Part shown: one piece after another, positions 1 through 64,000 of the stretch
Position numbering within the stretch: position 1 is the first letter of the stretch
Layout: every line of letters begins with the position of its first letter
NCBI GenBank assembly: GCA_031459625.1
Contig: JAVKIH010000001.1
Coordinates: forward strand, 117,187 to 181,186
Source: Candidatus Geohabitans tengchongensis
Lineage (GTDB): Bacteria; Sysuimicrobiota; Sysuimicrobiia; Sysuimicrobiales; Humicultoraceae
Length of the DNA stretch: 64,000 bases
Reading direction: 5' to 3'
Program-made: the position numbers and the translations under genes
The notes under the pieces: generated by a model
The model's database searches: none
What the model saw: only the letters and a program-made list of their open reading frames with translations
Told to the model about the DNA's origin: nothing

Positions 1-109
1 CTTCGACTCCCTGGAGGAGGCCCTCGCCTCGGCCACCGGCGAGGCGTGAGCCCGTGAGCCGGCCGGCCCGGCCGCATCCGGGCGGGTAGCGAGGGCCGGC
101 CGCCGAGCG

Positions 110-1366
110 ATGAGCCCGGTCTGGTACAAAGCCCCCGACCCCCATCCGGGTCCCGACGAGGTCGCGCAGGTTGTGGCCGGCATCCTGGCGGATGTCCGCG
201 CCCGCGGGGATGCAGCGGTGCGCGAACACACGCGGCGCTTCGACGGCGTCGACCGTCCCTCGCCGGTCGTCCCCCGCCAGGCGGCCCTGGCCGCGCTGGA
301 CGGGCTCGACCCCCTCACCCGCGAGGCCCTGCAGTGGGCGCACGACCACATCGCCGCCTTCGCCCGGGCCCAGCGCGACGCGCTGCATCCCCTGGAGGTC
401 GAGGTGGAGCCCGGCGTGCGGGCGGGCCACCGCCTCCTCCCGGTCGGGGCGGCCGGGTGCTACGTCCCGGGCGGACGCCATCCGCTCCCCTCCACCGCGC
501 TCATGACCATCGTGCCGGCGCGCGTCGCCGGGGTGCGGCGGGTGGCGGCCTGCGCCCCACCCGGCCCGGACGGCCAGATCCACCCCGTGACCCTCGCCGC
601 CATGGCCCTCGCCGGCGCCGACGAGATCTACTGCATGGGCGGCGCGCAGGCGGTGGCCGCGTTGGCCTTCGGCACGGCCACGGTCGCCCCGGTCGACGTC
701 GTCGTGGGTCCGGGCAACCGCTACGTGGTGGAGGCGAAGCGGCAGGTCTACGGCACCGTCGGTGTGGACCTCCTCGCCGGCCCCTCCGAGGTGTGCGTGG
801 TGGCCGACGGGAGCGCGGCCCCCGAGCTCGTCGTCGCCGACCTGCTGGCCCAGGCGGAGCACGACCCCGACGCCCGGGCGGTCCTGGTCACCACCGAGGA
901 GCGGCTGGCGCAGGTGGTAGTGGAGGTGGTCGCCGCGCGCCTCCGCACGATGCCCGCCCAGGCGGCGGCCCGCCGGGCCTGGGAGGGGCGCGGAGAGGTC
1001 ATCCTGGTGGCCGACATTGTGGAGGCCGCGAGCGTCGTGGACCGCCTGGCTCCCGAGCACGTCCTGCTCCACCTGCGCGACCCGGCCCCGCTGGCGGAGC
1101 GGCTCACCGCCTACGGGGCCCTCTTCGTCGGACCGAACAGTGCGGAGGTCTTCGGGGACTACGGCGTCGGTCCCACCCACGTCCTGCCCACCGGGGGGGC
1201 GGCCCGCTTCGCCTCGGGCCTCTGGGTGGGGCACTTCCTGCGGGTCGCCCCCTACCTCGAGGTCTCTCCTGCGGGGGCCGCCGCGCTGGTCCCCGTGGCG
1301 ACCCGCCTGGCTGAGATCGAGGGGTTACCCGGCCACGCCTACGCGGCCCGGCTGCGCCTGCCCTGA
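110..1366 (+). CDS. hisD: histidinol dehydrogenase
   Basis: 418-aa ORF with a full-length HisD signature (…GGAQAVAALAFGT…VVGPGNRYVVEAKRQVYGTVGVDLLAGPSEV…AEHDPDA…). ATG start at 110. Confidence 0.9.
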   Translation: MSPVWYKAPDPHPGPDEVAQVVAGILADVRARGDAAVREHTRRFDGVDRPSPVVPRQAALAALDGLDPLTREALQWAHDHIAAFARAQRDALHPLEVEVEPGVRAGHRLLPVGAAGCYVPGGRHPLPSTALMTIVPARVAGVRRVAACAPPGPDGQIHPVTLAAMALAGADEIYCMGGAQAVAALAFGTATVAPVDVVVGPGNRYVVEAKRQVYGTVGVDLLAGPSEVCVVADGSAAPELVVADLLAQAEHDPDARAVLVTTEERLAQVVVEVVAARLRTMPAQAAARRAWEGRGEVILVADIVEAASVVDRLAPEHVLLHLRDPAPLAERLTAYGALFVGPNSAEVFGDYGVGPTHVLPTGGAARFASGLWVGHFLRVAPYLEVSPAGAAALVPVATRLAEIEGLPGHAYAARLRLP

Positions 1367-1475
1367 AATCGGGCCTGGGCTTGACTACGAACATATGTTC
1401 GCGCTAGGGTGGTGCTGAGGGAGATCCACTTCGGCTCTGCGATCCGTCCCGGGCGTCCAGTGTGGAGGACGGGTT

Positions 1476-2714
1476 TTGGCGTGGAAGCTCACCGATCGTA
1501 CGCCGCCGAGCTGCGGTCGCGCGGGGAAGAGGCTGAGTGATTGGGTGATGATACACGGCGCTGCGGCAGAGCCTCACGGACTCCCGCTCATTGCGGCCGC
1601 GGCGGAGGCGGCGCTGAACAGGCTCGCGGCAGAGGCAGGCCCGCCGGTCGCCGTGAGTGCCCCGTCGACGGTCACGCCTCGCCTCTTCCACCCTGTCGGC
1701 GAGCGGTCGACTCCAAGGGTGCAGTGGGTCGAGGTCAGGGTCAGGTCCGTCCTCAACCGCGTCCGCGGCATGCCCTTCCGCTGGTCCATCAACCCCTACC
1801 GGGGATGCCAGATGGCCTGCACCTACTGCTTTGCGCGGGTCACCCACTGGTACCTCGACCAGGACGGCGTGGGGCAGTGGTCCTCGCGCATCTTCGTGAA
1901 GGTGAACGCCCCGGAGGTCCTGCGCCGGGAGCTGGCACGTCCCACGTGGCGGCGGGAACAGGTGCACATCGGCACCGCCACCGACCCGTACCAGCCCGCT
2001 GAGGGCGCCTACCGCCTCACCCGGCGCATCCTGGAAGCCCTGCGCGACTCCGACACCCCCGCGGCGCTGGTGACGAAGTCGACGATGGCCGTGCGGGACG
2101 TGGACGTCCTGGGGCAGCTGGCCGCCGGGCCGGGTGCCTTCGTCTACTTCACCGTGACGACCGTCGACCCGGTCCTGGCCCGGGAGCTGGAACCCGACGC
2201 GCCCCCGCCCCAGCGGCGGCTAGAGGCCATGGCACGCCTGGCCGACGCCGGCATCCCGGTGGGCGTGCTCCTCGCCCCGGTGCTCCCCGGCATCACCGAC
2301 CGCGAGGAGCAGCTGGCCGCGGTGGTCGAGGCCGCGCGGCACTACGGGGCCAGGGCGCTCTCCACCAACACGCTCTACCTGGGGGAGGTGACGCGCGAGG
2401 CCTTCTTCGCCTACCTGACGCAGCGGCGGCCGGCGCTGGTCCCGGAGTACGAGCGGCTCTACCGCGGGACGTACGCACCCCGGAGCTACCAGCGGCGCGT
2501 GCGCGAGGTCGTGGCTGCGCTGAAGGCGCGCGCCGGGTTCAGCACGTCCCCGCAGGCGTCAGCCCGTCCCGGGCCCACTGCGGGCCGCGGAGCGCGCATG
2601 CGCAAGGGGGCGCCTGGGCGTCCTGAGGCGGTGCTGCTGCGTTCGGCAGACGGCCGGGTGCGCCAGACGGCCCCGGCGCTCGAGGTGCGCCAGACCGTGC
2701 TGGCGCTCGGGTGA
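1476..2714 (+). CDS. radical SAM protein, spore-photoproduct-lyase-like DNA repair family (Rv2578c-like)
   Basis: CxxxCxxC motif sits in the conserved context 'INPYRGCQMACTYCFAR'. TTG start at 1476 follows a GGAGGA box by 6 nt. GTG 1545 and ATG 1548 are alternative starts. Confidence 0.7.
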   Translation: MAWKLTDRTPPSCGRAGKRLSDWVMIHGAAAEPHGLPLIAAAAEAALNRLAAEAGPPVAVSAPSTVTPRLFHPVGERSTPRVQWVEVRVRSVLNRVRGMPFRWSINPYRGCQMACTYCFARVTHWYLDQDGVGQWSSRIFVKVNAPEVLRRELARPTWRREQVHIGTATDPYQPAEGAYRLTRRILEALRDSDTPAALVTKSTMAVRDVDVLGQLAAGPGAFVYFTVTTVDPVLARELEPDAPPPQRRLEAMARLADAGIPVGVLLAPVLPGITDREEQLAAVVEAARHYGARALSTNTLYLGEVTREAFFAYLTQRRPALVPEYERLYRGTYAPRSYQRRVREVVAALKARAGFSTSPQASARPGPTAGRGARMRKGAPGRPEAVLLRSADGRVRQTAPALEVRQTVLALG

Positions 2715-2831
2715 CTCCGGCCGGGTGCCCACCCCGGTGCGCCCGCGCCGGCGGCCGATCCCGCCGGCGGCACTTCCGTTGACAGCCCCAGAGACCCTCC
2801 CTACGCTAGATTCGCCAAGGAGGGACACCGC

Positions 2832-3968
2832 GTGTCGCAGGGGGCGCGTCCGCAGGTTCAGGCCGGGCTGGAAGGGGTCGTCGCGGCGGCCTCCGCCATC
2901 TCCTTCGTCGACGGTCAGGAAGGCCGGCTCCTCTACCGCGGGTACGACATCCACGACCTCGCCGAGCACAGCACCTTCGAGGAGGTCGTCTACCTCCTCT
3001 GGCACGGCGAGCTGCCCACCCGGGCCCAGCTCACGGCGCTGCGTCGCGAGCTGGGGGAGGCCCGGGCCCTCCCCGACGGGGCGCTGCGGGTGCTGCGGGT
3101 CCTGCCGGCCAACGCCGACCCCATGGACGCGCTGCGCACGGCCACCTCGGCGCTCGGTGCCCTGGATCCGGACGGGCGTGCGCCGGCGGTGGAGGCGGCG
3201 CGGCGCATCGCCGGGCGGCTGGTGGCGCAGTTCCCCACGGTGGTGGCCGCTTTCCACCGGTTGCGCCAAGGACTCGACCCGGTCGCTCCCACCCCCACCC
3301 GCGGGCACGCCGCCGACTTCCTGGCCATGCTCTTCGGCCGTGAGCCCGAGCCGGAGCTGGCACGGGCGATGGACGTCGCCCTCATCCTCCACGCCGACCA
3401 CGAGCTGAACGCCAGCACCTTCGCCGCGCGCGTCACCGCCGCCACCCTCTCCGACATGTACGCCGCCGTCACCTCGGCGGTGGGGACGCTCAAGGGGCCG
3501 CTCCACGGCGGGGCCAACGAGGACGTCATGCGCGTGCTGCAGGAGATCGGCCGCCTGGAGCGGGTGCGCCAGGTCGTCCACGCGAAGCTGGAGCGCAAGG
3601 AGAAGATCCCCGGCTTCGGCCACCGCGTCTACCGCACCGAGGACCCGCGGGTCCGGCACCTCCGCCGCCTGGCCCGGGAACTGGGAGCGCGGGCCGGCGA
3701 CCTGACCTGGTTCGAGCTGACCCGGGCGCTGGAGGAGGTGGTGCGGGAGGAGAAGGGCCTCTACCCCAACGTCGACCTCTACTCCGCCGCCACCTACCAG
3801 GCCATGGGGATCCCCATGGACCTGTTCACCTCGGTCTTCGCGGTCAGCCGCATCAGCGGCTGGACCGCCCACGTGCTGGAGCAGTACGGCGACAACCGCC
3901 TCATCCGGCCGCGCGCCGAGTACATCGGGCCGCAGCGCCGGGCCTACGTCCCGCTCGACCTGCGCTAG
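2832..3968 (+). CDS. gltA: citrate synthase
   Basis: 378-aa ORF with citrate synthase motifs (…LILHADHELNASTFAARVTAAT…GPLHGGANE…). GTG start is preceded by AGGAGGG. Confidence 0.9.
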   Translation: MSQGARPQVQAGLEGVVAAASAISFVDGQEGRLLYRGYDIHDLAEHSTFEEVVYLLWHGELPTRAQLTALRRELGEARALPDGALRVLRVLPANADPMDALRTATSALGALDPDGRAPAVEAARRIAGRLVAQFPTVVAAFHRLRQGLDPVAPTPTRGHAADFLAMLFGREPEPELARAMDVALILHADHELNASTFAARVTAATLSDMYAAVTSAVGTLKGPLHGGANEDVMRVLQEIGRLERVRQVVHAKLERKEKIPGFGHRVYRTEDPRVRHLRRLARELGARAGDLTWFELTRALEEVVREEKGLYPNVDLYSAATYQAMGIPMDLFTSVFAVSRISGWTAHVLEQYGDNRLIRPRAEYIGPQRRAYVPLDLR

Positions 3969-4176
3969 CCGCTGCCGCCGCCATCTGCCTGCCGGACGAC
4001 CGGTGGCGGGGTGCGCCTCCATGGCTGCCAGGCCGGGAGAGGCCCGAGGCGAGTGGTCGGGCGCCGGCCGGATGGACGCATCGGTCCAGGGTCCGATAGT
4101 CCGATCCCGGTGTGGGCCGTAGGCTGGAGGTAGGCCGTGACGTTGGCCTTCGGGATGGGCGACGGCCGGGGGCGCG

Positions 4177-6363
4177 ATGAGCCTGCGCCGACGGATCATG
4201 GTGCTGGCGGCCATCGGGATGGTGGCCGCCACTGCGCCGTTGGGGCTCATGGGCGTCGGGATGCTCCGTGCCGCCACCGAGCGCGTCCTGGCCGAACGGC
4301 TCGCCCTGACGCGGGTGACGGCGGAGCACCTCGACGGGCGGCTGAGCCGGAGCCGGGACCACCTGGTGGTCCTGGCGCGCCTGGTGGCGGCCGCGCGGGC
4401 GCGCGGCCGTCTCGGGGAGATGCGCCCCGTCCTCGCGGCCATCACCCTCGAGTCCACAGTGTTCACTGGCGGAGTCCTCCTGACGGACGCCGCGGGTGAG
4501 CTGGTCTTCCAGGAACCCGGCACCGACGCTCTGGCGTTGTCCCGTCAGGACCTGCGCCCGGTGATCCACCAGACCCTGAGCACGGGGCGACCGGCCGTCA
4601 GCACGCTGCTCCGCACGGCCGGCAGCCTCCCCGTCGTCGTCATGACGGTGCCGGTTCCCGGTCCGGGACCCCGGCCGGCGGGAGTGCTGGCCGGAGTGAT
4701 CAACCTGGCGGACCCTGCCCTGCAGACGTTCGTGGAGGGCATGGCCGTCGGCACCACGGGGCACGCCGTCGTCGTGGATGCGGACGGCGTCGTCCTGATG
4801 AGCACCGACCGCAGGGAACTCTTCACGCGGGGCGAGCACCCGGAGTTCTTCATCCGGCACATGCGGGCACGGAAGGCCGCCGTGGGGCCGACGGAGGACC
4901 GCGAGGGGCACGCCATGGCCTTCGTGCCCCTGACGACGGTGCCCTGGGGCGTCGCGGCCGGCCAGGACGAAGAGGAGACCTTCGGCCCGATCCGGCGGCT
5001 GCGCGACCGCATCGTGCTCTTCGGGCTGGCGGTGCTGGCCGCCGCCCTCCTCTTCGCGTGGGTGGACACCGGGGCGGTCGCCGCCCCGCTGCGGTTGCTG
5101 CAGGAGAACGCCGAGCGCATTGCCCGCGGCGACCTGGGGCGTCCCGTGGACGTGCAGCGGGGCGACGAGATCGGCGCGCTGGCGCGGAGCTTCGAGACGA
5201 TGCGGGTCAGGCTCCTGGCCTCTCTGGAAGAGATCCAGCGCCGGGCCGTCGCCTCCCAGGCCCTCTACGAGGTGGGCACCGAGGTGTTGAGTCTGCGGGA
5301 CCGGGATGCGGTGCTGCGTTCTGTCGCCGCCCGTGCCGCCTCGCTCCTCCGGGCCGACGTCGCCGTCGTGTGCCTGTTCGCCGGGCGGGGCGACCGGGCC
5401 GTCGTGCGCGCGGCGTCCGGCCCGGCGGCCGGCGCCGTCGCCCGGGGGAGCACCTTCCCGGTGCCGGCCGGTGATCTCCAGCAGGGCTGCGTGACCTGTG
5501 CCAACATCGACGCGGCGCTCCGCTCGTCGCACCTGGCGGTGCCGCTCACCGTCGGTCGCCGCACGGTGGGTGCGCTCTGTGTCGCCTCCTCCACTCCACG
5601 GACCTTCTCCCCGGAGGACCGCGAGATCCTCAACGGCCTGGCCAACCTGGCCGCTATCGCCGTGGAGAATGCACGGCTGCAGGGGCAGGTGCGGTCACTG
5701 GCGGTCGCTGAGGAGCGCGAGCGCATCGCGCGGGAACTCCACGACAGTGTTGGCCAGGTGTTGGGCTACGTCAACACCAAGGTCCAGGCAGTGAAGCTCC
5801 TGCTGGAGGCCGGGAAACTGCCGGAGGCCCTGGCACAGCTGGGGCAGCTGGAGGACGCGGCGCGCACGAGCTACGCTGACCTGCGGGAGGCCATCCTGGG
5901 GCTGCGCACCGAGATCTCGCCCCACTGCCGGCTGGTGGACGCCTTGCGGGAGTATGTCAGCCGTTTCAGTGAGCTGAGCGGTGTGGAGACCCGGTTGCTC
6001 GTCGAGGGCGATCCTGCCGCATACCTCGTGGACCCGCCCGTCGAGCTCCACCTGATCCGCATCGTCCAGGAAGCGCTGGCCAACGTCCGCAAGCACGCGC
6101 GGGCCCGGCGCGCCTGGGTCTGGTTGGTGGAGCGGGGAGGGACCCTGATGGTGTCCGTCAGCGACGACGGCGTGGGGTTCGACCCGGCCCGCGTCGGCGG
6201 GGGGCTGTGGCCGCGGTTCGGCTTGCAGACCATGCGCGAGCGGGCGGAAGCCATCGGCGGTTCGTTCGCGGTTCGCCGCCGCGACGGCGGGGGTACGGTG
6301 GTGAGCGTCTCCCTGCCCGTGCATCGCGGGGGACCTGTGGATGCGCGTGCTGCTGGTGGATGA
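4177..6363 (+). CDS. sensor histidine kinase (TM - extracytoplasmic domain - TM - HAMP - GAF - HisKA_3 - HATPase)
   Basis: 728 aa. Two hydrophobic segments flank a ~250-aa domain. The H-box 'ERERIARELHDSVGQVL' is typical of NarX/DegS-type HisKA_3. The C-terminus is ATPase-like. Confidence 0.85.
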   Translation: MSLRRRIMVLAAIGMVAATAPLGLMGVGMLRAATERVLAERLALTRVTAEHLDGRLSRSRDHLVVLARLVAAARARGRLGEMRPVLAAITLESTVFTGGVLLTDAAGELVFQEPGTDALALSRQDLRPVIHQTLSTGRPAVSTLLRTAGSLPVVVMTVPVPGPGPRPAGVLAGVINLADPALQTFVEGMAVGTTGHAVVVDADGVVLMSTDRRELFTRGEHPEFFIRHMRARKAAVGPTEDREGHAMAFVPLTTVPWGVAAGQDEEETFGPIRRLRDRIVLFGLAVLAAALLFAWVDTGAVAAPLRLLQENAERIARGDLGRPVDVQRGDEIGALARSFETMRVRLLASLEEIQRRAVASQALYEVGTEVLSLRDRDAVLRSVAARAASLLRADVAVVCLFAGRGDRAVVRAASGPAAGAVARGSTFPVPAGDLQQGCVTCANIDAALRSSHLAVPLTVGRRTVGALCVASSTPRTFSPEDREILNGLANLAAIAVENARLQGQVRSLAVAEERERIARELHDSVGQVLGYVNTKVQAVKLLLEAGKLPEALAQLGQLEDAARTSYADLREAILGLRTEISPHCRLVDALREYVSRFSELSGVETRLLVEGDPAAYLVDPPVELHLIRIVQEALANVRKHARARRAWVWLVERGGTLMVSVSDDGVGFDPARVGGGLWPRFGLQTMRERAEAIGGSFAVRRRDGGGTVVSVSLPVHRGGPVDARAAGG

Positions 6364-7009
6364 CCATCCCCTCTTCCGCGACGGCCTCCGAAGCCTGCTC
6401 CAGGCCCGGGGCGTTCAGGTCGTCGGCGAAGCCAGCGACGGGCAGGAAGCGCTCGAGCGCGCCTGGCAGCTTCGGCCCGACGTGGTCCTGATGGACATCA
6501 CCATGCCCCGGATGGATGGCCTGGAGGCCACGCGGCTCATCAAAGCCCGGATGCCCGACGTCAAAGTCGTCATCCTGACCGTCTCTGACGAGGACCGGAT
6601 GCTCTTCGAGGCGATCAAGAGCGGGGCGCAGGGCTACCTGCTCAAGAACCTGCGGGCTGACGAGTTCTTCGACCTGCTGAGTGGGATCGAGCGAGGCGAG
6701 GCTCCCATCACCCGCCGCCTGGCCAGCCGCATCCTGGAGGAGTTCGCCCGGGAACCCGGCGGCCCGAGCCGACCCGGGACGCACGACGCGCTCACCGAAC
6801 GGGAGCGCGACGTGCTCCGCTGCGTCAGCCAGGGCGCTTCCAACCGCGAGATCGCCGTCATGCTTCGCATCTCGGAGAACACGGTCAAATACCACATGAG
6901 GAACATCCTGGAAAAGCTGCACCTGCGGAACCGCGCCGAAGTGGTGGCCTACGCGGCCCGGCGGGGATGGCTCCCGCCGGAGCGGCCCCCGGACTCCGAC
7001 CCGCCCTAA
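6341..7009 (+). CDS. response regulator, NarL/LuxR family
   Basis: Receiver domain (MRVLLVDDHPLFRDGL…DVVLMDITMP) plus a LuxR-type HTH (ERERDVLRCVSQGASNREIAVMLRISENTVKYHMRNILEKL). It overlaps the kinase gene by 23 nt. Confidence 0.9.
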   Translation: MRVLLVDDHPLFRDGLRSLLQARGVQVVGEASDGQEALERAWQLRPDVVLMDITMPRMDGLEATRLIKARMPDVKVVILTVSDEDRMLFEAIKSGAQGYLLKNLRADEFFDLLSGIERGEAPITRRLASRILEEFAREPGGPSRPGTHDALTERERDVLRCVSQGASNREIAVMLRISENTVKYHMRNILEKLHLRNRAEVVAYAARRGWLPPERPPDSDPP

Positions 7010-7045
7010 CCCCGGCGCGGGAGGGCCCCGCCGGGTCCGGCCCCG

Positions 7046-7065
7046 CCCTACCCGAACGGGTAGGG
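7046..7065. promoter_or_regulatory. perfect 9-2-9 inverted repeat CCCTACCCG-AA-CGGGTAGGG, candidate binding site for the adjacent NarL-type regulator
   Basis: Palindrome read directly from the sequence. It lies ~37 nt after the regulator stop and ~140 nt before the cupredoxin operon. The TACCC half-sites resemble NarL heptamers (TACYYMT). Confidence 0.4.
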
Positions 7066-7205
7066 AGCTTGCCCACCTGCCTGGAGGGTCTGCACCACCC
7101 GTCCCCCTGCCCACTGGTGCGTTGTGGGCGGCGACGCGACCGCCTACCGTCGAAGCGGGCCGGCGCAGGAGCGCCGTCCACGTACCTCAGCGGAGGTGAG
7201 CAACG

Positions 7206-7688
7206 ATGGGGCGTGCAGTGGGGCTCGCCACCATGGTGCTCGTCCTGGCTCTCCTCGTGGGTGCTGCCACCGCGGGCGGCGGGCGGCAGGTGACCGTCAC
7301 CATGGGCGAAGACGGCCCGCGCATGTTCTTCCGCCCGGCTCGGATCGTGCTGGCGTCGGGCGTCGAGACGGAGCTCGTCCTGGTGAACCGCGGCAGGCTG
7401 AAGCACGAGTTCATGGTGTACGCGCCGCCGAAGCCCGGCATGTCGCGGGACGCCCTGCACGAGTGGGCCGAGGACAACAACTACTTCAAGGGCCTTGAGG
7501 TCACCGTGGAGGGTAGCGGGCTGGAAGTGGAGACCAGGGAGCTGATCGAGATCGAAGTCGCCGCGGGGAAATCCGCGGAAGTGAAGTTCACGCCGAAGAA
7601 GACCGGAACGTTTGAGATGGCCTGCCTGATCAAGGATCCGGTGGACCACTACCAGGCGGGGATGCGAGGCACGCTCGTGGTGAAGTAG
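7206..7688 (+). CDS. type-1 (blue) copper protein, plastocyanin/auracyanin-like, secreted
   Basis: N-terminal signal peptide. Candidate Cu ligands are His (LKHEF) … Cys-x7-His-x4-Met (FEMACLIKDPVDHYQAGMRGTLVVK), with the characteristic C-terminal GxLVV. GGAGG RBS. Confidence 0.7.
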   Translation: MGRAVGLATMVLVLALLVGAATAGGGRQVTVTMGEDGPRMFFRPARIVLASGVETELVLVNRGRLKHEFMVYAPPKPGMSRDALHEWAEDNNYFKGLEVTVEGSGLEVETRELIEIEVAAGKSAEVKFTPKKTGTFEMACLIKDPVDHYQAGMRGTLVVK

Positions 7689-7703
7689 TGGAGGTGCGGC
7701 GCC

Positions 7704-8153
7704 ATGGGGCAGAGAGCGGTCACCGCCAGCGCGGTCTTCGTGGCGGTCCTGGCGACGGCGGCGGCCATCTATCTGGTGGATCAAGGGTACCGCCCGCCCA
7801 TCTCGGCCGCGCCGCCGGTGACGCCGGAAATCCGCCGGTTCGACCTCTACCTGCACGCCTTCGAGGTGGGGGACCGCCCCGTCTATCACTGGATGCCGCC
7901 GACGCTGGTCGTCAATGCTGGCGACCCGGTGATGCTGCGGGTGATCAACGCCGACCCTGACAGTGCCCACGGGTTCGCCCTGGGCGCCTTCAACCTCGCG
8001 GTCCCCAGCATCCCGCCCGGGCAGGCCACCACCCTCCGCTTCCGGGCCACGCGGCCCGGTGTGTACCACTTCGGCTGCGCCCTCACCGGCTGCGCTGCGG
8101 ATCACGCCAGCCAGGTGGGCCAGCTCGTCGTCCTGGGCGACACGCCGCCGTGA
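7704..8153 (+). CDS. membrane-anchored cupredoxin-domain protein with a CuA-like Cys-x4-Cys-x3-His-x2-Gln motif
   Basis: N-terminal TM anchor (AVFVAVLATAAAIYLV). Sequence runs HGFAL … YHFGCALTGCAADHASQVGQLVV. RBS GGAGGTG. The stop overlaps the next gene's start. Confidence 0.65.
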   Translation: MGQRAVTASAVFVAVLATAAAIYLVDQGYRPPISAAPPVTPEIRRFDLYLHAFEVGDRPVYHWMPPTLVVNAGDPVMLRVINADPDSAHGFALGAFNLAVPSIPPGQATTLRFRATRPGVYHFGCALTGCAADHASQVGQLVVLGDTPP

Positions 8154-9052
8154 GGGTCTCGCGACGGTCCTTCCTCAAGCTTGCCGCCGCCGCCGGGATG
8201 GTCGCGGCATGGGCGGTGGGCGAGCCGGCGGCTCCGGTGCGCCGCCCGTGGGTGGGGGCGGGCCGCGGCGTGCCGGCCCTCGCCCGCAGCACGGGCCAGG
8301 CCGGTCGGCCACGTCGCTGGGTCATGGTGGTGGACCTGGCCAAGTGTGACGGCTGCCAGGAGTGCACCCGGGCGTGCACCGCCATGCACCGCGTCCCGCC
8401 AGGACAGGAGTGGATTCGGGTCTACGAGATGCGGGACGAGGCCACCGGCCTGGCCTACTGGCTGCCGCGTCCCTGCATGCAGTGCGACAACCCGCCGTGC
8501 GTGAAGGTCTGCCCGGTCAGCGCCACGTGGAAGCGCGACGACGGCATCGTCATGCAGGACACCAGCCGGTGCATCGGCTGTCGGTACTGCATCGCCGCGT
8601 GTCCCTACCAGGCCCGGGCCTTCAACTGGCTCGAGCCGGCCGCCACCCCCGAGCGGACCGGGGAGGCGTACGACCCCGAGTGGAACCGCGTGCATTTCAA
8701 GGGCACCACGGAGAAGTGCATCTTCTGCCCCGCCCTGATCAAGGAGGGGAAGCTTCCCGCCTGCGTGGCAGCCTGTCCCATGGGTGCCATCTATTTCGGC
8801 GACCGTGAGGAAGACGCCGTGACCAACTCCCAGGGCGAGACGGTCCGCTTCTCGGCGCTGGTGACCGAGCAGGCCGGCTACCGCCTGTTGGAGGAGCTGG
8901 GCACCGAGCCGCGCGTCTACTACCTGCCGCCGCGCCAGCGCCTCTACCCCGCGCCGCCGGCGGAGCCGGCGGCGGCACCTGTGCCGGCGGCGGCGCCGCG
9001 ACGGACCGTTCCGCCGGACCGGCCTGGCGCCGTCGGAGGTGCGGTGCCATGA
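8150..9052 (+). CDS. Tat-exported 4Fe-4S ferredoxin-type subunit, NrfC/PsrB/ActB2-like
   Basis: Twin-arginine motif RRSFLKLAAAAG. Multiple Cys clusters (CDGCQECTRAC…CMQCDNPPCVKVCP…CIGCRYCIAACP…CIFCP…CVAACP). GTG start overlaps the upstream stop. Confidence 0.85.
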   Translation: MRVSRRSFLKLAAAAGMVAAWAVGEPAAPVRRPWVGAGRGVPALARSTGQAGRPRRWVMVVDLAKCDGCQECTRACTAMHRVPPGQEWIRVYEMRDEATGLAYWLPRPCMQCDNPPCVKVCPVSATWKRDDGIVMQDTSRCIGCRYCIAACPYQARAFNWLEPAATPERTGEAYDPEWNRVHFKGTTEKCIFCPALIKEGKLPACVAACPMGAIYFGDREEDAVTNSQGETVRFSALVTEQAGYRLLEELGTEPRVYYLPPRQRLYPAPPAEPAAAPVPAAAPRRTVPPDRPGAVGGAVP

Positions 9053-10617
9053 GCAGGCCGCCTCACCACGGGTTCTCGGACCGCGAGGAGCGCCTGCTCG
9101 CCTCGCTGTCGGCGGGCGGAACGGGCTTCTCCGCCTTGATCGGGGGGCTGCTGGCGGTGGTCGTCTGGGGCCTGGTGGCGTATGCCACGCAGCTGCGCCA
9201 CGGCCTGGGCGTCACCGGTCTGCGCGACCACGTCCTGTGGGGCGTCTACATCGCCAACTTCGTCTTCTTCATCGGCGTCAGCCACGTGGGCGCCCTGATG
9301 TCGGCCATCCTGCGTCTGACGGGCGCCGAGTGGCGGCGCCCCATCACCCGCATGGCGGAGGCCATCACCTTTGCCTCCCTCCTGATGGGAGCCCTGATGC
9401 CGGTGGTGGACATGGGGCGACCAGACCGGTTGCTGACCCTCATCGGGCATGGCCGACTGCAGTCCCCGATCCTGTGGGACATCCTGTCCATCACGACCTA
9501 CCTGACCGGCAGTACGCTCTTCCTCTACGTGCCCATGATCCCCGACCTCGCCCTCCTGCGCCACCGCTACGCCGGGGGCCCCGCCTGGCGCCGGCGGCTG
9601 TACACCCTCCTGAGCCTCGGGTGGCAGGACACCCCCGCCCAGCGCCACGCCCTGGAGACCATCATGCGGGTGCTGGCGGTGATGATCATCCCGATCGCCG
9701 TCTCCGTGCACACCGTCGTCTCCTGGATCTTCGGCATGACGCTGCGCGCAGGCTGGAACAGCACCATCTTCGGTCCCTACTTCGTCTCGGGGGCCCTGTT
9801 CAGCGGGGCCGCGGCGGTCGTGACAGCCATGGCGACGTTTCGGTGGGCCTACCACCTGGAGGACTACATCACCGAGGCGCACTTCCGGCGCATGGGCTAC
9901 TTGCTCATCGCGCTGGGGCTGGCGTACGGCTACTTCACGTTCGCGGAGTACCTGACGCCCGCCTACAAGATGGCGACCGCCGAGCGGGGGTACCTCACGG
10001 CCGTCTTCAGCGGTCCCTTGGCGCGGCTGTTCTGGTTCACGCAGCTGACTGGCATCTTGCTCCCGGTGCTCCTCCTCACCCTGCCGCGGATCGCCTGGGT
10101 GCCTCGGCTGCACAGGGTACCGCTGTTGCGACCGCGGCCGGCGCTGGCGGCAGCCGTCACGTACGCCGTCGCCACCGTGGTCCTGTCCGCCGCCGGCCCG
10201 CGCATGACGATGGCCCGCGTGAACCTGACCGCGCTGATCCCACCGTGGGCGCTGCCGGCGCTGGTCCTCTGGCTCTTCCTGGCCTGGCTCCCCGTCTTCC
10301 ACGTCCGGCCCATCGCGGCCGCCGTGGTCGCTTCGCTGCTGGTGAACGTCGGCGCATGGCTCAAGCGCTACCTCATCATCGTCCCGACGCTGCTCAACCC
10401 CTTCCTGCCCATCCAGCGTGCACCGACTGGGTGGGCCGCCTACCAGCCCACCTGGGTGGAGTGGTCGATCACGGCCGGCGCGCTGGCGGGTTTCGCGCTC
10501 ATCTACATCGGGTTCAGCAAGGTGTTCCCCATCATCCCCATCTGGGAGACGCGCCAGGAGCCCGCGCCGCTCCGCCCGGCCGGCCAGGAGGGGGTCCCCG
10601 GTGTCCCGGCGCTTTAG
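9049..10617 (+). CDS. NrfD/PsrC-family polytopic membrane quinol-interacting subunit
   Basis: 522-aa highly hydrophobic protein with ~10 predicted TM segments. NrfD-like N-terminal region (GLRDHVLWGVYIANFVFFIGVSHVGALMSAILRLTGAEWRRPITRMAEA). ATGA overlap with the upstream gene. Confidence 0.85.
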   Translation: MSRPPHHGFSDREERLLASLSAGGTGFSALIGGLLAVVVWGLVAYATQLRHGLGVTGLRDHVLWGVYIANFVFFIGVSHVGALMSAILRLTGAEWRRPITRMAEAITFASLLMGALMPVVDMGRPDRLLTLIGHGRLQSPILWDILSITTYLTGSTLFLYVPMIPDLALLRHRYAGGPAWRRRLYTLLSLGWQDTPAQRHALETIMRVLAVMIIPIAVSVHTVVSWIFGMTLRAGWNSTIFGPYFVSGALFSGAAAVVTAMATFRWAYHLEDYITEAHFRRMGYLLIALGLAYGYFTFAEYLTPAYKMATAERGYLTAVFSGPLARLFWFTQLTGILLPVLLLTLPRIAWVPRLHRVPLLRPRPALAAAVTYAVATVVLSAAGPRMTMARVNLTALIPPWALPALVLWLFLAWLPVFHVRPIAAAVVASLLVNVGAWLKRYLIIVPTLLNPFLPIQRAPTGWAAYQPTWVEWSITAGALAGFALIYIGFSKVFPIIPIWETRQEPAPLRPAGQEGVPGVPAL

Positions 10618-11254
10618 CGCTAGCGCGCTGATCGCCGGCCCGGGGGGGGTCTGGCTGGGCCTGGCGGTGGCGGCGCTGTTCGCCTGCCCGGCGTGGGCCG
10701 CCGAGCCGGCCCGCATCACCCTGGAGGTGGCGGGCCTCGAGGACGCGCGGTGGATCATGGCCGTGGTCACCGACGCGACAGGCGCGCCGGTGCCCGAGGC
10801 GCTCATCGTGTTCAAGGCCCGCACGACCTTCGGCTGGCTCCTCCTGGAGGAGCGATCGACGGACGCCGCCGGCCGGGCGCGGATGGGCCTTCCCGCCGGC
10901 GTGCGGGCGACGGCGATCCGAGCGGAGAGCGCGGACATCGGGCAGGTGCACGCGACCGTGCGCGTGGGTGGACCGTCCCCGGCCACTCCGCGGGTGCGAC
11001 CGGACCGCGACGTGCTCAGGGCCCTGAGCCCGCAGCCGGGCGTGATCAGTCCCTATCCCGTGCCGGCGCAGGTGGCGCTGCTCGCGGCGGTCCTGGGCGG
11101 GATCTGGGCGACGTATGGGTATGTGGCCTGGCTCCTGTGGCGCATCCGCACGTCCGGTCGGTCGCAGGGCGTGAGGGCGCCGGCGTCCCCGGAGCGGGAA
11201 CCGCTCACTGCTCGGCTTGGGTGGCCTCCAGGAAGGCGTGCAGGGCTGTCGTGA
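10601..11254 (+). CDS. hypothetical secreted/membrane-anchored beta-sandwich (carboxypeptidase-regulatory-like) protein
   Basis: GTG start overlaps the NrfD-like stop. N-terminal signal peptide. The pattern 'ITLEVAGLEDARWIMAVVTDATGAPVPEALIVF…TDAAGRARMGLPAGV' resembles CarboxypepD_reg/prealbumin-like folds. C-terminal TM helix. Confidence 0.5.
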   Translation: MSRRFSASALIAGPGGVWLGLAVAALFACPAWAAEPARITLEVAGLEDARWIMAVVTDATGAPVPEALIVFKARTTFGWLLLEERSTDAAGRARMGLPAGVRATAIRAESADIGQVHATVRVGGPSPATPRVRPDRDVLRALSPQPGVISPYPVPAQVALLAAVLGGIWATYGYVAWLLWRIRTSGRSQGVRAPASPEREPLTARLGWPPGRRAGLS

Positions 11255-11999
11255 ACGCTTCCGGCGTCTCCAGGTTGCTCAGGTGGCCCGCCTCCGGCAG
11301 CACGATCAGCCGGCTGTTCGGGATGGCTGCGGCCATGGCCCGCGCGACCTCCGGCGGGGTGACCGAGTCCTCCTCCCCGACGAGGACCAGGGTGGGCACG
11401 GTGATCTGGGACAGGAGGGGACGGCTGTCGGGACGGGCCGCCAGCGCCCGCAGGGTGGCCGCCAGCGCCCGCGGATCCGCCGTCGCCGCCAGTGCCTCCA
11501 CGGTGGCGACGACGTGAGGACGGCGGGCGCGGGTCGTAGGACCCACCAGCCCGCCGACGAAGTCGCGCAGGGCCTCGCACCCCTCCTGCGCGACGCGCGC
11601 GGCCAGCGCCAGGCGGCGCGCCCGGCCCTCCTCCGTGTCCGGCTCGGCTCGCGTGTCGGCAAGGACGAGCCGGGTGGCGAAGGTCGGCGCCTGCTCCAGC
11701 AGCCGGAAGGCCACGTAGCCGCCCATGGAGAGACCGATCACGGTGGCCCGGGCGATGCCCAGTGACGCTGCCAGCGCCCTCACGTCGGCGGCGAGCTGCG
11801 CCAGCGTCACCTGGTCGCTGACGGAGGACTCCCCGAAGCCGCGCAAGTCCACGGTGAGCACCTGAAACCGGTCGCGCAGTCCGGCGACCTGGGGCCGCCA
11901 CATGCCCCGGTGGAGGGGGAAGCCGTGCAGGAAAAGGAGGGGCTCGCCGCTCCCCTCCAGGTCGTAGCCCAGCGTCACCCCGTCCACGGTGCGTCGCAT
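11205..11999 (-). CDS. alpha/beta hydrolase fold protein
   Basis: 264 aa. HGFPLHRGMW and the nucleophile elbow GLSMGG are present, with a catalytic His near the C-terminus. Confidence 0.85.
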   Translation of the reverse strand: MRRTVDGVTLGYDLEGSGEPLLFLHGFPLHRGMWRPQVAGLRDRFQVLTVDLRGFGESSVSDQVTLAQLAADVRALAASLGIARATVIGLSMGGYVAFRLLEQAPTFATRLVLADTRAEPDTEEGRARRLALAARVAQEGCEALRDFVGGLVGPTTRARRPHVVATVEALAATADPRALAATLRALAARPDSRPLLSQITVPTLVLVGEEDSVTPPEVARAMAAAIPNSRLIVLPEAGHLSNLETPEAFTTALHAFLEATQAEQ

Positions 12000-12052
12000 C
12001 GTGCCCTCCTCCTCGGGCGGGCTGCCGGCATGCCCTTGCTATCATACAGACC

Positions 12053-12619
12053 GTGCGGATCCTGGCCTGTGCCGACCTCCACGGACGGCCGGCTCGCGTG
12101 GCGCGGGTCCGGGCGCTGGTCGCCGAGCACCGCCCCGATGTCCTCTGTCTGGCGGGAGACCTGACGCACGCTGGCAGCGGCTCCGGGGCCCTCCAGCTGC
12201 TGGAGACCCTGGACGTGCCCATCGTGGCCGTGTCGGGGAACATGGACGACGCCCACACCGTGGAGGCGATGCGGCGGCGCGGGGTCCTCCTCGGCGACTC
12301 CCCCCGGGTCATCGGTGGGGTGACCTTCGCCGGCCCCGAGGTGGCCGGGCCCTGCGACGTGCTGGTGACGCACGAGCCTCCCGCCGGCGTGCTGGACCGC
12401 GTGGGCACCGGCCGGCACATCGGCTCCCCGGCGGTGCGCGCGCTGATCGAGCGCTGGCAACCGCGGCTGCACGTCTGCGGCCACGTCCACGAGTCGCCGG
12501 GCGTGGTCCGCCTGGGCGCCACGACGGTCGTGAACTGCACGCTGGGCCGCGACGAGATCGCCGGCGCCTTGGCCGTCCTCGAGGGCGAAGCGCTGGACGT
12601 GCGCCTCCTCCCCCCGTAA
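12053..12619 (+). CDS. metallophosphoesterase (calcineurin-like)
   Basis: Motifs ACADLHG…GDLTH…GNMD…VTHEPP…CGHVHE. GTG start. Confidence 0.8.
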   Translation: MRILACADLHGRPARVARVRALVAEHRPDVLCLAGDLTHAGSGSGALQLLETLDVPIVAVSGNMDDAHTVEAMRRRGVLLGDSPRVIGGVTFAGPEVAGPCDVLVTHEPPAGVLDRVGTGRHIGSPAVRALIERWQPRLHVCGHVHESPGVVRLGATTVVNCTLGRDEIAGALAVLEGEALDVRLLPP

Positions 12620-12789
12620 CTACTCCGCTCCCCATCGGTGGGTGGGCCCGGTCGTCGGACTGCAGGCCCGCCGCCCACCGCCCTGGTGCGGCCGTTCGTG
12701 CTCCCTTCCGGCTAGTTGTGCGTCACAGTGAGACCGCGGAGAGCGGGCGGTGCAAGCATGGCCTCACACCGACGAGAGGTCAACCAGCC

Positions 12790-13503
12790 GTGGGAGAGCC
12801 GGGGAGGGACGCGCGGAGCGGCGCGGGCCAACAGACGCTCCCGGCGGCGGAGACGCTGCTGCCGCTCGTCCGGGGGATTGCCCGGGGCGTGGCGCAGGCG
12901 TTGCCGCCGTCGGTGGAGGTGGACGACCTCGTACACGACGGGGTCGTGGGGTTGCTCGAGGCGATCGGGCGGTTCGACCCGTCGCGCGGCGTGGACTTCA
13001 GCACCTACGCCACCTACCGCATTCGGGGAGCCATCCTCGACGGCCTGCGCGGGCGCGACCCGCTCCCCCGCAGCCTGCGCCGCCAGCTGGGCGCGGCGCC
13101 CCGCGCATCGGCCCCGCTGGCCGTCGTGCCGCTGAAGGTCGTCCCACTGGATGCGGCCCTCGTCCTCGCCGGCGACGACGGGCAGCCCGAGGAGGCCCTG
13201 CTGGCCGAGGAGTTGCGGGCCGAGGTGGAGCGAGCCCTGCGCGCCCTCCCCCCGCGCCACCGGCGGCTCCTGGCCCTGCGCTTCGGCCGGGGGCTGCGCC
13301 TGCGGGAGGTGGCCGCCTGCTTCGGGATCTCCATGACGCGCGCAGCGGAGCTCCAGGAGCGGGCCATCCGCCGGCTGCGCACAGCCCTGGCGGTGGAACA
13401 CCCCGACGGGCTCTCCCCGAACGGCAAGCCGCGGCGGCGCCGTCCTGCAGCCAACGCCGCTCCGAGCGTCCCGCCGGGCGAGCCAGCCACGGTTTCCAGG
13501 TGA
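12790..13503 (+). CDS. RNA polymerase sigma factor, sigma-28 (FliA/WhiG/SigD) family
   Basis: Region 2 (DDLVHDGVVGLLEAIGRFDPSRGVDFSTYATYRIRGAILDGLRGRDPLPRSLRR) is near-identical in pattern to FliA. Region 4 HTH is LALRFGRGLRLREVAACFGISMTRAAELQERAIRRLR. Start is inferred (GTG 12790; GTG 12718 is possible). Confidence 0.75.
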   Translation: MGEPGRDARSGAGQQTLPAAETLLPLVRGIARGVAQALPPSVEVDDLVHDGVVGLLEAIGRFDPSRGVDFSTYATYRIRGAILDGLRGRDPLPRSLRRQLGAAPRASAPLAVVPLKVVPLDAALVLAGDDGQPEEALLAEELRAEVERALRALPPRHRRLLALRFGRGLRLREVAACFGISMTRAAELQERAIRRLRTALAVEHPDGLSPNGKPRRRRPAANAAPSVPPGEPATVSR

Positions 13504-13519
13504 CCGCCTGGAGGGCATA

Positions 13520-14323
13520 GTGGCCCGCCAGGGTTGGGGAGGGAGCATGGCCGGGCGCGAGGGAGGCGTGTGGTCTGCTCCGGATGCCGTGGCCGCGGTG
13601 GAGCAGATCCACGCCCACTTTCTCTGCAACGCCCTCACCGCGGTCCAGCTCTGGGTGGGGACACACCCCCGCCTCGCCGAGCAGCTCATCGGGTTGCTGG
13701 CCGGATACGTGCAGGCCCGGCTCACCCCGGCCACGGTCGTCCCGCTGCGGCACGAGCTCGAGGTCGTGCTCACCTACCTGGCCCTCGAGCGGGTGCGACT
13801 GGGACCACGTCTGCGCACCCGGCTGGCCATCGCCCCCGAGACGCTGACGGCCGCCATCCCGCCGCTCGTCCTCCAGCCGCTGGTCGAGAACGCGGTGATC
13901 CACGGGGTGAGCGCCCGGCCGCTGGGCGGCACGGTGGAGGTGCACGCCTGCCGGCGGCGAGATCGGCTGCTCCTCCTGGTGGCCGACGACGGGCTCCCGG
14001 TGGCCGCCGACGGGAGGGTCGCCGACGGGCATCGAGCGCAGCGGGCGTGGCTCGGCGGAGGGCGATCACGACCCGGCCCGGGGCTGGCGCTGCGCAACGT
14101 GCGCCGCCGGCTGCACCTGGCGTACGGTCGGCAGGGAGCGGTGCGCGTGGTGCGCCGCCTCGGACGCGGGTGGCTGGCGGTGGCGAGCCTGCCCTTTGAG
14201 GAGGCCGGAGAGACGGAGGCGACCGCAGAGACGGTGGGACCGCCGGCGTGGCCGGAGGAGCGCGGGCAGCGTGCGGAGCAGGGGCACGGAGGGGCGGATG
14301 CGGGCCCTCGTGGTGGACGATGA
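13520..14323 (+). CDS. LytS/YehU-type histidine kinase core (His_kinase + HATPase_c), cytoplasmic, no membrane sensor domain
   Basis: H-box 'QIHAHFLCNALTAV' and ATPase motifs (LVLQPLVENAVIHG…). No hydrophobic segments. ~267 aa. Confidence 0.7.
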   Translation: MARQGWGGSMAGREGGVWSAPDAVAAVEQIHAHFLCNALTAVQLWVGTHPRLAEQLIGLLAGYVQARLTPATVVPLRHELEVVLTYLALERVRLGPRLRTRLAIAPETLTAAIPPLVLQPLVENAVIHGVSARPLGGTVEVHACRRRDRLLLLVADDGLPVAADGRVADGHRAQRAWLGGGRSRPGPGLALRNVRRRLHLAYGRQGAVRVVRRLGRGWLAVASLPFEEAGETEATAETVGPPAWPEERGQRAEQGHGGADAGPRGGR

Positions 14324-15008
14324 GGCAGCGGGGCGCCGGCTGCTCGGCCGGCTGCTCCGCGATCTGGGGCACGCGGTCGTGGCCGAGGCCAGCACCGGCG
14401 CGGAGGCACTGGCCGTGCTGGCGCACCGGACGGTCGATGCCGCCTTCCTCGACATCCGGCTCCCGGACCTGGACGGGCTGGCGGTGGGGGATCGGTGCCG
14501 GCGGGCCGGGATCCCGGTCGTCTTCGTCACCGGGTTTCCGGACTACGCGCTCCCCGCCTACGACGTGGCGGCGGTCGACTACCTGGTGAAACCACCGACC
14601 CTCGACCGGCTGGGGCGGGCCCTGGCTCGCCTGCGCGCGGCCGGGGAACAGACAGCGTCCCAGGGCGGGGCCCCGGACCGGCTGTGCCTGCGCGTGGATG
14701 GCGAGCACCGCCTCATCGCGGTGCGCCACGTGCTGGCGGTGCGGGCCGACGGTGCCGTGGTCACCCTGTGGCTTGAGGAGGGGTCGCTGCGGGCCCGGGT
14801 CCCGCTCGGGCGCCTGGAGCAGCTGCTCGTGCCCCACGGCTTCTTCCGCTGCCACCGCGCCTACCTGGTGAACCTGCGCCGGGTGCGGCGGATCGTCGCC
14901 TGGTCGCGCGAGGCCCACAGCCTCCTGCTCGACGACGCACAGGAAACCCTCATCCCCCTGGCCAAATCCCGCAGGCGGGCGCTGCGCGCGTTGCTCCTCT
15001 GGCCTTAG
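14298..15008 (+). CDS. response regulator, LytTR family
   Basis: Receiver domain (MRALVVDDEAAGRRLL…DAAFLDIRLPDLDGL) plus a LytTR DNA-binding domain (…RLIAVRHVLAVRADGAVVTLWLEEGSLRARVPLGRLEQLL…FFRCHRAYLVNLRRV). Overlaps the kinase gene. Confidence 0.85.
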   Translation: MRALVVDDEAAGRRLLGRLLRDLGHAVVAEASTGAEALAVLAHRTVDAAFLDIRLPDLDGLAVGDRCRRAGIPVVFVTGFPDYALPAYDVAAVDYLVKPPTLDRLGRALARLRAAGEQTASQGGAPDRLCLRVDGEHRLIAVRHVLAVRADGAVVTLWLEEGSLRARVPLGRLEQLLVPHGFFRCHRAYLVNLRRVRRIVAWSREAHSLLLDDAQETLIPLAKSRRRALRALLLWP

Positions 15009-15108
15009 ACTGCCCGGGGCGCCGGCGCAGGGTCCCCTCTGCGGCGTGCCCGCGCGCGGTCCACGCCGGAGGTCTCGGGCAGGCCGGTTCACCGGTGGGG
15101 AGGCAGGG

Positions 15109-15897
15109 ATGGACCTGGGGATCCGGGGACGGGTGGCGCTGGTCACCGGCGCGAGCCGCGGCCTGGGACGGGCCGTGGCGGTGGCGCTGGGGCGGGAGGG
15201 CGCGCGAGTGGCTCTGGCCGCACGCTCGGCCGAGGCGCTGCGGGCAGCGGTGGCCGAGGTGCGCGGCGTCGGCGGCGAGGCGGTGGACATCGTCGCGGAC
15301 GTGGCCACCGCGGAAGGGGCCACCCGGGCCGCGGAGGAGGCGGCGCGGCTGGGCCCCGTGGAGATCCTGGTGGCCAATGCCGGCGGCCCGCCCGCGGGAG
15401 CCTTCCTCGAGGTGGACGACGCGGCGTGGGAGGAGGCCGTCCGCCTCACCCTGCTCAGCGTCGTGCGCCTCTGCCGCGCCGTCATCCCGGGGATGCGTCA
15501 GCGACGGTGGGGGCGGATCATCGCCGTGACTTCCTACGTGATGAAGCAGCCCCTGCGCGGCCTCGTCCTGAGCAACAGCGTGCGCCTGGCCGTGGCGGGC
15601 CTGACGAAGACGCTGGCCGACGAGCTGGGTCCCCACAACATCCTGGTGAACACCGTCTGTCCAGGCCCGATCGCCACCGACCGGCTGGTAGCCCTCACCC
15701 GCACGATGGCGGCGCGCCAGGGGATCTCCGAGGAAGAGGCAACGCAGCGCCTGTGGACCGACGACCTCCCACTAGGACGGCTGGGGCGGCCGGAGGAGTT
15801 CGCCGCGGTGGTGGCCTTCCTGGCCTCGGAGCAGGCCAGCTTCGTCACGGGGACGGTGATCCAGGTGGATGGCGGCAAGATCCGGGGGGTGCTGTGA
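15109..15897 (+). CDS. SDR-family oxidoreductase
   Basis: TGASRGLG Rossmann motif. Classical SDR layout. ATG is preceded by GGGGAGG. Confidence 0.85.
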   Translation: MDLGIRGRVALVTGASRGLGRAVAVALGREGARVALAARSAEALRAAVAEVRGVGGEAVDIVADVATAEGATRAAEEAARLGPVEILVANAGGPPAGAFLEVDDAAWEEAVRLTLLSVVRLCRAVIPGMRQRRWGRIIAVTSYVMKQPLRGLVLSNSVRLAVAGLTKTLADELGPHNILVNTVCPGPIATDRLVALTRTMAARQGISEEEATQRLWTDDLPLGRLGRPEEFAAVVAFLASEQASFVTGTVIQVDGGKIRGVL

Positions 15898-15946
15898 GCG
15901 GCCGCGCCCCGGGGGTGCCGGACGGCCGTGGGGCCGCGCGCGTGCG

Positions 15947-16630
15947 GTGTGGCGGTGGGCGGGTGGGCTGCTCCTCCTGGCCACCGTGGGGGTGCTGGCC
16001 GCCCCGGTCCTGGCCCGGGAGGCGATCGCCTTCCGCGCCGACGACGGGGTGCTCCTCCGCGGCCATGCCTTCGGCACGGGGTGGGGTGTCGTGATCTTCT
16101 CCCACATGTACGGCACCGACCAGCGCATCTGGTTCGACCTGGCCGAAGCGGCCGCACGGCGCGGGCTCACCGCCGTGACCTACGACTACCGGGGGATTGG
16201 CCGGTCGGCGGGCCGCTTCGTCATCGCCCAGACCTGGCGCGACGCGGTGGCGGCGGTCGACCTGGTCCGGCGGCGGGGCTCGGACCGCCCGGTGGTCCTG
16301 GTGGGCGCGAGCATGGGCGGGACGGTCTCGCTGCGCGCGGCCGCGGAGCGGCCGGTGCAGGGGGTCGTCGTGGTGGCGAGCGGCATGCGCTTCCGGGGCC
16401 TGGACGTGCGGCCGCACCTAGCGGCGCTGCGCGCGCCCAAGCTCTTCATCGCCGGCAGCCGGGACGAGCCCTTCGCCACCAGCGTGCGCACGATGTACGC
16501 GCGCACGCCGCCGCCCAAGGCGCTGCGCCTCTACCCGACCGCCGCCCACGGGACCGACCTCTTCGGGACACGCCACGGGCCGGCGGTGCGGCGGGAGATC
16601 CTGGCGTTCGTGGTCCGCCACGCGCGGTAG
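15947..16630 (+). CDS. secreted alpha/beta hydrolase (dienelactone hydrolase/BAAT-like)
   Basis: Signal-peptide-like N-terminus. GASMGG nucleophile elbow. GTG start inferred. Confidence 0.7.
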   Translation: MWRWAGGLLLLATVGVLAAPVLAREAIAFRADDGVLLRGHAFGTGWGVVIFSHMYGTDQRIWFDLAEAAARRGLTAVTYDYRGIGRSAGRFVIAQTWRDAVAAVDLVRRRGSDRPVVLVGASMGGTVSLRAAAERPVQGVVVVASGMRFRGLDVRPHLAALRAPKLFIAGSRDEPFATSVRTMYARTPPPKALRLYPTAAHGTDLFGTRHGPAVRREILAFVVRHAR

Positions 16631-16660
16631 CCGGTCCGCCCGGAGGCCGGGCGGCCCGTC
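16631..16660 (+). terminator. putative GC-rich hairpin (CCGCCCGG-agg-CCGGGCGG) after the hydrolase gene
   Basis: Read from the sequence. 8-bp stem with no U-tract, as expected in high-GC taxa. Confidence 0.25.
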
Positions 16661-16763
16661 ACGGGTTCAGAGCCAGCCTGTCGCGGGTTCAGGGGCAGCC
16701 CGGCGGGCGTGGCGTCGGCGACTGTCACGGCCGGTGTCATGGGCAGCCTCCACGCGGCGTCGA

Positions 16764-16772
16764 TGGTATACT
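16764..16772 (+). promoter_or_regulatory. extended -10 promoter element (TGgTATACT) for tRNA-Glu
   Basis: TGnTATACT lies ~20 nt upstream of the tRNA 5' end. The -35 element is weak. Confidence 0.35.
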
Positions 16773-16794
16773 GAGAAGCGCGTCCTGTTGCTTG

Positions 16795-16872
16795 GCCCCC
16801 ATCGTCTAGCCAGGCCTAGGACCCCGGTCTTTCAAGCCGGTAACGCGGGTTCGAATCCCGCTGGGGGCACCA
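16795..16872 (+). tRNA. tRNA-Glu (anticodon UUC)
   Basis: Cloverleaf built by hand. Acceptor stem GCCCCCA/TGGGGGC, anticodon loop CTTTCAA, T-loop GGTTCGAATCC, encoded CCA. Confidence 0.85.
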
Positions 16873-16914
16873 TGGTCCGGCTGCGCATCGCTCCCATCCC
16901 TCGCGGGCCCCGTC

Positions 16915-16944
16915 ATTGTCAATGCCCGCCCGTTCCCTCTATAC
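16915..16944 (+). promoter_or_regulatory. sigma70-like promoter (TTGTCA-18-TATACT) followed by an A-rich tract, upstream of the sugar ABC operon
   Basis: AT-rich island in a ~72% GC background, read from the sequence. Confidence 0.4.
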
Positions 16945-17086
16945 TTGCTAAAAAATCCCGTTGTGTCGGGTTTGTCAGGCGACTTGGCGCTGCGGGCCGC
17001 GGCCGTCGGGAGGGGCGGTCCCGACGGCCTGCGGTCCTGGGGAGCATCTGCGGTCCACACCGATGGATCGAGGAGGTGGGCGGGGA

Positions 17087-18553
17087 GTGAGTGAGCCGCA
17101 GGAGAAGTGGGTCAAGGTCGCGGACGGGCGCTGGCGGCGCCTCTCCCGACGCGACTTCCTGAAACTGGCGGTGGCTGGTGCGGCCGGGGCAGGGCTCGCC
17201 GCCACCGGCACCGCGGTCTTCGGTCCCACCATCGTCCGCGCCCAGCCGCGCACGCTGCGCATCCTGACGTGGAGCCACTTCGTGCCGGCCTTCGATGCCT
17301 GGTTCGACCCCTGGGCGGAGCGATGGGGACGAGAGAAGGGGATCCAGGTGACGGTCGACCACATCTCCTTCGCCGACATCGTCCCCCGGGCGAACGCGGA
17401 GGTCGCGGCGCAGCAGGGCCACGACCTCTTTTTCTTCCTGTCGCCCCCGTCGGCGTTCGAGCCACAGGTACTCGACCTGACCGACATCAACCGCGAGGCC
17501 GAGCGGCGCTACGGCCCCATGGTGCCGCTCGTCCGCAAGTCCGTCTACAACGCCAACACCCGTAAGTACTTCGGCTTCTCCGACAACTGGGTGCCCGACC
17601 CGGGCGACTACCTCAAGAGCGTGTGGACGGCCGTGGGCTTCCCCAACGGCCCCGCCACCTGGGACGACCTGCTCGTCGCCGGGCGGCGCATCAAGGAGCG
17701 CTTCCGGGAGATCCAGATCCCCATCGGCATCGGCTTCTCCCAGGACATCGACTCCAACATGGCCACCCACGCCATCATGTGGTCCTTCGGGGCCTCCGAG
17801 CAGGACGCCCAGGAGAACGTGACCGTGAACACGGAGGAGATGGTGCGCGCCGTCGAGTACGGCGTCCGCCTCTTCCGCGAGGTGATGAACCCGGCGGTGC
17901 TCAGCTGGAACGCCGCCAGCAACAACCAGGCGCTGAACGCCCGGCAGACGGCCTACATCCTGAACTCGATCTCCGCCTACCGTACGGCCCAGGACAACAA
18001 CCTGCCGGTGGCGGACGACATCCACTTCGTCCCGGCCCTGCGCGGGCCCCGCGCCCGGTGGGCCAGCGAGCACGTCATGGGGGTGTGGGTGATCTGGCGC
18101 TTCGCCCGCAGCCCCGACCACGCCAAGCAGTTCCTCCTGGACCTGGTGGACAACTACCGGGAGGCGGTGCTGGCCAGCAAGCTGTACAACTTCCCCTCCT
18201 TCATGGGCTCGGTGGCGCCGCGCAACGTCCCGGTGGCCCAGAGGCCCGACGAGGGGCGGAAGTGGGTGCGGGCGGCGGTGCTGCGGGACCCCTTCGGGTC
18301 GAAGCCGGAGAACAAGCTGGCGGTCCTGGCCGACGCCGAGGAGTGGTCCACCAACCCCGGTCACCCGGGCCCGGCCAACCCGGCCATCGGCGAGATCTTC
18401 GACACCTTCGTCATCCCCGACATGTTCGCCAAGGCCGCCACCGGGCAGCTGAGCCCGCGGGACGCAGTGCGCGAGACGGACCGGCGGGTGAAGGCGATCT
18501 TCGAGAAGTGGCGCCGCGCCGGGCTGGTGGGCGGCGGGACCCGGGACCGGTAG
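17087..18553 (+). CDS. ABC transporter substrate-binding protein (carbohydrate family) with a Tat signal
   Basis: RRDFLKLAVAGAAGAG twin-arginine motif. SBP_bac_1-like body. GTG start is 10 nt after AGGAGG. Confidence 0.85.
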   Translation: MSEPQEKWVKVADGRWRRLSRRDFLKLAVAGAAGAGLAATGTAVFGPTIVRAQPRTLRILTWSHFVPAFDAWFDPWAERWGREKGIQVTVDHISFADIVPRANAEVAAQQGHDLFFFLSPPSAFEPQVLDLTDINREAERRYGPMVPLVRKSVYNANTRKYFGFSDNWVPDPGDYLKSVWTAVGFPNGPATWDDLLVAGRRIKERFREIQIPIGIGFSQDIDSNMATHAIMWSFGASEQDAQENVTVNTEEMVRAVEYGVRLFREVMNPAVLSWNAASNNQALNARQTAYILNSISAYRTAQDNNLPVADDIHFVPALRGPRARWASEHVMGVWVIWRFARSPDHAKQFLLDLVDNYREAVLASKLYNFPSFMGSVAPRNVPVAQRPDEGRKWVRAAVLRDPFGSKPENKLAVLADAEEWSTNPGHPGPANPAIGEIFDTFVIPDMFAKAATGQLSPRDAVRETDRRVKAIFEKWRRAGLVGGGTRDR

Positions 18554-18611
18554 GCGGATCGGGGACGGCACCTGGGCCCGGCCGGCGGGACCGCCGGACG
18601 GGACTCGGGGT

Positions 18612-18632
18612 CCGTCAGGTAACGGCTGACGG
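18612..18632 (+). terminator. intra-operon hairpin CCGTCAG-gtaacgg-CTGACGG after the SBP gene
   Basis: 7-bp inverted repeat read from the sequence. Typical position for an SBP/permease expression-ratio attenuator. Confidence 0.3.
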
Positions 18633-18730
18633 CGGCGGGGGTAGTCCGGGGGGGCCCGCAGGCGGGAGGCGGGTCCCGCGGACGCCCCCGCCGCTGCGCC
18701 CGGCGCCGGTGATGGGGTGAAGGGGCAGCG

Positions 18731-19768
18731 ATGGGGTACGTGGAGACGCACGACCTGCACAAGCACTTCGGCGAGGTGCGCGCCGTCGACGGCGTGAACC
18801 TCGATGTCGCCGAGGGGGAACTCCTGGTCCTGCTGGGCCCGTCGGGGTGCGGCAAGACCACTCTCATGCGCATGATCGCCGGCCTGGAGACGCCGACCTC
18901 CGGCCGGATCGTCATCGGCGGGGAGGAGGTGGACGAGGACGTCCCGCCGCGCGCCCGCGGCGTGGCCATGGTCTTCCAGAGCTACGCCCTCTACCCGCAC
19001 AAGACGGCCTTCGGCAACATCGCCTTCCCGCTGGAGGCGCTGGGGCTGGCCCAGGCGCAGATCGCCGAGAAGGTGGACGCCGGCGCCCGCATGTTCGGCA
19101 TCGGCCACCTGTTGCGGCGCCTGCCTCGCCAGCTCTCCGGCGGGGAGCGGCAGCGCGTGGCGCTGGCCCGGGCGGTCGTGCGGGACCCGCGGGTCTTCCT
19201 CTTCGACGAGCCGCTGAGCAACCTGGACGCCCAGCTGCGGGCCATCGCCCGCTACGAGCTGAAGGAATTCCAGCGGCAGATCGGCACGACGACCATCTAC
19301 GTCACCCACGACCAGGTGGAGGCGATGGGGCTGGGCGACCGCATCGCCGTGATGGATCGCGGGAAGGTGCGCCAGATCGGCACGCCCCAGGAGGTCTACG
19401 ACTACCCGGCGGACACCTTCGTCGCCACCTTCCTGGGCTCGCCCCCCATGAACCTGGTGGAGCACGACAGCGAGACGCTGCTGGGCTTCCGCCCGGAGCA
19501 CTTCCTCCCCCGGGAGGTCTTTCCTTCGGAGGAGCCGGTGGTGACCTTCCACCTGCGCGTGCGCCAGATCGAGCACCTGGGCGCCGACCGCCTCCTCTAC
19601 GGGACGCTGGAGGAGCAGGCGCGCCGGGACCAGACGGTGATCGCCGCCCTGCCGGTGACGATCCGCACCCCCATCCAGGAGGGGGAGGTGTACCGCTTCG
19701 CCGTGCCGCAGCGGGCGCTGCGCACCTTCGACCGTGCTACCGGCCGCGCCCGCGACGGCGCCCGCTGA
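18731..19768 (+). CDS. ABC transporter ATP-binding protein (MalK/UgpC-like)
   Basis: Walker A GPSGCGKTT, signature LSGGERQRVALARA, Walker B LFDEPLSNLDA, plus a C-terminal MalK-like regulatory domain. Confidence 0.9.
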   Translation: MGYVETHDLHKHFGEVRAVDGVNLDVAEGELLVLLGPSGCGKTTLMRMIAGLETPTSGRIVIGGEEVDEDVPPRARGVAMVFQSYALYPHKTAFGNIAFPLEALGLAQAQIAEKVDAGARMFGIGHLLRRLPRQLSGGERQRVALARAVVRDPRVFLFDEPLSNLDAQLRAIARYELKEFQRQIGTTTIYVTHDQVEAMGLGDRIAVMDRGKVRQIGTPQEVYDYPADTFVATFLGSPPMNLVEHDSETLLGFRPEHFLPREVFPSEEPVVTFHLRVRQIEHLGADRLLYGTLEEQARRDQTVIAALPVTIRTPIQEGEVYRFAVPQRALRTFDRATGRARDGAR

Positions 19769-19771
19769 CCC

Positions 19772-20719
19772 ATGGCGTTGCGCCGCCAGGCCGGGGAAGC
19801 CGCGCTGGCCCCGCCGCGGGTCGTCGCGCCGCGGCGCACCCTGGCCGACCGGGAGGACCTGCTGGCGCGGATCATGCTCACGCCGGCCCTCCTCTACGTC
19901 CTCCTCCTGGTGGGGCTGCCCTTCGTGCTGGCCATCCTGCTGAGCTTCAGCGCCGCCACGGCCGGCAGCCTGGACTTCACCTGGGTGGGGCTGCGCAACT
20001 TCGCCCGCTTGCTGCCCGACCCGCAGTTCCGCCTGGCGCTGCGCAACACGTTCCTCTTCACCGCCGTCTCCCAGGCCATCGTCATCCTGCTGGCGGTGGT
20101 GGCGGCGAACGTCCTCGACGCCGCCTTCATCGGCCGCCGGGCGGTGCGCTTCCTCCTGCTGCTGCCGTGGGCGGTGCCGGTCTCGCTGGCGGCCATGGCC
20201 TGGACCTGGATCTTCGACTCCACCTTCAGCGTGGTGAACTGGACGCTCAAGGTCCTGGGGCTGCTGCAGGGGTGGCTCTACTGGTTCGGCGACCCCACCC
20301 TGGCGATGATCGCCATCATCACGGTGCACGTCTGGCGGATGTTCCCCTTCGCCACGGTGATCGTGCTCGCGGGGATGACCGCGCTGCCCCAGGAGATCCG
20401 GGAGGCGGCCGTGGTGGACGGGGCCGGCTTCTTCCGCCGGCTCTTCCAGGTGCAGCTGCCCCTGCTGCTGCCCATCGTCACCGTCTCGGTGCTCTTCGGA
20501 GTGGTCTTCACCGCCACCGACCTGGGCGTGGTCTGGCTGCTCACGCGCGGCGGCCCCTACAACAGCACCCACGTGCTGGCCACGCTGGCCTTCCAGCGGG
20601 GGATCCTAGCGGCCGACCTGGGCCAGGGGGCGGCCATCGCCCTCTTCCTGCTGCCGGTGCTGGTGGTGGTGGCCTGGGTGATGCTGCGGACGGCGCGGCG
20701 GACCGAGGTGGGCGGATGA
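19772..20719 (+). CDS. sugar ABC transporter permease (MalF/UgpA-like)
   Basis: Six TM segments. EAA-like loop region. Confidence 0.85.
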   Translation: MALRRQAGEAALAPPRVVAPRRTLADREDLLARIMLTPALLYVLLLVGLPFVLAILLSFSAATAGSLDFTWVGLRNFARLLPDPQFRLALRNTFLFTAVSQAIVILLAVVAANVLDAAFIGRRAVRFLLLLPWAVPVSLAAMAWTWIFDSTFSVVNWTLKVLGLLQGWLYWFGDPTLAMIAIITVHVWRMFPFATVIVLAGMTALPQEIREAAVVDGAGFFRRLFQVQLPLLLPIVTVSVLFGVVFTATDLGVVWLLTRGGPYNSTHVLATLAFQRGILAADLGQGAAIALFLLPVLVVVAWVMLRTARRTEVGG

Positions 20720-21663
20720 GGCGCTGGCAGTCGCGTGACGCCCGCGCCGCGTCAGTGGCCACGCTGCGGGGGACGGGACGGCCAGCCGGGGTTGCCCCGC
20801 GCCGGCGGCGGCGGGCCGTCCGTGCCCTCAAGCGCACCGCCCTCTACCTGGCGGCGCTGGCCTTCACCCTCTTCGCGGTCTTCCCCTTCTACTGGATGTT
20901 CCTCACCGCCTTCAAGACCAACCGCGACCTCTACGTGGGGGCCACCAACCTGCAGCACATCCCCTGGATCTTCAACGAGCCGCCCACCCTGCAGCACGTG
21001 CGCCTCCTCTTCCTGGAGACCCAGTACCTGGTGTGGGTGCGCAACACGGTCCTGGTCGGGGCGCTGGTCGTGCTCATCACCCTGCTGGTGGCGGTGCCGG
21101 CGGGGTACGCCCTGGCGCGCCTGGCCGGGCGCTGGGGCGAGCGGCTGGGCATCGCCATCTTCCTCACCTACCTCATCCCGCCCACGCTGCTCTTCATCCC
21201 CTTCGCCCGGGTCATCGCCATGCTCCACCTGCAGAACACCCTGTGGGCGCTGGTGCTCATCTACCCCACCTTCACCATCCCCTTCTGCACCTGGCTGCTC
21301 ATGGGGTTCTTCCGCGCCATCCCGCGGGACATCGAGGAGCAGGGGATGATCGACGGCTACAGCCGGCTGGCGGTGATCCGCCGGGTGATGTTCCCGCTGG
21401 CCGTCTCCGGGATCCTCACCGCGGCCATGTTCGCCTTCACCCTGGTGATGCAGGAGTTCGTCTACGCGCTGACCTTCATCAGCGCGGTGGGGCGGATGAC
21501 CGTCAGCCTGGGGGTGCCGGTGGCGCTGGTGCGGGGGGACGTCTTCTACTGGGGCTCGCTGATGGCGGCGGCGCTCATCACCAGCATCCCCATCGCCATC
21601 GTCTACAACCTCTTCATCGACCGCTTCATCCAGGGCCTCACGGCCGGCGCGGTGAAGGGCTGA
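20716..21663 (+). CDS. sugar ABC transporter permease (MalG/UgpE-like)
   Basis: ATGA overlap with the upstream permease. The C-terminus (…IDRFIQGLTAGAVKG) is shared with the permease at 55996. Confidence 0.85.
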   Translation: MRRWQSRDARAASVATLRGTGRPAGVAPRRRRRAVRALKRTALYLAALAFTLFAVFPFYWMFLTAFKTNRDLYVGATNLQHIPWIFNEPPTLQHVRLLFLETQYLVWVRNTVLVGALVVLITLLVAVPAGYALARLAGRWGERLGIAIFLTYLIPPTLLFIPFARVIAMLHLQNTLWALVLIYPTFTIPFCTWLLMGFFRAIPRDIEEQGMIDGYSRLAVIRRVMFPLAVSGILTAAMFAFTLVMQEFVYALTFISAVGRMTVSLGVPVALVRGDVFYWGSLMAAALITSIPIAIVYNLFIDRFIQGLTAGAVKG

Positions 21664-21741
21664 TCCGCCGGCCCGCCGGCGCCGCCGGGCGCCATCCGCC
21701 CGCCCGGCCCGGCGTCCGCCCACGCGGACGGGGCCTCCCGG

Positions 21742-23166
21742 TCACTCGTACAGGAGGTAGCGGCTCCGCAGCGCCTCGAACCGGCGCAGCGCCGGTTGCC
21801 AGCGCGCCACGATGGCCTCCGCGGGCAGCCCGCGCGTGAGGTCCACCCGCACCTGCTTGGTCCCCCAGACCACGTCGAAGAGGGCCCGGCCGCGGCGGGG
21901 CAGCCGGAAGCGCAGCTGCCCCGGGTGGAGGTCGCGGATCTCCGCCAGCACGTAGACGGTCGTGGTGGCCGGGCGGAAGGCGGCGCGGTCCGTCACGTGC
22001 AGCCGCACTCCGCGCCACACCCGTCCCGTGCGCGGGTGGGGGACGGCAGAGGGGGAGAAGCGCACCCCCGGCAGCCCGCGGCGGTTGAGGCGGGCGGCCA
22101 GGCGCTCGCCGTCCATCCAGGGCGCCAGCACCACCTGGAAGCGCGAGGTGGTGGCCACCCCGTTCCACAGGTTCGTCCCGTCGAGCGGGCCGGTGGCGGC
22201 GTAGTAGAAGGGGGCGTCGGCGTGGGTGAGGCCCGGGGAGGGGTTCACCCAGGGCAGCCCCGTCTCGGTCCAGGGCATGCTCCGGCTCCACCCCTGCATG
22301 GGCACGACGGTGAGCTGGGCGCCGATGCCGAAGGCGTCGTTGTACAGGCGGGCGAGTTCCCCGAGCGTCATCCCGTGCACCAGCGGGATCGGGTAGAGCC
22401 CGATGAAGGAGCGGAAGGCGGGCTCGAGCACCGGGCCGTCGACGACGGTGCCGCCGAGCGGGTTGGGCCGGTCGAGGACGACGACGGGCTTGCCGGCCTC
22501 GCGGGCGGCCGCCATCACCAGCGCCATCGTGGAGGCGTAGGTGTACGGGCGCGTACCGGCGTCCTGCAGGTCGACCACGAGGACGTCCACGCGCGCCAGC
22601 ATCTGCCGCGTCGGCCGGAAGGCGCCGCCGTAGAGGCTGTACACCGGCGTCCGCGAGGGGAGGATCGCCCCCGGTGCGCCGCCGATGTGGGTGCTGGCCA
22701 CGGGGACGCCCGCGCCCGCACTGCCGTCGAACCCGTGCTCGGGGGCGAAGAGCGCGGTGAGGCGCACCCCGGGCGTGCGGGCCAGCGCCGCCGCGGTGAG
22801 GTCGCCCGCGGCGGTCGTGCCGGCCAGGTGGGTGACCAGGCCGACGCGCTTGCCAGCGAGCGGTGCCGGGTCGGTGAGCAGGGTGTCGGCCCCGAGACGG
22901 ACCTCGGGGCGGAGGTCCGACCCGCCGGCCCACAGCGCCGGGCCCCACGACCAGAGGACCAGGAGGACGACGACCGCGACGAGACGCAAGACGCGAGGGC
23001 TCCGAGACCGGTCACGCGCCGGACCGTGGACCGGTGGCGCGTTGGTCGGTAAGATTCGGTTGATCGCTGACGGGTTCCTGCCCAGGCCCGCCGCCGCGTA
23101 GACGTCTCGTGCAGCCCTGAGGAGGTCTCCTGTGGTGACGCTCCCTCCCGAGGCCTTCGAGGCCAA
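21742..23166 (-). CDS. namZ: DUF1343 protein, exo-beta-N-acetylmuramidase NamZ-like
   Basis: Conserved DUF1343 blocks (VGLVTHLAGT…DVLVVDLQDAGTRPYTYASTMALVMAAA…VLDRPNPLGG). N-terminal TM/signal. True start uncertain (ATG 23166 or TTG ~22989). Confidence 0.75.
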   Translation of the reverse strand: MASKASGGSVTTGDLLRAARDVYAAAGLGRNPSAINRILPTNAPPVHGPARDRSRSPRVLRLVAVVVLLVLWSWGPALWAGGSDLRPEVRLGADTLLTDPAPLAGKRVGLVTHLAGTTAAGDLTAAALARTPGVRLTALFAPEHGFDGSAGAGVPVASTHIGGAPGAILPSRTPVYSLYGGAFRPTRQMLARVDVLVVDLQDAGTRPYTYASTMALVMAAAREAGKPVVVLDRPNPLGGTVVDGPVLEPAFRSFIGLYPIPLVHGMTLGELARLYNDAFGIGAQLTVVPMQGWSRSMPWTETGLPWVNPSPGLTHADAPFYYAATGPLDGTNLWNGVATTSRFQVVLAPWMDGERLAARLNRRGLPGVRFSPSAVPHPRTGRVWRGVRLHVTDRAAFRPATTTVYVLAEIRDLHPGQLRFRLPRRGRALFDVVWGTKQVRVDLTRGLPAEAIVARWQPALRRFEALRSRYLLYE

Positions 23167-23638
23167 CGCGCAGGTGGACCGCCTGCGCCAGGCGGCGTTG
23201 GTGGTGCGGCGCGTCGCTGGCGAACTGCGCTACCACCCCGCCACCGGACTGGCCCGTCGGCCGGAGCCGCCCTTTGAGGAGGCGCTGCGCACGCTGCACG
23301 AGGTCCTGGGGGTGGTGCGCCGCCTGGCCGACCGCTTCGACGCGGAGGAGGCCGCCATCCGCGGTGCCGAGCCGACCGCGCTGGAGGAGGTGCGCGCGGG
23401 GCACCAGCGCGTGCGCGAGCTGGCCGGAGCCCTGGCGGCGGCGCTGCGCGTGCTGGAGGAGGTGCTGGCCCATCCCGAGCGCGCGCCGCTCGATGCGCCC
23501 TACGGGCTGGGGGCGCCGCGCCGTCCCCATCCGGGCGCGCAGGCCACCTGGGTGGCGGAGCGCGCGGAGAGCCTGGCCCGGGAGCTGGCGTACGTGACGG
23601 CGGTGAAGTCTTCAGCCATTCGCGCAGCGAATGGCTGA
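23132..23638 (+). CDS. hypothetical protein (helical)
   Basis: 168-aa ORF with a non-repetitive, helix-like composition. No recognisable motif. Overlaps the 5' end of the ATG-start model of namZ. Confidence 0.3.
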   Translation: MVTLPPEAFEANAQVDRLRQAALVVRRVAGELRYHPATGLARRPEPPFEEALRTLHEVLGVVRRLADRFDAEEAAIRGAEPTALEEVRAGHQRVRELAGALAAALRVLEEVLAHPERAPLDAPYGLGAPRRPHPGAQATWVAERAESLARELAYVTAVKSSAIRAANG

Positions 23639-23647
23639 CCGCTTCGT

Positions 23648-25024
23648 CTACCGCGCCGTATACCCCCGGTAGATCGCAAAGCTCCGGCACCGGTAGAGCA
23701 CCGCCTCCTGTCCCGGGCGCAGCGCGAACGGCCCGACCCGCCGGATGTCCCGGCAGTACAGCCGGAGCGCCCGGTTCCACTCCCCGCCGTCCACGTCCAC
23801 GTAGACTGCGTCCTGGCCGATGAACTCCCCCGGCCGCCGCAGCAGCGCGTAGTAGTCGTGCAGGGTGGTGACCGGCACCCGGCCCCACAGGCGGTAGGTG
23901 AGCTGGCTGGCCGCCTGGTAGCCGTCGATGAGGATGAAGGCGGGACGCGGTCCGCTGCGCGCCGCCGCCGCCGCCGCGGCAGCCAGCCCGTCCCACCGAC
24001 CATTCCCCTCGCGGATGGCCGCCCGGTACGGGTCGACCATCAGCACCACCCCGGCGACCGTGAGCGTGGCCACCGTGAGCGCGGCTGTGAGCCCCGCGGC
24101 CACCAGGGCCCCGCGCCGCGCCGCCGGCCGCAGCTGGGGCCAGAGGGCACCGAGGGCGACCGCCGCGCTCAGGTAGGCGGGGGAGGGCCAGTGGGGTTTC
24201 GCGCGCGCGGCCAAGGCGCTCACCACCACTGCCCCCATGAGCGGCAGCGTCGTCCACGCCAGGTACCGCCAGGCGGGTGCAGCCGCCCGGCGCAGCGCCT
24301 GCCCGGCCGCGGCCACGAGCCAGGGGGCGATGGGGCCGAAGTAGCCCAGCTGGGAAGCGGCGAAGAGCGCCAGGTTGATGGCGGGCAAGCGCGGGGTGAT
24401 CCACACCGGCCCGGCCAGCGCGGTGCGCACCGTCGGCCAGCCGTGCCCGGCATTCCACACCGCCGCCGGGATGACGAGGCCCGCGGCCGCCGCGACCCCG
24501 ACGTACCACCAGGGGTCGCGCAGGCTGCGCCGCCAGGGACCGGTGAGCCAGGCCCCGGCCAGTCCTGCGGCCAGGAGGAGCGCGGTGAGCTTGCTGAGCA
24601 CCGCCGCGCCCACCGCCGCGCCGGCGGGCAGCCACCACCAGCCGCCACGCCTCAGGGCATACCAGCCCGTCCACAGCGCCAGGAGCCAGCAGGTGCCCAG
24701 CGGCCCGTCGGGGAAGGCGAGGGTGCTCGCGGTGGCGACGATGGGCAGGATGCTGACGACGACGGCGGCGCGCACGCCGGTGCGGGCGTCGAAGAGCGCC
24801 CGGCCCACTCCGAAGGTCAGCACGGGCAGCGGCGCGCTGAGCACCAGGAAGGGCCAGCGGATCCCGATGGCACCGTCACCGGCCAGCCGCGTGCCCAGCG
24901 CCACCAGCACCGCCACCATGGGCGGGTGGTCCGGGTAGCTCCAGGCCAGCCGGCGGGACCAGACCCAGTAGTAGGCCTCGTCGTCCATCACCGGCAGCAG
25001 CGCCGCCATCAGCGCCCGCGCCAC
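23648..25024 (-). CDS. glycosyltransferase family 39 (ArnT/PMT-like) membrane protein
   Basis: DDEAYYW motif after the first TM segment. Polytopic body. No canonical start codon lies upstream of the first TM segment, so the start (GTG 25024 or ATG 25009) is unsettled. Confidence 0.65.
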   Translation of the reverse strand: MARALMAALLPVMDDEAYYWVWSRRLAWSYPDHPPMVAVLVALGTRLAGDGAIGIRWPFLVLSAPLPVLTFGVGRALFDARTGVRAAVVVSILPIVATASTLAFPDGPLGTCWLLALWTGWYALRRGGWWWLPAGAAVGAAVLSKLTALLLAAGLAGAWLTGPWRRSLRDPWWYVGVAAAAGLVIPAAVWNAGHGWPTVRTALAGPVWITPRLPAINLALFAASQLGYFGPIAPWLVAAAGQALRRAAAPAWRYLAWTTLPLMGAVVVSALAARAKPHWPSPAYLSAAVALGALWPQLRPAARRGALVAAGLTAALTVATLTVAGVVLMVDPYRAAIREGNGRWDGLAAAAAAAARSGPRPAFILIDGYQAASQLTYRLWGRVPVTTLHDYYALLRRPGEFIGQDAVYVDVDGGEWNRALRLYCRDIRRVGPFALRPGQEAVLYRCRSFAIYRGYTAR

Positions 25025-25086
25025 CGTGCCGGCGAGGACCAGGGCGAGGAGGACCGCAAAGGCGCGGCGCGGTAGGGCGGGCGGAC

Positions 25087-25827
25087 TCAGCAGAGCGCTC
25101 TCGCCCGCAGGAACACCCCGACCAGCATGTCCACCGTGAGGCGGCCGGTCTGGGTGTTCTGGCGGCTGGGGTGGTAGGTGTCGAGGAGGGCCAGCGAGCG
25201 CGCCCCCCACGGCAGCACCACTTCCGCTCCGTGGGCGAAGGCGGGGCGCGGGCGCGGCACGGTCACCCCGGCGCTCTGCGCCGCCGCCAGCACCGCGTCG
25301 TGGGCCAGTCGCCCCAGTGCCACGACGACGCGGAGGTGGGGGAGCGTCACGAGCTCCGTGCCCAGGTAGTCGCGGCAGCGCGCCACCTCCTCCGGGGTGG
25401 GACGGTTGTCCGGCGGGGCGCAGCGGACCGCCGCCGTGAGCCACAGGTCCCGCAGGCGCAGGCCGTCGTCGCGCGCCACCGAGGTGGGCTGCGAGGCGAA
25501 GCCCGCGGCGTAGAGCGCGCGCATCAGGGTCGCCCCGGCGCCGTCCCCCGTGAACATGCGCCCGGTGCGGTTGGCCCCGTGCGCGCCCGGCGCGAGCCCG
25601 ACCACCAGCACGCGCGCCTGCGGGTCGCCGAAGCCGGGGACGGGCCGGCCCCAGTAGACCTGGTCGCGGTAGGCGCGCCGCCGGACGCGGGCGACGGCGC
25701 GGCAATACGCCCGCAGGCGGGGGCAGCGGTGACAGCGGACGATGGCCGCCGCCAGCGCCTTCAGCACCGCCGCCGGTCCCACGGCGGCGGCCACCCCGGC
25801 CTTCCTTGACGCTCCGTTCGCCCGCAT
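25087..25827 (-). CDS. uracil-DNA glycosylase, family 4 (Fe-S type)
   Basis: CHRCPRL…GxAPG…RTGRMFTGDGAG…HPS family-4 motifs. The start may instead be GTG at 25767. Confidence 0.8.
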   Translation of the reverse strand: MRANGASRKAGVAAAVGPAAVLKALAAAIVRCHRCPRLRAYCRAVARVRRRAYRDQVYWGRPVPGFGDPQARVLVVGLAPGAHGANRTGRMFTGDGAGATLMRALYAAGFASQPTSVARDDGLRLRDLWLTAAVRCAPPDNRPTPEEVARCRDYLGTELVTLPHLRVVVALGRLAHDAVLAAAQSAGVTVPRPRPAFAHGAEVVLPWGARSLALLDTYHPSRQNTQTGRLTVDMLVGVFLRARALC

Positions 25828-25835
25828 CCTACAAT
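25806..25835 (+). promoter_or_regulatory. sigma70-like promoter TTGACG-18-TACAAT for tRNA-Val
   Basis: Near-consensus hexamers ~13 nt upstream of the tRNA 5' end. Overlaps the annotated 5' end of the divergent UDG ORF. Confidence 0.5.
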
Positions 25836-25848
25836 GAGCGTGCGTCGT

Positions 25849-25923
25849 GGGCGGTTAGCTCAGCGGGAGAGCGCATGCTTCACACGCATGAGGTCGCAGG
25901 TTCGAGCCCTGCACCGCCCACCA
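25849..25923 (+). tRNA. tRNA-Val (anticodon CAC)
   Basis: Manual cloverleaf. Acceptor GGGCGGT/ACCGCCC, anticodon stem CATGC/GCATG, loop TTCACAC, T-loop GGTTCGAGCCC, encoded CCA. Confidence 0.9.
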
Positions 25924-26203
25924 CCCCGCATCTGTCACGCGGTTTCGCATTTTTGCCCCTTCGGTTATTCACAGAAAACGGCAGGCGCTCACCCCTTTCA
26001 CGACACGGTCGAGGCGTTCCTGCTGGCGAGGCGGGTCGCTGGGTGCACCGAGCCGCGCTCGCCGTGCGCTGGCGCTGCTGCGCCCCTTGTCAGGCTGCGC
26101 ATCGGGTCACCACCCGATCGAGCGGACGGCCATCAGGTTCTGGAACCGTCCCGACGAAATCGTTACACTAGTGCCATTCATAGGCAGTAAAGGAGGAAGG
26201 CCT

Positions 26204-27781
26204 ATGCGCCCAAGGCTCGCCGTTGTCGTGCTTCTGGCGGCGCTATTCTGGCCCTTCGGGACCGGAGGGTTTGCCGCACCGGCTCGGGACACGTTGGTCT
26301 ACGTTTCGGACATCAGCGACATGATCTCCCTGGATCCAGCTGTGGCATACGAGTTCAGCGGGATCCTGGTGGCCCAGAACGTCTATGACACGCTGGTCGC
26401 CTTCGAGGGTGAGGATCTCTCCACGCTCAAACCCCGGCTGGCTACCTCCTGGAGGATCCGCGACGCGGGGAGCGCATGGAAAGTCACTTTCAAACTGCGC
26501 CCGGGTGTGCGGTTCAGCACCGGCCGCCCCCTCACGGCCAGGGCGGTAGCCTTCTCGCTGGACCGCGTCATCGCCCTGAACAAGTCCCCCGCCTTTCTCC
26601 TCAAGGATGTCGCCGGGCTGAAGGAAGGAGACACCAAAGCCATCGGCAACGACACGGTCGAAGTCACCCTGCCCAAGACGGCCAGCCCCCAGGCCTTCCT
26701 CTCCATCCTCACCTTCACCGTCGGGGCCGTCGTCGATCCGGAGGAAGCCCTGGCCCATCAGAGCGGGACCGACCGGGGGGAGGCCTGGCTGCGCAACCAC
26801 TCTGCGGGCACCGGGCCTTACAGGCTAGAGCGGTGGGATGCGGAGGCGCGGGCCGTCCTGGTGGCCAACCCCAACTACTGGGGACCCAGGCCCAAAGTCT
26901 CGCGTGTCATCATCCAGCACGTCCCGGAGACCAGCACGCAGAAGTTCATGGTGGCCTCGGGCGACGCCGACATCGCCGCCAACCTCACCCCGGAGCAGGC
27001 CCGGGAGATGGCGGGGGACCAGAATGTGAAGATCCAGCGTGGCAAGCTGCTGCAGCTCGTCTACATCGGCATGAACGTCAAACACCCGCCGCTGGACAAG
27101 GCCCAGGTACGGGAGGCGATCCGCTGGAGCATCGACTATGACGGGACCGTGCGCAACCTCCTGCGGGGCGAAGCCCGTAAAGTGCAGACCATCATCCCGG
27201 AGGGGCTGTTCGGCTTCAACCCGGCCACGCCGTTCCAGCAGAATCCCGCGCGGGCCAAGGCCCTGCTGAGGGAGGCGGGCCTGGGTGGCGGGTTCACCGT
27301 GGAACTCCTCGTGCCCACAGGGCCCGCTCCTGGCGGAGTGAAGTGGTCAGACATCGCCGCCAAGGTCCAGAGCGACCTGGCCAAGAGCGGGATCACCCTG
27401 CAGATCAAGGAGACCGCACAGGCGCAGCTGCTCAACATCTACCGCGCCCAGAAGGGCCAGATGGTCCTGATCCTCTGGGGGCCGGACTTCCCCGACCCGG
27501 ACGGCAATGCGACACCCTTTACCGATTTCGCCGCCAAGTCCATCGCCTGGCGCAACCAGTACGATGACCCGGTGGCGGCCCGGCTCGCCAAGCAGGCGGC
27601 CCTGGAGACCAACCGGAGCCGGCGGCTGGCGCTGTACAAGCAGCTCACCGACAGGGTGCTGCACGAAGGCCCGTACGTCGTCCTCTACCAGCCGACGACC
27701 CGGTTTGCGCTGCGGAAAGGCGTGCAGGGATTCGTCTGGAACCCGATGGCCTTTGCCGAGTTCCGCACGGTCAGCAAGTAG
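26204..27781 (+). CDS. ABC transporter substrate-binding protein, family 5 (peptide/nickel/muropeptide type)
   Basis: Signal peptide followed by an SBP_bac_5 body. ATG follows AAGGAGGA. Confidence 0.85.
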   Translation: MRPRLAVVVLLAALFWPFGTGGFAAPARDTLVYVSDISDMISLDPAVAYEFSGILVAQNVYDTLVAFEGEDLSTLKPRLATSWRIRDAGSAWKVTFKLRPGVRFSTGRPLTARAVAFSLDRVIALNKSPAFLLKDVAGLKEGDTKAIGNDTVEVTLPKTASPQAFLSILTFTVGAVVDPEEALAHQSGTDRGEAWLRNHSAGTGPYRLERWDAEARAVLVANPNYWGPRPKVSRVIIQHVPETSTQKFMVASGDADIAANLTPEQAREMAGDQNVKIQRGKLLQLVYIGMNVKHPPLDKAQVREAIRWSIDYDGTVRNLLRGEARKVQTIIPEGLFGFNPATPFQQNPARAKALLREAGLGGGFTVELLVPTGPAPGGVKWSDIAAKVQSDLAKSGITLQIKETAQAQLLNIYRAQKGQMVLILWGPDFPDPDGNATPFTDFAAKSIAWRNQYDDPVAARLAKQAALETNRSRRLALYKQLTDRVLHEGPYVVLYQPTTRFALRKGVQGFVWNPMAFAEFRTVSK

Positions 27782-27784
27782 GAT

Positions 27785-28792
27785 GTGAGCCAGTACCTCC
27801 TGGGGCGGATCGCCTCCACGGGGCTGGTCCTCGTGGGGGTCTCCGCCCTCACGTTCTTCATCGCCCACGTCGTCCCGGCCGACCCGGTCCTGGTCGCCCT
27901 CGGCGAGCACGCTCGCGAAGACCAGATCCAGGCCTACCGCCGCGCCTACGGACTGGACCGTCCGGTCCTGGTCCAGTACCTGCTCTACATGGGCCGCCTG
28001 GCCCAGGGAGACCTTGGCGTCTCGATCCGCACGCGGCGTCCCGTCGCCGATGACCTGCGCGAGTTTCTCCCGGCCACCATCGAGCTGGGGACGGCGGCCT
28101 GGGTTGTCGCCCTCCTCCTCGGCGTACCTGCGGGGATCGTCTCGGCGATCTACAAGGACCGGCTCTTCGACCACCTCTGCCGCATCGCCGCGCTGATGGG
28201 CGCCTCCATGCCCGTGTTCTGGCTAGGGCTCCTGCTGCTGGGCAACGTCTACTATCGTCTGCGCTGGCTTCCCGGACCCGGCCGGCTGGACATCGCCCTC
28301 AGCCCCCCGCCGTCGCGGACGGGGCTGCTGCTGGTCGATGCCCTGCTCGCGGGCGACGGCGCCGTCTTCGGCAACGCCCTCCTCCACCTGGTCCTGCCCG
28401 GCCTGACCCTGGGCCTCTTCTCCACTGCCGTGGTCGCCCGGATGACGCGCTCCGCCATGCTGGAGGTGCTCTACCAGGACTACGTCCGAACGGCCTGGGC
28501 GAAGGGGCTCCCCGGACGCCGGGTAGTCCTCCGGCATGCCCTGAGGAACGCCATGATCCCGACCCTGACCATCATCGGGATCGCCTTCGGCAATCTGCTC
28601 TCCGGAGCCGTACTCACGGAAACCGTCTTCGCCTGGCCCGGGCTGGGGCGCTACGCCACCACCTCAGCGGTCAGCCTCGACTTCCCCGCGGTCGTGGGCG
28701 TGACGCTCGTCGCGGCCGTGATCTACACCCTTGTCAACCTCGTGGTCGACCTGCTGTATGTGCGTCTCGACCCGCGGGTGCGTTATGACTGA
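27785..28792 (+). CDS. ABC permease, DppB/OppB-like
   Basis: N-terminal region typical of OppB. Six TM segments. Confidence 0.85.
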   Translation: MSQYLLGRIASTGLVLVGVSALTFFIAHVVPADPVLVALGEHAREDQIQAYRRAYGLDRPVLVQYLLYMGRLAQGDLGVSIRTRRPVADDLREFLPATIELGTAAWVVALLLGVPAGIVSAIYKDRLFDHLCRIAALMGASMPVFWLGLLLLGNVYYRLRWLPGPGRLDIALSPPPSRTGLLLVDALLAGDGAVFGNALLHLVLPGLTLGLFSTAVVARMTRSAMLEVLYQDYVRTAWAKGLPGRRVVLRHALRNAMIPTLTIIGIAFGNLLSGAVLTETVFAWPGLGRYATTSAVSLDFPAVVGVTLVAAVIYTLVNLVVDLLYVRLDPRVRYD

Positions 28793-29684
28793 CCGTAGGC
28801 GTATGACCGAGCACACGGCCGGTCCGCCTGTCCGCCAGCCCGTACGTCGCCGCCGCGGGATGCTCCGCGGGATGGGACGCAGCCGCCTGGTGACCGCGGG
28901 TGCGGTCGTCGTCCTGGGCTACGTCCTGGCCGCCGTCGCGGCGCCGCTGCTGGCCCCCCACCCGCCGCTGGCCCAGTCCCTGGACCACCGGCTGGAACCG
29001 CCCCAGCCGGGGCATCCGCTCGGGCTCGACCAGCTCGGGAGGGACATTGCCAGCCGGTTGTTGTTCGGCGCGCGGCTATCGCTGCTCGTCGGCCTGGTCG
29101 TCGTCGCCCTGGGCGGCAGTCTGGGGACGGCGGTGGGCGTGCTCGCGGGGTTCGCCGGGGGGCGCATCGACCACGTCCTCATGCGCATCACCGACGTCTT
29201 CTTCGCCTTTCCCCCGCTCATCCTGGCCATGGCCATCGCCGCCGCCCTCGGCCCCAGTCTGGTCAATGCCATGGTGGCCATCGCCCTGGTGACCTGGCCG
29301 GTCTATGCACGCCTGAGCCGCGCGCAGACGCTGGTGTTGCGCCGGCAGGAGTTCGTGGAGGCGGCCCGCGCCGTCGGTGCCAGCGACCTCCGGGTCATCA
29401 CACGGCACTTGCTGCCCAACACGCTCTCCCCGCTGATCGTGCAGGCCTCCTTCAACATGGGCGAGGCGATCCTGATTGCCGCCGGCCTGAGCTTCATCGG
29501 TTTCGGCGCGCAGCCGCCCACGCCGGAGTGGGGGGTGATGATCAGCGAAGGCCGGGACTACATCACGACCCAGTGGTGGGTCCCGACCTTCCCTGGCTTG
29601 GCCATCCTCTTTGCCGTGACCGGGTTCAACCTCGTTGGCGATGGCCTGCGCGACCTGCTGGATCCGCGTCTGCGCGGCCGCTGA
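28785..29684 (+). CDS. ABC permease, DppC/OppC-like
   Basis: OppC-like N-domain and EAA region. Overlaps the upstream gene by 8 nt. Confidence 0.85.
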   Translation: MTDRRRMTEHTAGPPVRQPVRRRRGMLRGMGRSRLVTAGAVVVLGYVLAAVAAPLLAPHPPLAQSLDHRLEPPQPGHPLGLDQLGRDIASRLLFGARLSLLVGLVVVALGGSLGTAVGVLAGFAGGRIDHVLMRITDVFFAFPPLILAMAIAAALGPSLVNAMVAIALVTWPVYARLSRAQTLVLRRQEFVEAARAVGASDLRVITRHLLPNTLSPLIVQASFNMGEAILIAAGLSFIGFGAQPPTPEWGVMISEGRDYITTQWWVPTFPGLAILFAVTGFNLVGDGLRDLLDPRLRGR

Positions 29685-29833
29685 GCGGGTATCGGTGCGT
29701 GACGAGCGGGTGAGATCCACTCGCCCGCCCGGAGGCTCTCGCGGTCCGCAGCAGGACTACATCACCGGAAACCGCGAAGCATGAGCGCGGCTCCATCGTC
29801 GGGAATTCGGCACGCACCATCACCGGGGGAAGG

Positions 29834-29849
29834 TGACCAGTCATGGTCA
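29834..29849. promoter_or_regulatory. palindrome TGACCA-gtca-TGGTCA upstream of the M29 aminopeptidase gene
   Basis: Perfect 6-4-6 inverted repeat read from the sequence. Its half-site is related to the TetR operator at 32629. Confidence 0.25.
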
Positions 29850-30038
29850 GGGGGGGTCATGCAGGCAAGTGGCCTGGGAGAGGAGGTGAAGGAGATACCG
29901 CCCTCATCCATCGACGGTCACGCCCGCGGTTCCTGCGCCGCCATCCGGTGACGACGTGCGCCCCTGTCCTGTGACACGGCCGGCACGGCGGCAACGGGCC
30001 GCAGCCGGCTGCACCCCACCCGACCGAGGAGGTTCCCC

Positions 30039-31142
30039 ATGATCGACCCGCGGCTCCAGAAGCTCGCCCGCGTGCTCGTCCACTATTCGGTGAAGGTCCG
30101 CCCGGGACACCTGGTGCGCCTGAGCGGTCCCATGGTGGCGGCGCCCCTGCTCGGCGCGCTCTACGAGGAGGTGCTGCGCGCCGGCGGCCACCCGCTCGTC
30201 CGGGTGGGGCTGGAGGGCGCGGAGGAAGTCTTCTACGCCCTGGCCTCCGACGAGCAGCTGGCATTCGTCTCCGAGGTCGAGCGGGTGGAGGTCGAACGGG
30301 TGGACGCCCACATCGGCGTCTGGGCCAACACCAACACGCGCGCCCTCACCAACGTGGACCCGCGGCGGATCGCCCGCCGGCAGGAGGCGTGGCGGCCAAT
30401 CCAGGAGCGGTTCCTGGAGCGGGCCGCCGCCCAGGCCCTGCGCTGGTGCGGCACCCAGTTCCCGACGGCCGCCGACGCCCAGGAGGCGGACATGTCGCTG
30501 CGGGAGTGGGAGGAGTTCGTCTTCGGGGCGGGGATGCTCGACCAGGAGGACCCCGTGGCGGCCTGGGAGGCGATGGGGCGCGAGCAGGAGCGCCTGATCG
30601 CCTACCTGGAGCGGTGCGGCACCCTGGAGCTGCACGGACGCGACATCGACCTGGTCGTCGGGATCCGGGGGCGCAAGTGGATCAAGGCCGCGGGGGAGTA
30701 CAACTTCCCGGACGGGGAGATCTTCACCGGCCCGGTCGAGGACGACGTGGACGGGCGCGTGCGCTTCTCCTTCCCCGCCGTCTCCCAGGGGCGGGTGGTG
30801 GAGGGGGTGGAGCTGGTCTTCGAGCGGGGGCGCGTGGTCCAGGCGCGCGCCGACCGGGGCCAGGACTTCCTGCTGGCGATGCTGGAGGTGGACGAGGGGG
30901 CGCGGAGGCTCGGGGAGTTCGCCTTCGGGCTCAACGAGCGCATCACGCGCTTCACCAAGCACATCCTCTTCGACGAGAAGATCGGGGGGACGGTGCACAT
31001 GGCGCTGGGGAGCGGGTATCCGGAGACCGGGTCGCGCAACCGCTCCGGTCTGCACTGGGACCTCATCTGCGACCTGCGGGAGGGGAGCGAGGTCCGCGCC
31101 GACGGCCAGGTGATCTACCGCGACGGCCGCTTCCTGATCTGA
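30039..31142 (+). CDS. aminopeptidase, M29 (thermophilic metalloprotease AmpS/PepS) family
   Basis: 367 aa. M29-typical C-terminal block (…RFTKHILFDEKIGGTVHMALGSGYPETGS…HWDLI). GAGGAGG RBS. Confidence 0.8.
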   Translation: MIDPRLQKLARVLVHYSVKVRPGHLVRLSGPMVAAPLLGALYEEVLRAGGHPLVRVGLEGAEEVFYALASDEQLAFVSEVERVEVERVDAHIGVWANTNTRALTNVDPRRIARRQEAWRPIQERFLERAAAQALRWCGTQFPTAADAQEADMSLREWEEFVFGAGMLDQEDPVAAWEAMGREQERLIAYLERCGTLELHGRDIDLVVGIRGRKWIKAAGEYNFPDGEIFTGPVEDDVDGRVRFSFPAVSQGRVVEGVELVFERGRVVQARADRGQDFLLAMLEVDEGARRLGEFAFGLNERITRFTKHILFDEKIGGTVHMALGSGYPETGSRNRSGLHWDLICDLREGSEVRADGQVIYRDGRFLI

Positions 31143-31238
31143 GGGCGTGCGCGGCGGGCCGGCCCCGCGACCGGCGGGGGCCCTGGCCTGCCCGGCCTGG
31201 GGCGGTCGACGCTCGCGCCGGAGCAGCGGCCGGCGGGG

Positions 31239-31511
31239 TCAGGCGCGCTCGAGCTCGTCGATCAGCTCGTCGAACATGCTCTGCGTCTCCGCCGTGACCT
31301 CGTCGGCCATCTCGGCGTAGGCGTCGTGCTCCTGGGCCTTCGTCTGGATGTTGTCGAGCATGTTGGCTTCGATCTCCCGCAGGAAGGCCACGATGTCCTC
31401 CCGGGGGAACTCGCCGAACTCGCCCGCCTTCACCCGACGCACGAACTCATCGAGGCCCCGGAGCTCCACGAGGCAGAGCTGCTCGTAGATCTCCCACAGC
31501 CGTTCCACCAT
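31239..31511 (-). CDS. small acidic hypothetical protein (90 aa)
   Basis: Clean ORF with atypical, lower-GC codon usage. Composition is not GC-artefact-like. No recognisable family. Confidence 0.45.
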   Translation of the reverse strand: MVERLWEIYEQLCLVELRGLDEFVRRVKAGEFGEFPREDIVAFLREIEANMLDNIQTKAQEHDAYAEMADEVTAETQSMFDELIDELERA

Positions 31512-32022
31512 GCCTCCCGCCCCCCAATGGAGTCGTGCACGTCATCGAGGTCGGGTCGTCGTCTCGTCTCGCTCTTCGCGCACCCGGCGGAGATTCCTCT
31601 CGGCATTCCCCCGGCGTGGGGAGGGCGCTCCGGCGTGGGAGAGGGGCACGGGGCTCCCTCAGGGGCGCAGGAGCACGGCCCGGACGGGGCTGCGTCCCGG
31701 CCGCGCAGCCGCAGCGGCAGGGCCACCAGGACGTAGGACCCCTCCTCGACGTCGCTGAGGTCGATCGTCTCCAGCACCGCCACGCCGGCGGCGAGGAGGG
31801 TCGCGTGCATGGGGAGAGTCGTCCCCGGCGCGCGCTCCACCGTGAGGTAGTCGAGGCCCACCAGCCGCACCCGGCGGTCTGCCAGGATCGCGGCCGCGCC
31901 CGGATCGAGGTGGACGCAGGCGTCGGTGACCCGGCCGGCGCGGAGCAGAGCGGAGTTGCGCGTGCGGAAGAGGAGCCGCTCACCCGGCTGTGGGGCCAGG
32001 CTGCGGACGACGCCGGCGTCGA
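31430..32022 (-). pseudogene. cyclase-family (kynurenine formamidase-like) gene remnant, C-terminal half only
   Basis: The translated C-terminus (…GSGPRELAGVIDAGVVRSLAPQPGERLLFRTRNSALL…VHLDPGAAAILADRRVRLVGLDYLTVE…LVALPLRLRG) matches cyclase proteins. A stop lies immediately upstream, and the N-terminal HxGTHxDAPxH half is absent in all three frames. Confidence 0.5.
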
Positions 32023-32380
32023 TGACCCCGGCAAGCTCTCGCGGACCACTCCCCCGGCGCCATAGCGCTCACCCCCACCACCCTTTCCCCGCCTTCGGGC
32101 GCTCCCCTTCGCGGGCTGCCCTTCGGGGAGTCGAGGCGCGGCGGCTGCCGGGGCGCCCTCCGCTTCACCCTGACGAAGGGGACCTTCAGCCACACCGACG
32201 TGCTGCCCGCCGCCATCCTGCGCGACCCGTTGCAGGCCCGCCAGCGCGTCAACCTGATCGTGACCCGGCTGAGCAAGCAGGTGGAGCGGGCCCACCTGGA
32301 GGAGGCGGGGCGCGGGTCGTAGGTGGGCGGCTGCGAAGTTGCATCGCCGGCCCCGGTGGTGGCTCACGGCGCGGCGGCTC

Positions 32381-32389
32381 TGCTAGAAT
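32381..32389 (+). promoter_or_regulatory. extended -10 element (TGcTAGAAT) for tRNA-Thr
   Basis: Read from the sequence ~34 nt upstream of the tRNA. Confidence 0.35.
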
Positions 32390-32422
32390 GGCTGTGGTCT
32401 CCGCTCGAGGAGCTGCCAGCGG

Positions 32423-32498
<76 letters not shown>

Positions 32499-32628
32499 GC
32501 GATGTCCGCGGATCGGTCCTGCGCAGAGACCTCGTCGGTGGCGCGTCCTGCTCGACCGTCGCGGCCTCGTCCTGCTGAACCCCCTCGCCGTCCTGCTCAT
32601 TCCGGTGACCCTGGTGGACGGGGATTGT

Positions 32629-32646
32629 TGACCGACCGGTCGGTCA
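32629..32646. promoter_or_regulatory. perfect 18-bp palindrome TGACCGACC|GGTCGGTCA (TetR operator) overlapping a TTGACC…TATACT promoter. The -10 element lies only 12 nt before the tetR ATG.
   Basis: Read from the sequence. Classic autoregulatory layout, and a near-leaderless transcript is implied. Confidence 0.5.
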
Positions 32647-32665
32647 GCTATACTGGGGCGCGCCC

Positions 32666-33547
32666 ATGACCGCCCGCCCGGCCCTCGCCGCCCGGACCCG
32701 CGCCGCCATCTTGGGCGCGGCGCGGCGGCTCTTCGCGCGCCGGGGCTTCGCCGGCACGGCCGTCCGGGAGATCGCCGTGGCGGCGGGCGTCTCGAAGGCG
32801 CTCATCTACCACCACTTCCGCGACAAGGACCGCCTCTTCTCCCTGCTACTGGCGCAGGCGGCGGGGCTGGTGCGCCGGGAAGTCGTGGCGCTCCCGCCGG
32901 AGGAGCCGCCGGTGCGGCAGATGGCCCGGCTGATCCTCCAGTACCTGCGCTTCGCGGAATCCCACCCGGACCTGCTGCGCCTCCTGCTGCGGGAGGAGGC
33001 GCACGGCGAGGCCGGGCGGGCTCCAGCCCTGCTGGCGCGGCTGCGCCGGGAGGAGCAGGCGGCGTTCGAGGCGGTGATCCGGCGCGGCGTCGCCGCGGGG
33101 GCCTTCAAGGAGGTCGACCCCGCCGTCTCTGCCTCGGCGGTGGCGAGCGCCGTCCGGCTGCTGGCGGCGGCGTTCGCCGGGGCGCCGCACCTCACGGCGG
33201 ACGGCCGGCGTCCCCCCGCCGTGGAGGTGGCGGCCAATGCGCTCGACATCCTCCTCAACGGCCTGGCCCGCCGGCCGCACCCGCGGCGCGAGGTCGAGAC
33301 CCTGCTGACCGGTATGGCGGGCCCCGCCCATACCCCGCCGCGGACCTCGCGCCCGAGCGGCGCTCGCGAGGCGAGCAGCGCAGCCACGGCGCGGGCAGCA
33401 CGGGGGCGCGGGAGCGGGAGGCCGCGGCGGGGGGGGCGCAGGATCGGTGGGACCGGCGGAACAGGAAGCGGGCACGGTGAACGGGCGTTCACCTCACTTG
33501 AACGTCTGAGGGGTCGGGCGCACCGCCCGCGGGAGGCATCGGCGTGA
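32666..33547 (+). CDS. TetR/AcrR-family transcriptional regulator
   Basis: N-terminal HTH (ILGAARRLFARRGFAGTAVREIAVAAGVSKALIYHHFRDK). The C-terminal ~80 aa is low-complexity run-on before the first stop. Confidence 0.8.
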   Translation: MTARPALAARTRAAILGAARRLFARRGFAGTAVREIAVAAGVSKALIYHHFRDKDRLFSLLLAQAAGLVRREVVALPPEEPPVRQMARLILQYLRFAESHPDLLRLLLREEAHGEAGRAPALLARLRREEQAAFEAVIRRGVAAGAFKEVDPAVSASAVASAVRLLAAAFAGAPHLTADGRRPPAVEVAANALDILLNGLARRPHPRREVETLLTGMAGPAHTPPRTSRPSGAREASSAATARAARGRGSGRPRRGGRRIGGTGGTGSGHGERAFTSLERLRGRAHRPREASA

Positions 33548-35136
33548 GGGCTCGGGTCTGGTGGATCGTCGTGGTCATCGTCCTGGCGGCAGGGGGAGCG
33601 CTGCTGGTCGGACGGGTGCGGCCCCGCACCGGCGCGCAGGTGGCTGCGCCGGCACCGGGCGCGACGGCGTCCGGGCCGGGGCCGCAGGCGGCATCTCCGG
33701 CGGCGCTGCCCGTGGAGGCGGTGCGGGTACAGCAGGGGACCATCGAACGGCGCGTGGCCGTGAGCGGCAGCGTCACCTCGGTGCAGCTGGTCCGCCTCTT
33801 CGCCAAGCGCTCGGGCCAGGTGGTCGCCGTCCTCGTCCGGGAGGGTGACCGCGTCGCAGCTGGGCAGGCGCTCGTGCAGCTCGACACGACCGACGCCGCC
33901 ATTCGCGTCCGGCAGGCCGAGGCCGCCGCGCGCGTCGCCGAGGCCCAGTACGCCCTGGTGGCCCAGGGAACCCGGCCGGAGCAGGTGGCCCAGGCCGAAG
34001 AAGCGGTGCGGCAGGCGCGCGCGCAGGTGCGCGCGGCCGAAGCCCGTCTGGCGCTCCTGCGTGCCGGCGCCCGGCCGCAGGAACGGGAGCAGGCGCGCCA
34101 GGCCGTCCGCCAGGCGGAGAGCGCCCTGGCCACGGCCGAAGCCCAGCGGCGCGCCGCGCTCAGCGCCGCCGAGACGGCGGAGGCCCACCTGCAGCGCATG
34201 GAGACGTTGCTGCGCGAAGGGGCGGTGGCCCAGGTGCAGGTGGACCAGGCGCGGCTGGAGGCCGAGCGGGCCCGCGCCCAGGTCCGCACGGCCGAAGCCC
34301 AGGTGGCTGCGGCCCGCGCGCAGCTGGAGAGCGCGCGCCAGCAGGCCAGCCTGGTTGAGAGCGGTCCCCGCGCGGAGGAGGTCCAGGCGGCCGATGCGCA
34401 GGTGGCGCAGGCGCGCGCCGCGCTGCGGCAGGCGGAGCAGGCGCTGCTGCTGGCGCGGCGGGGGGCGCGGGCGCCGGAGGTGGCTGCCGCCGCGGCCCAG
34501 CGCGACCAGGCGCGGGCTGTGCTGGCCGAGGCCCGGCAGGCCCTGGCCGACCTCACCCTGCGCGCGCCGTTCGCGGGCCGGGTGGCGCAGGTCCGCGTGG
34601 CGCGGGGGGACCTGGTGACCGCAGGGGAGTTCGGCCAGCCGGTGGTCGTCGTCTACGACGACCGCGCCCTCGAGGCCGAGGTGACGGTCGGCGAGCGCGA
34701 GGCGCCGCTGGTGCGCCCGGGACAGCCGGCCGTGCTGCGGGCCGAGTCGGCGGGCGGGGCGGCGGTGTCCGCGGTGGTGCGCACCGTGGCCTTGCTGGCC
34801 CAGCCCGGCAGCCGCACCGTCAGCGTCCGGCTGCGGCTGGCCGCGCCGCCCCCGGGCGTGCTGCCCGGGACCTTCGTCCGCGGGGCCATCGCGGTGGAGC
34901 GTCGCCGCGGCGTCCTCACCGTGCCCCGGGCCGCCGTCCGCCGGGTCGACGGCCGGGACGTCGTCTGGCTCGTCGAGGGGGGCGTGGTGCGGGTCCGTCC
35001 CGTGGCGGTGGGCCTGATCCAGGACGCCCGGGTGGAGGTGCGGCGCGGCGTGCGGGCGGGCGACCTGGTGGTCACGCTCGGTCCCGAGGCGGTGACGGAG
35101 GGCACACGGGTCACCGTGGTGCGGGAGGTGCGCTGA
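33544..35136 (+). CDS. efflux RND periplasmic adaptor (membrane fusion protein, HlyD family) with an extended coiled coil
   Basis: N-terminal TM anchor. Long Ala/Gln/Arg-rich helical hairpin region. C-terminal beta-barrel block (…LTLRAPFAGRVAQVRVARGDLV…). GTGA overlap with tetR. Confidence 0.8.
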   Translation: MRARVWWIVVVIVLAAGGALLVGRVRPRTGAQVAAPAPGATASGPGPQAASPAALPVEAVRVQQGTIERRVAVSGSVTSVQLVRLFAKRSGQVVAVLVREGDRVAAGQALVQLDTTDAAIRVRQAEAAARVAEAQYALVAQGTRPEQVAQAEEAVRQARAQVRAAEARLALLRAGARPQEREQARQAVRQAESALATAEAQRRAALSAAETAEAHLQRMETLLREGAVAQVQVDQARLEAERARAQVRTAEAQVAAARAQLESARQQASLVESGPRAEEVQAADAQVAQARAALRQAEQALLLARRGARAPEVAAAAAQRDQARAVLAEARQALADLTLRAPFAGRVAQVRVARGDLVTAGEFGQPVVVVYDDRALEAEVTVGEREAPLVRPGQPAVLRAESAGGAAVSAVVRTVALLAQPGSRTVSVRLRLAAPPPGVLPGTFVRGAIAVERRRGVLTVPRAAVRRVDGRDVVWLVEGGVVRVRPVAVGLIQDARVEVRRGVRAGDLVVTLGPEAVTEGTRVTVVREVR

Positions 35137-38100
35137 TGTCGCTGGCCGCCCTGGCGGTCCGCCGCCAGGTCCTCGTCCTCATGGTGATCGCGGGCCTGCT
35201 CGTCCTGGGCCTCATCGCCTACGGCCGCCTGCCGGTGGAGCTCTTCCCCAACGTGCAGTTCCCTTTCGTCAGCGTCGTCACCGCCTACCCGGGGGCCGGG
35301 CCGGAGGAGGTGGAGCGCCTCATCACCCGGCCGCTGGAGGAGCAACTTAGCTCGCTGACCAACGTGCGCACCATCCGCTCGATCTCCGCCGAGGGCGCCT
35401 CCACGGTGGGCATCGAGTTCGCCCTGGGGACGGACATCGACGCGGCGGCCGCGGACGTCCGCCAGCGCGTCGACCTGGTGAAGGCCGGCTTCCCCCGGGA
35501 CGCGCAGGATCCCATCGTGCAGAAGTTCGACTTCAGCGCCCTGCCGGTGGTGCTGCTGGGGGTGAGCGGGCCGAGCGGGCTCGGGTTGCGCGAGCTGGCC
35601 GAGGAGGTGATCAAGCCGCGCCTGGAGCGCGTCCCCGGCGTCGCCGCCGTCACGGTCTCGGGAGGCCGCGAGCGGGAGATCGAGGTGGCGGTGGCGCAGG
35701 ACCGCCTGCGCGCCGAGGGGTTCACCATCGACCAGGTGGAGGAGGCCTTGCGCCTGGCCAACCTCAACATCCCGGCGGGTCGCCTGCGGGCGGGGGACGA
35801 GGAGTTCCTGGTGCGGGTGGTGGGGCAGTTCGGCCGCGTGGAGGCCATCGGGGACCTGGTCCTGCAGCGCGGCGACGGCTACACCATCCCCCTGCGCGCG
35901 GTGGCCGAGGTCCGGGAGACCTTCCGCGAGCCCGATCAGTTCACGCGCCTCAACGGCCGGGACAGCGTGGGCCTGAGCGTGCAGAAGCAGGCCGGGGCGA
36001 ACACCGTGGAGGTGGCCGAGGGGGTGCGGCGGGTCGTCCGCGACCTGCGTGGGATCCTGCCGCCGGGCACGGCCATCGCGGTGGCCCGGGACGACTCCCT
36101 CTTCATCCGGGACGCCATCGCCGACGTGCAGGGGAACCTCCTCCTGGGCGCCGCCCTGGCCACGCTCGTGGTCCTCCTCTTCCTGCACGACCTGCGCTCC
36201 ACGGTCATCATCGCCCTCGCCCTGCCGGCGGCGATCGTCGCCACCTACATCCCCATGTTCTTCTTCGGCTTCTCCCTCAACACCCTCTCCCTGCTGGCGC
36301 TGGCCATCGCCATCGGGCTGATGGTGGACAACGCCATCGTGGTGAACGAGAACATCAGCCGGCACCTGGCCCTGGAGCCCACACCGGCCCTGGCGGCCGA
36401 GCGGGGCGCGCGCGAGGTGGAGCTGGCCGTGTGGGCCAGCAACCTGGCCAACGTCGCCGTCTTCATCCCCATCGCCTTTACCCGCGGGCTGGTGGGGCAG
36501 TTCTTCCGCCAGTTCGGCCTCACCGTGGTCTTCGCCAACCTCTTCAGCATCCTCATCGGCTTCACGCTCACGCCGATGCTCTCAGCCCGCTGGCTGCGGC
36601 CGCGCCGCCCGGAGGACCGCCCCGGGCGCTTCGCCACCTGGTGGGACCGCGGGTTCGGCCGCCTGCAGGACCGCTACGCCGGGCTGTTGCGGTGGGCGCT
36701 GGGGCGCCGCTGGACGGTGGTGGGCGGCGCGGCCCTGCTCTTCGCGGCCAGCCTGGCCCTGGTGGCCTCGCCGCTCATCGGCAAGGAGTTCTTCCCCACG
36801 GGGGACTACGGGCAGTTCCAGGTGAGCGTGACCATGCCGCCCGGCACGGCCTTGCGCCAGACCGACCGGGCGGTGCGGGCCGTGGAGGCGGTGCTGCGCG
36901 ACCTCCCCGAGGTGGAGGCGGTCTTCGCCCTGGTGGGCGGCGCCGAGGACCCCTTTCTCGGGACGACCAGCGGGAGCCAGCGGGGGCAGATCTTCGTGAA
37001 CCTGGTGCCCCGGGAGCGGCGCACCCGCTCGGTGGACGAGGTGATGGCGGAGGTGCGCGCCCGCACCCGCCGCATCGCCGGCGCGGAGGTCCACGTGGCC
37101 GCCCAGGGCGGTGCCGGCCCGGGCACGGCGCCGGTGCAGGTGGAGCTGAGCGGGCCCGACGTGGCCGTGCTGCAGCGCCTGGCCGCGCAGGTGGAGCGCA
37201 TCGTGGCCCGCACGCCCGGGACGACCAACGTGGACACGAACCTGGACGCCGGGACGAGCGAAGTGCAGGTCCGGCTGGACCAGGCGCGCCTGGCCGAGCT
37301 GGGGCTCACTACCGCCCGCGTGGGCACGGCGGTGCGCCAGGCCCTGGCCGGGGTGGCGGCCAGCCGCTACCGCGGCGTCGGCCAGGAGGTCGACATCGTC
37401 GTGCGGGCCGGCGCCGCGGACCGCGCCGCCGTGGAACGGCTGGCCGACCTGCACGTGGCCACGGTCGGCGGCCGCCCGGTGCGCCTGGGGGACGTGGCCA
37501 CCCTGGAGGTGCGGCGGGGCCCGGCGGTCATCGAGCGCAAGGACCGGCAGCGCCTGGCCGTGGTCTCGGCCAGCCTGCTGGGCCGGCCGCTGAGCGCCGT
37601 GGTGAACGACATCCAGCGCGCCCTGCCCGCCGTCGCGCTGCCCCCGGGCTATACCGTGCGCTTCGGCGGCGAGGCCGAGTTCCAGCGCGAGACCTTCGGG
37701 GACATGCTCTTCGCCCTGGGATTGGGGTCGCTGCTGGTCTACATGACCATGGCCGCGCAGTTCGAGTCCCTGGTGCAGCCCTTCGTCATCATGTTCAGCC
37801 TGCCGCTGGCGTCCATCGGCACCTTCCTGCTGCTGCTGCTCACGCGCACGACGGTGTCGCTGATCTCGCTGCTCGGCATCGTCATGCTCGCCGGCATCGT
37901 GGTGAACAACGCCATCCTGCTGGTGGAGTTCATCACGCAGCGGCGCCGCGAGGGCGCGCCGCGCCAGGAGGCCATCCTGGCGGCGGCGCGCACACGGTTG
38001 CGCCCCATCCTGATGACGGCGCTGGTCTCCATCATGGGCGGGCTGCCGGTGGCGCTGGGGCTGGGGGCGAGCGGGGCGGAGTGGCGCCGTCCGCTGGGCG

Positions 38101-38330
38101 TGGCCGTGCTGGGCGGCATGTTCACCTCCACCGCCCTCACCCTGGTGGTGATCCCGACGGTCTACACGCTGCTGGACGACCTGCTGGCACGGGCGCGTGA
38201 GGTGCGCCTGCGGGGAGTCCGCGTGCGCCAGCCGCTCCCGGTCACCGGCGGGGCGGGGGCCGCAGGCGAGGCCCGTGGCCGCCAGGCAGACCACCCCGGC
38301 GGCCCCACCCCCCCGGGCGCGCACGCCTGA
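35136..38330 (+). CDS. RND efflux transporter permease (AcrB/HAE1-like)
   Basis: 1064 aa with 12 TM segments and two large periplasmic loops. N-terminus MSLAALAVRRQVLVLMVIAGLLVLGLIAYGRLPVELFPNVQFPFVSV. ATGA overlap with the adaptor gene. Confidence 0.9.
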   Translation: MSLAALAVRRQVLVLMVIAGLLVLGLIAYGRLPVELFPNVQFPFVSVVTAYPGAGPEEVERLITRPLEEQLSSLTNVRTIRSISAEGASTVGIEFALGTDIDAAAADVRQRVDLVKAGFPRDAQDPIVQKFDFSALPVVLLGVSGPSGLGLRELAEEVIKPRLERVPGVAAVTVSGGREREIEVAVAQDRLRAEGFTIDQVEEALRLANLNIPAGRLRAGDEEFLVRVVGQFGRVEAIGDLVLQRGDGYTIPLRAVAEVRETFREPDQFTRLNGRDSVGLSVQKQAGANTVEVAEGVRRVVRDLRGILPPGTAIAVARDDSLFIRDAIADVQGNLLLGAALATLVVLLFLHDLRSTVIIALALPAAIVATYIPMFFFGFSLNTLSLLALAIAIGLMVDNAIVVNENISRHLALEPTPALAAERGAREVELAVWASNLANVAVFIPIAFTRGLVGQFFRQFGLTVVFANLFSILIGFTLTPMLSARWLRPRRPEDRPGRFATWWDRGFGRLQDRYAGLLRWALGRRWTVVGGAALLFAASLALVASPLIGKEFFPTGDYGQFQVSVTMPPGTALRQTDRAVRAVEAVLRDLPEVEAVFALVGGAEDPFLGTTSGSQRGQIFVNLVPRERRTRSVDEVMAEVRARTRRIAGAEVHVAAQGGAGPGTAPVQVELSGPDVAVLQRLAAQVERIVARTPGTTNVDTNLDAGTSEVQVRLDQARLAELGLTTARVGTAVRQALAGVAASRYRGVGQEVDIVVRAGAADRAAVERLADLHVATVGGRPVRLGDVATLEVRRGPAVIERKDRQRLAVVSASLLGRPLSAVVNDIQRALPAVALPPGYTVRFGGEAEFQRETFGDMLFALGLGSLLVYMTMAAQFESLVQPFVIMFSLPLASIGTFLLLLLTRTTVSLISLLGIVMLAGIVVNNAILLVEFITQRRREGAPRQEAILAAARTRLRPILMTALVSIMGGLPVALGLGASGAEWRRPLGVAVLGGMFTSTALTLVVIPTVYTLLDDLLARAREVRLRGVRVRQPLPVTGGAGAAGEARGRQADHPGGPTPPGAHA

Positions 38331-38784
38331 GCGCAGGCCCTGGTGGCCGGGGTCCTCCCGGTCAGGGCACGGTGCGGCCCGTGGCCAGGTTCCCCCGCCG
38401 GGTGCGGTCGCGAAACCTTCCCAACCCCCGAGCCACTGACGGCGTGTCGGTGCACGGCGGCGGGGTAATGGTTCAAGCAGACGGCCAGCGAGCGGGGTGT
38501 GCCGGGGCCGGAGCCGGCCGCTCCGGCCCTCGCCGCGGGGCGCCGCAGGAGGGCAGCACGGCGACGCTGGAGGTCCGCGGGCGCACGGTCGGCGTCGCCG
38601 GGGTCAAGGGGTTCTGCGGCGGTTTCGCCCCGCACGCGGTCCAGCCGTTCGGGGAGCAGCAGCTCGAGGCCTTCATCGCCGAGGCGGTGCACGAAGCCAA
38701 GAAGCTGGCGGCCGCACGCGCGCCCGCGCACCGGCGTGCCGCCTACAACGTGGCCATGCCGGTCATCCGCGCCCCTAACCCTCG

Positions 38785-40617
38785 TCACGCTTTGAGGTCG
38801 TCCACCACCAGGTCGACGAAGCGGGGCGCCACTCCGACCGGCAGCTCCACCAGCCCGGTGGCGCGGTTGGTCAGGCGCAGCTCGGGGATGACGATCAGCG
38901 GCAGGAGGCTGAGCGTCATCTCGATCCCGGACGCCGGGCAGCCGGCCGCCCGCAGGGCCGCCTCCAGGGCTTCGACCTGTTCGGCCACCATCTCCACGGG
39001 CTCCAGCGACATCAACCCGCCCAGCGGCAGGGGGACGGCGGCCCGCACCGCACCGCCCGCCACCACCACCATGCCTCCGCCCATGGCGATGAGCGCGTTG
39101 CCGGCCGCCACCATGTCGTCGTCGTCCGTCCCGACGAGGAGGAGGTTGTGGCTGTCGTGGGCCACGGTGGAGCCGAAGGCCACGTGCGGCCCGAAGCCGA
39201 GTCCCGTGACGAACCCCGCCCCCCGCCGCGGCGCGTCGCCGCCGTGGCGGTAGAAGAGGACAGCCTTGGCCAGGTCGCGCGCGGGATCGGCGGCCAGCGC
39301 GCCGTCGCGTACGGCCAGCACGGCCGTCTCCTGCACCGTGCGGGCGCTGCCGGGGACGACGCGGATCACCCGCACGGTCGCCCGCGCGCCGCGATGGGGC
39401 AGGCGCACGTCCTGGCTCCCGAGCGGCGCCAGGTGCACCGAGCGCAGCGCCCAGGCCGGGTAGGGGTACGGGGGGATGTCGACGACGAGCCGGCCGTCCT
39501 CCGCCACCAGCACCCCGTCCGCGTAGACCTGGTCGACGGCCACGGCGGCGAGGTCCCGCAGCACCAGGATGTCGGCGGCCCGGCCGGGGGAGAGGGTGCC
39601 GATCCACCGGCTGCGCTCCAGGAGCTGCGCGGCATTGAGGGTGGCCATCTGGATGGCCACCAGCGGCGGGACCCCGTGGGCGACGGCCGCACGCACGGCG
39701 CGGTCCATGTGCCCCTCGCGCACCAGCGTGGCCGGGGTGACGTCGTCGGTGACGATGGTGAAGAAGCGCGTGTCCAGCCCGGGGCGCTCGGTCACCGCGC
39801 GCACCAGGCGCGGCAGGTCGAGCCAGGCGGTGCCGTAGCGCTGCTGCGCGTAGCAGCCCAGGCGGGCCCGCGCCAGCGCGTCCTCCGGGGTGGTGCCCTC
39901 GTGGCAGGCGACGAGCCCTGCCGCCACGAAGGCCTGCAGCCCCGGGTGGAGGGCCGGGCTGGCGTAGTGCCCGGTGGGGACCACCCCGGCGCGCAGCGAG
40001 GCGGCGGTGATGGCGTGCACCTGCGGGTCGCCGTAGATCACCCCGGGGAAGTTCATCTGCTCCCCCTGCAGCTGCGCCCACCCGCGCCGGTACGCCTCGG
40101 CCACCTCCTCCGGCCCCAGCGTCGCCCCCGCGTCCTCCATCCCCGGGATGGAGGGGACGCACACCGGCATGGCCAGGAGGACCTTGAGGGGGAGCCCTGC
40201 CGCGGCGGCGTGGAAGAGCTCCACCGCCCGCAGGCCGAAGACGTTGGCCAGCTCGTGGTTATCGCAGGCGATGGTGGTCGTGCCGTGCGGCAGGACCGCC
40301 CGGGCGAAGCTGCGCACGTCCACCATGCTGCTCTCCACGTGCAGGTGGGTGTCGATGAAGCCCGGCGCGAGGTAGCGGCCGGCGACGTCCACGACGGTGG
40401 TGTGCGGGCCGATGGGGAGGTGGCCGGCGTCGCCGACCAGCGCGATGAACCCCTCCCGCACGGCCACGTCGACCCCCTCCAGCACCTCGGCCGTGTTCAC
40501 GTTCACCAGCCGGCCGCCGCGCAGCAGCAGGTCGGGCGGCTCGCGCCCCATGGCGGTGGCGGCGAGCGCCTGCGTCACCTGGTCGAGCGTGCGCCGGCGG
40601 TGCCCGGCAACGGTCAT
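38785..40617 (-). CDS. ade: adenine deaminase
   Basis: 610 aa. Amidohydrolase metal-binding motifs (FIDTHLHVESS…). Length and overall layout match Ade. Confidence 0.85.
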   Translation of the reverse strand: MTVAGHRRRTLDQVTQALAATAMGREPPDLLLRGGRLVNVNTAEVLEGVDVAVREGFIALVGDAGHLPIGPHTTVVDVAGRYLAPGFIDTHLHVESSMVDVRSFARAVLPHGTTTIACDNHELANVFGLRAVELFHAAAAGLPLKVLLAMPVCVPSIPGMEDAGATLGPEEVAEAYRRGWAQLQGEQMNFPGVIYGDPQVHAITAASLRAGVVPTGHYASPALHPGLQAFVAAGLVACHEGTTPEDALARARLGCYAQQRYGTAWLDLPRLVRAVTERPGLDTRFFTIVTDDVTPATLVREGHMDRAVRAAVAHGVPPLVAIQMATLNAAQLLERSRWIGTLSPGRAADILVLRDLAAVAVDQVYADGVLVAEDGRLVVDIPPYPYPAWALRSVHLAPLGSQDVRLPHRGARATVRVIRVVPGSARTVQETAVLAVRDGALAADPARDLAKAVLFYRHGGDAPRRGAGFVTGLGFGPHVAFGSTVAHDSHNLLLVGTDDDDMVAAGNALIAMGGGMVVVAGGAVRAAVPLPLGGLMSLEPVEMVAEQVEALEAALRAAGCPASGIEMTLSLLPLIVIPELRLTNRATGLVELPVGVAPRFVDLVVDDLKA

Positions 40618-40894
40618 GGACGGCCTCCCGGGTGAGGGTTGCCGCTGTATTGGACGTCGGGCCGGGCGGCCCCTACAGGCCGGCTGCGGCGGCGGACTCC
40701 GGGCAGACCCCCTCCGGCGGGGAGCGCTCCTCGCTGTGCGCGGGTCGGGCGGGAACCCGACCCGCGCCCGCCGGAGGACGAGGCCGGTGAAGGGATTGGT
40801 GGAGTCTCGGGAGCGATAGACGACCTGTACACTTCCAGGGTGGGTTCTGCCCGATGGCGGGTCCGGCTAGGGGCCGGGACGGCGGCGCCGGGGG

Positions 40895-41548
40895 ATGTCG
40901 GCGTCGGGAAGGAGGCAGGCGGAGACGCGCGCGCTGCTCGCGGCGGTGACGGATGCCGGCTACCTGCTGCAGGTGCGCTTTCCGGGGCTGGGCGTGGCCG
41001 GCGCCCTGTGGAGCCGACTCCGCTACGGCCGCCTCTCGGCCGGGTACGCGCGCGCGGTCGCCCGCGACCCGGCCTACCTGGCGCCGCTCGAGGTCCTGCT
41101 GAGCGTGCTTGGCCCTGTGGAAGGGATGATCGTCGAGAGCGGGGCCGGCACGGGGACCGCCACGGCGCGGTTGCTGGAGGCGAACCCCGACGCTCCGGTC
41201 GTGGCCGTGGACCGGTCGGCGGCGATGCTGTCCCTCATGGAGAAGAGGTCCGGGCGGGTCGTCGGGGTGGTGGGCGACGCCTTCCGCCTGCCGGTCGCCC
41301 GGGATGTGGCGGCGCTGGCCATCAGCCACAACGCCCCCTGCTCGCTGGTGGAACTGGCCCGGGTTACACGCCGCGGCGGCCACGTCGCCCTGGTCCTCTC
41401 GGCGGCCGGGCGGTTGCCGGCCTGCTTCTGCACGTGGGCGCTACGCGCCCGGCCGGCCGACCTGGTGCCGGTCCGCACGGTGTCGGCCGGCCGAGGCCGG
41501 GGGTGGCTCTTCCGGAAATCCGAGGAGAGCGCCGCCGGCCTCAGGTGA
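40895..41548 (+). CDS. class I SAM-dependent methyltransferase
   Basis: Motif I VESGAGTGTATARLL and motif II/III (VVGDAFRLP). Start uncertain. Confidence 0.6.
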   Translation: MSASGRRQAETRALLAAVTDAGYLLQVRFPGLGVAGALWSRLRYGRLSAGYARAVARDPAYLAPLEVLLSVLGPVEGMIVESGAGTGTATARLLEANPDAPVVAVDRSAAMLSLMEKRSGRVVGVVGDAFRLPVARDVAALAISHNAPCSLVELARVTRRGGHVALVLSAAGRLPACFCTWALRARPADLVPVRTVSAGRGRGWLFRKSEESAAGLR

Positions 41549-42542
41549 AGCGCACGACCTCTTCGGGGTCGAGGAGCTGCAGCGGGCGCGGGCTGAGGGG
41601 CGCGGGCGCGACGAGGTCGACTTCCACCTCGTCCGGGCCGCGCAGCCGCAGGCCCACCTCGCTGCCGGCGTCGTACGCTCCCAGGACCCGCTCCGGTGCG
41701 GCCGCGAGCACCCGCTGCGCCAGCGCCTGCAGGGCTTCCCGGCGCGGGAGCGCGACGGCCCACGCCACCAGCCGCACACTGTCCGGCGGCGGCGGCGGGA
41801 CCCCCACCCCTGCCCACGTGTTGAGGCCGATGTGGTGGTGGTAGCCGCCCGCGGCCAGGAAGAGGGCCCGCGGGCCGTACCAGGCGACCTCCTCGAAGCC
41901 CAGCAGGTCCCGGTAGAACGCGGCCGCGGCGGCGATGTCCGCGGTGCGCAGGTGGATGTGCCCGATGCGGGCGGCGGGGTGGGCGCCGGTCCAGGGCGCG
42001 TCGGGAGGGGCCTGCGCCAGCAGGTCGACCAGGTCCAGCGGCAGCGTGTCGATCTGCAGCTGCCCGTCCCGGCGCGGCCAGCGGTCGCGCGGCCGGTCGG
42101 CGTACACCTCGATGCCGTGGCCGTCGGGGTCGGCCAGGTAGATCGCCTCGCTCACCAGGTGGTCGGAGGCGCCTTCCAGGGGGACCTCAAGCCTCAGCAG
42201 GCGGCGCAGCAGGCGCGCCAGCGTGGCCCGGTCCGGGTGGAGGAAGGCAACGTGGTAGAGCCCGCTCGTCCGCGCCGGCTGGGGTCGCGCGCCCGGCTGC
42301 TCGGTGAGGACCAGGGCGGCCGGCGGCTCCCCGCTGGCCGAGAGGCCCACCGTGCGCCCGCCCCCGGCCCCTGCCGCGGCGTGGATCGGGACGGGCACCT
42401 CGCCGGCGACCACGCGCCACCCCAGGGCATCGCGGTAGAAGGCCAGCGCCCGGTCGAGGTCGGCCACCGTGAGGTGGACGCGGCCCACGGTGGCATCCGG
42501 AGGAAGCGGGGGACCGGCCTCAGATCGCGCGGGAGACGTCAC
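41541..42542 (-). CDS. VOC-family (glyoxalase/bleomycin resistance/extradiol dioxygenase-like) two-domain protein
   Basis: Two tandem VOC modules (RVHLTVADLDRALAFYRDALGW…; RIGHIHLRTADIAAAAAFYRDLLGF…). GTGA overlap with the htrA-like stop. Confidence 0.75.
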   Translation of the reverse strand: MTSPARSEAGPPLPPDATVGRVHLTVADLDRALAFYRDALGWRVVAGEVPVPIHAAAGAGGGRTVGLSASGEPPAALVLTEQPGARPQPARTSGLYHVAFLHPDRATLARLLRRLLRLEVPLEGASDHLVSEAIYLADPDGHGIEVYADRPRDRWPRRDGQLQIDTLPLDLVDLLAQAPPDAPWTGAHPAARIGHIHLRTADIAAAAAFYRDLLGFEEVAWYGPRALFLAAGGYHHHIGLNTWAGVGVPPPPPDSVRLVAWAVALPRREALQALAQRVLAAAPERVLGAYDAGSEVGLRLRGPDEVEVDLVAPAPLSPRPLQLLDPEEVVRFT

Positions 42543-43624
42543 GGCGCGGCGGGCAACTCGTCGTCGCGCAACTCGCCCGGCACCACCGTCAGCTCGAGGG
42601 GCTCGACCCCGCGCAGCACGGCCACGCGCAGCGGGCGTCCGATGGCCTGCTCCGTCCCCAGCACCCGCTGCAGGTCGTCGGGGGACGTCACGGGCTGCCC
42701 GTCGAGGCCGACGACCACGTCGCCCGGACGGATCCCGCCGGCCGCCGCCGGCGTCCCCGGGAGGACCTCCACCACGCGCACGGCCGTCTCGGCCGGCAGG
42801 TGGTGTTGCAGCACCAGCCGCCGGTCCAGCCGGTGGGGCTGCGCGGAGATGCCCAGGTAGGCCCGCCGGACCCGTCCGTGCCGGATGAGCTGCGCCGCCA
42901 CCTGCGCCGCCGTGTTGGCGGGGATGGCGAAGCAGATCCCCTGCGAGCCGGCGATGACGGCGGTGTTGATGCCCACGACGCGGCCGCGGAAGTCGACCAG
43001 CGGCCCGCCCGAGTTGCCGGGATTGAGGGGCGCGTCGGTCTGGATGACGTTCTCGATGAGGCGGCCCGTCTCGGTGCGCAGCGTGCGCCCCAGCGCGCTG
43101 ACCACGCCCGTCGTCACCGTGGCCTGGAACCCCAGCGGGTTGCCGATGGCCACCACCAGCTGCCCCGGGCGCAGGCGCGAGGAGTCGCCGAACTCCACCG
43201 CCGGCAACCCGGTCTCGGGGACGGCGATCACCGCCAGGTCGGTGTGCGGGTCGGCGCCGACGAGGCGGGCCTGCAGCTCCCGCCCGTCGGGCAGCCGCAC
43301 CGCGATGCGGTCGGCGCCCCGCACGACGTGGCGGTTGGTGAGGATGTAGCCGTCGGGGGTGATGATGGCGCCGCTCCCGGCCCCGCGCAGCTCCGGCCAG
43401 CCGCGGCGCTGCAGGGACGCCGGCGCCCGGCGGGCCAGGCCGACGCTGACCACCGCCGGGCCCACTCGCTCGACGGCCCGGACCACGGTCCGGGAGTAGG
43501 CGTCGAGGGCCTCGACCTCCACCGCGGCCGTCTCCTCCCGAGCCGGCGGACCGTTCGCGCCGGGGGCGGGGAGGTCGTCGCGGACTTCGGGGTCGTGCTG
43601 GGTCACCAGCTGCGCCAGTCGCAT
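42539..43624 (-). CDS. HtrA/DegP-family serine protease with a C-terminal PDZ domain
   Basis: Catalytic triad context (TNRHVV…D…GNSGGPL). PDZ region (GIRPGDVVVGLDGQPV). Start is ATG 43624, or TTG 43648. Confidence 0.85.
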   Translation of the reverse strand: MRLAQLVTQHDPEVRDDLPAPGANGPPAREETAAVEVEALDAYSRTVVRAVERVGPAVVSVGLARRAPASLQRRGWPELRGAGSGAIITPDGYILTNRHVVRGADRIAVRLPDGRELQARLVGADPHTDLAVIAVPETGLPAVEFGDSSRLRPGQLVVAIGNPLGFQATVTTGVVSALGRTLRTETGRLIENVIQTDAPLNPGNSGGPLVDFRGRVVGINTAVIAGSQGICFAIPANTAAQVAAQLIRHGRVRRAYLGISAQPHRLDRRLVLQHHLPAETAVRVVEVLPGTPAAAGGIRPGDVVVGLDGQPVTSPDDLQRVLGTEQAIGRPLRVAVLRGVEPLELTVVPGELRDDELPAAP

Positions 43625-43773
43625 CGTCTGCTCCTCAGCAAGGCACAACGGCTCCCCCGCAGCCGGTATTCCAGCCCGAGGCCGGCGGCCCTGCCGGTCG
43701 ACGGTCCCCGGGCAGGCGTCGGTGCCCCGCGGGTGGAACTCTCCGGGGTCGGCGAGAGAAGGAGGGATCCCCG

Positions 43774-44130
43774 GTGAAGCGTGTGGCGCACCACCGCCTG
43801 GCCGAGCTCCCGGCCGAGGCGGTCAACCCGTACATGACCCGGCGGCTGGTGTGGGGCGAGCGCGTCATGGCGGCCTTCATGGAGTTCAAGCAGGGCGCCG
43901 TGGTCCCGGTCCATGCGCACGACAACGAGCAGATCACCTACTGCATCTCCGGGTTGATGCGCTTCACGCTGCCCGACGGCGAGCTGCTGCTGCGGCCCGG
44001 CGAGGTGCTGGTGATCCCCGGCGGCGTGCCGCACGGAGCGGAGTGCCCCGAGGACACGGTGGAGATGGACATCTTCAGCCCGCCCCGCCAGGACTGGATC
44101 GACCGCACCGACGACTACCTGCGGCGCTGA
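43774..44130 (+). CDS. cupin-domain protein
   Basis: Cupin motifs (VVPVHAHDNEQITYCISG…PGEVLVIPGGVPHGAE). AGGAGGG RBS. Confidence 0.75.
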   Translation: MKRVAHHRLAELPAEAVNPYMTRRLVWGERVMAAFMEFKQGAVVPVHAHDNEQITYCISGLMRFTLPDGELLLRPGEVLVIPGGVPHGAECPEDTVEMDIFSPPRQDWIDRTDDYLRR

Positions 44131-44142
44131 GGGGGGCGGGAC

Positions 44143-44577
44143 GTGCAGGCGCAGCGGCCGGCCATGGATGACCGCATCGACATCCTGGCGGGGATGGCGC
44201 TCTTCGCCGACCTCTCCCGCGCCCAGCTCGAGGCCGTGGCCCACACCTTCGAGGAGGAGTGGTTCAGCGAGGGCCAGCGCATCCTGCGGCAGGGGCTCTC
44301 CGGGGCGGGGTTCTACGTGATCCTGGATGGCGAGGTGGCGGTGCGCGTGGACGGGGAAACGCGCGCCACCCTGGCGCGCGGGGACGTCTTCGGCGAGGTC
44401 TCGGCGCTGCTGGGCGAGCCGCCGGTGGCCGACGTGGTGGCCCTGCGGCCGCTGCGCTGCCTGGTGCTGGCGGCGCCGGAGGTGAAGGGGTTCCTGCTGG
44501 CCTATCCGACGGTGATGTACCGGATGCTCCAGGTCGTGGCGCGGCGGCTCCGCCACGCCACCCAGTGGCGCGCGTGA
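44143..44577 (+). CDS. cyclic-nucleotide-binding (CAP-effector) domain protein with no DNA-binding domain
   Basis: cNMP-binding signatures (FSEGQRILRQGLSGAGFYVILDGEV…GDVFGEVSALLGEP…RCLVL). Confidence 0.75.
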   Translation: MQAQRPAMDDRIDILAGMALFADLSRAQLEAVAHTFEEEWFSEGQRILRQGLSGAGFYVILDGEVAVRVDGETRATLARGDVFGEVSALLGEPPVADVVALRPLRCLVLAAPEVKGFLLAYPTVMYRMLQVVARRLRHATQWRA

Positions 44578-46103
44578 CCCAGATCCCCGGCGCCGGGAGT
44601 GGGCGCCTCCAACCTGCCGCACGCCCCTTCCCGCCGGGGCGCTACCCGGTCGTCGTGGTGGGCAGCGGCCCCGGGGCGCTGCAGGTGGCCTACGCGCTGC
44701 GGCGGCTGGGCGTCGAGCCCGCCGTCCTCTCGGGAGACGACGCCCCCGGGGGGATGTTCCGGCACTACCCGCTCTTCCAGCGGCTTATCACCTGGTCGAA
44801 GGCCTATCCTCCGGGCGGGCCTGACGGGCGCCTGTACTACTGGCACGACTGGAACTCGCTCATCGTCGACGACCCGCGGGAGCGGGCGCTCCTCCCCGAG
44901 TTCATGGACGGGAGCTCCATCTTCCCCTCGCGCGAGGAGATGGCCCGCAGCCTCGTGGCCTTCGCGGAGCGCACCCGCCTGCGCGTGCGCTACGGGGTGA
45001 CCTGGGAGGGGACGCGGCGGGAGGCGGAGGGCTTCACGCTCCTCACCAGCGACGGGGCCTACCAGGCGCGCGTCCTGGTCTTCGCCGTCGGGATGGCCCA
45101 GCCGTGGAAGGCGCCTATCCCCGGGATCGAGCCCGTCCCGCACTACGTCGAGGCGAAGCCGCTCGCCGCCTACACCGGCAAGCGAGTCCTCATCATCGGC
45201 AAGCGCAACAGCGCCTTCGAGCTGGCCGACGCGCTCCTCCCGGTGGCCCGCCAGCTCGTCCTCCTCTCGCCCCGGCCGCCGCTCCTCTCCCTGCTGCACC
45301 GCTCCACGGCCGGCGTGCGGGCCCGGTACGCCGTGCCGTACGAGGACCACGCGCTGGGCGGCAACGTCTTCGTCCTGGACGCCGCCGTCGAGCGGGTGGA
45401 GCGCACCGCAGACGGCTACCGAGTGCACGCGCAGGGGACCACACGTCCCGGGCCGCTGGTGCTGGAGAGGGAGGAGGCCATCGTGGCCACCGGTTTCGCC
45501 GCGCCGCTCGGCGACCTGCGCGCGCTCGGGGTGGCCACCTTCGCCCAGGACCGGCTGCCGGGCCTCACGCCATTCTGGGAGAGCGCCACCGTCCCGGGGA
45601 TCTACTTCGCCGGTGCCGCCTCCCAGGGCGCCGTGGGGCTGCGCAAGCACGGCGTTCCCAGCAATTCCGGGGGGATTGGCGGCTTCCGGCACAACGCCCG
45701 CGTGCTGGCCCGCCACCTGGTGGAGACGCACTTCGGGCAGCGCCTGCCGCGGCCCACGCTGCACCCCGAGGCCGTCGTCCCCTACCTGCTCGGCGAGGCC
45801 ACCCGCGCCTCGGAGCTGTGGAACCAGCGCTCCTACCTGGCGCGGGTGGTGGCCTTCGACCGCGAGCGCGGCATCACCGACGAGGGGATCCTGCCGCTGG
45901 CCTGGTTCGTGGACGCGCCGGGGCCCGACGCGGTGGCCATCGTGCTGGAGACGGACGCCACCGGCGACCACCACCCGGCGGTGTACGTGCGCCGGGGCGG
46001 GCGGGTGACGGAGCACGTCCTCCCCGGCGACCCGCTCCTCACCTTCGAGCGCCCCGACCACCACGCGCAGCTCGCCGACATCCTGCGGGGCCTGCTGGCC
46101 TGA
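44574..46103 (+). CDS. NAD(P)/FAD-dependent oxidoreductase (flavin-monooxygenase / pyridine-nucleotide-disulfide-like)
   Basis: Two Rossmann GxGxxG/A motifs (VVVVGSGPGALQVAYAL; VLIIGKRNSAFELADAL). GTGA overlap with the upstream gene. Confidence 0.75.
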   Translation: MTQIPGAGSGRLQPAARPFPPGRYPVVVVGSGPGALQVAYALRRLGVEPAVLSGDDAPGGMFRHYPLFQRLITWSKAYPPGGPDGRLYYWHDWNSLIVDDPRERALLPEFMDGSSIFPSREEMARSLVAFAERTRLRVRYGVTWEGTRREAEGFTLLTSDGAYQARVLVFAVGMAQPWKAPIPGIEPVPHYVEAKPLAAYTGKRVLIIGKRNSAFELADALLPVARQLVLLSPRPPLLSLLHRSTAGVRARYAVPYEDHALGGNVFVLDAAVERVERTADGYRVHAQGTTRPGPLVLEREEAIVATGFAAPLGDLRALGVATFAQDRLPGLTPFWESATVPGIYFAGAASQGAVGLRKHGVPSNSGGIGGFRHNARVLARHLVETHFGQRLPRPTLHPEAVVPYLLGEATRASELWNQRSYLARVVAFDRERGITDEGILPLAWFVDAPGPDAVAIVLETDATGDHHPAVYVRRGGRVTEHVLPGDPLLTFERPDHHAQLADILRGLLA

Positions 46104-46182
46104 CGGCACGCCGCAGCAGCGGGTGACGGGGCCGGCCTCATCTGCCGAAGGTGGCCGTTTGCAACTGGGCCCGGGGCGAGTG

Positions 46183-46611
46183 TCAGTGGTGGACCTGGTC
46201 GGTGACGGCGCGGAGCCGGCGCACCACCTCGCGCAGGATGGCCAGGGTGATGCGGGGGTGCCGCTCCAGCAGCCGGGTGAAGTCCCAGGAGGCCAAGGCG
46301 AGGCAGGTCGTGGGTTCCTCGGTGATCACGTGCGCCAGGCGCGGGGCCCGGTCGAGCACGGAGACCTCGCCGAAGAACTCGCCGGGCCCCAGGCGGTTCA
46401 GGACCTCGTGGCCCCGCACCACGCGCACGCGTCCGCGCACGATCATGTAGAAGCCCGTGCCCACCTGACCCTGGCGCACGATGTAGCGGTTGGCGGGGAA
46501 CTCGATCTCCTGCGCGCGGTCCGCGATCATGCCCAGCGCCCGGCCGGAGATCCCGGAGAAGAGGGCGACGCGGCGCAGGAGCTGGACTCTCTGACGGCGG
46601 GTCATGGGCAT
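46183..46611 (-). CDS. cyclic-nucleotide-binding domain protein (standalone)
   Basis: FPANRYIVRQGQVGTGFYMIVRGRVRV…GPGEFFGEVSVLDRAPRLAHVI. Confidence 0.7.
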   Translation of the reverse strand: MPMTRRQRVQLLRRVALFSGISGRALGMIADRAQEIEFPANRYIVRQGQVGTGFYMIVRGRVRVVRGHEVLNRLGPGEFFGEVSVLDRAPRLAHVITEEPTTCLALASWDFTRLLERHPRITLAILREVVRRLRAVTDQVHH

Positions 46612-47561
46612 GAGCGTCCCTCGCGGGCGCCATCGTCTTCGACGTCGCTTCGGGCGGTCCTCTCCCGGGCGCCCGCCCGGTAGATGGTCGGTCCGGCGGC
46701 CGACGCTTCCTCCACGACCCGGCCGTCCGTCACCAGCAGGTCGAGGTGCCCGACCACCTCGGCCACCGCCAGCATCACGTGCACCGCGTCCGTGCCGGGG
46801 AAGAGACGCTGCGCCAGGGTGAAGGCGGTCTGCGGCCCCATGGCGGCCAAGAGTCGGGCCACCTCCTCGGCCCGCCGCACGTGGTGGTCGAGGAGGGCTG
46901 CCGCCCGGGCCGCGGGGTCGCGGAAGGGCGGGCCGTGCCCGGGGAAGACCGTCTCCGCCGGCAGGGCGGCCAGGCGGCGCAGCGAGGTCAGGAGGAGCGG
47001 CAGGGTGCGCACCCGCCGGCCCTCCGGGGTGAACTCGACGAGCGGGTTGGCGCTGGTCTCCTCCAGCAGGACGTCCCCGGCGATGAGGGCGTCGTCGGCG
47101 ACGAGGGCGATGTGCCCGGCAGAGTGCCCCGGCGTGTGCACCACCCGCAGCGCCCCCTCCCCGCAGGGCAGCGTGGCACCGTCGGCGAGCGGGGTGACGG
47201 CGGACAGCGGGTCGAACAGCTTCCGACTCTGCCGCAGCGCGTCGAGGACCGCCGGGCCGAAGGCCTGGGGCACCCCGGCCAGCCGCAGCGCCTCCAGGAC
47301 CTGGTCCGCAACGCTCCGGTCGGCGGTGTACTTGGGACTGTCCGCCGGGTGGGCCAGCACCTCGGCACCGCTGACCCCGGCCAGCGCGGCGGCCTGACCG
47401 AAGTGGTCGGGGTGGCCGTGGGTGAGGACGATGCGCCGGATGTCCGCGGGCGCACGTCCGTAGGCGCGCAGGCCGGCGAGCAGGGCCTCCCACGCCTGCG
47501 GTGTCTTCGGGCCCGCATCCACCAGCGTGACGGGCGGGCCGGGCAGGAGGTAGGCGTTCAC
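46602..47561 (-). CDS. MBL-fold metallo-hydrolase
   Basis: HxHxDH motif (LTHGHPDHFG) plus downstream His and Asp. Start inferred (GTG 47561). The longer ATG model would overlap the divergent fadD start. Confidence 0.7.
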   Translation of the reverse strand: MNAYLLPGPPVTLVDAGPKTPQAWEALLAGLRAYGRAPADIRRIVLTHGHPDHFGQAAALAGVSGAEVLAHPADSPKYTADRSVADQVLEALRLAGVPQAFGPAVLDALRQSRKLFDPLSAVTPLADGATLPCGEGALRVVHTPGHSAGHIALVADDALIAGDVLLEETSANPLVEFTPEGRRVRTLPLLLTSLRRLAALPAETVFPGHGPPFRDPAARAAALLDHHVRRAEEVARLLAAMGPQTAFTLAQRLFPGTDAVHVMLAVAEVVGHLDLLVTDGRVVEEASAAGPTIYRAGARERTARSDVEDDGAREGRSCP

Positions 47562-47673
47562 CGGCCCGACAGGGAGCGGCGTGGGGAGGGTGAGGGGGAG
47601 GATCTCCGTGAGAGGGCAATTCGCCCTTCCGGCGAAGAATCCCGCCGTGGCCCTGCTCCAGGCACCGCCCAGG

Positions 47674-49488
47674 ATGGGGGAGCGCGCCCCGGCGACCGCG
47701 AGCGTCCCCGCGGCCTTCTTCGCCCGCGCGGCACGCCACCCCCACAAGGTGGCCCTGCGGCGCAAGCGCCTGGGGCTGTGGGAGCCGATCACCTGGGGAG
47801 CCTACGCGGAGGCGGTGCAGCTGGTGGGGCACGCCCTGCTGGCCCTGGGGGTGCAGCCGGGAGAGCGGGTCGGGGTGGTGGGGGAGAACCGGCCCGAGTG
47901 GCTGATGAGCGACCTGGGCATCCAGGCCGCCGGCGGGTGGACCGTGGGGATTTACACCACCAGCAGCCCCGAACAGGTGGCCTACATCCTCGACCACGCC
48001 GGGTGCCGCCTGTACATCGTCGAGGGCGAGGAGCAGCTCGACAAAGCCCTGGAGGTGCGCGGCAGGCTGCCGGCCCTCGAGCGCATCGTCGTCATGGACC
48101 CGGAGGGGTTGCGCGGCTTCCGCGACCCGCAGGTGCTGCTGTGGGAGGACTTCCTGGCGCTGGGGCGGGCGCACCGGCAGGCCCACCCCGACGCCCTGGA
48201 TGCGCGCTGGAGCGGCATCGGCCCCGACGACGTGGCGGTGCTGATCTACACCTCGGGGACCACCGGGCCGCCCAAGGGGGCGATGCTCACCCACGGGAAC
48301 ATCCTGTGGACGCTCGAGGCCCTCGACCAGGCCCTGGACTTCCGCCCCACCGACGAGGTCCTCTCCTACCTACCGCTCTCCCACATCGCCGAGCGCCTCC
48401 TCTCCGTCTTCGGGCCGATCCGCATTGGCTACACCGTCAACTTCATCGAGAACGTCGACACGGTGCTGGAGAACCTGCGCGAGGTGGCCCCGACCATCCT
48501 CTTCGTCGTGCCGCGCATCCTGGAGAAGCTCCACTCCGCGGTGACGCTGCGGCTGCAGGAGGTCGATCCGGTCAAGCGCACCGCCTGCCGGCTGGCCATG
48601 GCGGTGGGCCGGCGCGCCGCACCGCCACGCTGGCGGGGGGGGCGGGCCGCGCTGCCGGTGGAGGCGCTGTACCGGCTCGCGGACCTGCTGGTGCTGGGGC
48701 CGCTGCGCCGCCGGCTGGGCCTCCACCGGGCGCGCTGGGTCCTCTGCGGCGCCGCGCCCGTCGCCCCCGACGTGCTGGCGGCGTTCTGGGCGCTGGGCGT
48801 GCCGGTGCGCCAGGTCTACGGCCAGACCGAGGGGAGCGGGCCGACCACGGTCCACCGCGACGGGGACATCCGCCTGGAGACGGTGGGGCGGCCGCTGCCG
48901 GGCGTGGAGGTGCGCCTGGCCCCCGACGGGGAGATCCTGGTGCGGGGCGGGAACGTCTTCCGCGGCTACTACCGCGACCCGGAGGCCACCGCGGCGGCGC
49001 TGCAGGACGGGTGGCTCTGCTCCGGCGACGTCGGGGTGCTCGACCCCGACGGCCACCTGCGCATCACCGACCGCAAGAAGGACCTGATCATCACCGCCGG
49101 CGGCAAGAACATCGCCCCGCAGGCCATCGAGAACCGGCTGAAGTTCTCCCCCTACATCCACGACGCGGTCGTCATCGGCGAGGGGCGCCGCTACCTGGTG
49201 GCGCTGGTCGTCATCGACGAGGAGAACGTCTCGCGCTGGGCGCAGGAACGCCGGCTGCCCTTCACCACCTACAGCGACCTGGCCGCGCACCCGGAGGTCC
49301 ACCGCCTGGTGGCGCAGGAGGTGGAGGCGGTGAACCGCACGCTCTCCTCCCCCGAGCAGGTCAAGCGCTTCGCCATCTTGCCCAAACGGCTCTACGCTGA
49401 GGACGGCGATGTGACGCCCACGCTGAAGGTACGCCGCAAGGCGATCATGGAGAAGTACCGGGACCTGGTCGAGAGCCTCTACCGGTAG
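47674..49488 (+). CDS. long-chain-fatty-acid--CoA ligase (AMP-dependent synthetase)
   Basis: AMP-binding motif IYTSGTTGPPKGAML. Other motifs: …YGQTEG…; …GWLCSGDVG…DRKKDLIITAGGKNI…. Confidence 0.85.
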   Translation: MGERAPATASVPAAFFARAARHPHKVALRRKRLGLWEPITWGAYAEAVQLVGHALLALGVQPGERVGVVGENRPEWLMSDLGIQAAGGWTVGIYTTSSPEQVAYILDHAGCRLYIVEGEEQLDKALEVRGRLPALERIVVMDPEGLRGFRDPQVLLWEDFLALGRAHRQAHPDALDARWSGIGPDDVAVLIYTSGTTGPPKGAMLTHGNILWTLEALDQALDFRPTDEVLSYLPLSHIAERLLSVFGPIRIGYTVNFIENVDTVLENLREVAPTILFVVPRILEKLHSAVTLRLQEVDPVKRTACRLAMAVGRRAAPPRWRGGRAALPVEALYRLADLLVLGPLRRRLGLHRARWVLCGAAPVAPDVLAAFWALGVPVRQVYGQTEGSGPTTVHRDGDIRLETVGRPLPGVEVRLAPDGEILVRGGNVFRGYYRDPEATAAALQDGWLCSGDVGVLDPDGHLRITDRKKDLIITAGGKNIAPQAIENRLKFSPYIHDAVVIGEGRRYLVALVVIDEENVSRWAQERRLPFTTYSDLAAHPEVHRLVAQEVEAVNRTLSSPEQVKRFAILPKRLYAEDGDVTPTLKVRRKAIMEKYRDLVESLYR

Positions 49489-49495
49489 GGCACCC

Positions 49496-51193
49496 GTGCA
49501 CCCGTTGGTCCGCCCCCTCGGGGTCTGCTTCCTGCTGGCGGCGCTCCTCGCCGCCCCGGGCCCGGCGTCCGTCACCGGCTTCGGGACCGCCGCCACCGCT
49601 CCCGCCCTCGGGGGATCCCGCGACACGCTCGTCATCGGGATGAACCAGGAGCCGGACCGCCTGGGCCGCTTCTCGGTGATGTCTGCGGCGCGGGTGGTGG
49701 AGGGGGCGCTCTTCGCCCATATCGCCCCCTACACGGAGCGGTGGGTGCGCCGCCCCGTGCTGGTGGAGGACTTCCCGACGCTGGCCAACGGCCGCTGGCA
49801 GGTGCGGCCCGACGGGCGGATGCGCCTGGTGTGGCGGGTCCGCCGCGGCTTCCGCTGGCACGACGGGCGCCCGGTGACCGCGCTGGACTTCCGGTTCACC
49901 TTCGCCATGGTGCGCCACCCGGCCACCCCGGGGGTGAGCCGGGCGGTACTCGGCAAGGTGGAGCACGTCTTCGTCCCCAATCCGGACGACCCCTACACGC
50001 TGGTGGTGCAGTGGCGGGAGCGCTACCCCTTCGCCGGCACGCTGCCCTTCGGGGAGCCCGTGGTCTTCCCCCGCCACCGCCTGGAGGCGGCCTTCCTGCG
50101 CTCGCCGGCGCGCCTGCCGCTCGACCCCTACTGGCGCGCGCCGCTCGGCAACGGCCCCTACCGGTTCGTGGAGTGGGTGCCCGGCAGCCACATCCTGCTC
50201 GAGGCGGTGCCCCACTTCCCCCTTGGCGCCCCCCGCATCCGCCGCCTCCTCTTCCGCTTCGTGCCGGACGCCACGGTGCTGCAGACGCTGGCCATCGCCG
50301 GTCAGGTGGACGCCACCGAGATCAGCGGCTTCGGGGTGGAGCAGGCTCTGGAGGTGCAGCGGCGGAGCTCGGGGGCGGTGGCCCTCTTCACGCCGTCGCT
50401 GCGCTGGGAGCGCATCCTCTTCAACCTGGACGACCCCTGGCTGGCCGACCGGCGGGTGCGCTGGGCCATCGCCCACGCCATCGACCGCGAGGGCATCGTG
50501 CGCACGCTCTTCCAGGGACGCTACCCGCTGGCCCACACCTGGCTCGCCCCCCGCCACCCGGCCAGCAACCCGCACGTGCGCCGCTACGCCTACGACCCGG
50601 CGCGGGCCCGGCAGCTGCTGGCGGAGGCGGGCTTCACCCCCGGACCCGACGGCGTGCTGCGCGACGCGGCGGGGCGGCGGGTGGAGCTGACCATCATGTC
50701 CACCGCCGGGGTGGCCGTGCGGGAACAGATCGAGGAGATCGTCCAGGACCAGCTACGCGCCGTGGGCATCGCCCTGCGCATCGACAACCGCCCCGCGTCG
50801 GTGCTGCTGGGGCAGATCACCGTGCGGCGGCAGTTCCCGCACCTGGCGCTCTACTCCACCCTCTTCAGCCTCGAGTCCACGGGGTTCGAGGGGTTCCACA
50901 GCAGCCAGATCCCCTCGCCGGCCAACAACTGGGAGGGCTTCAACGTCATGGGGTGGCGCCACCCCGAGAACGACCGCCTGCTGGAGGCCATCACCACCGA
51001 GCTGGACGAGCGGCGCCGCCACGAGCTGCTGCGGCGGCAGCAGGCCATCTTCGCCGAGGAGCTGCCGGCGCTCCCGCTGTACTTCGTGCCGGCGATCGTC
51101 ACCGTGCCCCGCACGCTGCGCGGCGTGCGCCCCACCGGCCTCTTTGGCTCCTTCCTCACCTGGAACGCCTGGGAGTGGGCGTGGGCGGAGTGA
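49496..51193 (+). CDS. ABC transporter substrate-binding protein, family 5
   Basis: Signal peptide plus SBP_bac_5 architecture. GTG start. Confidence 0.85.
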   Translation: MHPLVRPLGVCFLLAALLAAPGPASVTGFGTAATAPALGGSRDTLVIGMNQEPDRLGRFSVMSAARVVEGALFAHIAPYTERWVRRPVLVEDFPTLANGRWQVRPDGRMRLVWRVRRGFRWHDGRPVTALDFRFTFAMVRHPATPGVSRAVLGKVEHVFVPNPDDPYTLVVQWRERYPFAGTLPFGEPVVFPRHRLEAAFLRSPARLPLDPYWRAPLGNGPYRFVEWVPGSHILLEAVPHFPLGAPRIRRLLFRFVPDATVLQTLAIAGQVDATEISGFGVEQALEVQRRSSGAVALFTPSLRWERILFNLDDPWLADRRVRWAIAHAIDREGIVRTLFQGRYPLAHTWLAPRHPASNPHVRRYAYDPARARQLLAEAGFTPGPDGVLRDAAGRRVELTIMSTAGVAVREQIEEIVQDQLRAVGIALRIDNRPASVLLGQITVRRQFPHLALYSTLFSLESTGFEGFHSSQIPSPANNWEGFNVMGWRHPENDRLLEAITTELDERRRHELLRRQQAIFAEELPALPLYFVPAIVTVPRTLRGVRPTGLFGSFLTWNAWEWAWAE

Positions 51194-51298
51194 CGGCGTG
51201 AGCCGCGTGAGGGGCGCGGGCGCCGCGCGCTGCCGTTGCGGCGGTGTCGCGGCCCTCATCCCGGCGGCGATCCCGTGAGCGCGCCCCCCACCGGCCAC

Positions 51299-52327
51299 AT
51301 GCTCCGCGAGATCCGGGAGCAGCCCCAGGTGGCCGCGCGCCTGCTGACCGAGGGGAGGGGGGAGGTGGCGGCGCTGGCTCGCGTCCTGCGCCGCCGTCAG
51401 CCCCCGTTCGTCGTCTTCGCGGCGCGCGGCTCCTCGGACAACGCCGCCGTCTATGGCAAGTACCTGGTGGAGACCCTGCTGGGGGTGCCGGCGGCTCTGG
51501 CCGCGCCCTCGACCGTGACGCTGTACCGGCGGTCCCTGCGGTTGCGCGGGGCCCTCGTGGTCGGCCTCTCCCAGTCGGGGGCGTCTCCCGACGTCGTCGA
51601 GTTCGTGGCGGCGGCACGCCGGGCCGGGGCGCTCGCGGTGGCGGTGACGAACCGCCCGCGCTCGCCGCTCGCGGACGCGGCCGCCCACGTCCTGTGGCTG
51701 CGCGCCGGCGCGGAGCGCAGCGTGGCGGCCACCAAGACCTTCCTGGCGCAGCTCCTGGTGCTGGCGATGCTCGTGGGAGCCTGGGGGCGGGTGGGGACGC
51801 TGCGCCGAGGTCTGGCGCGGGTGCCGGGGGCGGTGGAGGAGGCGCTGGCGCTGGACGCCCCCGTGACCGCGCTGGCGCGGCGGTGGCGCGACGCCACCGG
51901 CTGTCTCGTCACCGGCCGCGGCTACGGCTATCCCGTGGCGCTGGAGACCGCCCTCAAGCTGAAGGAGGCCTGCTACCTGATGGCGGAGGCGCTGTCGGGC
52001 GCGGACCTGCTCCACGGCCCGATCGCGCTGGCGGCACCGGGCGTGCCGGTGCTGCTCGTGGCCCTGCGGGGACCGTCGCTGGCGGCGCAGCGCGCGGTGA
52101 CGCGGCGGCTGGCCGCGCGCGGTGCCGAGGTCGCCCTGGTGACGGATGCGCGCCGCGCCGGCCCGCCTGCCGCCACGGTCCTCCCGCTCCCGCAGGACCT
52201 CCCCGAACCGCTGGCCGCCATCCCGGCAGCCGTCCCCGCCCAGCTGCTGGCGTGGCATTTGGCCGTCCAGCGCGGCATCGACCCCGACCGGCCCCGCGGG
52301 CTACGCAAGGTGACCCGCACCCGGTGA
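51299..52327 (+). CDS. SIS-domain sugar-phosphate isomerase/deaminase (GlmS-C-terminal-like, candidate NagB-II glucosamine-6-P deaminase)
   Basis: Two SIS modules (…VFAARGSSDNAAVYGKYLVE…; …GLSQSGASPDVVEFV…). No HTH. Sits immediately upstream of nagA. Confidence 0.7.
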   Translation: MLREIREQPQVAARLLTEGRGEVAALARVLRRRQPPFVVFAARGSSDNAAVYGKYLVETLLGVPAALAAPSTVTLYRRSLRLRGALVVGLSQSGASPDVVEFVAAARRAGALAVAVTNRPRSPLADAAAHVLWLRAGAERSVAATKTFLAQLLVLAMLVGAWGRVGTLRRGLARVPGAVEEALALDAPVTALARRWRDATGCLVTGRGYGYPVALETALKLKEACYLMAEALSGADLLHGPIALAAPGVPVLLVALRGPSLAAQRAVTRRLAARGAEVALVTDARRAGPPAATVLPLPQDLPEPLAAIPAAVPAQLLAWHLAVQRGIDPDRPRGLRKVTRTR

Positions 52328-52331
52328 CCCC

Positions 52332-53519
52332 GTGACCCCCGCGTCCCCATCCCGTCCGCTGCGCACGGCCGCCGGCCGCGTGCGCATCGCCGCCGGCCGC
52401 GTGGTGGCGCCGGACGGCGACCTCACGCCCGGCTGGGTGGAGGTGGCGGACGGCCGGATCGCCGTGGTGCAGGCGGGGTGGCCGGACGCGGCGGACGTGG
52501 CGCTGCCGCGCGGAGTCGTCCTGCCGGGGTTCGTCGACCTGCAGGTGAACGGCGCGGCCGGCGTGGACTTCCTCACGGTCGAAGACCCGGCCGCGCTGGA
52601 CCCGGCGCTCCGCCACCTCGCCGCCACGGGGGTGACGGGCTTCCTCCCCACCCTCATCAGCGCGCCCCTGCCGGTGGTGCGCCGCGCGCTGGAGGTGCTC
52701 AGCGCGGCGCGTGCCGCGGACCGGCCGGGGCCGCGCATCCTGGGCGTGCACCTGGAAGGGCCCTTCCTCGACCCCGCCCACGCCGGCGCCCACGACGTCG
52801 CCTGGCTGCAGGCGCCGTCGGTGGAGCTGGCCGAGGCACTCCTGGATGGCTCCGGCGCGGCGGTGCGCCTGGTGACGCTCGCGCCGGAGCTGCCCGGCGC
52901 AGGCGCGGTGATCGCCGCGCTGCGGGCGCGGGGAGTCGTCGTGGCTGCCGGCCACACCGGCGCCGACTTCGCCGCCGCCCGCGCGGCCTTCGACGCGGGC
53001 GTGGCGATGGTCACGCACCTGTTCAACGCCATGCGCCCGTTCCACCACCGCGAGCCGGGGCTCGTCGGTGCCGCCCTCCTGGACGGTCGGGTGTGCGCCT
53101 CGCTCATCCTCGACGACGTCCACCTCCATCCGGCCGCGGCGGCGCTGGCGATGCGGCTGCTCGGGCCGGAGCGGGCGGTCCTGGTGACGGACGCGGTGGC
53201 GGCGGCGGGCGCGCCTCCGGGGACCTACCGGCTGGGGACGCGCGAGGTCGTGGCACAGGACGGTGCGGTGCGTCTGCCCGACGGCACGCTGGCCGGCAGC
53301 CTCCTGACCATGGACGCGGCGGTGCGGCGCGCCTTGGCGCTCGGGGCGACCTGCCGCGACGTGGCCCGCATGGCGGCGCTGACCCCTGCAGCGCTCCTGG
53401 GGGTCCCGGCCGGCCTCCGCCCCGGGAACCCCGCGGACCTGGTCGTGCTCGATGAGGGTGGGCAGGTGGAGCTGACCCTGGTGGGCGGGGCCGTCGTCTT
53501 CCAGGCTGGCCGGTCCTGA
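52332..53519 (+). CDS. nagA: N-acetylglucosamine-6-phosphate deacetylase
   Basis: Amidohydrolase NagA motifs (GFVDLQVNG…HLEGPF…AAGHT…VTHLFNAM…). GTG start 4 nt after the upstream stop. Confidence 0.85.
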   Translation: MTPASPSRPLRTAAGRVRIAAGRVVAPDGDLTPGWVEVADGRIAVVQAGWPDAADVALPRGVVLPGFVDLQVNGAAGVDFLTVEDPAALDPALRHLAATGVTGFLPTLISAPLPVVRRALEVLSAARAADRPGPRILGVHLEGPFLDPAHAGAHDVAWLQAPSVELAEALLDGSGAAVRLVTLAPELPGAGAVIAALRARGVVVAAGHTGADFAAARAAFDAGVAMVTHLFNAMRPFHHREPGLVGAALLDGRVCASLILDDVHLHPAAAALAMRLLGPERAVLVTDAVAAAGAPPGTYRLGTREVVAQDGAVRLPDGTLAGSLLTMDAAVRRALALGATCRDVARMAALTPAALLGVPAGLRPGNPADLVVLDEGGQVELTLVGGAVVFQAGRS

Positions 53520-53650
53520 CGCGAGAGCCGCCTGCCGTCACCCGGGCGCACGGGGAAGCCCTCGCGGCGGACGGTCCCGTCGGTGGACCAGGGCGGGCGG
53601 CGGGCGGCGGCGAAGTGTGCTTGTACCGAGAGTCGCGGAGGTGACCGCAC

Positions 53651-54910
53651 ATGCGACGACGTCTCGTCGCCGGGGTACTCGTGGGGGTGCTGCTCGCGGG
53701 GCTTGGCGTCGCGGCCGCGCAGGCCCAGCAGCCCGTCAGGCTGACTTTCTGGAGCTGGCGGGTGGAGGACAAGTGGGCCTACGACCGGATGATCCGGGTC
53801 TTCCAGCAGCGCAACCCCGGGATCACCGTCGAGTTCATCCCCTACAAGGCCACCGAGTACAACACCATCCTCTCGTCGGCACTGACCGCCGGGAAGGGGC
53901 CCGACATCATCCACCTGCGGGCCTACGGCGGGCTGGAGACCTTCGCCGCGCCCGGCTTCATCCTCCCGCTGGACACGACGAAGGTGCCGGAGCTACGGCG
54001 CTTCCCGCTGCAGACGCTGGCGGGCGCGCGCAGCCGCAAGGACGGGCAGATCTACGGGGTGCCCTTCGCCACGCAGACCCTGGTCATCTACTACAACAAG
54101 AAGATCTTCGCGCAGCACAACCTCTCGGTGCCGCGCAGCTGGGACGAGTTTCTGACGGTGCTGCGCACCCTCAAGGAGAAGGGCGTCCTGCCCCTGGCCA
54201 ACGGCGGCAAGGAGGGGTGGACGCTCGAGGTGATGGCCGGCGTGCTCACCCCGAACTTCTACGGCGGCACGAGCTTCTACGAGGCGGTGATCCGCGGGCA
54301 CACCACCTTCAAGGACCCGAAGTTCACCGGCGCGCTGGCGAAGCTGCTGGAGCTGCGCCCGTACATGGCGGACGGGTTCATGGGGATCGACTACGCCACC
54401 ATGCAGCAGCTCTTCATCAACGAGCAGGCCGCTATGTTCATCGGCGGGTCGTGGGAGATCGGCTTCTTCAAGGCGCAGAACCGCAACCTCGACTTCGGCG
54501 TGTTCGCCGGCCCGCCGGAGAAGCCGGGGCAGGTGCCCTGGGTCTCCTCCTTCGCCGACGGGAACTACGGCATCAACGCCAAGACCCCGTACCCGGAGCA
54601 GGCGGTGAAGTTCATCCGCTTCACCGCCACGACCGAGTGGGGGCAGATGTTCACCGACCTGCTGGCCCAGCTCTCCGCCGTGCCGCGGGTCGTCGTGCGG
54701 GACCCCGTGCTGAAGCAGGTCCAGGCCCTCAACCGCAAGGCCACGCCCTACATCATGCTGGTCGGGTTCCGGTGGCAGACGCCGACGGGCTCCACCCTGC
54801 TGCAGAACGCCCTGCAGGCGATGCTGGCCGGCCGGATGACCCCTGTGCAGGTGGGGGAGGAGGTCACCCGCGGGCTGGCGAGCTGGTTTGAGCCCTTCCG
54901 CGGGCGGTAG
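53651..54910 (+). CDS. ABC transporter substrate-binding protein (carbohydrate family)
   Basis: Signal peptide plus SBP_bac_1-like sequence. Confidence 0.85.
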   Translation: MRRRLVAGVLVGVLLAGLGVAAAQAQQPVRLTFWSWRVEDKWAYDRMIRVFQQRNPGITVEFIPYKATEYNTILSSALTAGKGPDIIHLRAYGGLETFAAPGFILPLDTTKVPELRRFPLQTLAGARSRKDGQIYGVPFATQTLVIYYNKKIFAQHNLSVPRSWDEFLTVLRTLKEKGVLPLANGGKEGWTLEVMAGVLTPNFYGGTSFYEAVIRGHTTFKDPKFTGALAKLLELRPYMADGFMGIDYATMQQLFINEQAAMFIGGSWEIGFFKAQNRNLDFGVFAGPPEKPGQVPWVSSFADGNYGINAKTPYPEQAVKFIRFTATTEWGQMFTDLLAQLSAVPRVVVRDPVLKQVQALNRKATPYIMLVGFRWQTPTGSTLLQNALQAMLAGRMTPVQVGEEVTRGLASWFEPFRGR

Positions 54911-54982
54911 GGGCTCCCGGGGGGAGGGTCCGAACCGGGCCCGCCCCCCGGTCGCCGACCGGAGGTCGCCGCAGGCCGCGAC

Positions 54983-55999
54983 ATGACCGTCGGTCGCACC
55001 GGGGAGGAGCAGCCCGGGGCCCTCGCCGTCAGGGGGCGCGACACCGCGCGCGGGGAGGTGGCCCGGGCCCGCCGCCGACGCCTCAGCCTGCGGGCGACGC
55101 GGCGGCTGTGGCTCGTGGTCTTCCTGGGACCGGCGACCGCGCTGTTTGCGCTCTTCGTCACCTACCCGATCCTCTCGGCGCTGGCCTACAGCCTCTTCGC
55201 CTGGGAGGGCATCGGCCGCCGCGAGTTCATCGGGCTGGGCAACTTCGTCCGGCTCGTCCAGACCTTCCCCTACCCGCGCCTGTTGGTGAACGCCTTCTGG
55301 CACAACGTCCTGGTCTTCGTCCTGACCATGGTCGTCCAGAACGGGACGGCCCTGGGGCTGGCCCTGCTGCTGGCGCGGGATCCCTGGGGGGCGCGGGTGT
55401 ACCGGGTCATCTTCTTCCTCCCCGTGACCCTGTCGCTCGTCATCGTGGGCTTCCTGTGGCTGCTCTTCCTCAACCCCGTCTTTGGGGCGGTGAACAAGGT
55501 CCTGGCGCTGGCCGGGGTGGGCCACCTGGCCCGCCCCTGGCTGGGCGACCCGCACACGGCCCTGGTCACGCTCGTCCTGGTGAATGCCTGGCGCTGGCTG
55601 GGCTTCCCCACGCTGGTCTTCCTGGCGGCGATCCACGCCATCCCCGAGGAGTACCTGGAGGCGGCGCGCATCGACGGGGCCGGGGAGGGGGCGGCGGTGC
55701 GGCACGTCGTCCTGCCGCTGCTCGCCCCCGCGGTGACGATCATCGTGCTCCTGACCTTCCTTGGCGCCTTCAACTGGTTCGAGCTCCCCTACGTGATGCA
55801 GGGGGTCGCCGGCGCGCCCGACCGGGCCACCGACGTGCTGGGGCTGCTCTTCTACCGCACCGCCTTCGGCGAAGTGGACACCGGCCTGCAGGACATCGGC
55901 ATCGGCTCGGCCATCGCGGTGCTGATGTTCGCGCTGTTGGGGTCGGTCTCGGCGGTGGCCGCCGTCCTGCTGCGACGGCGGGAGGTGGAGTACGCGTGA
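54983..55999 (+). CDS. sugar ABC permease (MalF-like)
   Basis: Polytopic protein with an EAA loop. The first ~40 residues may be run-on upstream of the true start. Confidence 0.8.
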   Translation: MTVGRTGEEQPGALAVRGRDTARGEVARARRRRLSLRATRRLWLVVFLGPATALFALFVTYPILSALAYSLFAWEGIGRREFIGLGNFVRLVQTFPYPRLLVNAFWHNVLVFVLTMVVQNGTALGLALLLARDPWGARVYRVIFFLPVTLSLVIVGFLWLLFLNPVFGAVNKVLALAGVGHLARPWLGDPHTALVTLVLVNAWRWLGFPTLVFLAAIHAIPEEYLEAARIDGAGEGAAVRHVVLPLLAPAVTIIVLLTFLGAFNWFELPYVMQGVAGAPDRATDVLGLLFYRTAFGEVDTGLQDIGIGSAIAVLMFALLGSVSAVAAVLLRRREVEYA

Positions 56000-56850
56000 A
56001 CGTGGCGGCCGCGGGCCTGCGCCGGAGGCGCCCGCGCGGCTGGGCGTGGGCCGGGCAGCTGGTGCTGACTGCCAACGCCCTGCTCGTCCTGGCGCCCATG
56101 GTCATCATGGTCCTCTCCGCCTTCAAGACCACGCGGGAGATCTTCCAGCACCCCTTCGGGCTGCCGCAGGCCTGGCGCCTGGAGAACTTCGCCCGGGTGT
56201 GGGTGGAGGCCCACTTCGCCCGGTACGTGCAGAACAGCCTGATCGTCACGGCGGCCGCGGTGCTGCTGATCCTCGTGCTGGGCGCCATGGCGGGCTACGC
56301 GCTCGGGCGGTTCCGCTTCGGCGGGAACGACCTCCTCTACCTGTACTTCCTCAGCGGGCTGATGCTGCCGCTGCGGCTGGGGGTGATCCCGCTCTTCCTG
56401 CTGATGCGCAACCTCCACCTCCTCGACACGCTGTGGGCCCTGATCCTCATCTACGCCGCCTCGGGGCTGCCGAGCGCCGTCTTCATCCTCACGGGGTTCT
56501 TCCGCACCCTGCCCCAGGACCTGGACAGCGCCGCGCGCATCGACGGCGCCGGGGAGTGGCGCATCTTCACCACCATCATGCTGCCGCTGGTGCGCCCGGC
56601 CCTGGTGATCGTGGCCATCTACAACATCATCCCGGTGTGGAACGACGTCTTCTTCCCGCTGGTCTTCATCCAGTCGGACGCGCGCAAGACGCTGCCGCTG
56701 GGGATGACCACCTTCTTCGGGCAGTACTTCACCGACTGGGCCACGCTCTTCGCCGGCCTCACCCTGGCCGCGCTCCCGGTGATCGCCACCTACGCGCTCC
56801 TCTCCGGGCAGTTCATCCGGGGCCTCACCGCCGGCGCCGTGAAGGGGTGA
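55996..56850 (+). CDS. sugar ABC permease (MalG-like)
   Basis: GTGA overlap with the upstream gene. C-terminus …GQFIRGLTAGAVKG. Confidence 0.85.
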   Translation: MNVAAAGLRRRRPRGWAWAGQLVLTANALLVLAPMVIMVLSAFKTTREIFQHPFGLPQAWRLENFARVWVEAHFARYVQNSLIVTAAAVLLILVLGAMAGYALGRFRFGGNDLLYLYFLSGLMLPLRLGVIPLFLLMRNLHLLDTLWALILIYAASGLPSAVFILTGFFRTLPQDLDSAARIDGAGEWRIFTTIMLPLVRPALVIVAIYNIIPVWNDVFFPLVFIQSDARKTLPLGMTTFFGQYFTDWATLFAGLTLAALPVIATYALLSGQFIRGLTAGAVKG

Positions 56851-57539
56851 GGGCGCTCCACCCCGTCCTCGAGCGGGTGCGTGGCGGGCTGGTGGTCTCC
56901 TGCCAGGCCCGGCCGGGGCACCCGTTCCGCGACCCCGCGCGCATCCTGGCGATGGCCGAGGCGGCCGCCGCCGGCGGGGCCGCGGGCCTGCGCCTGGCCG
57001 GGGAGGAGGACATCCGCGTCGTGCGGGCAGCCCTCGACCTGCCCATCATCGGCCTGCGCAAGGTGACCTCCCCCGGCTCCCCTGTTTACATCACGCCCAC
57101 CCTCGAGGACGCGCGCGCGGTCGTGGAAGCCGGAGCCGACCTGGTGGCGGTGGACGCCACCGCCCGGCCGCGTCCCGGCGGGGTGGAGGCGGCGGCGCTG
57201 ATCGCCGCGGTGCGCGCGCAGCTGGGCCGCCCGGTCCTGGCGGACGTCTCCACGGTGGAGGAGGGTATCGCCGCAGCCGCCGCCGGGGCCGACGCGGTGG
57301 CCACGACGCTCGCGGGGTACACGGGGCCGGGGGCGCCGCCGGGGGAACCGGACCTGGCGCTGGTCGAGGTGCTGGTCGGGCGGGTCGAGGTGCCGGTGAT
57401 CGCAGAAGGCCGCTATCGGACCCCGGAGGAGGTGGCGCGGGCGTTTCAGGCGGGAGCGTTCGCCGTCGTGGTGGGGCGGGCCATCACCGACCCCGTCCAC
57501 CTCACGCGCCGGTTCGTCGCCGCCACGCCGCGCCGATAG
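56847..57539 (+). CDS. nanE: N-acylglucosamine/mannosamine-6-phosphate 2-epimerase
   Basis: ~230 aa. NanE-like sequence (…GGLVVSCQA…PIIGLRK…DLVAVDAT…VPVIAEGR…). GTG start overlaps the upstream stop. Confidence 0.75.
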   Translation: MRALHPVLERVRGGLVVSCQARPGHPFRDPARILAMAEAAAAGGAAGLRLAGEEDIRVVRAALDLPIIGLRKVTSPGSPVYITPTLEDARAVVEAGADLVAVDATARPRPGGVEAAALIAAVRAQLGRPVLADVSTVEEGIAAAAAGADAVATTLAGYTGPGAPPGEPDLALVEVLVGRVEVPVIAEGRYRTPEEVARAFQAGAFAVVVGRAITDPVHLTRRFVAATPRR

Positions 57540-57548
57540 GGAAACCCG

Positions 57549-58595
57549 ATGGGCCGCATCCGGACGGGGAGCGTCCCCCTCTTCCTCGGGGTCGACGGCG
57601 GTGCCACCTCCACGAGCTGCGTCGTCGCCGACCTGCACGGCCGCGTGGTGGGTGTGGGCCAGGCCGGGCCGGTGGACCACCTCTACCGCCCCGCGGGGCG
57701 GCGGCAGACCCGCGAGGCGCTGCGCCAGGCGGTCGGGGAGGCGCTGCGGGGATCGGGAGCGCGCCGCATGCGCGCCGCCGTGGCCGGCCTGACGGGCTTG
57801 GAACCGGCCTCGCCGGAGTCGGCGCTGGCCACGAGACTCCTCAGCGAGGCGGCACGGGCACAGGGCGCGCAGGTGGAGGCGCTGCGGGTGACGTGGGACG
57901 TCGAGGTGGCGTTCGCCGGGGCCACGGTGGGACGCCCCGGGGTGATGGTGGTGGCGGGCACGGGCTCGGTGGCCTTCGGTCGCGACGCTGCCGGGCGGAC
58001 GGCGCGCGCCGGCGGCTACGGGTTCCTGATCGACGACGCCGGCGGCGGCGTGGCCATCGGGCGGGCGGCGCTGGCCGCGGCGCTGCGCGCGCAGGACGGC
58101 CGCGGGCCGGCGACGCGCCTGGAGGAGGCGGTGGCGGCGCGGCTGGGCCCGTGGCCGGCCATCCGGCGGGCGGTGTACGGGGAGGAGGGGCGCAGGGTGC
58201 TGGCCTCGCTCGTCCCCCTGGTGGTGCAGGCGGCGCGGCGCGGGGACGTGCAGGCACAGGCCATCCTGGGGGAGGCGGGGCAGGCGCTCGCCACCCTGGC
58301 CCTGGCCGTCGTGCGCCGCCTGGACCTGCCGCGGGCCGACCTCTACCCGGTGGGCGGCGTCTTCGAGTCGGGCCCTCTTCTCCTCGCCCCGCTGCGCGCC
58401 GCCCTGGCCGAGGCCGGCGTGCCGGTGCGCCTGCGGCGGCCGGTCCTCCCGCCGGCGCTGGGAGCGGTGCTGCTGGCCATGGACCTGGCGGGCATGGCCC
58501 CGCCGCCGGCAACGGTGCGGCGGCTGCGCCGAGCCCGGATGGCCAAGCGCGCCCGCGCCGGCCCACCGTCCCGCGCCGACCTGTGGTCCCGCTGA
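57549..58595 (+). CDS. N-acetylglucosamine kinase, BadF/BadG/BcrA/BcrD ATPase family
   Basis: ASKHA-fold motifs (LGVDGGATST…; VVAGTGSVAFG…; GYGFLIDDAGGG). The tail is low-complexity run-on. Confidence 0.75.
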   Translation: MGRIRTGSVPLFLGVDGGATSTSCVVADLHGRVVGVGQAGPVDHLYRPAGRRQTREALRQAVGEALRGSGARRMRAAVAGLTGLEPASPESALATRLLSEAARAQGAQVEALRVTWDVEVAFAGATVGRPGVMVVAGTGSVAFGRDAAGRTARAGGYGFLIDDAGGGVAIGRAALAAALRAQDGRGPATRLEEAVAARLGPWPAIRRAVYGEEGRRVLASLVPLVVQAARRGDVQAQAILGEAGQALATLALAVVRRLDLPRADLYPVGGVFESGPLLLAPLRAALAEAGVPVRLRRPVLPPALGAVLLAMDLAGMAPPPATVRRLRRARMAKRARAGPPSRADLWSR

Positions 58596-59512
58596 CGCAA
58601 CGGCCTCCCGGCGAGCGCCAGCCGGACCGCCCCGCCGCCGAACGCCACCCTGACTGACCCGCCGGCGAGCGCCACCCGGATCGAGCCTCCTGCGCGGCGC
58701 AGGCGGCGGCGGGCCTCCTCCGCGTCCGTGCCGAGCCGCGCCATCACGATCGCCGTCTTCACCTCGCCGCCCGCCGCCGCCAGCAGGCGCGCAGCGGTGC
58801 GCGGCGGCACCCCGGCGGCCTGCGCCACGATCGCGCGGGCCCGTGCGCGCAGCTTGGCGTTCAGCGGCCGCACCCCCACCATCAGGTCGCCGTAGACGTG
58901 CCCCAGCCGCACCATCGTGGCCGTGCTCAGCATGTTCAGGACGAGCTTCTGCGCCGTGCCGGCCTTGAGGCGCGTCGAGCCGCGCACCGCCTCCTCGCCG
59001 GTCTGGGGCACGATGGCGATGTTGGCCGCGCGCACGAGCGGCGTGCGCGGGCGGGCCGCCAGCGCCACCGTCGTGGCCCCCCGACGGCGTGCCTCGGCCA
59101 GCGCGGCCACGGTGAAGGGGGTGGAGCCGCTGGCGGCGATGCCGACCACCACGTCGCGCCGTCCCACCCGCAGGCGCCGCATCTCCCGCCGCCCCAGCGC
59201 CGCGTCGTCCTCGAGCGGCGAGGTGGCCTCCACGGTGGCGCCGATGCCGCCGGCCACGACCGCCTGCACTGTCTCCGGGCGGACCCCGAAGGTGGGCGGG
59301 ACCTCCAGGGCGTCCAGCAGGCCGATGCGCCCGCTGGTGCCGGCGCCCACGTAGATCAGCCGCCCGCCGCGTCGCAACGCCGCCACGGCGGCGCGCACCG
59401 CCCGCGCCACCTGCGGCAGGACGCGCTCCACGGCCGGCAGCACCCGGCGGTCCTCCTCGTGGAGGCGGCGCAGCAGGGCCGGCAGCGGCAGCGCGTCGAG
59501 GGGGACGGTCAC
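58343..59512 (-). CDS. murQ: N-acetylmuramic acid 6-phosphate etherase
   Basis: SIS-domain MurQ signature (…LIYVGAGTSGRIG…; …VGIAASGSTPFT…; …TRLKAGTAQKLVLNMLST…). ORF is ~80 aa longer than typical MurQ, with a low-complexity tail. Confidence 0.8.
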   Translation of the reverse strand: MTVPLDALPLPALLRRLHEEDRRVLPAVERVLPQVARAVRAAVAALRRGGRLIYVGAGTSGRIGLLDALEVPPTFGVRPETVQAVVAGGIGATVEATSPLEDDAALGRREMRRLRVGRRDVVVGIAASGSTPFTVAALAEARRRGATTVALAARPRTPLVRAANIAIVPQTGEEAVRGSTRLKAGTAQKLVLNMLSTATMVRLGHVYGDLMVGVRPLNAKLRARARAIVAQAAGVPPRTAARLLAAAGGEVKTAIVMARLGTDAEEARRRLRRAGGSIRVALAGGSVRVAFGGGAVRLALAGRPLRQRDHRSARDGGPARARLAIRARRSRRTVAGGGAMPARSMASSTAPSAGGRTGRRRRTGTPASARAARSGARRRGPDSKTPPTG

Positions 59513-59519
59513 GGAGCGG

Positions 59520-60695
59520 TCACGGCGGGTTGGGCGGGTAGATGGCCCCGAGCACGACGGGGTGGCGCGCGCCGGTGGCGCGCGGGATGTTGGTGGCCAG
59601 CCCCAGGAGGGCGTCGTGCCCGAGGATGGCGAAGGCCACCGCCTCCTTGGCGTCGTCGTCCACCCCGAACTCGGAGGCGCGCCGCACCGCCCGCGGGGCC
59701 AGCCGCCGGCGCAGCCGCTCCATCAAGGTGCGGTTGTGCACCCCGCCGCCGCTGACGATGACCTCGTGCACGTCGTGGCGCGGGAAGATGAACCGCTCGT
59801 AGTTCAGCACGATGGCCTCGGCGGTGAGCGCCGTCACCGTGGCCAGGGCGTCGTGGGGGGAGAGGTCCTTGCGCCGCGCCCGGGCCAGCACCGCCTCGGC
59901 GTAGGCACGCCCGTAGCGCTCCCGGCCGGTGCTCTTGGGGGGCGGGGCGATGATGTACTCGTCCCACAGCAGGTCGCCGAGCAGGGTCTCGTCCACGGTG
60001 CCCTGGGCGGCGGCCTGGCCGTCCGCGTCGAGGGCGCGCCCGAGCAGCATCTCCGCCAGCAGGTCGATGACCATGTTCCCCGGGCCGGTGTCGAAGGCGA
60101 GGACCTCTTCCGGCCCGGCTCCCGCCGGCAGCACCGTGGCGTTGGCGATGCCGCCGATGTTCTGGGCGATGCGCGTGCGCGTCCGGTCGGCGAAGAGGAC
60201 GAAGTCCGCGTACGGCACGAGCGGGGCGCCCTGACCGCCGGCGGCCATGTCCCGGGCGCGGAAGTGGGCCACCGTGCACGTCCCCGTGCGCTCGGCGATG
60301 ACCGCCGGCTCCCCGATCTGCAGCGTCGCCCCCGGCTGCCCGGGGCCGGGCGGGATGTGGTAGACCGTCTGCCCGTGCGAGGCGATGAGGTCCACCTCGC
60401 CCACGCGCGCCATCACCCCCAGCGCCGCCTCGGCGAAGACCTCCCCCACCGCCACGTTCAGCTCGCACACCTCGCGCGTCGAGCCCGCGGCGGTGAGGGC
60501 CAGCACCCGTTCCCGCACCTCCGGCGGGTAGGGGTAGGAGGCGGTGGCCAGCGTGGCCACCCACCGCGCCCGGTCCTTCCCCTCCACCCGCACCGCCGCG
60601 GCGTCCACCGCGTCGGCCGAGGTGCCGGAGATGAGCCCGATGACGGTGCGCGCCGGCTTGCGGGCGATGGCGTCCAGGACGCGGGCCAGCCGCAT
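59520..60695 (-). CDS. anmK: anhydro-N-acetylmuramic acid kinase
   Basis: AnmK N-terminus (IGLISGTSADAVDAAAV…) and ASKHA-fold body. ATG at 60695 chosen; upstream run-on ORF discarded. Confidence 0.85.
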   Translation of the reverse strand: MRLARVLDAIARKPARTVIGLISGTSADAVDAAAVRVEGKDRARWVATLATASYPYPPEVRERVLALTAAGSTREVCELNVAVGEVFAEAALGVMARVGEVDLIASHGQTVYHIPPGPGQPGATLQIGEPAVIAERTGTCTVAHFRARDMAAGGQGAPLVPYADFVLFADRTRTRIAQNIGGIANATVLPAGAGPEEVLAFDTGPGNMVIDLLAEMLLGRALDADGQAAAQGTVDETLLGDLLWDEYIIAPPPKSTGRERYGRAYAEAVLARARRKDLSPHDALATVTALTAEAIVLNYERFIFPRHDVHEVIVSGGGVHNRTLMERLRRRLAPRAVRRASEFGVDDDAKEAVAFAILGHDALLGLATNIPRATGARHPVVLGAIYPPNPP

Positions 60696-61813
60696 CAGCG
60701 CAGCGCCCCGTAGAGGGCGTCGTGGAAGGGGCCGCGGAAGGTCTCGATGGCCGGGTCGACGCGGGGGTGGACGCGGTTGGTCAGGAGGACGACGACGAGG
60801 GCGCGGTCCGGGTCGACGACGATGGAGGTGCCGGTGAAGCCGGTGTGGCCGAAGGCGCGTGGCGAGGCGCCCTCGCCCATGAAGGTCGTGCCCGTGCGGG
60901 TGCGCCACCCGAGGCCGCACCCGCTGCCCAGTGCGGCCCCGGTATGGTCGCGCACCGCCTCGGCAACGGTGGATGGAGCGAGCAGCCGCCGTCCCGCCAG
61001 CACGCCCCCGTCGAGCATGGCCTGTCCCAGGCGCGCCACCTCCTCGGCCGGTCCGAAGAGCCCGGCGTGCCCGGCCACACCGCCGAAGGCGTAGTGGGCA
61101 TTGCCGTCGTGGACCTCCCCCACGATGACCTCCCTACGCCACGGGAAGCCCGGCCCCTCCTCCCCCGCCTGCGCCTCTTCGTAGCCATTGCCCAGCTCGG
61201 TCGCCGCACAGGTCCGCCGCCACGACGGCGGCGGGCGGAAGCGCGTCCGCCGCCACCCCAGCACCGGGGCCACGTGCGCGGCCAGGTAGCGGTCGAGCGG
61301 CAGGCCGCTGGCCAGCCGCACCAGTTCGCCCAGCAGGATGAACCCCAGGTCGCTGTACTCGAAGCGCGTCCCCGGCGGCGCCGCCGGCGGTGTGGCGCAG
61401 ATCTGGGCGACCGCCGCCTCCGCTGTGGCGGCGCGCAGGTAGAGGCGGATCCACGCCGGCAGCCCGGAGGTGTGGGTGAGCAGGTGGCGCACCGTGACCG
61501 CCCCCTTGCCGGCCTGCGCGAAGGCGGGCAGCCAGGCCGCCACGGGACGGTCGATGTCCAGCGCCCCGCGCTCCCACAGCTGCAGCACCGCCGTGGCGGT
61601 GACGGGCTTGGTGAGCGAGGCCAGGTCGAAGAGGGTCCCGGCGGTCATGGGCCGCCGGTGGGGGACGACCTGCGCCCAGCCGAAGGCTCGGTGGTGGACC
61701 ACCCGCCCGTCCTGGCGCACGTGCAGGACCGCCCCCGGGAAGACGCCGCGCGCGATGGCCTCCGCGAGCAGGGCCTCCACCGGGGTCAGGCGTCCGTCGC
61801 GCCGCGCCGTCAC
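60695..61813 (-). CDS. serine hydrolase, beta-lactamase/transpeptidase-like fold (class C beta-lactamase / D-aminopeptidase family)
   Basis: SxxK motif 'SLTKP'. ~372 aa. GTG start forms a GTGA overlap with the upstream permease stop. Confidence 0.8.
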   Translation of the reverse strand: MTARRDGRLTPVEALLAEAIARGVFPGAVLHVRQDGRVVHHRAFGWAQVVPHRRPMTAGTLFDLASLTKPVTATAVLQLWERGALDIDRPVAAWLPAFAQAGKGAVTVRHLLTHTSGLPAWIRLYLRAATAEAAVAQICATPPAAPPGTRFEYSDLGFILLGELVRLASGLPLDRYLAAHVAPVLGWRRTRFRPPPSWRRTCAATELGNGYEEAQAGEEGPGFPWRREVIVGEVHDGNAHYAFGGVAGHAGLFGPAEEVARLGQAMLDGGVLAGRRLLAPSTVAEAVRDHTGAALGSGCGLGWRTRTGTTFMGEGASPRAFGHTGFTGTSIVVDPDRALVVVLLTNRVHPRVDPAIETFRGPFHDALYGALR

Positions 61814-62715
61814 GCCGCCGTCCAGGTGGGGCGCAGGCGCGGGTCGAGGAGCTCCTGCAGCGCGTCGCCGAGCAGGTTGATCCCCAGCACGGCCACGACG
61901 ATGGCCAGCCCCGGGCCCAGCGTCGGCCAGGGGCTCACCTCCAGGTAATTGCGCCCCTCGCTGACCATCAGCCCCAGCGACGGATACGGCGGCTGGGTGC
62001 CCAGGCCGAGGAAGCTCAGCGCCGACTCGAAGAGGATGGCCGTGGCCAGGTTGATGGTGGCCTGCACCAGGACCGGCGTGGCGGCGTTGGGCATGACGTG
62101 GCGGGTGACGATGCGCGACGGGCGCTGCCCCAGCGCCCGCGCCGCCTCCACGTAGGCCTGCGCCGTCACCACCAGGGTGGGGCCGCGGGCGATGCGGGCG
62201 AAGATGGGGACGTAGACCAGGCCGATGGCCAGCACGGTGGTGGCGATCCCCGGGCCCAGGATCACCACGATGGTGATGGCCAGCAGCAGCACGGGGAAGG
62301 CGAAGGCCACGTCCATCACCCGCATGATGACGGTGTCGACGGCTCCGCCGACGAAGCCGGCGACCACCCCGAGGGTGCCGCCCAGCGCCAGGGCGAAGGC
62401 CACGGCCAGCGCCGCCACCGCCAGCGAGGTGCGGTAGCCCCACAGGATGCGGCTGAGCAGGTCGCGGCCGTAGAAGTCGGTGCCGAGCAGGTAGGGGCGG
62501 CCGGGCGGCGCGAAGCGCGCCTCCGGGTGCATCTCGGTCACCGGGAAGGGGGCGAGCACGGGCGCGAGCAGCGCCGCGGCGAGGACCGCCAGGAGCAGCG
62601 CCGCCCCCGTGGCGGCTTTCGGGGCGCGGCGGACCAGGCGCAGGGGGCCGGCGGACGGCCGGACGGCCCTCAGGGCGGGGCGGGAGGCGGCGCCCTCAGC
62701 CATGCCCTCAGCCAT
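61810..62715 (-). CDS. ABC permease, DppC/OppC-like
   Basis: Six TM segments. EAA-region conservation. Confidence 0.85.
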   Translation of the reverse strand: MAEGMAEGAASRPALRAVRPSAGPLRLVRRAPKAATGAALLLAVLAAALLAPVLAPFPVTEMHPEARFAPPGRPYLLGTDFYGRDLLSRILWGYRTSLAVAALAVAFALALGGTLGVVAGFVGGAVDTVIMRVMDVAFAFPVLLLAITIVVILGPGIATTVLAIGLVYVPIFARIARGPTLVVTAQAYVEAARALGQRPSRIVTRHVMPNAATPVLVQATINLATAILFESALSFLGLGTQPPYPSLGLMVSEGRNYLEVSPWPTLGPGLAIVVAVLGINLLGDALQELLDPRLRPTWTAA

Positions 62716-63655
62716 AGCGGATGCGCGGGTCGAGCAGGACGTAGGCCAGGTCCACCGCCAGGTTGATCAGGACGAAGAGGCCGGTGACCAGCAGCACCAC
62801 CGCCTGCAGCACCGGGTAGTCCCGCTGCACGATGGCCAGCAGCCCCAGCCGCCCCAACCCCGGGATGGCGAAGACCTGCTCCACCACGATCGACCCCCCC
62901 ACCAGGTAGCCGGCCACGATCCCGATGAGGGTCACCACGGGGATGAGGGCGTTCGGCAGCATGTGCCGGCGCACCACCGCCACCTCCCCCAGCCCCTTGG
63001 CCCGGGCCACGGTGACGTACTCCTCCCCGCGCACCCCCACCAGGGACGCCCGCACCATGCGGGCGATGGCCGCCGCGTTGGGCACGGCCAGCGTGAGCGC
63101 CGGGAGGAAGAAGCCCCAGAGGTTGCCCAGCGGGTCGCGCCACAGCGGCGGGTAGGCCAGCACGGGGAACCAGCGCAGGTGGACGCTGAAGGTGAGGATG
63201 AGCACCGCCCCCACCCAGAAGGCCGGCAGGGAGAGGCCGAGCAGCGTGAAGGTCTGCATCGCCGCGTCGGCCAGGCGGGAGCGCGTGGTGCCGGCGGCGA
63301 CCCCCAGCGGCAGGGCCAGGGCCACGGCCAGCCCCAGCCCGTAGGCGGCCAGCTCCAGCGTGTAGGGGAGGGCCTCCCCCACCAGGTCGGCGATGGGACG
63401 GCCGGTGCGCACCGAGGTGCCCAGGTCCCCGCGCAGCAGCCGTCCCATCCACCGCAGGTACTGGACCGGGACCGGCCGGTCGAGTCCCAGGTCGCGGCGC
63501 ACGCGGGCCAGCTGCTCGGGATCGGTGGACTCGAAGCCCAGCAGCACCTGCGCCGGGTCCCCGGGGATGAGGTGCATCAACCCGAAGACCAGCATGGAGA
63601 TGACCAGCAGGACGGGGAGGAGCAGGAGGAGGCGCTGGGCCAGGTAGCGTTGCAT
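62708..63655 (-). CDS. ABC permease, DppB/OppB-like
   Basis: MQRYLAQRLLLLLPVLLVISMLVFGLMHLIPGDP N-terminus is typical of OppB. Confidence 0.85.
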   Translation of the reverse strand: MQRYLAQRLLLLLPVLLVISMLVFGLMHLIPGDPAQVLLGFESTDPEQLARVRRDLGLDRPVPVQYLRWMGRLLRGDLGTSVRTGRPIADLVGEALPYTLELAAYGLGLAVALALPLGVAAGTTRSRLADAAMQTFTLLGLSLPAFWVGAVLILTFSVHLRWFPVLAYPPLWRDPLGNLWGFFLPALTLAVPNAAAIARMVRASLVGVRGEEYVTVARAKGLGEVAVVRRHMLPNALIPVVTLIGIVAGYLVGGSIVVEQVFAIPGLGRLGLLAIVQRDYPVLQAVVLLVTGLFVLINLAVDLAYVLLDPRIRYG

Positions 63656-63706
63656 GGGACGCGCGCGGGCCCCGGTCCACGGACCGCGACCGCGACCCGC
63701 GCGGGC

Positions 63707-64000
63707 CTACCGGCTCGCCGTCACCCAGCTCTCCGCCAGCGGGGCCATCGAGCGCGTGGAGGTGAGGACGAACCCCTGCAGCTGCGTGCGCATGACCGCG
63801 AAGAGGTCGGCGTAGGCGATGAAGAGGAAGGGCACCTGGTCGGCGATGCGCTGCTGGGCCTGGACGTAGAGCTGGACGCGGCGCCTGGGGTCCGGGGTGG
63901 CGCGCGCCTGGTCCAGGAGCTGGTCCAGCGTCGGGTCCTTGAACTTGAAGACGTTCGTGCTGCCGGTGGAGTGGAGGTGGCGGTACAGGTGGATGTCGGG
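63707..64000 (-). CDS. ABC substrate-binding protein, family 5 (C-terminal end; gene continues beyond the window)
   Basis: Minus-strand translation ends …VMRTQLQGFVLTSTRSMAPLAESWVTASR*, typical of an SBP_bac_5 C-terminus. Confidence 0.6.
   Translation of the reverse strand, partial: PDIHLYRHLHSTGSTNVFKFKDPTLDQLLDQARATPDPRRRVQLYVQAQQRIADQVPFLFIAYADLFAVMRTQLQGFVLTSTRSMAPLAESWVTASR

Follow-up and report, generated by a model that had tools for sequence, protein, structure and literature searches.

A cupredoxin–NrfCD operon in Candidatus Geohabitans tengchongensis as a candidate quinol:cupredoxin oxidoreductase

Five co-directional genes in a 64-kb stretch of DNA from Candidatus Geohabitans tengchongensis (hereafter the window) place two cupredoxins beside an NrfC/NrfD-type pair without any catalytic subunit, which raises the question of where such a complex would send its electrons. 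A sequence-only reading of this DNA had proposed a minimal, cytochrome-free route from quinol directly to copper proteins.

Gene layout and the two cupredoxins

The five genes occupy window positions 7206-11254 on the forward strand:

7206-7688, +, Cup1: 160 aa, secreted type-1 (blue) cupredoxin (PF13473 and PF00127)
7704-8153, +, Cup2: 149 aa, cupredoxin with an N-terminal transmembrane anchor (PF13473)
8150-9052, +, NrfC-like: 300 aa, Tat-exported ferredoxin (Fer4_11)
9049-10617, +, NrfD-like: 522 aa, ActC-related integral membrane subunit, quinol-binding (PF03916)
10601-11254, +, P5: 217 aa, signal peptide, Ig-like domain and C-terminal transmembrane helix

Every element described in the sequence-only reading lies where it had been placed, and Pfam profiles matched the cupredoxin, Fer4_11 and NrfD (PF03916) families. 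The five genes have a GC3 bias of the coding type, and their calls were reproduced by independent calling on 13 public contigs that carry an identical NrfD protein. The overlapping stop and start codons reported earlier hold at three of the four junctions, that is Cup2/NrfC (4 nt), NrfC/NrfD (4 nt, ATGA) and NrfD/P5 (17 nt), but not at Cup1/Cup2, where a 15-nt gap contains a GGAGGTG ribosome-binding site. No internal terminator was predicted within the operon. As claimed, the operon has no molybdopterin or haem catalytic subunit, and the 64-kb window has none either: we found no molybdopterin-subunit, ActA, ActB1, ActE or ActF homologue in the window, and no CxxCH motif in the five proteins or in the coding-like ORFs of the whole window.

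Cup1 matches PF13473 (35.5 bits, cut-off 27) and PF00127 (24.4 bits, cut-off 21.2), and carries a signal peptide; its only Cys lies within KH67EF…C140-x7-H148-x4-M153, in agreement with the secreted blue-copper protein postulated before. Its ligands are His67, Cys140, His148 and the axial Met153; the first three are invariant in 15 Cup1 orthologues, with Met (10) or Gln (5) at the axial position. Similarity to auracyanin and to the cupredoxin 4hcf is weak, and the best NCBIfam match is the copper-resistance cuproprotein CopI, at 48 bits for a cut-off of 280.

Cup2 had been described simply as an anchored cupredoxin. The anchor and the fold stand: it has an N-terminal transmembrane helix, matches PF13473 (29.8 bits), and its AF2 model (pLDDT 82.5) consists of a helix and a β-sandwich. 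However, Cup2 is no plain blue-copper protein: it has an invariant CuA-like motif, H89-G-F … C125-x4-C130-x3-H134-x2-Q137, whose two cysteines had been missed. H89, C125, C130, H134, Q137 and Q140 do not vary among 13 Cup2 sequences or among the orthologues of 13 loci. Copper ligands that varied between orthologues would have refuted the proposal, and neither the His/Cys/His set of Cup1 nor the Cup2 motif does so. The best NCBIfam match of Cup2 is the NosZ CuA domain; its PDB matches are the NirK T1 domain, ba3 CoxII and NosZ, and Foldseek with the Cup2 model retrieved nitrosocyanin, the NosZ CuA domain and NirK. In an exhaustive HMMER search, 87 of the 150 nearest relatives had a canonical CuA motif. 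The Cup2 centre is probably binuclear and CuA-like, but sequence alone does not tell whether it binds one copper ion or two.

The NrfC- and NrfD-like subunits and alternative complex III

The Tat-signal poly-ferredoxin announced by the sequence-only reading is borne out by an RRSFLK twin-arginine motif, a Fer4_11 match (E 4e-21) and exactly 16 Cys in four cluster motifs, from which we infer four putative [4Fe-4S] clusters. The best NCBIfam match, DsrO, falls below its cut-off (187 bits versus 200), and the best PDB matches are PsrB (3e-32), ArrB and the C-terminal part of ActB (1e-26). The [3Fe-4S] signature of ActB is missing from the NrfC-like protein, which reads CIGCRYC where ActB reads CIGTRYC. 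Whereas alternative complex III (ACIII) has a higher-potential [3Fe-4S] cluster next to the quinol site, the clusters here are all of the four-Cys type, usually low-potential.

The 522-aa protein assigned earlier to the NrfD family does match PF03916 (E 6e-25), without any Cys and with about 12 predicted transmembrane helices; a 65-aa insertion (residues 354-420) adds two predicted helices. Its best PDB matches are ActC of ACIII (6btm_C, 2e-55; 6f0k_C, 1e-53), against only 1e-4 for ActF, and PsrC gave no match in this search. Three of five named ActC residues are identical, with Ser139, Asp144 and Arg440 corresponding to ActC Ser164, Asp169 and Arg395, whereas Asp121 and Ile227 stand in place of His139 and Asp253. 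An Asp at the ActC His139 position is also named for DsrP, QrcD and W. succinogenes PsrC. By analogy with ActC, the quinol-site residues would lie on the P-side (PMC8076601). The operon is thus related to ACIII but distinct from it, the other Act subunits all being missing. The proposal would have failed if the NrfD-like protein had clustered with ActC and had its true partner in a distant actB/actA-type gene. Instead, it forms a sister clade to ActC with different signature residues and, since an FeS partner is encoded next to it, no distant partner is needed.

Conservation, P5 and the oxidase neighbourhood

In a gene-neighbourhood survey, the order Cup2-NrfC-NrfD was kept in all of the ~15 loci with enough upstream flank, all from the phylum CSP1-3/Sysuimicrobiota. 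Cup1 is present in nearly all of them, and every locus with a downstream flank has P5 after NrfD. Besides the window, P5 orthologues were detected in L001, L004, L005, L008, L009, L011 and L086/L087; those of L004, L005, L008, L009, L011 and L086 are 40-51 % identical and directly follow NrfD.

P5 corresponds to the anchored beta-sandwich protein noted previously after NrfD. It has an Ig-like/CarboxypepD_reg-like domain (weak Pfam matches), a conserved RPGRxVLRALSPQPGxISPYP segment and GGIWATYGY at the C-terminal transmembrane helix; it shows no cofactor motif, fits no NCBIfam family and has only generic Ig-like PDB matches. In Chloroflexota and Bacteroidales, NrfCD has cyt c-Ig-TM proteins as neighbours, and their C-terminal two-thirds are homologous to P5 (hhalign 97.7 %, E 2e-12); in L026 and L033 the corresponding region is instead part of NrfD, joined to its C-terminus. 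In the NrfC-NrfD-P5 core of sister lineages (Chloroflexota and Bacteroidales relatives), the P5 homologue is fused with either a monohaem cytochrome c or a cupredoxin-like domain, and some cores of other phyla have an adjacent CuA-motif or T1 cupredoxin gene instead. Such fusions mark small periplasmic carriers as partners, and P5 is probably a further, third structural subunit that serves as a docking platform.

COX2-COX1-COX3 lie immediately upstream of the operon in L009/L011, COX2 lies near it in L086/L087, and COX genes are found downstream of the module in Bacteroidales relatives; the COX2 proteins near these operons have neither a CxxCH motif nor a cytochrome c domain. In the loci compared, COX1 is never in the same transcription unit as Cup2-NrfC-NrfD-P5, and the 64-kb window contains no oxidase. 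As far as the accessible part of the phylum KO tables goes, coxABC is listed in 1-3 copies, and no Rieske, c1 or qcrC subunit is listed among the MAGs covered (PMC11604079 supplement), which would leave a gap between quinol and oxidase. The same partial tables, and L088, hold two cytochrome-b-like genes in CSP1-3 genomes, so another quinol oxidase route may exist. A gene of L003 was read by eye as CcmE-like. With such a gene, and with cbb3-type ccoN listed in the CSP1-3 tables (PMC11604079), "cytochrome-free" applies to the operon, not to the organism.

Proposed function, rival readings and regulation

A-subunit-less NrfCD quinol dehydrogenases are already known (NrfCD, Shewanella SirCD and Geobacter CbcSTU), and stand-alone ones such as SirCD feed periplasmic carriers (PMC11434368). 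The copper partners and the P5 subunit are new relative to these, and we found no description of a quinol-to-cupredoxin module of this type in the literature searched. The observations made here concern which genes are present and in what order, their motifs, homologies and conservation, and the patterns of fusion and neighbourhood. From these we infer, with somewhat better than even confidence and without biochemistry, that the operon specifies a membrane-bound quinol:cupredoxin oxidoreductase that would do the work of complex III/ACIII without haem.

Cofactors, partners, flow direction and coupling are likewise inferred. (Mena)quinol would be oxidised at a periplasm-facing site of the NrfD subunit, around Asp121, Ser139 and Asp144, and electrons would pass through the four [4Fe-4S] clusters of NrfC to membrane-tethered Cup2 and then to soluble Cup1, the order of the two cupredoxins being undetermined. 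Of the copper-accepting terminal enzymes to which Cup1 would diffuse, the aa3-type oxidase (no cytochrome c domain in subunit II) is the most plausible; members of the phylum that have NirK or NosZ might use these as acceptors too. The Ig domain of single-pass P5 would probably position the carriers on the periplasmic face. With a conserved mid-membrane Arg440 and ActC-like helices, the NrfD subunit may also couple turnover to proton translocation.

In favour of this reading, the topology is coherent, with a Tat signal on NrfC and a signal or anchor on the cupredoxins and P5; three junctions, including NrfC-NrfD, are translationally coupled; and among solved structures the NrfD-like sequence is closest to quinol-oxidising ActC. 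All that could be checked in silico agrees with the route claimed earlier: gene order, ligands, Tat signal, the lack of a catalytic or haem subunit, carrier swapping, oxidase neighbours and the operator-like palindrome. Against it, no step has biochemical, expression or structural evidence behind it, an oxidase is near some loci only, the NrfC clusters are of the usually low-potential type, and a hydrophobic residue occupies the ActC Asp253 position.

The same complex might run in reverse as a cupredoxin:quinone oxidoreductase, with the cupredoxins collecting electrons from a high-potential periplasmic donor and the proton-motive force driving them uphill into the quinone pool. Candidate donors are Fe(II), reduced copper proteins and, through an NXR-like enzyme, nitrite. 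NrfD-type modules work either way, QrcCD passing electrons to menaquinone and PsrABC drawing on the membrane potential (PMC8076601), and Arg440 with the ActC-like helices is compatible with proton coupling. Periplasmic NXR-like enzymes also occur in some CSP1-3 families, predicted to be chemoautotrophs (PMC11604079). We nevertheless hold reverse flow to be unlikely, since the operon adjoins oxidase genes rather than a lithotrophic donor enzyme, the 64-kb window contains no donor enzyme, and downhill transfer from quinol to copper is, by inference, the simpler thermodynamic reading.

It is also doubtful that the operon serves copper homeostasis, in which periplasmic Cu(I)/Cu(II) would be the substrate of CopI-like Cup1 and Cup2, to be detoxified by oxidation or reduced for uptake, NrfCD would link their redox chemistry to the quinone pool and the two-component system would sense copper. 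Copper handling could explain the CopI match of Cup1, the Met/His-rich insertions, like those of copper-resistance proteins, in the Cup1 orthologues of L013, L018, L022 and L025, and the metal-related neighbours (ZIP transporter genes between regulator and cupredoxins in L006, L007 and L086, a gene resembling CopD in L003, and, in Bacteroidales, an HMA lipoprotein encoded ahead of NrfC). However, the CopI score is far under its cut-off, the Cup1 loop of the window is not Met/His-rich, and the neighbours may, we infer, reflect copper supply for up to four cupredoxins. In related modules, moreover, a monohaem cytochrome c with no copper-handling role takes the cupredoxin position, and ligand sets of the classical T1 and CuA type serve electron transfer.

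A last rival, very improbable, makes NrfC-NrfD the membrane part of an ordinary three-subunit enzyme, a molybdoenzyme or a multihaem enzyme, whose catalytic gene lies elsewhere; the cupredoxins would then be accessory or unrelated (Cup2, for example, being subunit II of an unlinked haem-copper oxidase). The NrfC sequence is indeed closest to PsrB and ArrB, the NrfD sister clade also holds modules with large Tat-dependent subunits (a second L004 operon, L035 and L042) and Cup2 shares the one-helix-plus-cupredoxin architecture of ba3 oxidase subunit II, but NrfC bears its own twin-arginine signal, whereas Psr/Dms-type B subunits have no such signal and leave the cytoplasm together with their A subunit. 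In addition, no locus separates Cup2, NrfC, NrfD and P5, whose reading frames overlap, or places COX1 in their transcription unit; the 64-kb window offers no candidate catalytic gene, and the Cup2 motif differs from the CuA motif of true COX2 proteins of the same lineage.

Expression of the proposed quinol:cupredoxin oxidoreductase would probably depend on the neighbouring GAF kinase and NarL-type regulator, acting through a conserved palindrome; this regulation is again inferred. The elements are:

4177-6363, +, sensor histidine kinase: periplasmic dCache-like, HAMP, GAF, HisKA_3 and HATPase_c domains (Pfam)
6341-7009, +, NarL/LuxR-type response regulator: Response_reg 2.5e-31, GerE 7.5e-21 (Pfam)
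7046-7065, no strand, perfect 9-2-9 palindrome CCCTACCCG-AA-CGGGTAGGG: candidate operator for the NarL-type regulator
7119-7126, +, second conserved promoter block GYGTTGTG (alignment A5)

The regulator combines a receiver with a GerE helix-turn-helix, and its gene overlaps the kinase gene by 23 nt. A kinase orthologue adjoins the operon in nine other loci (L001, L003, L004, L006, L007, L008, L013, L086 and L088), and regulator orthologues (72-85 % identical) do so in six (L001, L003, L006, L007, L008 and L013); the kinase is likely a dedicated sensor of the operon. The palindrome core CTACCC-N4-GGGTAG occurs once in the 64 kb (0.08 expected), is found in exactly one copy upstream of the first cupredoxin gene in eight relatives (L001, L003, L007, L008, L009, L027, L088 and L089), and forms a conserved block in promoter alignment A5. 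The dedicated regulatory circuit suggested previously agrees with these patterns, the palindrome resembling a conserved operator footprint that remains only a candidate site for the NarL-type regulator. The second promoter block has invariant columns G78, G82, T83, G85 and T86; most relatives have a GACTACCC half-site in front of it, of which the window has only a degenerate form.

Gene content and conservation of the operon

Within the ~74 % G+C window, seven co-directional genes with a strong third-position GC bias occupy 4.1-11.3 kb of the + strand. The first two encode a two-component system and the other five form the operon, whose 3' boundary is a convergent α/β-hydrolase gene.

Genes of the operon and of the adjoining two-component system (window positions)
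4177-6363, +, histidine kinase with dCache-like, HAMP, GAF, HisKA_3 and HATPase domains
6341-7009, +, NarL/GerE-type response regulator
7206-7688, +, Cup1, cupredoxin (Pfam PF13473 and PF00127, both above gathering scores)
7704-8153, +, Cup2, cupredoxin (Pfam PF13473)
8150-9052, +, NrfC-like ferredoxin, 300 aa (Pfam Fer4_11, E 4e-21)
9049-10617, +, NrfD-family membrane protein (PF03916, E 6e-25, 89 bits)
10601-11254, +, P5, 217 aa

These Pfam assignments (PF13473/PF00127, Fer4_11 and PF03916) are the ones that the sequence-only reading had proposed. It had also described four consecutive genes with overlapping stop and start codons. The genes are indeed consecutive, and overlaps are present between Cup2 and NrfC (4 nt), NrfC and NrfD (4 nt, ATGA) and NrfD and P5 (17 nt), but Cup1 and Cup2 are separated by a 15-nt spacer containing GGAGGTG. 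Cup1, Cup2, NrfC and NrfD have 1, 2, 16 and 0 cysteines, respectively. The CxxCH motif is absent from the operon proteins and from every coding-like ORF of the 64-kb window, and no large subunit was found there either, in agreement with the earlier claim that a molybdopterin or haem catalytic subunit is missing. The rest of the 64 kb was searched for genes of an oxidase, of NirK or NosZ, of a molybdoenzyme and of a cytochrome c, and yielded none of them, only housekeeping and transport genes; the window holds no respiratory gene beyond the operon. Scans of the operon for sigma-70 promoters and intrinsic terminators returned no match, which is uninformative at 70 % GC.

An identical NrfD protein is present on 13 public contigs, and the gene calls agree at all six places listed, namely five hot-spring MAGs (GCA_0314…) and one Logan read-run assembly. 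Because the same gene calls recur in these assemblies, the locus is not an assembly artefact. In one MAG with the identical NrfD (GCA_031459055.1, locus L080, 9003-10004), NrfC is called as two ORFs of 167 and 132 aa and Cup1 has 151 aa; both differences probably reflect a frameshift or a fault in the assembly of this MAG and not biology.

Then, we scanned the NrfD protein against 185,579 species-representative genomes and analyzed the best 79 loci of the 410 related stretches obtained. The closest ones (61-88 % identity) bear the labels 'Bacterium HR32', 'Armatimonadetes bacterium CSP1-3', 'Candidatus Thermofontivivens primus' and 'Candidatus Calidihabitans tengchongensis', and thus fall in the candidate phylum CSP1-3, which is now named Sysuimicrobiota (PMC11604079). 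The order Cup2-NrfC-NrfD is kept in all of these closest loci with sufficient flank (the window, the numbered relatives L001, L003-L009, L011, L013, L015 and L027, and L086-L089 from metagenome assemblies), a survey of gene neighbourhoods having been suggested as a check in the sequence-only reading. Cup1 lies nearly always directly upstream of these three genes, P5 follows NrfD wherever the downstream flank permits (with orthologues in the CSP1-3 loci examined downstream, L004, L005, L008, L009, L011 and L086), and the kinase/regulator pair adjoins the operon in most loci.

Many relatives have a longer operon, with two extra membrane-anchored cupredoxins in front that carry the loop C-x10-C-x3-H-x2-M (for example YRCYLPHDPATGTCAPDHDRM). 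Since these usually stand as two tandem copies before Cup1, four copper proteins are encoded per operon in many relatives. This cupredoxin family appears to be uncharacterised.

Sites of the C-x10-C-x3-H-x2-M cupredoxins in the numbered relative loci
L003, 10519-11491
L006, 4122-5084
L007, 4027-5100
L009, 4112-5112
L011, 4155-~5100
L014, 9824-10273
L020, ~9812-10262
L023, 2611-3180
L086, 6110-7042
L088, 8517-9472

The five proteins compared with known systems

By using phmmer against the PDB, we found that ActC, a membrane subunit of alternative complex III (ACIII), is far the best match of the window NrfD among all solved structures (6btm_C, 2.2e-55; 6f0k_C, 1.4e-53; also 8k9e_C and 6lod_C). 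ActF reached only 1.5e-4, and Thermus PsrC gave no match in the same search. Taking the quinol-site and gate residues of R. marinus ActC as named in PMC8076601, we saw in a pairwise alignment that three of them are kept in the window protein and are invariant across its clade: Ser164 (Ser139 in the window), Asp169 (Asp144) and Arg395, the mid-membrane gate (Arg440). Two further ActC residues are replaced, His139 by Asp121 and Asp253 by Ile227. The His/Asp pair is found in 27/27 canonical ActC, defined here by loci that also encode ActA, ActB1/B2 (the two parts of ActB), ActF and genes interpreted as ActD and ActE; Asp plus a hydrophobic residue is found in 14/14 members of the window clade, as well as in nearly all other modules made of a small NrfC and an NrfD. 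An Asp at the His139 position is also shared with DsrP and QrcD. In a tree of homologues from the 79 loci, computed by neighbour joining only, canonical ActC forms one clade and the window group falls in a sister clade. NrfD thus does not group with ActC; such a grouping, together with a true actB/actA partner elsewhere, would have refuted the initial proposal. A 65-residue insertion adds two predicted helices to the window NrfD.

NrfC begins with MRVSRRSFLK and carries its 16 cysteines in four cluster motifs; its nearest relatives among solved structures are PsrB, ArrB and the C-terminal part of ActB. Where ActB has the three-cysteine [3Fe-4S] signature C-I-G-T-R-Y-C, NrfC has four cysteines in C-I-G-C-R-Y-C. 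The Thr variant occurs in 25/25 ACIII loci and the Cys variant in all loci whose NrfD groups with that of the window. With 300 aa, NrfC has no B1 domain and fails the test for this N-terminal molybdopterin-like part of ActB. When ActA, B1, D, E and F from L047, L058, L061 and L066 were used as tblastn queries against the window, nothing was recovered but a weak cross-match of ActF onto the NrfD gene. A canonical ACIII was thus rejected, its signature residues, its [3Fe-4S] motif and all other Act subunits being absent.

We also compared the pair with curated families. An NrfC equivalog was rejected (NCBIfam cyt_nit_nrfC, 134.8 bits for a cut-off of 377.6) and the NrfD equivalog was not matched. 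The best NCBIfam scores were obtained for DsrO (187 bits), DsrP (103.8) and QrcC (155), which remain below their cut-offs of 200, 350 and 400, respectively, so that these equivalogs were discarded too. Neither dsrMKJ nor qrcAB is found nearby, the neighbours being cupredoxins and a two-component system, and, unlike for DsrMKJOP and QrcABCD, the setting and the organism are not sulfate-reducing but aerobic or denitrifying. Because the pair is ActC-like yet lacks the ACIII signatures and subunits, and because all NCBIfam scores are below cut-offs, the module is, as far as sequence can tell, a distinct family, with ActB2/ActC as nearest characterised relative.

Like ACIII (6F0K, 6BTM, 6LOD, 8K9E), whose acceptor is auracyanin or cytochrome c/caa3 oxidase, the module combines an ActC-type membrane subunit with a predicted Tat-exported periplasmic FeS subunit, would presumably oxidise quinol and reduce a periplasmic carrier, and in some loci adjoins a haem-copper oxidase, beside which ACIII is often found. 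In PMC10873879, the ACIII of Chloroflexus and Roseiflexus is likewise described as ending on a cupredoxin, auracyanin. Unlike ACIII, the window encodes no ActA pentahaem or ActE monohaem cytochrome, no ActB1 molybdopterin-like domain, no ActD and no ActF; where ACIII has its haem subunits, the operon has copper proteins and an Ig-TM subunit, and two extra transmembrane helices are predicted.

NrfCD-type dehydrogenases oxidise menaquinol and hand electrons to periplasmic carriers (PMC11434368; PMC8076601), and stand-alone examples are known, such as NrfCD, SirCD and CbcSTU (PMC11434368). The operon has the gene-level marks of this type, that is an RRSFLK motif, four Cys4 motifs, an adjacent NrfD-family gene and no A subunit in the window. 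It shares with E. coli NrfCD (which feeds NrfB/NrfA), Shewanella SirCD and Geobacter CbcSTU a Tat-signal four-cluster ferredoxin and a cofactor-less NrfD-family protein, and with them the general principle of an all-purpose module for quinol oxidation. However, the acceptors of those systems are multihaem c-type cytochromes whereas cupredoxins are encoded here, and the window NrfD resembles ActC rather than E. coli NrfD, with the conserved Ig-TM subunit P5 added.

Cup1 has a signal peptide and the type-1 ligand set His/Cys/His/Met. Across 15 orthologues, His67, Cys140 and His148 never vary, and the axial position is occupied by Met (10/15) or Gln (5/15); the candidate ligands named in the sequence-only reading are therefore conserved, apart from this Met/Gln exchange. 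By fold and ligands, Cup1 meets the criteria for a type-1 copper protein, copper binding itself being inferred. This ligand set and the signal peptide are those of auracyanin-, plastocyanin-, halocyanin- and sulfocyanin-type carriers and of CopI, and like the blue copper carriers Cup1 would presumably shuttle electrons from a quinol-oxidising complex to terminal enzymes. However, sequence similarity to these proteins is marginal (auracyanin B, E 0.6; CopI, 48.2 bits) and ~30 residues are inserted after the first His ligand, a segment that is Met/His-rich in some orthologues. Assignment as the copper-resistance cuproprotein CopI (NCBIfam NF051440) was rejected, because the score is far below the cut-off of 280 and only the C-terminal ligand loop aligns.

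In Cup2, a Pro-rich linker connects a single N-terminal transmembrane helix to the cupredoxin domain. The anchor and the domain had been recognized in the sequence-only reading, which missed a CuA-like two-cysteine motif. The metal loop H89-G-F … G-C125-x4-C130-x3-H134-x2-Q137-x-G-Q140 does not vary among 13 sequences, nor among the orthologues at 13 loci. Compared with canonical CuA (H…C-x3-C-x3-H-x2-M), whose motif test Cup2 does not pass, one more residue separates the cysteines and Gln replaces Met. Nevertheless, the two Cys and two His are placed as in CuA domains, Cup2 aligns to the CuA domains of NosZ and CoxII, and its best curated-family match (NCBIfam) is the CuA domain of N2O reductase. 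A Foldseek search with the AF2 model (pLDDT 82.5) returned nitrosocyanin, the NosZ CuA domain and NirK as best matches, confirming the cupredoxin fold without distinguishing a T1 from a CuA site. While a simple homologue search yielded 12 close relatives only, the kinship with CuA came out of an exhaustive HMMER search of a Cup2 profile against 1.84 billion cluster representatives (9 proteins below 1e-30, 149 below 1e-10). Among the best 150 matches, 87 carry canonical CuA, 13 the Cup2 motif, 9 a long-loop variant and 3 C-x4-C-x3-H-x2-M. Because its motif is rare and its nearest relatives are mostly canonical CuA proteins, Cup2 is a rare offshoot of CuA-type cupredoxins; sequence does not decide between one and two coppers. 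Its single N-terminal helix plus cupredoxin domain recalls subunit II of the ba3 oxidase (T. thermophilus CbaB), and the HGF histidine and the aligned loop with two Cys and one His recall NosZ and CoxII. In contrast to the CuA of haem-copper oxidases and NosZ, the loop is C-x4-C with an invariant Gln at the axial Met position and, unlike oxidase subunit II, Cup2 is never co-encoded with COX1 in one unit, being translationally coupled to the FeS protein.

P5 is composed of a signal peptide, an Ig-like domain, a strongly conserved RPGRxVLRALSPQPGxISPYP segment and a C-terminal helix (GGIWATYGY), with no cofactor motif. Its profile gave only generic Ig-like matches in the PDB and NCBIfam, none of them a chain of the solved ACIII entries. 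We regard P5 as a predicted third core subunit. In distant relatives (48-60 % NrfD identity) from Anaerolineae, other Chloroflexota, Bacteroidales and further groups, NrfD is followed by a gene for the same Ig+TM module with an additional N-terminal redox domain, which is a monohaem cytochrome c in L019, L028, L030, L034, L036, L043 and L063, and cupredoxin-like in L014, L016 and L017. A profile-profile comparison aligned residues 25-183 of P5 to the C-terminal part of the cytochrome c fusions (97.7 % probability, E 2e-12). In L026 (1478-3427) and L033 (2497-5076), the Ig-like+TM module is fused to the NrfD C-terminus and a gene for a cupredoxin with canonical CuA motif lies directly upstream of NrfC; in L024, an archaeal MAG, the module lies upstream and a T1 cupredoxin downstream. 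Thus, one NrfC-NrfD-Ig/TM core occurs with either cytochrome c or cupredoxin as redox domain, as would be expected of a quinol:carrier oxidoreductase whose carrier was exchanged.

Likely electron acceptors and readings of the operon

According to Pfam, the cupredoxin genes of L009 and L011 are immediately preceded by those for COX2, COX1, a small protein and COX3. In L086 and L087, COX2 is encoded a few genes upstream, and in L030 and L043, two of the Bacteroidales relatives, the module is followed by COX genes. The COX2 proteins of L009 and L086 carry a canonical CuA motif but lack a haem c domain, so that they need an external one-electron donor. For the phylum, the KO tables of the PMC11604079 supplement list coxABC (1-3 copies), ccoN and two petB-like cytochrome b genes per genome and, in the subset of MAGs considered here, no Rieske, c1 or qcrC subunit; despite this, that paper describes the aerobic chain as complete. 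It also reports nirK and nosZ in several families of the phylum. As a separate observation, L088 has a cytochrome b gene (3616-4674) 2 kb upstream of the kinase, with no adjacent Rieske gene.

Metal-handling genes recur as neighbours. A ZIP-family transporter lies between regulator and cupredoxin genes in L007 (3119-4000, -), L006 (3100-3951, -) and L086 (5118-5867, -), a CopD-like protein is encoded in L003 (11509-12015), and a lipoprotein with an HMA domain (GMTCxxC) directly precedes NrfC in the Bacteroidales relatives L030 (5603-5986), L043 (5577-5984) and L046 (5535-5885). They may serve copper supply, or hint at a role in copper homeostasis.

The sequence-only reading had proposed a cytochrome-free quinol:cupredoxin oxidoreductase. 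This remains the best supported reading, in a refined form and with function still inferred: we think it probable, with moderate confidence, that the operon encodes a stripped-down ACIII-like or NrfCD/SirCD-like quinol:cupredoxin oxidoreductase that would use copper centres for haems. The same machine working with electron flow reversed is an unlikely variant. To a comparably low degree, we can envisage a copper-handling system, for which the resemblance of Cup1 to CopI, the loops rich in Met/His that some of its orthologues carry and the ZIP, CopD and HMA neighbours would speak; however, the exchange between cytochrome c and cupredoxin and the adjacency to oxidases argue to the contrary. The same two observations count against a module of a larger enzyme whose catalytic subunit is unlinked, which is very improbable.

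A wider form of the quinol:cupredoxin oxidoreductase reading can be offered only as a tentative and rather doubtful hypothesis. In CSP1-3/Sysuimicrobiota, the aa3-type oxidases might be connected to the quinol pool mainly or solely by Cup1-Cup2-NrfC-NrfD-P5, a haem-free "copper complex III" in which an FeS wire would pass electrons to a tethered binuclear CuA-like centre with the new loop C-x4-C-x3-H-x2-Q (up to three such centres in relatives) and on to a soluble blue copper protein, with possible proton translocation by the ActC-like subunit. It would then belong to a wider, undescribed family of three-subunit NrfC-NrfD-(cytochrome c/cupredoxin)-Ig-TM quinol:carrier oxidoreductases in Chloroflexota, Bacteroidales and several archaeal MAGs.

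Full-text literature searches combining NrfD, ACIII or polysulfide reductase with cupredoxin or blue copper, and a review of the NrfD family, did not describe the module. It goes unmentioned in the phylum paper (PMC11604079), whose supplements contain no rows for K00184, K00185 or nrfD; no curated family of Pfam or NCBIfam captures the Cup2 variant or P5. Stand-alone NrfCD-type modules and the reduction of auracyanin by ACIII were already known. For the combination with copper-only partners, the CuA-like C-x4-C-x3-H-x2-Q protein and the Ig-TM subunit, we found no description in the literature searched. To our knowledge, all characterised quinol:acceptor oxidoreductases that feed terminal oxidases use haem (bc1/b6f, ACIII and NrfCD/SirCD/Cbc-type). 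If true, FeS clusters delivering electrons straight to copper centres would be a new solution to respiratory wiring. It would also close an apparent gap in the electron-transport chain predicted for this phylum, which is widespread in soils and hot springs and has oxidases but no Rieske or c1 subunit in the published tables, as far as these reach. For bioinorganic study, it would supply a new loop variant of CuA type as well as a naturally occurring pair for electron transfer from FeS to a CuA-like centre. The swap of cytochrome c for cupredoxin on an NrfC-NrfD-Ig-TM core across phyla makes the hypothesis directly testable, and shows how metal availability may shape respiratory chains.

Promoter motifs and other neighbouring genes

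The 9-2-9 palindrome noticed near the regulator gene, of the form CCTACCCG-NN-CGGGTAGG, is perfect at 7046-7065 and conserved upstream of the cupredoxin genes. Its core has one copy in the window for 0.08 expected, and a single copy closely precedes the first cupredoxin gene in each of L001, L003, L007, L008, L009, L027, L088 and L089; L011 and L013 have versions with one mismatch. About 45 nt downstream of the palindrome, the promoter alignment (L003, L006-L009, L011, L013, L027 and L088) contains a second conserved block, GACTACCC-N6-8-GYGTTGTG, of which the window keeps GCGTTGTG at 7119-7126. The part GACTACCC, which is degenerate in L001 and in the window, resembles one palindrome half. 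A 20-bp palindrome is the expected type of site for dimeric NarL/LuxR-type regulators. That the adjacent regulator binds it is an inference.

A second, paralogous NrfC-NrfD pair (~54 % NrfD identity) adjoins the cupredoxin operon in some CSP1-3 genomes. It comes with no cupredoxin or P5 gene and is followed by secreted proteins of ~476-513 aa and unknown function.

Sites of the paralogous NrfC-NrfD pair in the numbered relative loci
L007, 9110-11471
L027, 1-2335
L021
L012

In L005 ('Ca. Thermofontivivens primus', 3-1617), Cup1 is preceded by a NapH-like membrane protein of the polyferredoxin kind (Fer4_5) and an anchored cupredoxin of 135 aa with the canonical CuA motif C-x3-C-x3-H-x2-M, and Cup1 is separated from Cup2 by the kinase and the regulator. 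In L004, the cupredoxin operon is directly followed (9437-14221) by genes for a Tat-signal 859-aa protein, a 245-aa ferredoxin with four clusters, which lacks a signal, unlike the window NrfC with its Tat signal, and a 482-aa NrfD-family protein; this three-gene cluster looks like a conventional Psr/Ttr-like molybdoenzyme. Elsewhere the window is ordinary (12053-15008, 21742-23229, 33502-38330, 51194-52327 and 59520-61133), with a metallophosphoesterase, a sigma-70 factor with a LytTR-type two-component system, ABC transporters, an RND efflux pump (HlyD and AcrB) and peptidoglycan-recycling genes (NamZ, a SIS-domain protein and AnmK).

Follow-up and report, generated by a model that had tools for sequence, protein, structure and literature searches.

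A membrane-tethered cupredoxin with a CuA-like C-x4-C loop, candidate electron-exit subunit of a heme-free NrfCD-type module in Candidatus Geohabitans tengchongensis

The stretch of Candidatus Geohabitans tengchongensis DNA analysed here (64,000 nucleotides, hereafter the window) encodes a membrane-tethered cupredoxin, CupA, whose ligand loop resembles that of CuA centres with one more residue between its two cysteines, a variant that is rare and strictly conserved. We propose, with a probability that we put at roughly 0.55, that CupA is the copper subunit by which electrons leave a four-gene membrane module composed of CupA, an NrfC-like Fe-S protein, an NrfD-family protein and an Ig-like protein (ORF5), which would act as a heme-free quinol:cupredoxin oxidoreductase. 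The features discussed below are located in Table 1.

Table 1. Features of the cupA region, in positions of the window.
Feature	Position	Strand	Basis
Sensor histidine kinase (dCache_1-HAMP-GAF-HisKA_3-HATPase), conserved upstream regulator	4177..6363	+	Pfam
NarL/GerE-type response regulator	6341..7009	+	Pfam Response_reg and GerE
Cup1, exported single-Cys type 1 cupredoxin, proposed soluble acceptor	7206..7688	+	translation, Pfam
Shine-Dalgarno sequence GGAGGTG, 7 nt 5' of the CupA ATG	7690..7696	+	read from sequence
CupA, 149-aa membrane-tethered cupredoxin with two-Cys loop of putative CuA derivation	7704..8153	+	translation, Pfam, AF2, alignments
CupA N-terminal hydrophobic helix, probable signal anchor (residues 4-28), followed by Pro/Ala-rich linker (about 30-42)	7713..7787	+	hydropathy, AF2
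CupA His89 (HGF), counterpart of the N-terminal His ligand in CuA and type 1 sites	7968..7970	+	invariant, 27 loci
CupA ligand loop C125-ALTG-C130-AA-D133-H134-AS-Q137	8076..8114	+	C, C, D and H invariant; 137 Q/M
CupA Cys125 codon	8076-8078	+	
CupA Cys130 codon	8091-8093	+	
CupA His134 codon	8103-8105	+	
CupA Gln137 codon	8112-8114	+	
NrfC/DsrO-like periplasmic Fe-S subunit, Tat-exported	8150..9052	+	Pfam Fer4_11, NCBIfam, PDB
NrfD-family predicted quinol-interacting membrane subunit, closest to ActC	9049..10617	+	Pfam NrfD, PDB ActC 2e-55
ORF5, exported Ig-like (Big_1-type) protein with C-terminal TM helix	10601..11254	+	gene call on identical contigs

CupA is a real gene, as shown by the composition of its codon positions (GC3 0.91 versus GC2 0.52), by the Shine-Dalgarno sequence that precedes it, by the overlap of its stop codon with the GTG start of the NrfC-like gene, by a match to Pfam Cupredoxin_1 above the gathering threshold (PF13473; 29.8 bits against 27, E 6.6e-7) and by the presence of an identical protein on 15 public contigs. 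Its translation is exactly the protein quoted in the first-pass annotation, a reading made from the letters alone. Promoters and terminators were sought over positions 6900-11600 and none was found, the 74% GC content making such a scan uninformative.

From its N-terminus, the protein consists of one helix, a linker rich in Pro and Ala, and a cupredoxin domain. A hydropathy scan finds a single hydrophobic segment, and the AlphaFold2 (AF2) model places a helix at residues 2-29, with pLDDT below 50 at residues 33-35; as the homologues are devoid of an AXA cleavage motif, this N-terminus is more likely a signal anchor than a cleaved signal peptide. The first-pass annotation had set such a single TM anchor against the two of COX II; the single anchor stands, but the contrast does not hold as a general rule, since ba3-type subunit II also has one TM helix (PMC3475470), as does CupA. 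The structure prediction that the same annotation had proposed gives a cupredoxin sandwich of nine strands (pLDDT 82), in which the ligand loop, at pLDDT 64-73, is the least confident part.

The putative ligands lie in the pattern H89-G-F ... Y-H122-F-G-C125-A-L-T-G-C130-A-A-D133-H134-A-S-Q137; translation thus confirms the Cys-x4-Cys-x3-His-x2-Gln loop as first read, and Cys125 and Cys130 are the only cysteines of the protein. On sequence grounds the motif is not due to chance, because the six-frame translation of the window contains the pattern a single time, and yet it is present in every homologue locus: H ... C-x4-C-x2-D-H-x2-(Q/M) is encoded in 27 loci out of 27, with 20 distinct loop sequences, and H89, C125, C130, D133 and H134 stay unchanged in homologues as distant as 25% identity (alignments A1 and A2). 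The first-pass annotation had singled out the loss of one cysteine among homologues as telling against its reading; no CupA homologue lacks either, and their spacing is C-x4-C in all 27 loci, versus C-x3-C in CuA. Position 137 is Gln in the window and in all CSP1-3 and Caldinitratiruptor copies, and Met in a Symbiobacteriaceae metagenome-assembled genome (MAG) and in the archaeal-type homologues. Q/M interchange at one position is a classic copper axial-ligand signature, and this residue, switching as it does across lineages, behaves like an axial ligand.

The likeness to CuA that had first been suggested is borne out by several comparisons. Among curated families (NCBIfam), the best match is Sec-type clade II NosZ CuA (5.7e-12), followed by Tat NosZ, NirK and CoxB, with scores below the respective thresholds (44.7 bits against 625 for NosZ, which is a whole-enzyme model; 28.3 bits, 1.2e-6, against 147.7 for CoxB); Pfam COX2 (PF00116) is likewise below threshold, at 17.1 bits against 22. 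One clade II NosZ CuA domain is 43% identical to CupA and has the string HGFALGAFN in common with it; in the domain alignment, H89, C125, C130, H134 and Q137 occupy the H/C/C/H/M columns, so that Gln indeed stands where NosZ has its axial Met, and the one extra residue of CupA is placed between the two cysteines. His89 aligns with the NosZ CuA His and also with His95 of NirK. CupA and the CuA domains of NosZ and COX II are all of the cupredoxin fold, and Foldseek matches the CupA model to N2OR CuA domains (4e-8), NirK and nitrosocyanin, all at about 1e-8, with nitrosocyanin on top. The second half of the CuA loop, C-x3-H-x2-X followed by G-x-L-V-V, is common to both: C130-AAD-H134 has the CuA-like C-x3-H spacing, and the second Cys, the His and D133 are invariant in the CupA homologues. 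Two cysteines and C-x3-H-x2-(M/Q) are kept in 130 of the best 150 representatives, 87 of which have the canonical C-x3-C-x3-H-x2-M loop as the first-pass annotation had given it; the NosZ of locus L019 has this loop too. A profile search gave 2,864 hits in all. The closest neighbours outside the CupA family are canonical two-Cys proteins, and in the related classes, C-x3-C cupredoxins and long-loop C-x10-C cupredoxins, both cysteines are invariant.

CupA nevertheless departs from CuA in its x4 rather than x3 Cys spacing, in the Gln that replaces the axial Met in the window's copy, in an Asp rather than Gly before the loop His, and in being a stand-alone protein of 149 aa, encoded with NrfC and NrfD and having neither a CuZ propeller fusion nor a COX1 partner. 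One has to bear in mind that CuA takes its backbone-carbonyl ligand from the stretch between the cysteines, precisely the part that is altered in CupA, and we know of no characterised CuA precedent for an i,i+5 Cys spacing. PmoD, a membrane-anchored cupredoxin, reportedly has an atypical natural CuA-like site, thiolate-bridged and dicopper, with non-canonical ligand spacing and outside COX II and NosZ, and this site is said to span a homodimer, with one Cys per monomer; the likeness to CupA would end there, the motif of PmoD being different and its genomic partners being pmo/amo operons. The alignments point to a copper site descended from CuA. It would comprise His89, Cys125, Cys130, His134 and, in the axial Met position, Gln137, and would probably be binuclear, with two coppers bridged by both thiolates; the extra inter-Cys residue and the invariant Asp133 would remodel its weak axial side.

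The same complex could instead house a mononuclear site, which we consider rather unlikely: either a NirK/stellacyanin-like type 1 copper held by His89, Cys125, His134 and Gln137, in which Cys130 would be a fifth ligand or lie in the second sphere, or a bis-thiolate “red/green” copper resembling the mononuclear intermediates of CuA assembly. Indeed, the type 1 domains of NirK are the best PDB sequence matches of CupA (2e-8), and the loops align without a gap, C-x8-H in both, with C125 on Cys136 and H134 on His145; C130 then falls on a non-ligand Met of NirK. H89, C125 or C130, H134 and Q137 could form a type 1 set, an axial Gln occurring in the type 1 copper of stellacyanin; the top Foldseek match, nitrosocyanin, is mononuclear; and the extra inter-Cys residue, like the long loops of the C-x10-C paralogues, could be incompatible with a Cu2S2 diamond. 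A type 1 site, however, does not need two cysteines that are invariant in all homologues as well as in the C-x3-C and C-x10-C classes; its single-Cys loop is found in Cup1 and not in CupA, which Pfam Copper-bind does not match. The constant unit C-x3-H-x2-(M/Q) is that of CuA, the axial residue being at His+3 and not at His+5 as in NirK and stellacyanin; the nearest curated families and sequence neighbours are CuA-type; and the type 2 copper His residues of NirK are absent from CupA, in which the His100 region is deleted and Gly, not His, precedes the Cys.

Several narrower assignments were rejected. A main reading of CupA as a NirK fragment or relative was set aside, the curated model giving 28.8 bits where 296 are required and the type 2 His residues being missing, so that the type 1-like alignment bears on the metal site only; so was a nitrosocyanin-like red copper site (NCBIfam, 21.5 bits against 142.85; His/Cys/Cys/His is unlike the nitrosocyanin ligands). 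The annotation as cytochrome oxidase subunit II carried in bacterium HR32 does not suit a protein coupled to NrfC, with a sub-threshold COX2 match and no COX1 gene nearby in the window, and a role as electron-entry domain for a CuA-less N2O reductase was set aside for the window, which has no NosZ-like gene. As for NosGH/NapGH, the analogy is functional only, NapH and NosH not being known to belong to the NrfD family.

The genes around CupA are those on which the proposed module is built. The NrfC-like protein (300 aa) carries the Tat motif SRRSFLK, and its 16 Cys make up four 4-Cys motifs (4 x [4Fe-4S]); it matches DsrO (3e-55; 187 bits, just under the cutoff of 200), PsrB (3e-32) and the C-terminal part of ActB (1e-26). 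The NrfD protein has no Cys and no cofactor motif, and aligns with the ActC structures 6btm_C (2e-55) and 6f0k_C (1.4e-53); with the ActC quinol-site positions taken from PMC8076601, Ser164 and Asp169 are kept, His139 is replaced by Asp and Asp253 by Ile, three positions out of four being conserved or compatible. The two proteins thus have the make-up of NrfCD/PsrBC/DsrOP, a Tat-exported four-cluster subunit with a cofactor-less membrane subunit. In ORF5, the hydropathy scan finds hydrophobic segments at residues 8-34 and 158-176, and the TM motif is W-A-T-Y-G-Y-V; Pfam gives no match for the window's own copy, and homologues carry Big_1. Upstream, Cup1 has an N-terminal hydrophobic signal, a single Cys and the ligand pattern H67 ... 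C140-x7-H148-x4-M153, and both Pfam Cupredoxin_1 and Copper-bind score above cutoff. Start and stop codons overlap at the CupA/NrfC, NrfC/NrfD (ATGA) and NrfD/ORF5 junctions, and the signals for topology are on the P side, with the Tat motif of NrfC and N-terminal hydrophobic segments in Cup1, CupA and ORF5. No CxxCH heme-c motif is present in the five operon proteins of the window, and no Sco or PCuAC assembly gene or terminal reductase was found within the window.

This arrangement is conserved. The order CupA-NrfC-NrfD-ORF5 is found in every CSP1-3/Sysuimicrobiota locus whose sequence extends far enough, the degenerate L011 excepted, as well as in the cultured Caldinitratiruptor microaerophilus and in the Symbiobacteriaceae MAG; in the CSP1-3 loci, Cup1 is kept directly upstream of CupA and ORF5 after NrfD. 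A kinase of the same domain architecture as the window's lies upstream of the module in the CSP1-3 loci and in Caldinitratiruptor, and the response regulator is 69-86% identical across the CSP1-3 loci. On archaeal-looking contigs, NrfC and NrfD (the latter 60% identical to the window's) are followed by a single gene whose product joins an ORF5-like part and a C-x4-C cupredoxin, ORF5 being homologous to the middle part of this fusion protein. Overlapping codons, conserved adjacency and gene fusion together uphold the partnership with the NrfC-like subunit that had been supposed at first reading. COX2 and COX1 lie inside the CupA locus in L014, and L001/L002 have COX2 upstream. Upstream in L031, and in no other locus, is a 475-aa His-rich YVTN beta-propeller lipoprotein, with a weak lactonase-like match (0.016) and a surface-layer-protein match, a tentative candidate for the CuA-less N2O reductase considered above; the term “lactonase-type” N2O reductase was not found in the searchable literature.

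In the mechanism that we propose, menaquinol would be oxidised at a P-side site of the NrfD subunit and the electrons would pass via the four NrfC clusters to CupA, whose cupredoxin domain one helix and a flexible linker would keep near the membrane; CupA would in turn reduce Cup1, which may deliver electrons to a terminal reductase, for example a heme-copper oxidase, NirK or NosZ. This would make the module a heme-free functional analogue of complex III and of alternative complex III (ACIII). In stellacyanin and in Met-to-Gln mutants of CuA, a Gln axial ligand lowers the redox potential; a lower potential is thus expected from Gln137, which would suit a carrier placed between the Fe-S clusters and a type 1 copper with a Met ligand. 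The direction of flow, from quinol to copper, is argued from thermodynamic reasoning only, and the oxidase genes in or near some loci (L014, L001/L002) fit a quinol-to-oxidase route.

Known systems offer parallels. ActC of ACIII is the protein most similar to the window's NrfD, with the quinol-site Ser and Asp kept, and ActB resembles the window's NrfC in its C-terminal Fe-S part only; periplasmic electron output is a feature of ACIII and is proposed for the CupA module, and ACIII uses the blue copper protein auracyanin as periplasmic acceptor (PMC10873879). Unlike ACIII, the CupA module has no pentaheme ActA, no monoheme ActE nor any CxxCH, lacks the molybdopterin-like ActB1 domain and, with its one NrfD gene, a second NrfD-like subunit (ActF), and it includes a two-Cys cupredoxin and an Ig-like TM protein. 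At archaeal complex III loci, as described for Ca. Angelarchaeales and Nitrososphaerales, cytochrome c gives way to blue copper proteins (PMC9038741); the nearest relative of CupA outside its family (P0022), a multi-domain protein with canonical two-Cys loops, is encoded on an archaeal contig directly upstream of Rieske and cytochrome b genes. The archaeal Rieske/cytochrome b complexes follow the same logic, a quinol-oxidising module encoded with a membrane-bound cupredoxin exit; the CupA module differs from them in being NrfCD-type and Fe-S only, with neither heme b nor Rieske cluster and so no Q-cycle, and in the expanded C-x4-C loop of CupA.

Electrons may also be imagined to run the other way, the cupredoxins taking them from the periplasm or the extracellular medium and passing them through CupA and NrfC to the quinone pool; the complex would then be a cupredoxin:quinone reductase for lithotrophy, whose NrfD subunit would spend proton-motive force on the uphill step. 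We judge this improbable, even if an axial Gln, by lowering the potential, would ease uphill transfer, and if the CupA-type loci, with up to four cupredoxins each, suggest an electron-collecting chain. The hosts are hot-spring chemolithoautotroph candidates (PMC11604079), and NrfD-family modules operate both ways, QrcCD reducing menaquinone (PMC8076601); the bidirectionality and the proposal that NrfD-like subunits are ion-translocating modules are found in PMC8076601 and PMC13059093. However, no donor-oxidising enzyme is conserved near CupA in the loci examined, and heme-copper oxidase genes lie in or beside some of them. Copper-protein potentials are also far above that of menaquinone.

A function in copper homeostasis or detoxification seems very improbable to us; binding or oxidation of periplasmic Cu(I) would fall to the cupredoxins, NrfCD would serve as electron sink and the two-component system would respond to copper. 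Cup1 does match the C-terminal part of the copper-resistance protein CopI (1e-12), but this partial match is limited to the type 1 loop region, with 48 bits against 280; a ZIP transporter gene lies inside the L001/L002 locus and another adjoins a related cupredoxin-Rieske locus (L028), and a CopD-like gene adjoins paralogues in L009, but neither an efflux ATPase nor a multicopper oxidase is conserved near the loci examined. With its Cache and GAF sensors, the regulator belongs to the NarL/HisKA_3 type and not to the OmpR type of CopRS and CusRS, and no metal-resistance system is known to us that uses an ActC-like quinol module with four Fe-S clusters. Least credible of all is a metal-free domain, its Cys pair forming a redox-active or structural disulfide on a degenerate scaffold like that of quinol-oxidase subunit II: at a distance of five residues, cysteines exposed to the oxidising side of the membrane can pair, as they do in apo-CuA, and copper-less cupredoxin domains such as CyoA are known, but a scaffold needs neither the two His nor the axial Gln/Met position, which are conserved with the cysteines down to 25% identity, and the interchange at the latter is the mark of a copper ligand.

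Coming back to the heme-free quinol:cupredoxin oxidoreductase, a search of the available literature for NrfC/NrfD with cupredoxin or CuA-like sites, including the two CSP1-3 papers, returned nothing relevant, and a respiratory complex of this type is probably undescribed. More tentatively, the complex III analogue may be shared by bacteria and the archaeal-looking contigs, and its electron-exit centre may represent a new natural class of purple dicopper sites that would include the long-loop C-x10-C cupredoxins of ammonia-oxidising archaea; the traits of this class would be cysteines spaced further apart, an Asp adjoining the loop His and a Gln or Met as axial ligand. To our knowledge, nearly all natural CuA has the loop found in oxidases and N2O reductase, C-x3-C-x3-H-x2-M, and studies of this loop and of the axial ligand have until now relied chiefly on protein engineering. 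The natural series described here, with x3, x4 or x10 between the cysteines, Met or Gln as axial residue and Gly or Asp before the loop His, could reveal what loop length and the weak ligands contribute to the tuning of a dicopper centre, or of one converted to mononuclear.

An ActC-like NrfD encoded with a four-cluster NrfC and CupA, and with no heme genes, points to a new link between the quinol pool and copper carriers, which would join bc1/b6f, ACIII and the archaeal cupredoxin-bc complexes. The orthologous operon of Caldinitratiruptor microaerophilus, a cultured and fully sequenced thermophile whose CupA is WP_264841793.1, makes the proposal directly testable; the module could explain how some members of CSP1-3/Sysuimicrobiota, a widespread phylum, supply their oxidases or denitrification enzymes.

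CupA, the protein under study, is encoded by a real gene, as indicated by its codon positions (GC3 0.91 vs GC2 0.52), a GGAGGTG ribosome-binding site 7 nt before the ATG, a stop codon overlapping the GTG start of NrfC, a Pfam Cupredoxin_1 score above gathering (29.8 vs 27 bits), and an identical protein on 15 public contigs, some of them from NCBI assemblies that list it as [quoted passage not shown]. Its translation contains H89-G-F ... C125-A-L-T-G-C130-A-A-D133-H134-A-S-Q137, the Cys-x4-Cys-x3-His-x2-Gln pattern quoted in the first-pass annotation, with the numbering corrected here; C125 and C130 are its sole cysteines, and a six-frame translation of the window shows the motif a single time. 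A hydropathy scan finds a single hydrophobic segment (residues 4-28), and in the AlphaFold2 model (mean pLDDT 82) a helix (2-29) is joined by a disordered Pro/Ala linker to a sandwich of nine strands; nowhere in this domain is confidence lower than in the ligand loop (pLDDT 64-73).

Coordinates of the CupA operon and of related genes at homologue-bearing loci (each locus with its own numbering)
Feature	Contig	Position	Strand	Description
HK	window	4177-6363	+	Cache-HAMP-GAF-HisKA_3 kinase
RR	window	6341-7009	+	NarL-type regulator
Cup1	window	7206-7688	+	exported single-Cys type 1 cupredoxin
CupA	window	7704-8153	+	protein under study, 149 aa
NrfC	window	8150-9052	+	iron-sulfur subunit
NrfD	window	9049-10617	+	membrane quinol subunit
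ORF5	window	10601-11254	+	Ig-like single-TM protein
Fusion gene	L025	8001-9440		archaeal-type fusion protein
Fusion gene	L026	8001-9335		archaeal-type fusion protein
Second NrfC-NrfD pair	L010	10182-12504
Second NrfC-NrfD pair	L013	1-2284
Second NrfC-NrfD pair	L017	13557-15711
CupA paralogues	L001	6110-7042
CupA paralogues	L003	8517-9472
CupA paralogues	L010	5235-6163
CupA paralogues	L012	8471-9417
CupA paralogues	L009	14932-15904
CupA paralogues	L016	471-1350

Database labels are either unspecific or mistaken (“cupredoxin domain-containing protein”, “Cytochrome c oxidase subunit 2”, “EfeO-type cupredoxin-like”). A PDB sequence search puts NirK type 1 domains at the top (2e-8), followed by Thermus ba3 CuA domains (~1e-6) and N2O reductase (1e-5); among the curated NCBIfam models, the best match is to the CuA domain at the C-terminus of Sec-dependent (clade II) NosZ (5.7e-12), with Tat NosZ, NirK, and CoxB next in rank, every match lying far under the whole-protein cutoff, and Foldseek against the PDB is non-discriminating, with nitrosocyanin, N2OR CuA domains, and NirK all at ~1e-8. 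A search of species-representative genomes yielded a clade II NosZ with 43% identity to CupA residues 62-143 in its CuA domain; the two have HGFALGAFN in common, and that NosZ ends in the canonical CSEFCSALHLEM. In the domain alignment, H89, C125, C130, H134, and Q137 line up with the His, Cys, Cys, His, and Met ligands of NosZ CuA, the sole difference in loop length being one extra residue between the cysteines. We do not file CupA as a CuA protein, since it has neither the C-x3-C spacing nor the axial Met that define such proteins in sequence and falls under the Pfam COX2 threshold; judging by its sequence, it is a cupredoxin of the CuA lineage, that is, a CuA-derived variant.

In the close family (12 clusters among 5.8 billion proteins), H89, C125, C130, D133, H134, Q137, and Q140 are invariant and H122 varies. 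H89, C125, C130, D133, and H134 are still invariant in a divergent alignment at 25-46% identity, where position 137 is Gln (n = 12) or Met (n = 3), and H ... C-x4-C-x2-D-H-x2-[Q/M] is found in 27/27 homologue-encoding loci, with 20 distinct loop sequences. Homologues lacking one of the cysteines, which would have spoken against the first-pass annotation, were thus not encountered in these alignments and loci, so that this test does not refute it. A profile search of 1.84 billion representatives returned 2,864 relatives, and we classed the loops of the best 150 of them (P0013-P0162): 87 are canonical CuA (C-x3-C-x3-H-x2-M), 13 have CupA's own C-x4-C-x3-H-x2-Q, 3 have C-x4-C-x3-H-x2-M, 5 have C-x3-C-x3-H-x2-Q, 2 have C-x3-C-x3-H-x2 with another residue, 20 have C-x(9-18)-C-x3-H-x2-M or -Q, 11 have one Cys only, and 9 fit none of these patterns. 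Within the same 150, Asp precedes the loop His in 36/36 expanded-loop (x4 or x9-18) proteins and Gly does so in 83 loops of canonical C-x3-C spacing, a strict correlation between this Asp and expanded Cys spacing that the first-pass annotation does not mention. In Caldinitratiruptor-type members (P0021/P0202, P0026, P0029), a third Cys comes just ahead of the N-terminal His, within a short insertion (DVDCAKYPHGF).

Longer loops are found in the CupB and CupC paralogues, membrane-anchored cupredoxins with C-x10-C-x2-D-H-x2-M loops, e.g., CMLPYDPAKGNCTPDHENM. Many CSP1-3 loci carry two such extra genes, whose products are 27-40% identical to CupA; the window's genome copy has none. The expanded-loop class extends to ammonia-oxidising archaea, as seen from a 302-aa thaumarchaeal protein of a Nitrosopumilus sp. 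MAG (MDH5569308.1, L020 3152-4060) with a very Met-rich N-terminal region and a long two-Cys loop, CEVPYNPDKQWCDPDHAMM, and from its many relatives among the profile matches.

A binuclear, CuA-derived site is the reading we favour for CupA, with a probability of about 0.5-0.55: all CuA side-chain ligand positions are retained, both Cys are invariant over the x3, x4, and x10 spacing classes, C-x3-H-x2-[M/Q] is a constant unit, and both the families and the individual sequences closest to CupA are CuA-type. A mononuclear site seems rather improbable to us; it would fit the ungapped NirK alignment, in which C125 is the type 1 Cys, H134 the type 1 His, and C130 falls on a non-ligand Met, as well as the altered inter-Cys segment, which in CuA donates the carbonyl ligand, and the i,i+5 Cys spacing, of which we know no characterised CuA example. 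One may speculate that the invariant Asp133 compensates for the displaced carbonyl, or merely caps the longer loop.

The genes from CupA to ORF5 overlap at each junction, and no CxxCH (heme) motif is present in any of the five operon proteins. The Tat motif of NrfC (SRRSFLK) is perfect, and the 16 Cys of the protein form four 4-Cys motifs; with 187 bits it narrowly misses the DsrO cutoff of 200, and it has further matches to PsrB and to the Fe-S portion of ActB. NrfD is similar to ActC of alternative complex III (ACIII, ActABCDEF) at 2e-55; at the quinol-site positions listed in PMC8076601, it retains the equivalents of Ser164 and Asp169, Asp253 is replaced by Ile, and His139 by Asp, as in DsrP, QrcD, and PsrC. 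CSP1-3 NrfD proteins (522-524 aa) carry a ~65-residue insertion with extra hydrophobic segments (window 10111-10308, residues ~355-420); ActC lacks this insertion, as do the homologues (461-466 aa) of the Caldinitratiruptor, Symbiobacteriaceae, and archaeal types. The ORF5 N-terminus (window 10601-10700) begins with a twin-arginine-like VSRRFSAS and has L-F-A-C before an AWA site, so that ORF5 could be Tat-exported and/or lipid-modified. Elsewhere the 64-kb window is free of respiratory and copper genes and looks ordinary (32666-38330; 21742-23166 (-); 59520-60920 (-)), with a TetR - HlyD-type adaptor - AcrB-type RND efflux operon, NamZ and AnmK for cell-wall recycling, solute-binding proteins, adenine deaminase, and an HtrA-like protease.

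All sufficiently long loci of CSP1-3/Sysuimicrobiota MAGs share the gene order HK-RR-[0-2 paralogues]-Cup1-CupA-NrfC-NrfD-ORF5 except L011 (7134-9849, Ca. Fervidifonticultor secundus MAG), a degenerate-looking locus where the kinase matches as scattered fragments only and CupA is followed by a short ORF5 fragment alone, NrfC and NrfD being absent; gene decay or misassembly could account for it. The same four-gene core is found in the cultured thermophile Caldinitratiruptor microaerophilus (PMC9933637), alongside a kinase and a regulator of matching types (CupA orthologue WP_264841793.1, loop CSNKDCGKDHDRQ), and in a Symbiobacteriaceae MAG whose CupA has Met in the axial position. In the latter (L031 5345-7891), three lipoprotein genes precede the module, encoding a 475-aa His-rich YVTN beta-propeller (weak lactonase-like match), a monoheme cytochrome c, and a 200-aa cupredoxin; no link of these genes to N2O reductase was found. 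Two archaeal-looking contigs have NrfC-NrfD followed by a single ~480-aa fusion gene, whose product combines an N-terminal cupredoxin-like domain, an ORF5-homologous Ig-like domain with its TM helix, a second TM helix, and a C-x4-C-x3-H-x2-M cupredoxin. In pairwise BLAST against these contigs, the window's NrfD is 60% identical (1e-135), NrfC 52%, CupA 34% (1e-18), and ORF5 26% across a collinear stretch of 183 residues (1.5e-6). The case for joint action of CupA, ORF5, NrfC, and NrfD rests mainly on this fusion and on the invariant adjacency of their genes. The N-terminal domain of the fusion has a C-x3-C-A-G-M loop (FYCVVPCAGM) without the loop His. In a groundwater CSP1-3 MAG (L018 489-2689), a Cup1-like gene lies between NrfC and NrfD, not upstream of CupA, and three CSP1-3 loci carry a second, divergent NrfC-NrfD pair beside the module, 44% and 54% identical to the window's.

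Export or anchor signals on all three extramembrane components place the Fe-S chain and both copper domains on the P side. Menaquinol would be oxidised at the NrfD site, and electrons would cross the four NrfC clusters to CupA, which, tethered and mobile on its linker, would pass them to Cup1, itself handing them to a terminal reductase. We infer this direction together with a potential ladder in which Gln-ligated CupA lies lower than Met-ligated Cup1, as the general effects of axial ligands suggest. The first-pass observation on CupA is confirmed, and its interpretation is supported as far as sequence goes. The route has analogues: archaeal complex III loci in which blue copper proteins replace cytochrome c (PMC9038741), the blue copper protein auracyanin, the periplasmic acceptor of ACIII (PMC10873879), and P0022, the nearest non-family relative of CupA, which has canonical two-Cys loops and whose gene immediately precedes those for Rieske and cytochrome b on an archaeal contig. 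At L028 (566-3683), on a contig also bearing an eRF1 gene, the gene just upstream of Rieske/cytochrome b encodes a 427-aa protein that has two or more cupredoxin domains of the canonical two-Cys (CuA) type and looks like a stand-in for cytochrome c1.

An oxidase as electron acceptor in some hosts is hinted at by the canonical CuA COX2 and COX1 genes that, with one for an ArsR-type regulator, separate the cupredoxin genes from the response regulator in L014 (4314-7628; also L012) and by a COX2 gene upstream on the other strand in L001/L002 (426-1262 (-)). ZIP-family metal transporter genes occur inside the locus in L001/L002 (L001 5118-5867 (-)) and beside the cupredoxin-Rieske-cytochrome b locus (L028 4469-5230), and a CopD-like gene follows the paralogues in L009 (15922-16428); these are possible copper-supply genes.

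A full-text literature search for NrfC/NrfD with cupredoxin or blue copper returned nothing relevant, most subscription journals lying outside its reach and a prior description being possible; two CSP1-3 genome papers contained nothing relevant, and the search index lists no mention of “copper” for the NrfD-family review PMC8076601. Homology to ActC and in the Fe-S part links the module to ACIII, of which it has no heme subunit, no ActB1 domain, and no ActF. CupA looks like part of an undescribed heme-free quinol:cupredoxin oxidoreductase, which is testable since the module is present in a cultured organism.

Follow-up and report, generated by a model that had tools for sequence, protein, structure and literature searches.

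Two-component control of the transcription of a co-encoded sigma factor gene is an established mode of regulation (PMC7826278). The locus described here resembles sigE-cseA-cseB-cseC of Streptomyces coelicolor, in which the sigma gene also comes first and is followed by a kinase/regulator pair in the same operon, and neither has a classical anti-sigma factor. In both systems, the regulator is proposed to act at the operon promoter. However, SigE is a true ECF sigma factor (ECF39-type) working with an OmpR-type regulator, whereas here the sigma factor is FliA-derived and the regulator is of the LytTR type. CseC is a membrane-bound sensor that responds to envelope stress, unlike the kinase encoded here, which carries no sensor at all.

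[quoted passage not shown] Sigma factors of the FliA lineage can also serve non-flagellar programs, as WhiG, the chlamydial sigma-28 and the cyanobacterial SigF show. Unlike FliA and WhiG, the sigma factor studied here has no folded sigma-3 domain, no FlgM or RsiG neighbor and no flagellar or developmental context. On the side of the kinase, LytS/LytR, BtsS/BtsR (YehU/YehT) and AlgZ(FimS)/AlgR share the PF06580 core and the adjacent REC-LytTR regulator, but sensing by LytS, BtsS and AlgZ relies on a membrane domain, either 5TM-Lyt or another, in some cases combined with GAF, and our kinase has none of these. To our knowledge, none of the three systems is linked to a sigma factor gene. A LytTR-type two-component system that turns on an alternative sigma factor is generally known from streptococcal ComD/ComE and ComX (SigX), but ComD is an HPK10-type membrane peptide sensor, comX lies outside that operon and ComX is not FliA-like.

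Casas-Pastor et al. 2021 (PMC7826278) noted that FliA-like sigma factors whose sigma-3 is weak cluster at the base of the ECF tree. The sigma factor of our locus shares the transitional architecture of these group 3 / group 4 'link' sigmas with cryptic or low-scoring sigma-3 (PMC7826278), groups that were set aside there and left uncharacterised, with no tie to LytTR or CSP1-3 described. The terms 'LytTR' and 'Armatimonadetes' have no occurrence in that paper.

Gene layout and distribution of the cassette

The window is the whole 64-kb stretch of DNA that was analyzed, and exact protein matches assign it to the genome of the uncultivated hot-spring bacterium Candidatus Geohabitans tengchongensis. 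In it, the first-pass annotation had placed a sigma factor, a kinase and a LytTR regulator gene on the plus strand, and both the coordinates and the Pfam matches confirm them. The three genes are real, but the unit is larger than proposed, including also a divergent hydrolase gene, a downstream SDR gene and an upstream non-coding block:

11205..11999, minus strand: alpha/beta hydrolase, 3-oxoadipate enol-lactonase-like, divergent to the cassette (Pfam Abhydrolase_1, 4e-32)
12053..12619, plus strand: small metallophosphoesterase, 188 aa (Pfam Metallophos, 2e-17)
12690..12789, plus strand: conserved non-coding block 5' of the sigma gene, putative promoter/operator
12692: CCGTTCG in the upstream block
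12722-12732: palindromic GTCAC-N-GTGAG in the upstream block
12757-12761: CATGG in the upstream block
12776-12781: GAGGTC, ribosome-binding site of the sigma gene
12790..13503, plus strand: gene of the FliA-derived alternative sigma factor, GTG start, 237 aa
13547..14323 (from 13520 if GTG start), plus strand: gene of the PF06580 (LytS/YehU-type) histidine kinase, 258 aa (267 aa)
14298..15008, plus strand: gene of the REC + LytTR response regulator, 236 aa
15109..15897, plus strand: SDR-family oxidoreductase, 262 aa (Pfam adh_short_C2, 1e-50; start checked)
15947..16630, plus strand: second alpha/beta hydrolase 3' of the SDR gene, in closer relatives only and truncated in L001

The divergent hydrolase scores 163 bits with the pcaD-like NCBIfam model, below its cut-off of 256, and the SDR protein matches only generic SDR models in NCBIfam. 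The sigma, kinase and regulator genes are co-oriented and translationally coupled, with a gap of 16-43 nt between sigma and kinase, depending on the kinase start, and an overlap of 26 nt between kinase and regulator. We found no terminator-like sites within 11900-17000. The operon probably extends past the regulator into the SDR gene, which is probably its last or second-last gene.

About 30 related loci have the same order of the divergent hydrolase, an optional phosphoesterase, and the sigma, kinase, regulator and SDR genes; the order from sigma to SDR is kept in L001-L031 and at sigma identities as low as 43%. The first-pass view of this cassette as an unusual one holds, and the arrangement is real. 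By tblastn, the hydrolase was recovered 5' of sigma in every clade locus that is long enough (48-91% identity), and the SDR gene is present 3' of the regulator in all clade loci reaching that far (53-97% identity). The metallophosphoesterase precedes sigma in group A (L001, L003, L005, L007-L010 and L031) and is absent from L011-L030. As controls, 54 bona fide FliA loci were inspected, none of which has a kinase or LytTR neighbor.

All cassette loci come from MAGs of CSP1-3 (Sysuimicrobiota), the named ones belonging to the family Humicultoraceae (genera Humicultor, Fervidifonticultor and Geohabitans). The cassette is a conserved signature of this one candidate-phylum lineage, and we found no description of it in the literature. 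CSP1-3 is an abundant, uncultivated phylum of soils and hot springs, and we know of no study of its regulation; the cassette counts among the regulatory signatures conserved in it.

The sigma factor and its flagellar relatives

The sigma factor matches Pfam Sigma70_r2 (1.1e-17) and Sigma70_r4 (2.4e-10), with no Pfam match to Sigma70_r3. Its top NCBIfam match is TIGR02479 FliA_WhiG with 137.6 bits, as compared with 65 bits for SigB/F/G, but this is below the curated cut-off of 189.6 and the match is broken into two stretches. It also passes TIGR02937, a model that spans the whole sigma-70 r2-r4 superfamily, and reaches 19.0 bits with PF07638 Sigma70_ECF, whose cut-off is 21.1. Sigma-2 takes up aa 20-102 of the protein and sigma-4 aa 133-199; between them lies a disordered linker (104-129), and the C-terminal tail is basic. 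In the AlphaFold model, pLDDT is above 90 in sigma-2 and sigma-4 and below 50 in residues 104-129. The top solved relative is E. coli FliA (6pmi_F, 6.8e-42), whose residues 122-159 remain unmatched. Across the clade, the linker has low complexity and variable length, and all of the 36 closest homologues (137-472 bits) lack a Sigma70_r3 Pfam match, which is present in most of the lower-scoring FliA homologues.

The region 2.4-3.0 signature (R-x-RGA-x-LD-x-LR-x-x-D-x-x-PRS-x-RR) is present and invariant in the clade. In this region, the protein (RIRGAILDGLRxRDPLPRSxRR) is nearly identical to E. coli FliA, and its RIRGAILDGLRGRDPLPRSLRR aligns residue for residue with RIRGAMLDELRSRDWVPRSVRR of the latter. 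Judged by sequence, its affinity is with FliA and not with the ECFs. Since the FliA/WhiG score is below the cut-off and a disordered linker replaces sigma-3, we regard the protein as a FliA-derived sigma factor that has lost sigma-3 and has an ECF-like layout. The linker of this two-domain layout measures about 30 aa by the AlphaFold structure, although the gap between the Pfam domain ends is about 59 aa, which exceeds the 50-aa rule of PMC7826278. Assignment to the 'Sigma-28 (FliA/WhiG) family', as first proposed, was overstated, given the score, the missing sigma-3 and the lack of enrichment of the corresponding -10 boxes in the window: of GCCGATAA, the -10 part of the sigma-28-type pattern TAAA-N15-GCCGATAA, we found 16 copies with at most one mismatch, where 17.5 were expected, and no exact one, although a single 64-kb window is too little to define a regulon by. 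An identical protein at NCBI is named merely 'sigma-70 family RNA polymerase sigma factor'. The protein can be seen as a living intermediate of clear FliA ancestry between the group-3 sigmas that shed sigma-3 and the ECF layout towards which they drift.

No fli, flg or che families were detected in the 64-kb window (Pfam scan of 58 GC3-based gene calls), and there are no flagellar genes or FlgM or RsiG neighbors at any clade locus. The earlier description of a FliA-like region 2 outside a flagellar context is supported. The nearest sigma factors outside the clade sit inside flhA-flhF-flhG-fliA operons, with FlgM. A flagellar regulon elsewhere in the genome, which the first reading had left to be checked, is argued against at the family level only: according to a published survey of CSP1-3 genes, flagellar genes are found only in two families, Sysuimicrobiaceae and Thermofontiviventaceae, neither of them Humicultoraceae. 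This implies, without saying so, that flagella are absent from the Geohabitans lineage, as a family-level statement on MAGs that are about 90% complete. The cassette is best read as a lineage-specific regulatory module and not as a flagellar switch, and it bears on what becomes of fliA where a lineage is not reported to have flagella.

The kinase and the response regulator

The kinase gene has two possible starts, GTG at 13520 (267 aa) and ATG at 13547 (258 aa). The second is likelier, because it is preceded by a GGGAGGGAG Shine-Dalgarno sequence and the same start is used in public gene calls. The PF06580 His_kinase domain covers aa 28-98 (45.3 bits against a cut-off of 25.2) and is followed C-terminally by a weak HATPase_c match (24.2 bits, just under the cut-off of 26.4). 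The phospho-acceptor is His33 in the numbering of the 267-aa form, and the N, G1-like and G2 boxes are present. The G1 box reads DDGLP in the Geohabitans kinase and DDGPG in most relatives, as compared with the canonical DxGxG, and for this reason ATP binding may be lowered in the kinase of this species.

We found no 19-residue segment with a Kyte-Doolittle mean of at least 1.4 and no Pfam match N-terminal to the His box, so the lack of a 5TM-Lyt (PF07694) sensor noted at first is upheld. The AlphaFold model shows nothing beyond a helical DHp-like portion and the ATPase domain, residues 1-19 being disordered; by fold, it matches the kinase domain of GanS (6swk) as well as canonical DHp-CA cores. 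The protein, which begins about 20-30 residues ahead of the phospho-accepting His, is thus predicted to be soluble, cytoplasmic and sensor-less. It bears on the question of what controls a histidine kinase that lacks an input domain.

The same form is found throughout the clade. Orthologues range from 213 to 258 aa. In 25 clade loci, the kinases measure 210-267 aa and keep all four boxes (His, N, G1 and G2); no more than 55 codons are free upstream of the His box, and there is no hydrophobic segment. Distant relatives have 340-440 aa, with hydrophobic N-termini of about 150 aa. In a search that covered 1.84 billion representatives, the CSP1-3 type was the only kinase both convincingly full-length and sensor-less among the best 150 of 108,267 relatives. 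Some proteins of 650-840 aa that appeared to be close relatives each consist of a whole TM-kinase module duplicated in tandem, and they were not taken as closer since the scores of their two domains are just summed. The protein P0251 (345 aa) could have been an N-terminally extended form, but its additional part most likely reflects a start wrongly called in the alternative frame of the sigma gene, since open frames of this kind are frequent at 74% GC. Several short relatives (P0325, P0372, P0394, P0330, P0353 and P0369) appear to be fragments, calls from an internal Met or proteins with a single TM segment.

The regulator contains the Pfam domains Response_reg and LytTR. Its best NCBIfam match is BtsR (101 bits, below the cut-off). 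In 25 loci, the receiver keeps its residues DD, D, T and K, with the phospho-acceptor intact, and the LytTR domain keeps its HRAYLVNL motif.

The upstream block and the control of the operon

The block 5' of sigma shows about 85 nt of nucleotide-level conservation over 9 loci, the proteins of which are just about 57% identical, and a role as promoter/operator is inferred from it. The upstream motifs differ between two subgroups of loci. In both groups, hexamers with A2/T6, as candidate -10 elements, lie 28-39 nt ahead of the start codon; there is no consistent -35 element across loci, and the two groups are unlike. A per-locus scan for LytTR-style direct repeats gave no consistent pair or spacing among loci; a CGTGTCAC pair spaced by 30 nt occurs in L005 and L009 only. 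Positions 12692-12700 of the window resemble the AlgR core site, CCGTTCGTC, which serves as a lead only. The motif GTCACNGTGAG of the block has a single exact copy in the 64-kb window, and its near-matches are at chance level. A structured leader RNA or riboswitch at this position was discarded, as RNAalifold with 9 sequences gave -8.2 kcal/mol and essentially no covariation, and Rfam found three tRNAs and nothing else in the window, leaving the block with no match.

We suggest that the locus is a self-contained operon of a sigma factor and a two-component system, in which the regulator would act on the upstream block, the block on the operon, and the operon on a non-flagellar regulon, a reading to which we give a probability of about 0.5. 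The kinase would autophosphorylate at the conserved His and pass the phosphate to the LytTR regulator. Because it has no sensor domain, it would be controlled from the cell interior, by a partner protein, a metabolite or its own abundance. The phosphorylated regulator would bind the conserved block and set the transcription of the whole operon, so that kinase, regulator and sigma rise jointly in a feedback loop comparable to those of Streptomyces sigE-cseABC or streptococcal comCDE and comX. The sigma factor would then guide RNA polymerase to genes of a non-flagellar regulon, but the window yielded neither target promoters nor members of it. A part in cell-envelope or developmental control, as first suggested, would be speculative.

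Two other accounts have little in their favor. If the sigma gene were a plain fliA, with the flagellar genes elsewhere in the genome, FliA/WhiG would be expected as its top family match, as would the near identity of region 2.4-3.0 with E. coli FliA; its relatives are also labelled 'FliA' by the JGI pipelines, and some CSP1-3 families do have flagella. However, the score is below the cut-off, sigma-3 is missing, the sigma-28 -10 boxes are not enriched in the 64-kb window, the cassette genera are in a family that is not listed as flagellated, and the neighbors of true FliA genes are flagellar, with the cassette in 0 of 54 control loci. This makes a plain fliA very improbable. The kinase gene, on the other hand, could be a 5'-truncated pseudogene of a membrane LytS-type kinase, which the first-pass annotation had asked to be checked against orthologues, and the longer distant relatives with hydrophobic N-termini would agree with it. 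But about 30 loci, at 33-95% identity, carry the short form, its catalytic motifs intact, its GC3 coding signal high and its translation signals coupled. As all orthologues are short and keep their boxes, the pseudogene is effectively refuted.

It is less easy to dismiss a second role of the kinase, although we consider it unlikely: the sensor-less protein could double as the anti-sigma factor, replacing FlgM/RsiG, with a cytoplasmic cue acting as a partner-switch to regulator phosphorylation. At every locus, the sigma and kinase genes are direct neighbors, with stop and start codons often overlapping or abutting, as is usual for pairs of sigma and anti-sigma genes. The cassette has no conserved small ORF, FlgM-like or other, a sensor-less kinase needs some partner, and the GHKL-fold anti-sigma kinases SpoIIAB and RsbW are an established precedent. 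There is also a weak HATPase_c_2 match (8e-4), but it is sub-threshold and common in histidine kinases, and the full His-kinase core with a coupled cognate regulator suffices to account for the kinase. Slightly less probable still is the specific scenario in which the kinase holds the sigma-3-less sigma and frees it on switching to LytTR phosphorylation, a system that would have evolved as the lineage lost its flagella but retained and rebuilt fliA. About as doubtful as the anti-sigma role in general is that the sigma factor and the two-component system are independent, the block persisting through slow rearrangement or the shared transcription of unrelated functions. Gene order is the sole tie between them, and order alone is no proof of functional coupling; the flanking SDR and hydrolases are generic enzymes, and we found no common motif or regulon. 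On the other hand, synteny is lost right outside the block even at about 90% genome identity (relative to L001, the window has an insertion of about 7 kb that separates the hydrolase from citrate synthase, and what lies downstream is different), and the block itself persists down to a sigma identity of 43%, its start and stop codons still coupled.

If the kinase regulates sigma directly, the cassette would represent a new logic, with two-component signaling wired straight to sigma availability; if it does not, we would have a further example of a two-component-controlled sigma gene. Otherwise, the value is mainly one of annotation, as such genes should not be named fliA, nor taken as evidence of motility.

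In 5 loci, sigma and kinase lie in one frame with a single stop codon between them. Readthrough of this codon was rejected, since same-frame loci are rarer than the 1 in 3 expected by chance.

The sigma-kinase-regulator operon and its lineage

The first-pass annotation had placed a three-gene cassette of sigma factor, kinase and regulator at 12790-15008, and the ORFs and Pfam domains found at those coordinates agree with it. The G+C content is 70-78% over the entire window.

Genes of the cassette
12790-13503, + strand: sigma factor, 237 aa, GTG start, GAGAGGT ribosome-binding site 8-10 nt upstream
13520 or 13547 to 14323, + strand: histidine kinase, 267 aa from the first GTG (13520), 258 aa from the ATG at 13547
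14298-15008, + strand: response regulator, 236 aa, 26-nt overlap with the kinase stop

The ATG at 13547, preceded by GGGAGGGAG, is the more likely kinase start; public gene calls of identical sequences use it. Pfam matches Sigma70_r2 and Sigma70_r4, with no r3, in the sigma product, His_kinase (PF06580) with a weak HATPase_c match in the kinase, and Response_reg with LytTR in the regulator. No terminator-like sites were found between 11900 and 17000.

A scan of GTDB (one genome per species, clade alignment as query) listed at least 26 loci in which the sigma is 43-61% identical; bona fide FliA loci came next, at 29-38%. By tblastn, the gene order is hydrolase (- strand), an optional phosphoesterase, sigma, kinase, regulator, SDR and an optional second hydrolase wherever a clade locus is long enough to reveal it, and 5 metagenomic contigs recovered via the kinase share this order. 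All 54 FliA control loci lack a kinase or LytTR neighbour. In 25 loci the regulator retains the DD, D, T and K residues of its receiver domain and the HRAYLVNL motif of LytTR. The operon is coupled and conserved, with kinase and regulator intact. Among the matches listed, the loci with names belong to Humicultoraceae: the original CSP1-3 MAG, Ca. Humicultor riflensis, and six species of Fervidifonticultor; other named CSP1-3 families have no cassette locus among those GTDB matches.

Synteny stops at the block edges, even between ~90%-identical genomes. Between citrate synthase (2832-3968) and the hydrolase of the cassette, the window carries a ~7-kb insertion (4177-10617) missing from its closest relative, L001 (~90% identical). 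Genes for a dCache-HAMP-GAF-HisKA_3 kinase, a LuxR-type regulator, two cupredoxin-like proteins, a 4Fe-4S protein and an NrfD-type membrane subunit give this stretch the look of an inserted redox module that brings its own two-component system. At 6123-7743 of L001, the second hydrolase is cut to a C-terminal remnant and an RskA-type anti-sigma gene and ECF sigma pair is inserted on the opposite strand, which marks the downstream edge of the cassette as a rearrangement hot spot. The conserved block ends in the window just before a tRNA gene (16795-16869), immediately 3' of the second hydrolase.

A two-domain sigma factor and a sensor-less kinase

The assignment to the sigma-28 (FliA/WhiG) family holds in part: FliA_WhiG is the best NCBIfam family and region 2 is FliA-like, but the score (137.6 bits) lies under the 189.6 cut-off and sigma-3 is missing. 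SigB/F/G reaches 65 bits only, and NCBI names the identical protein just 'sigma-70 family RNA polymerase sigma factor'. Among solved structures, E. coli FliA (6pmi_F) is the best relative, aligned near residue for residue in region 2 through the 2.4-3.0 signature and likewise in region 4, with no equivalent of FliA residues 122-159. The AlphaFold model is confident for sigma-2 (20-102) and sigma-4 (133-199), with pLDDT <50 at 104-129; across 29 aligned clade members the linker is Ala/Gly/Pro-rich and variable in length, followed by a short conserved motif. The Pfam r3 match is absent from all 36 closest homologues and present in most lower-scoring FliA homologues. This sigma is FliA-derived and two-domain, lacking sigma-3. 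Sigmas that resemble FliA and have a weak sigma-3 were described earlier as connecting group 3 with ECF sigmas, and were not studied further (PMC7826278). P0160 (L095, 8001-8684), a 227-aa FliA from a low-GC (40%) genome, also has no Pfam sigma-3 match and is encoded in a classical flhA-flhF-flhG-pilZ-cheC-cheD-fliA operon, so an absent r3 match alone is no marker of a non-flagellar sigma.

It is unlikely that the cassette sigma is simply fliA, because flagellar genes are absent from the 64-kb window, are reported only in other families, and accompany the outgroup sigmas. As the first-pass annotation had remarked for the neighbourhood, Pfam reveals no flagellar or chemotaxis families in the 58 gene calls of the window, where sigma-28 -10 boxes are not enriched either. 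The identical sigma protein occurs in GCA_031459375.1 and GCA_031459435.1, which are the MAGs JZ-2_201901_bins_58 and JZ-2_201808_bins_219 (supplementary tables of Liu et al. 2024, PMC11604079), with 73.2-73.5% G+C (p__CSP1-3; f__CSP1-3; g__SpSt-190 in GTDB) and assigned to Geohabitans tengchongensis, Humicultoraceae; core flagellar and chemotaxis genes are reported in Sysuimicrobiaceae and Thermofontiviventaceae only (PMC11604079). Unlike the cassette sigma, the nearest non-clade sigmas lie within flhA-flhF-flhG-fliA operons with FlgM nearby, and fliA in the sampled control loci neighbours FHIPEP, FlhF-like, CheC, CheD and FapA genes.

The kinase is a conserved core without sensor and not a remnant. 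The first-pass annotation had considered a 5'-truncated pseudogene; the gene is not truncated, its orthologues being equally short with catalytic boxes kept. In 25 related loci the reconstructed kinases have 210-267 aa, with at most ~55 codons available from the sigma stop codon to the His box, and the Kyte-Doolittle mean stays under 2.0 in every 19-residue window (<1.6 in most). These kinases conserve the phospho-accepting His, the N box (LVENAxxHG), G1 (DDGPG; DDGLP in the species of the window) and a G2-like box. The closest database homologues have 213-258 aa (42-95% identity), and lengths rise to 340-440 aa in more distant relatives, whose N-termini are hydrophobic. AlphaFold (pTM 0.72) predicts disorder at residues 1-19, helices over 20-97 with His33 opening a helix, and an alpha/beta ATPase domain that extends to 225, before a disordered tail; the top solved structural match is the GanS kinase domain (6swk), then canonical DHp-CA cores. 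Searched with a profile, 1.84 billion representative proteins gave 108,267 relatives, and in the top 150 of these the CSP1-3-type proteins are the only ones convincingly full-length and sensor-less; in the remaining ones the match begins at residue 140 or later, or they are apparent fragments or miscalled starts. Neither sensor nor flagellar context accompanies the cassette in the window or the clade loci. Two of the representative proteins, 770-800 aa long (P0252, P0260), each contain an entire membrane LytS-type kinase (TM region and core) twice in tandem, the two copies being near-identical; they are either real fusions or assembly or gene-calling artefacts, and their rank is inflated because two domain scores add up.

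Upstream DNA and proposed regulation

A block of ~85 nt directly 5' of the sigma start (12690-12789 in the window) is conserved at the nucleotide level in the nine closer loci and contains CCGTTCG, the palindromic GTCAC-N-GTGAG with variable central base, CATGG and the ribosome-binding site. More distant loci have another motif pair, CCCCAGTTG and, after ~33 nt, GCGGCAT(C/G)CT. Within this block, RNA structure had no covariation support and Rfam gave no match; neither LytTR repeats nor the -35 and -10 elements of the sigma operon could be consistently assigned across loci. The best label for it is putative promoter/operator. In L011-L030, from the more distant group, the motif CATCATAGCGCA is conserved beside the start of the divergent hydrolase, ~150-200 nt 5' of the sigma gene. 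Read on the other strand (TGCGCTATGATG), this motif includes a clear TATGAT -10 box for that hydrolase, which suggests that the hydrolase, in contrast to the sigma operon, has a usual housekeeping-type promoter.

We propose that a partner protein or metabolite would provide a cytoplasmic input to the kinase, the conserved SDR, hydrolases and phosphoesterase being mere candidates. His-to-Asp phosphotransfer to the regulator may follow, and the regulator would work on the upstream block, setting operon transcription and so the amount of a sigma that would drive a non-flagellar regulon. It is accepted that a sigma gene can be controlled transcriptionally by a two-component system encoded alongside it (PMC7826278); Streptomyces sigE-cseABC is the closest working analogy, and ComDE acting on ComX is similar in logic. 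The main rival to this transcriptional control is possible sequestration of the sigma by the kinase itself, an attractive idea given a cassette without anti-sigma gene and the coupling of sigma and kinase genes in all cases.

We found no description of the cassette in the literature searched. The family of each part and the overall design of sigma plus two-component system are known; new are the pairing of a LytTR system with a FliA-derived sigma that lacks sigma-3, a PF06580 kinase without sensor throughout a lineage (judged on the best 150 of 108,267 relatives), and the confinement to one candidate phylum among the matches listed. Although some pipelines do so, these sigma genes should be neither called fliA nor read as a sign of motility.

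Other features of the window

Peptidoglycan and amino-sugar recycling genes are concentrated at 21742-22989 (-), 51275-53519 (+), 56847-57539 (+) and 58343-61813 (-), interleaved with ABC sugar/peptide transporters. They encode a NamZ exo-muramidase, SIS, a NagA-like amidohydrolase, NanE epimerase, a MurQ-like SIS protein, AnmK anhydro-MurNAc kinase and a beta-lactamase-family protein; none of these genes has an established link to the cassette.

tRNA genes and cNMP-binding-domain cluster
16795-16869, + strand: tRNA (Rfam)
25849-25920, + strand: tRNA (Rfam)
32423-32495, + strand: tRNA (Rfam)
44143-44577, + strand: small cNMP-binding-domain protein
44565-46103: pyridine-nucleotide-disulphide oxidoreductase, between the two cNMP-binding-domain genes
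46183-46611, - strand: small cNMP-binding-domain protein

The first tRNA is followed by a strong sigma-70-like promoter match, TTGTCA-18-TATACT (16916-16945), and a cupin gene lies just upstream of the 44143-46611 cluster.
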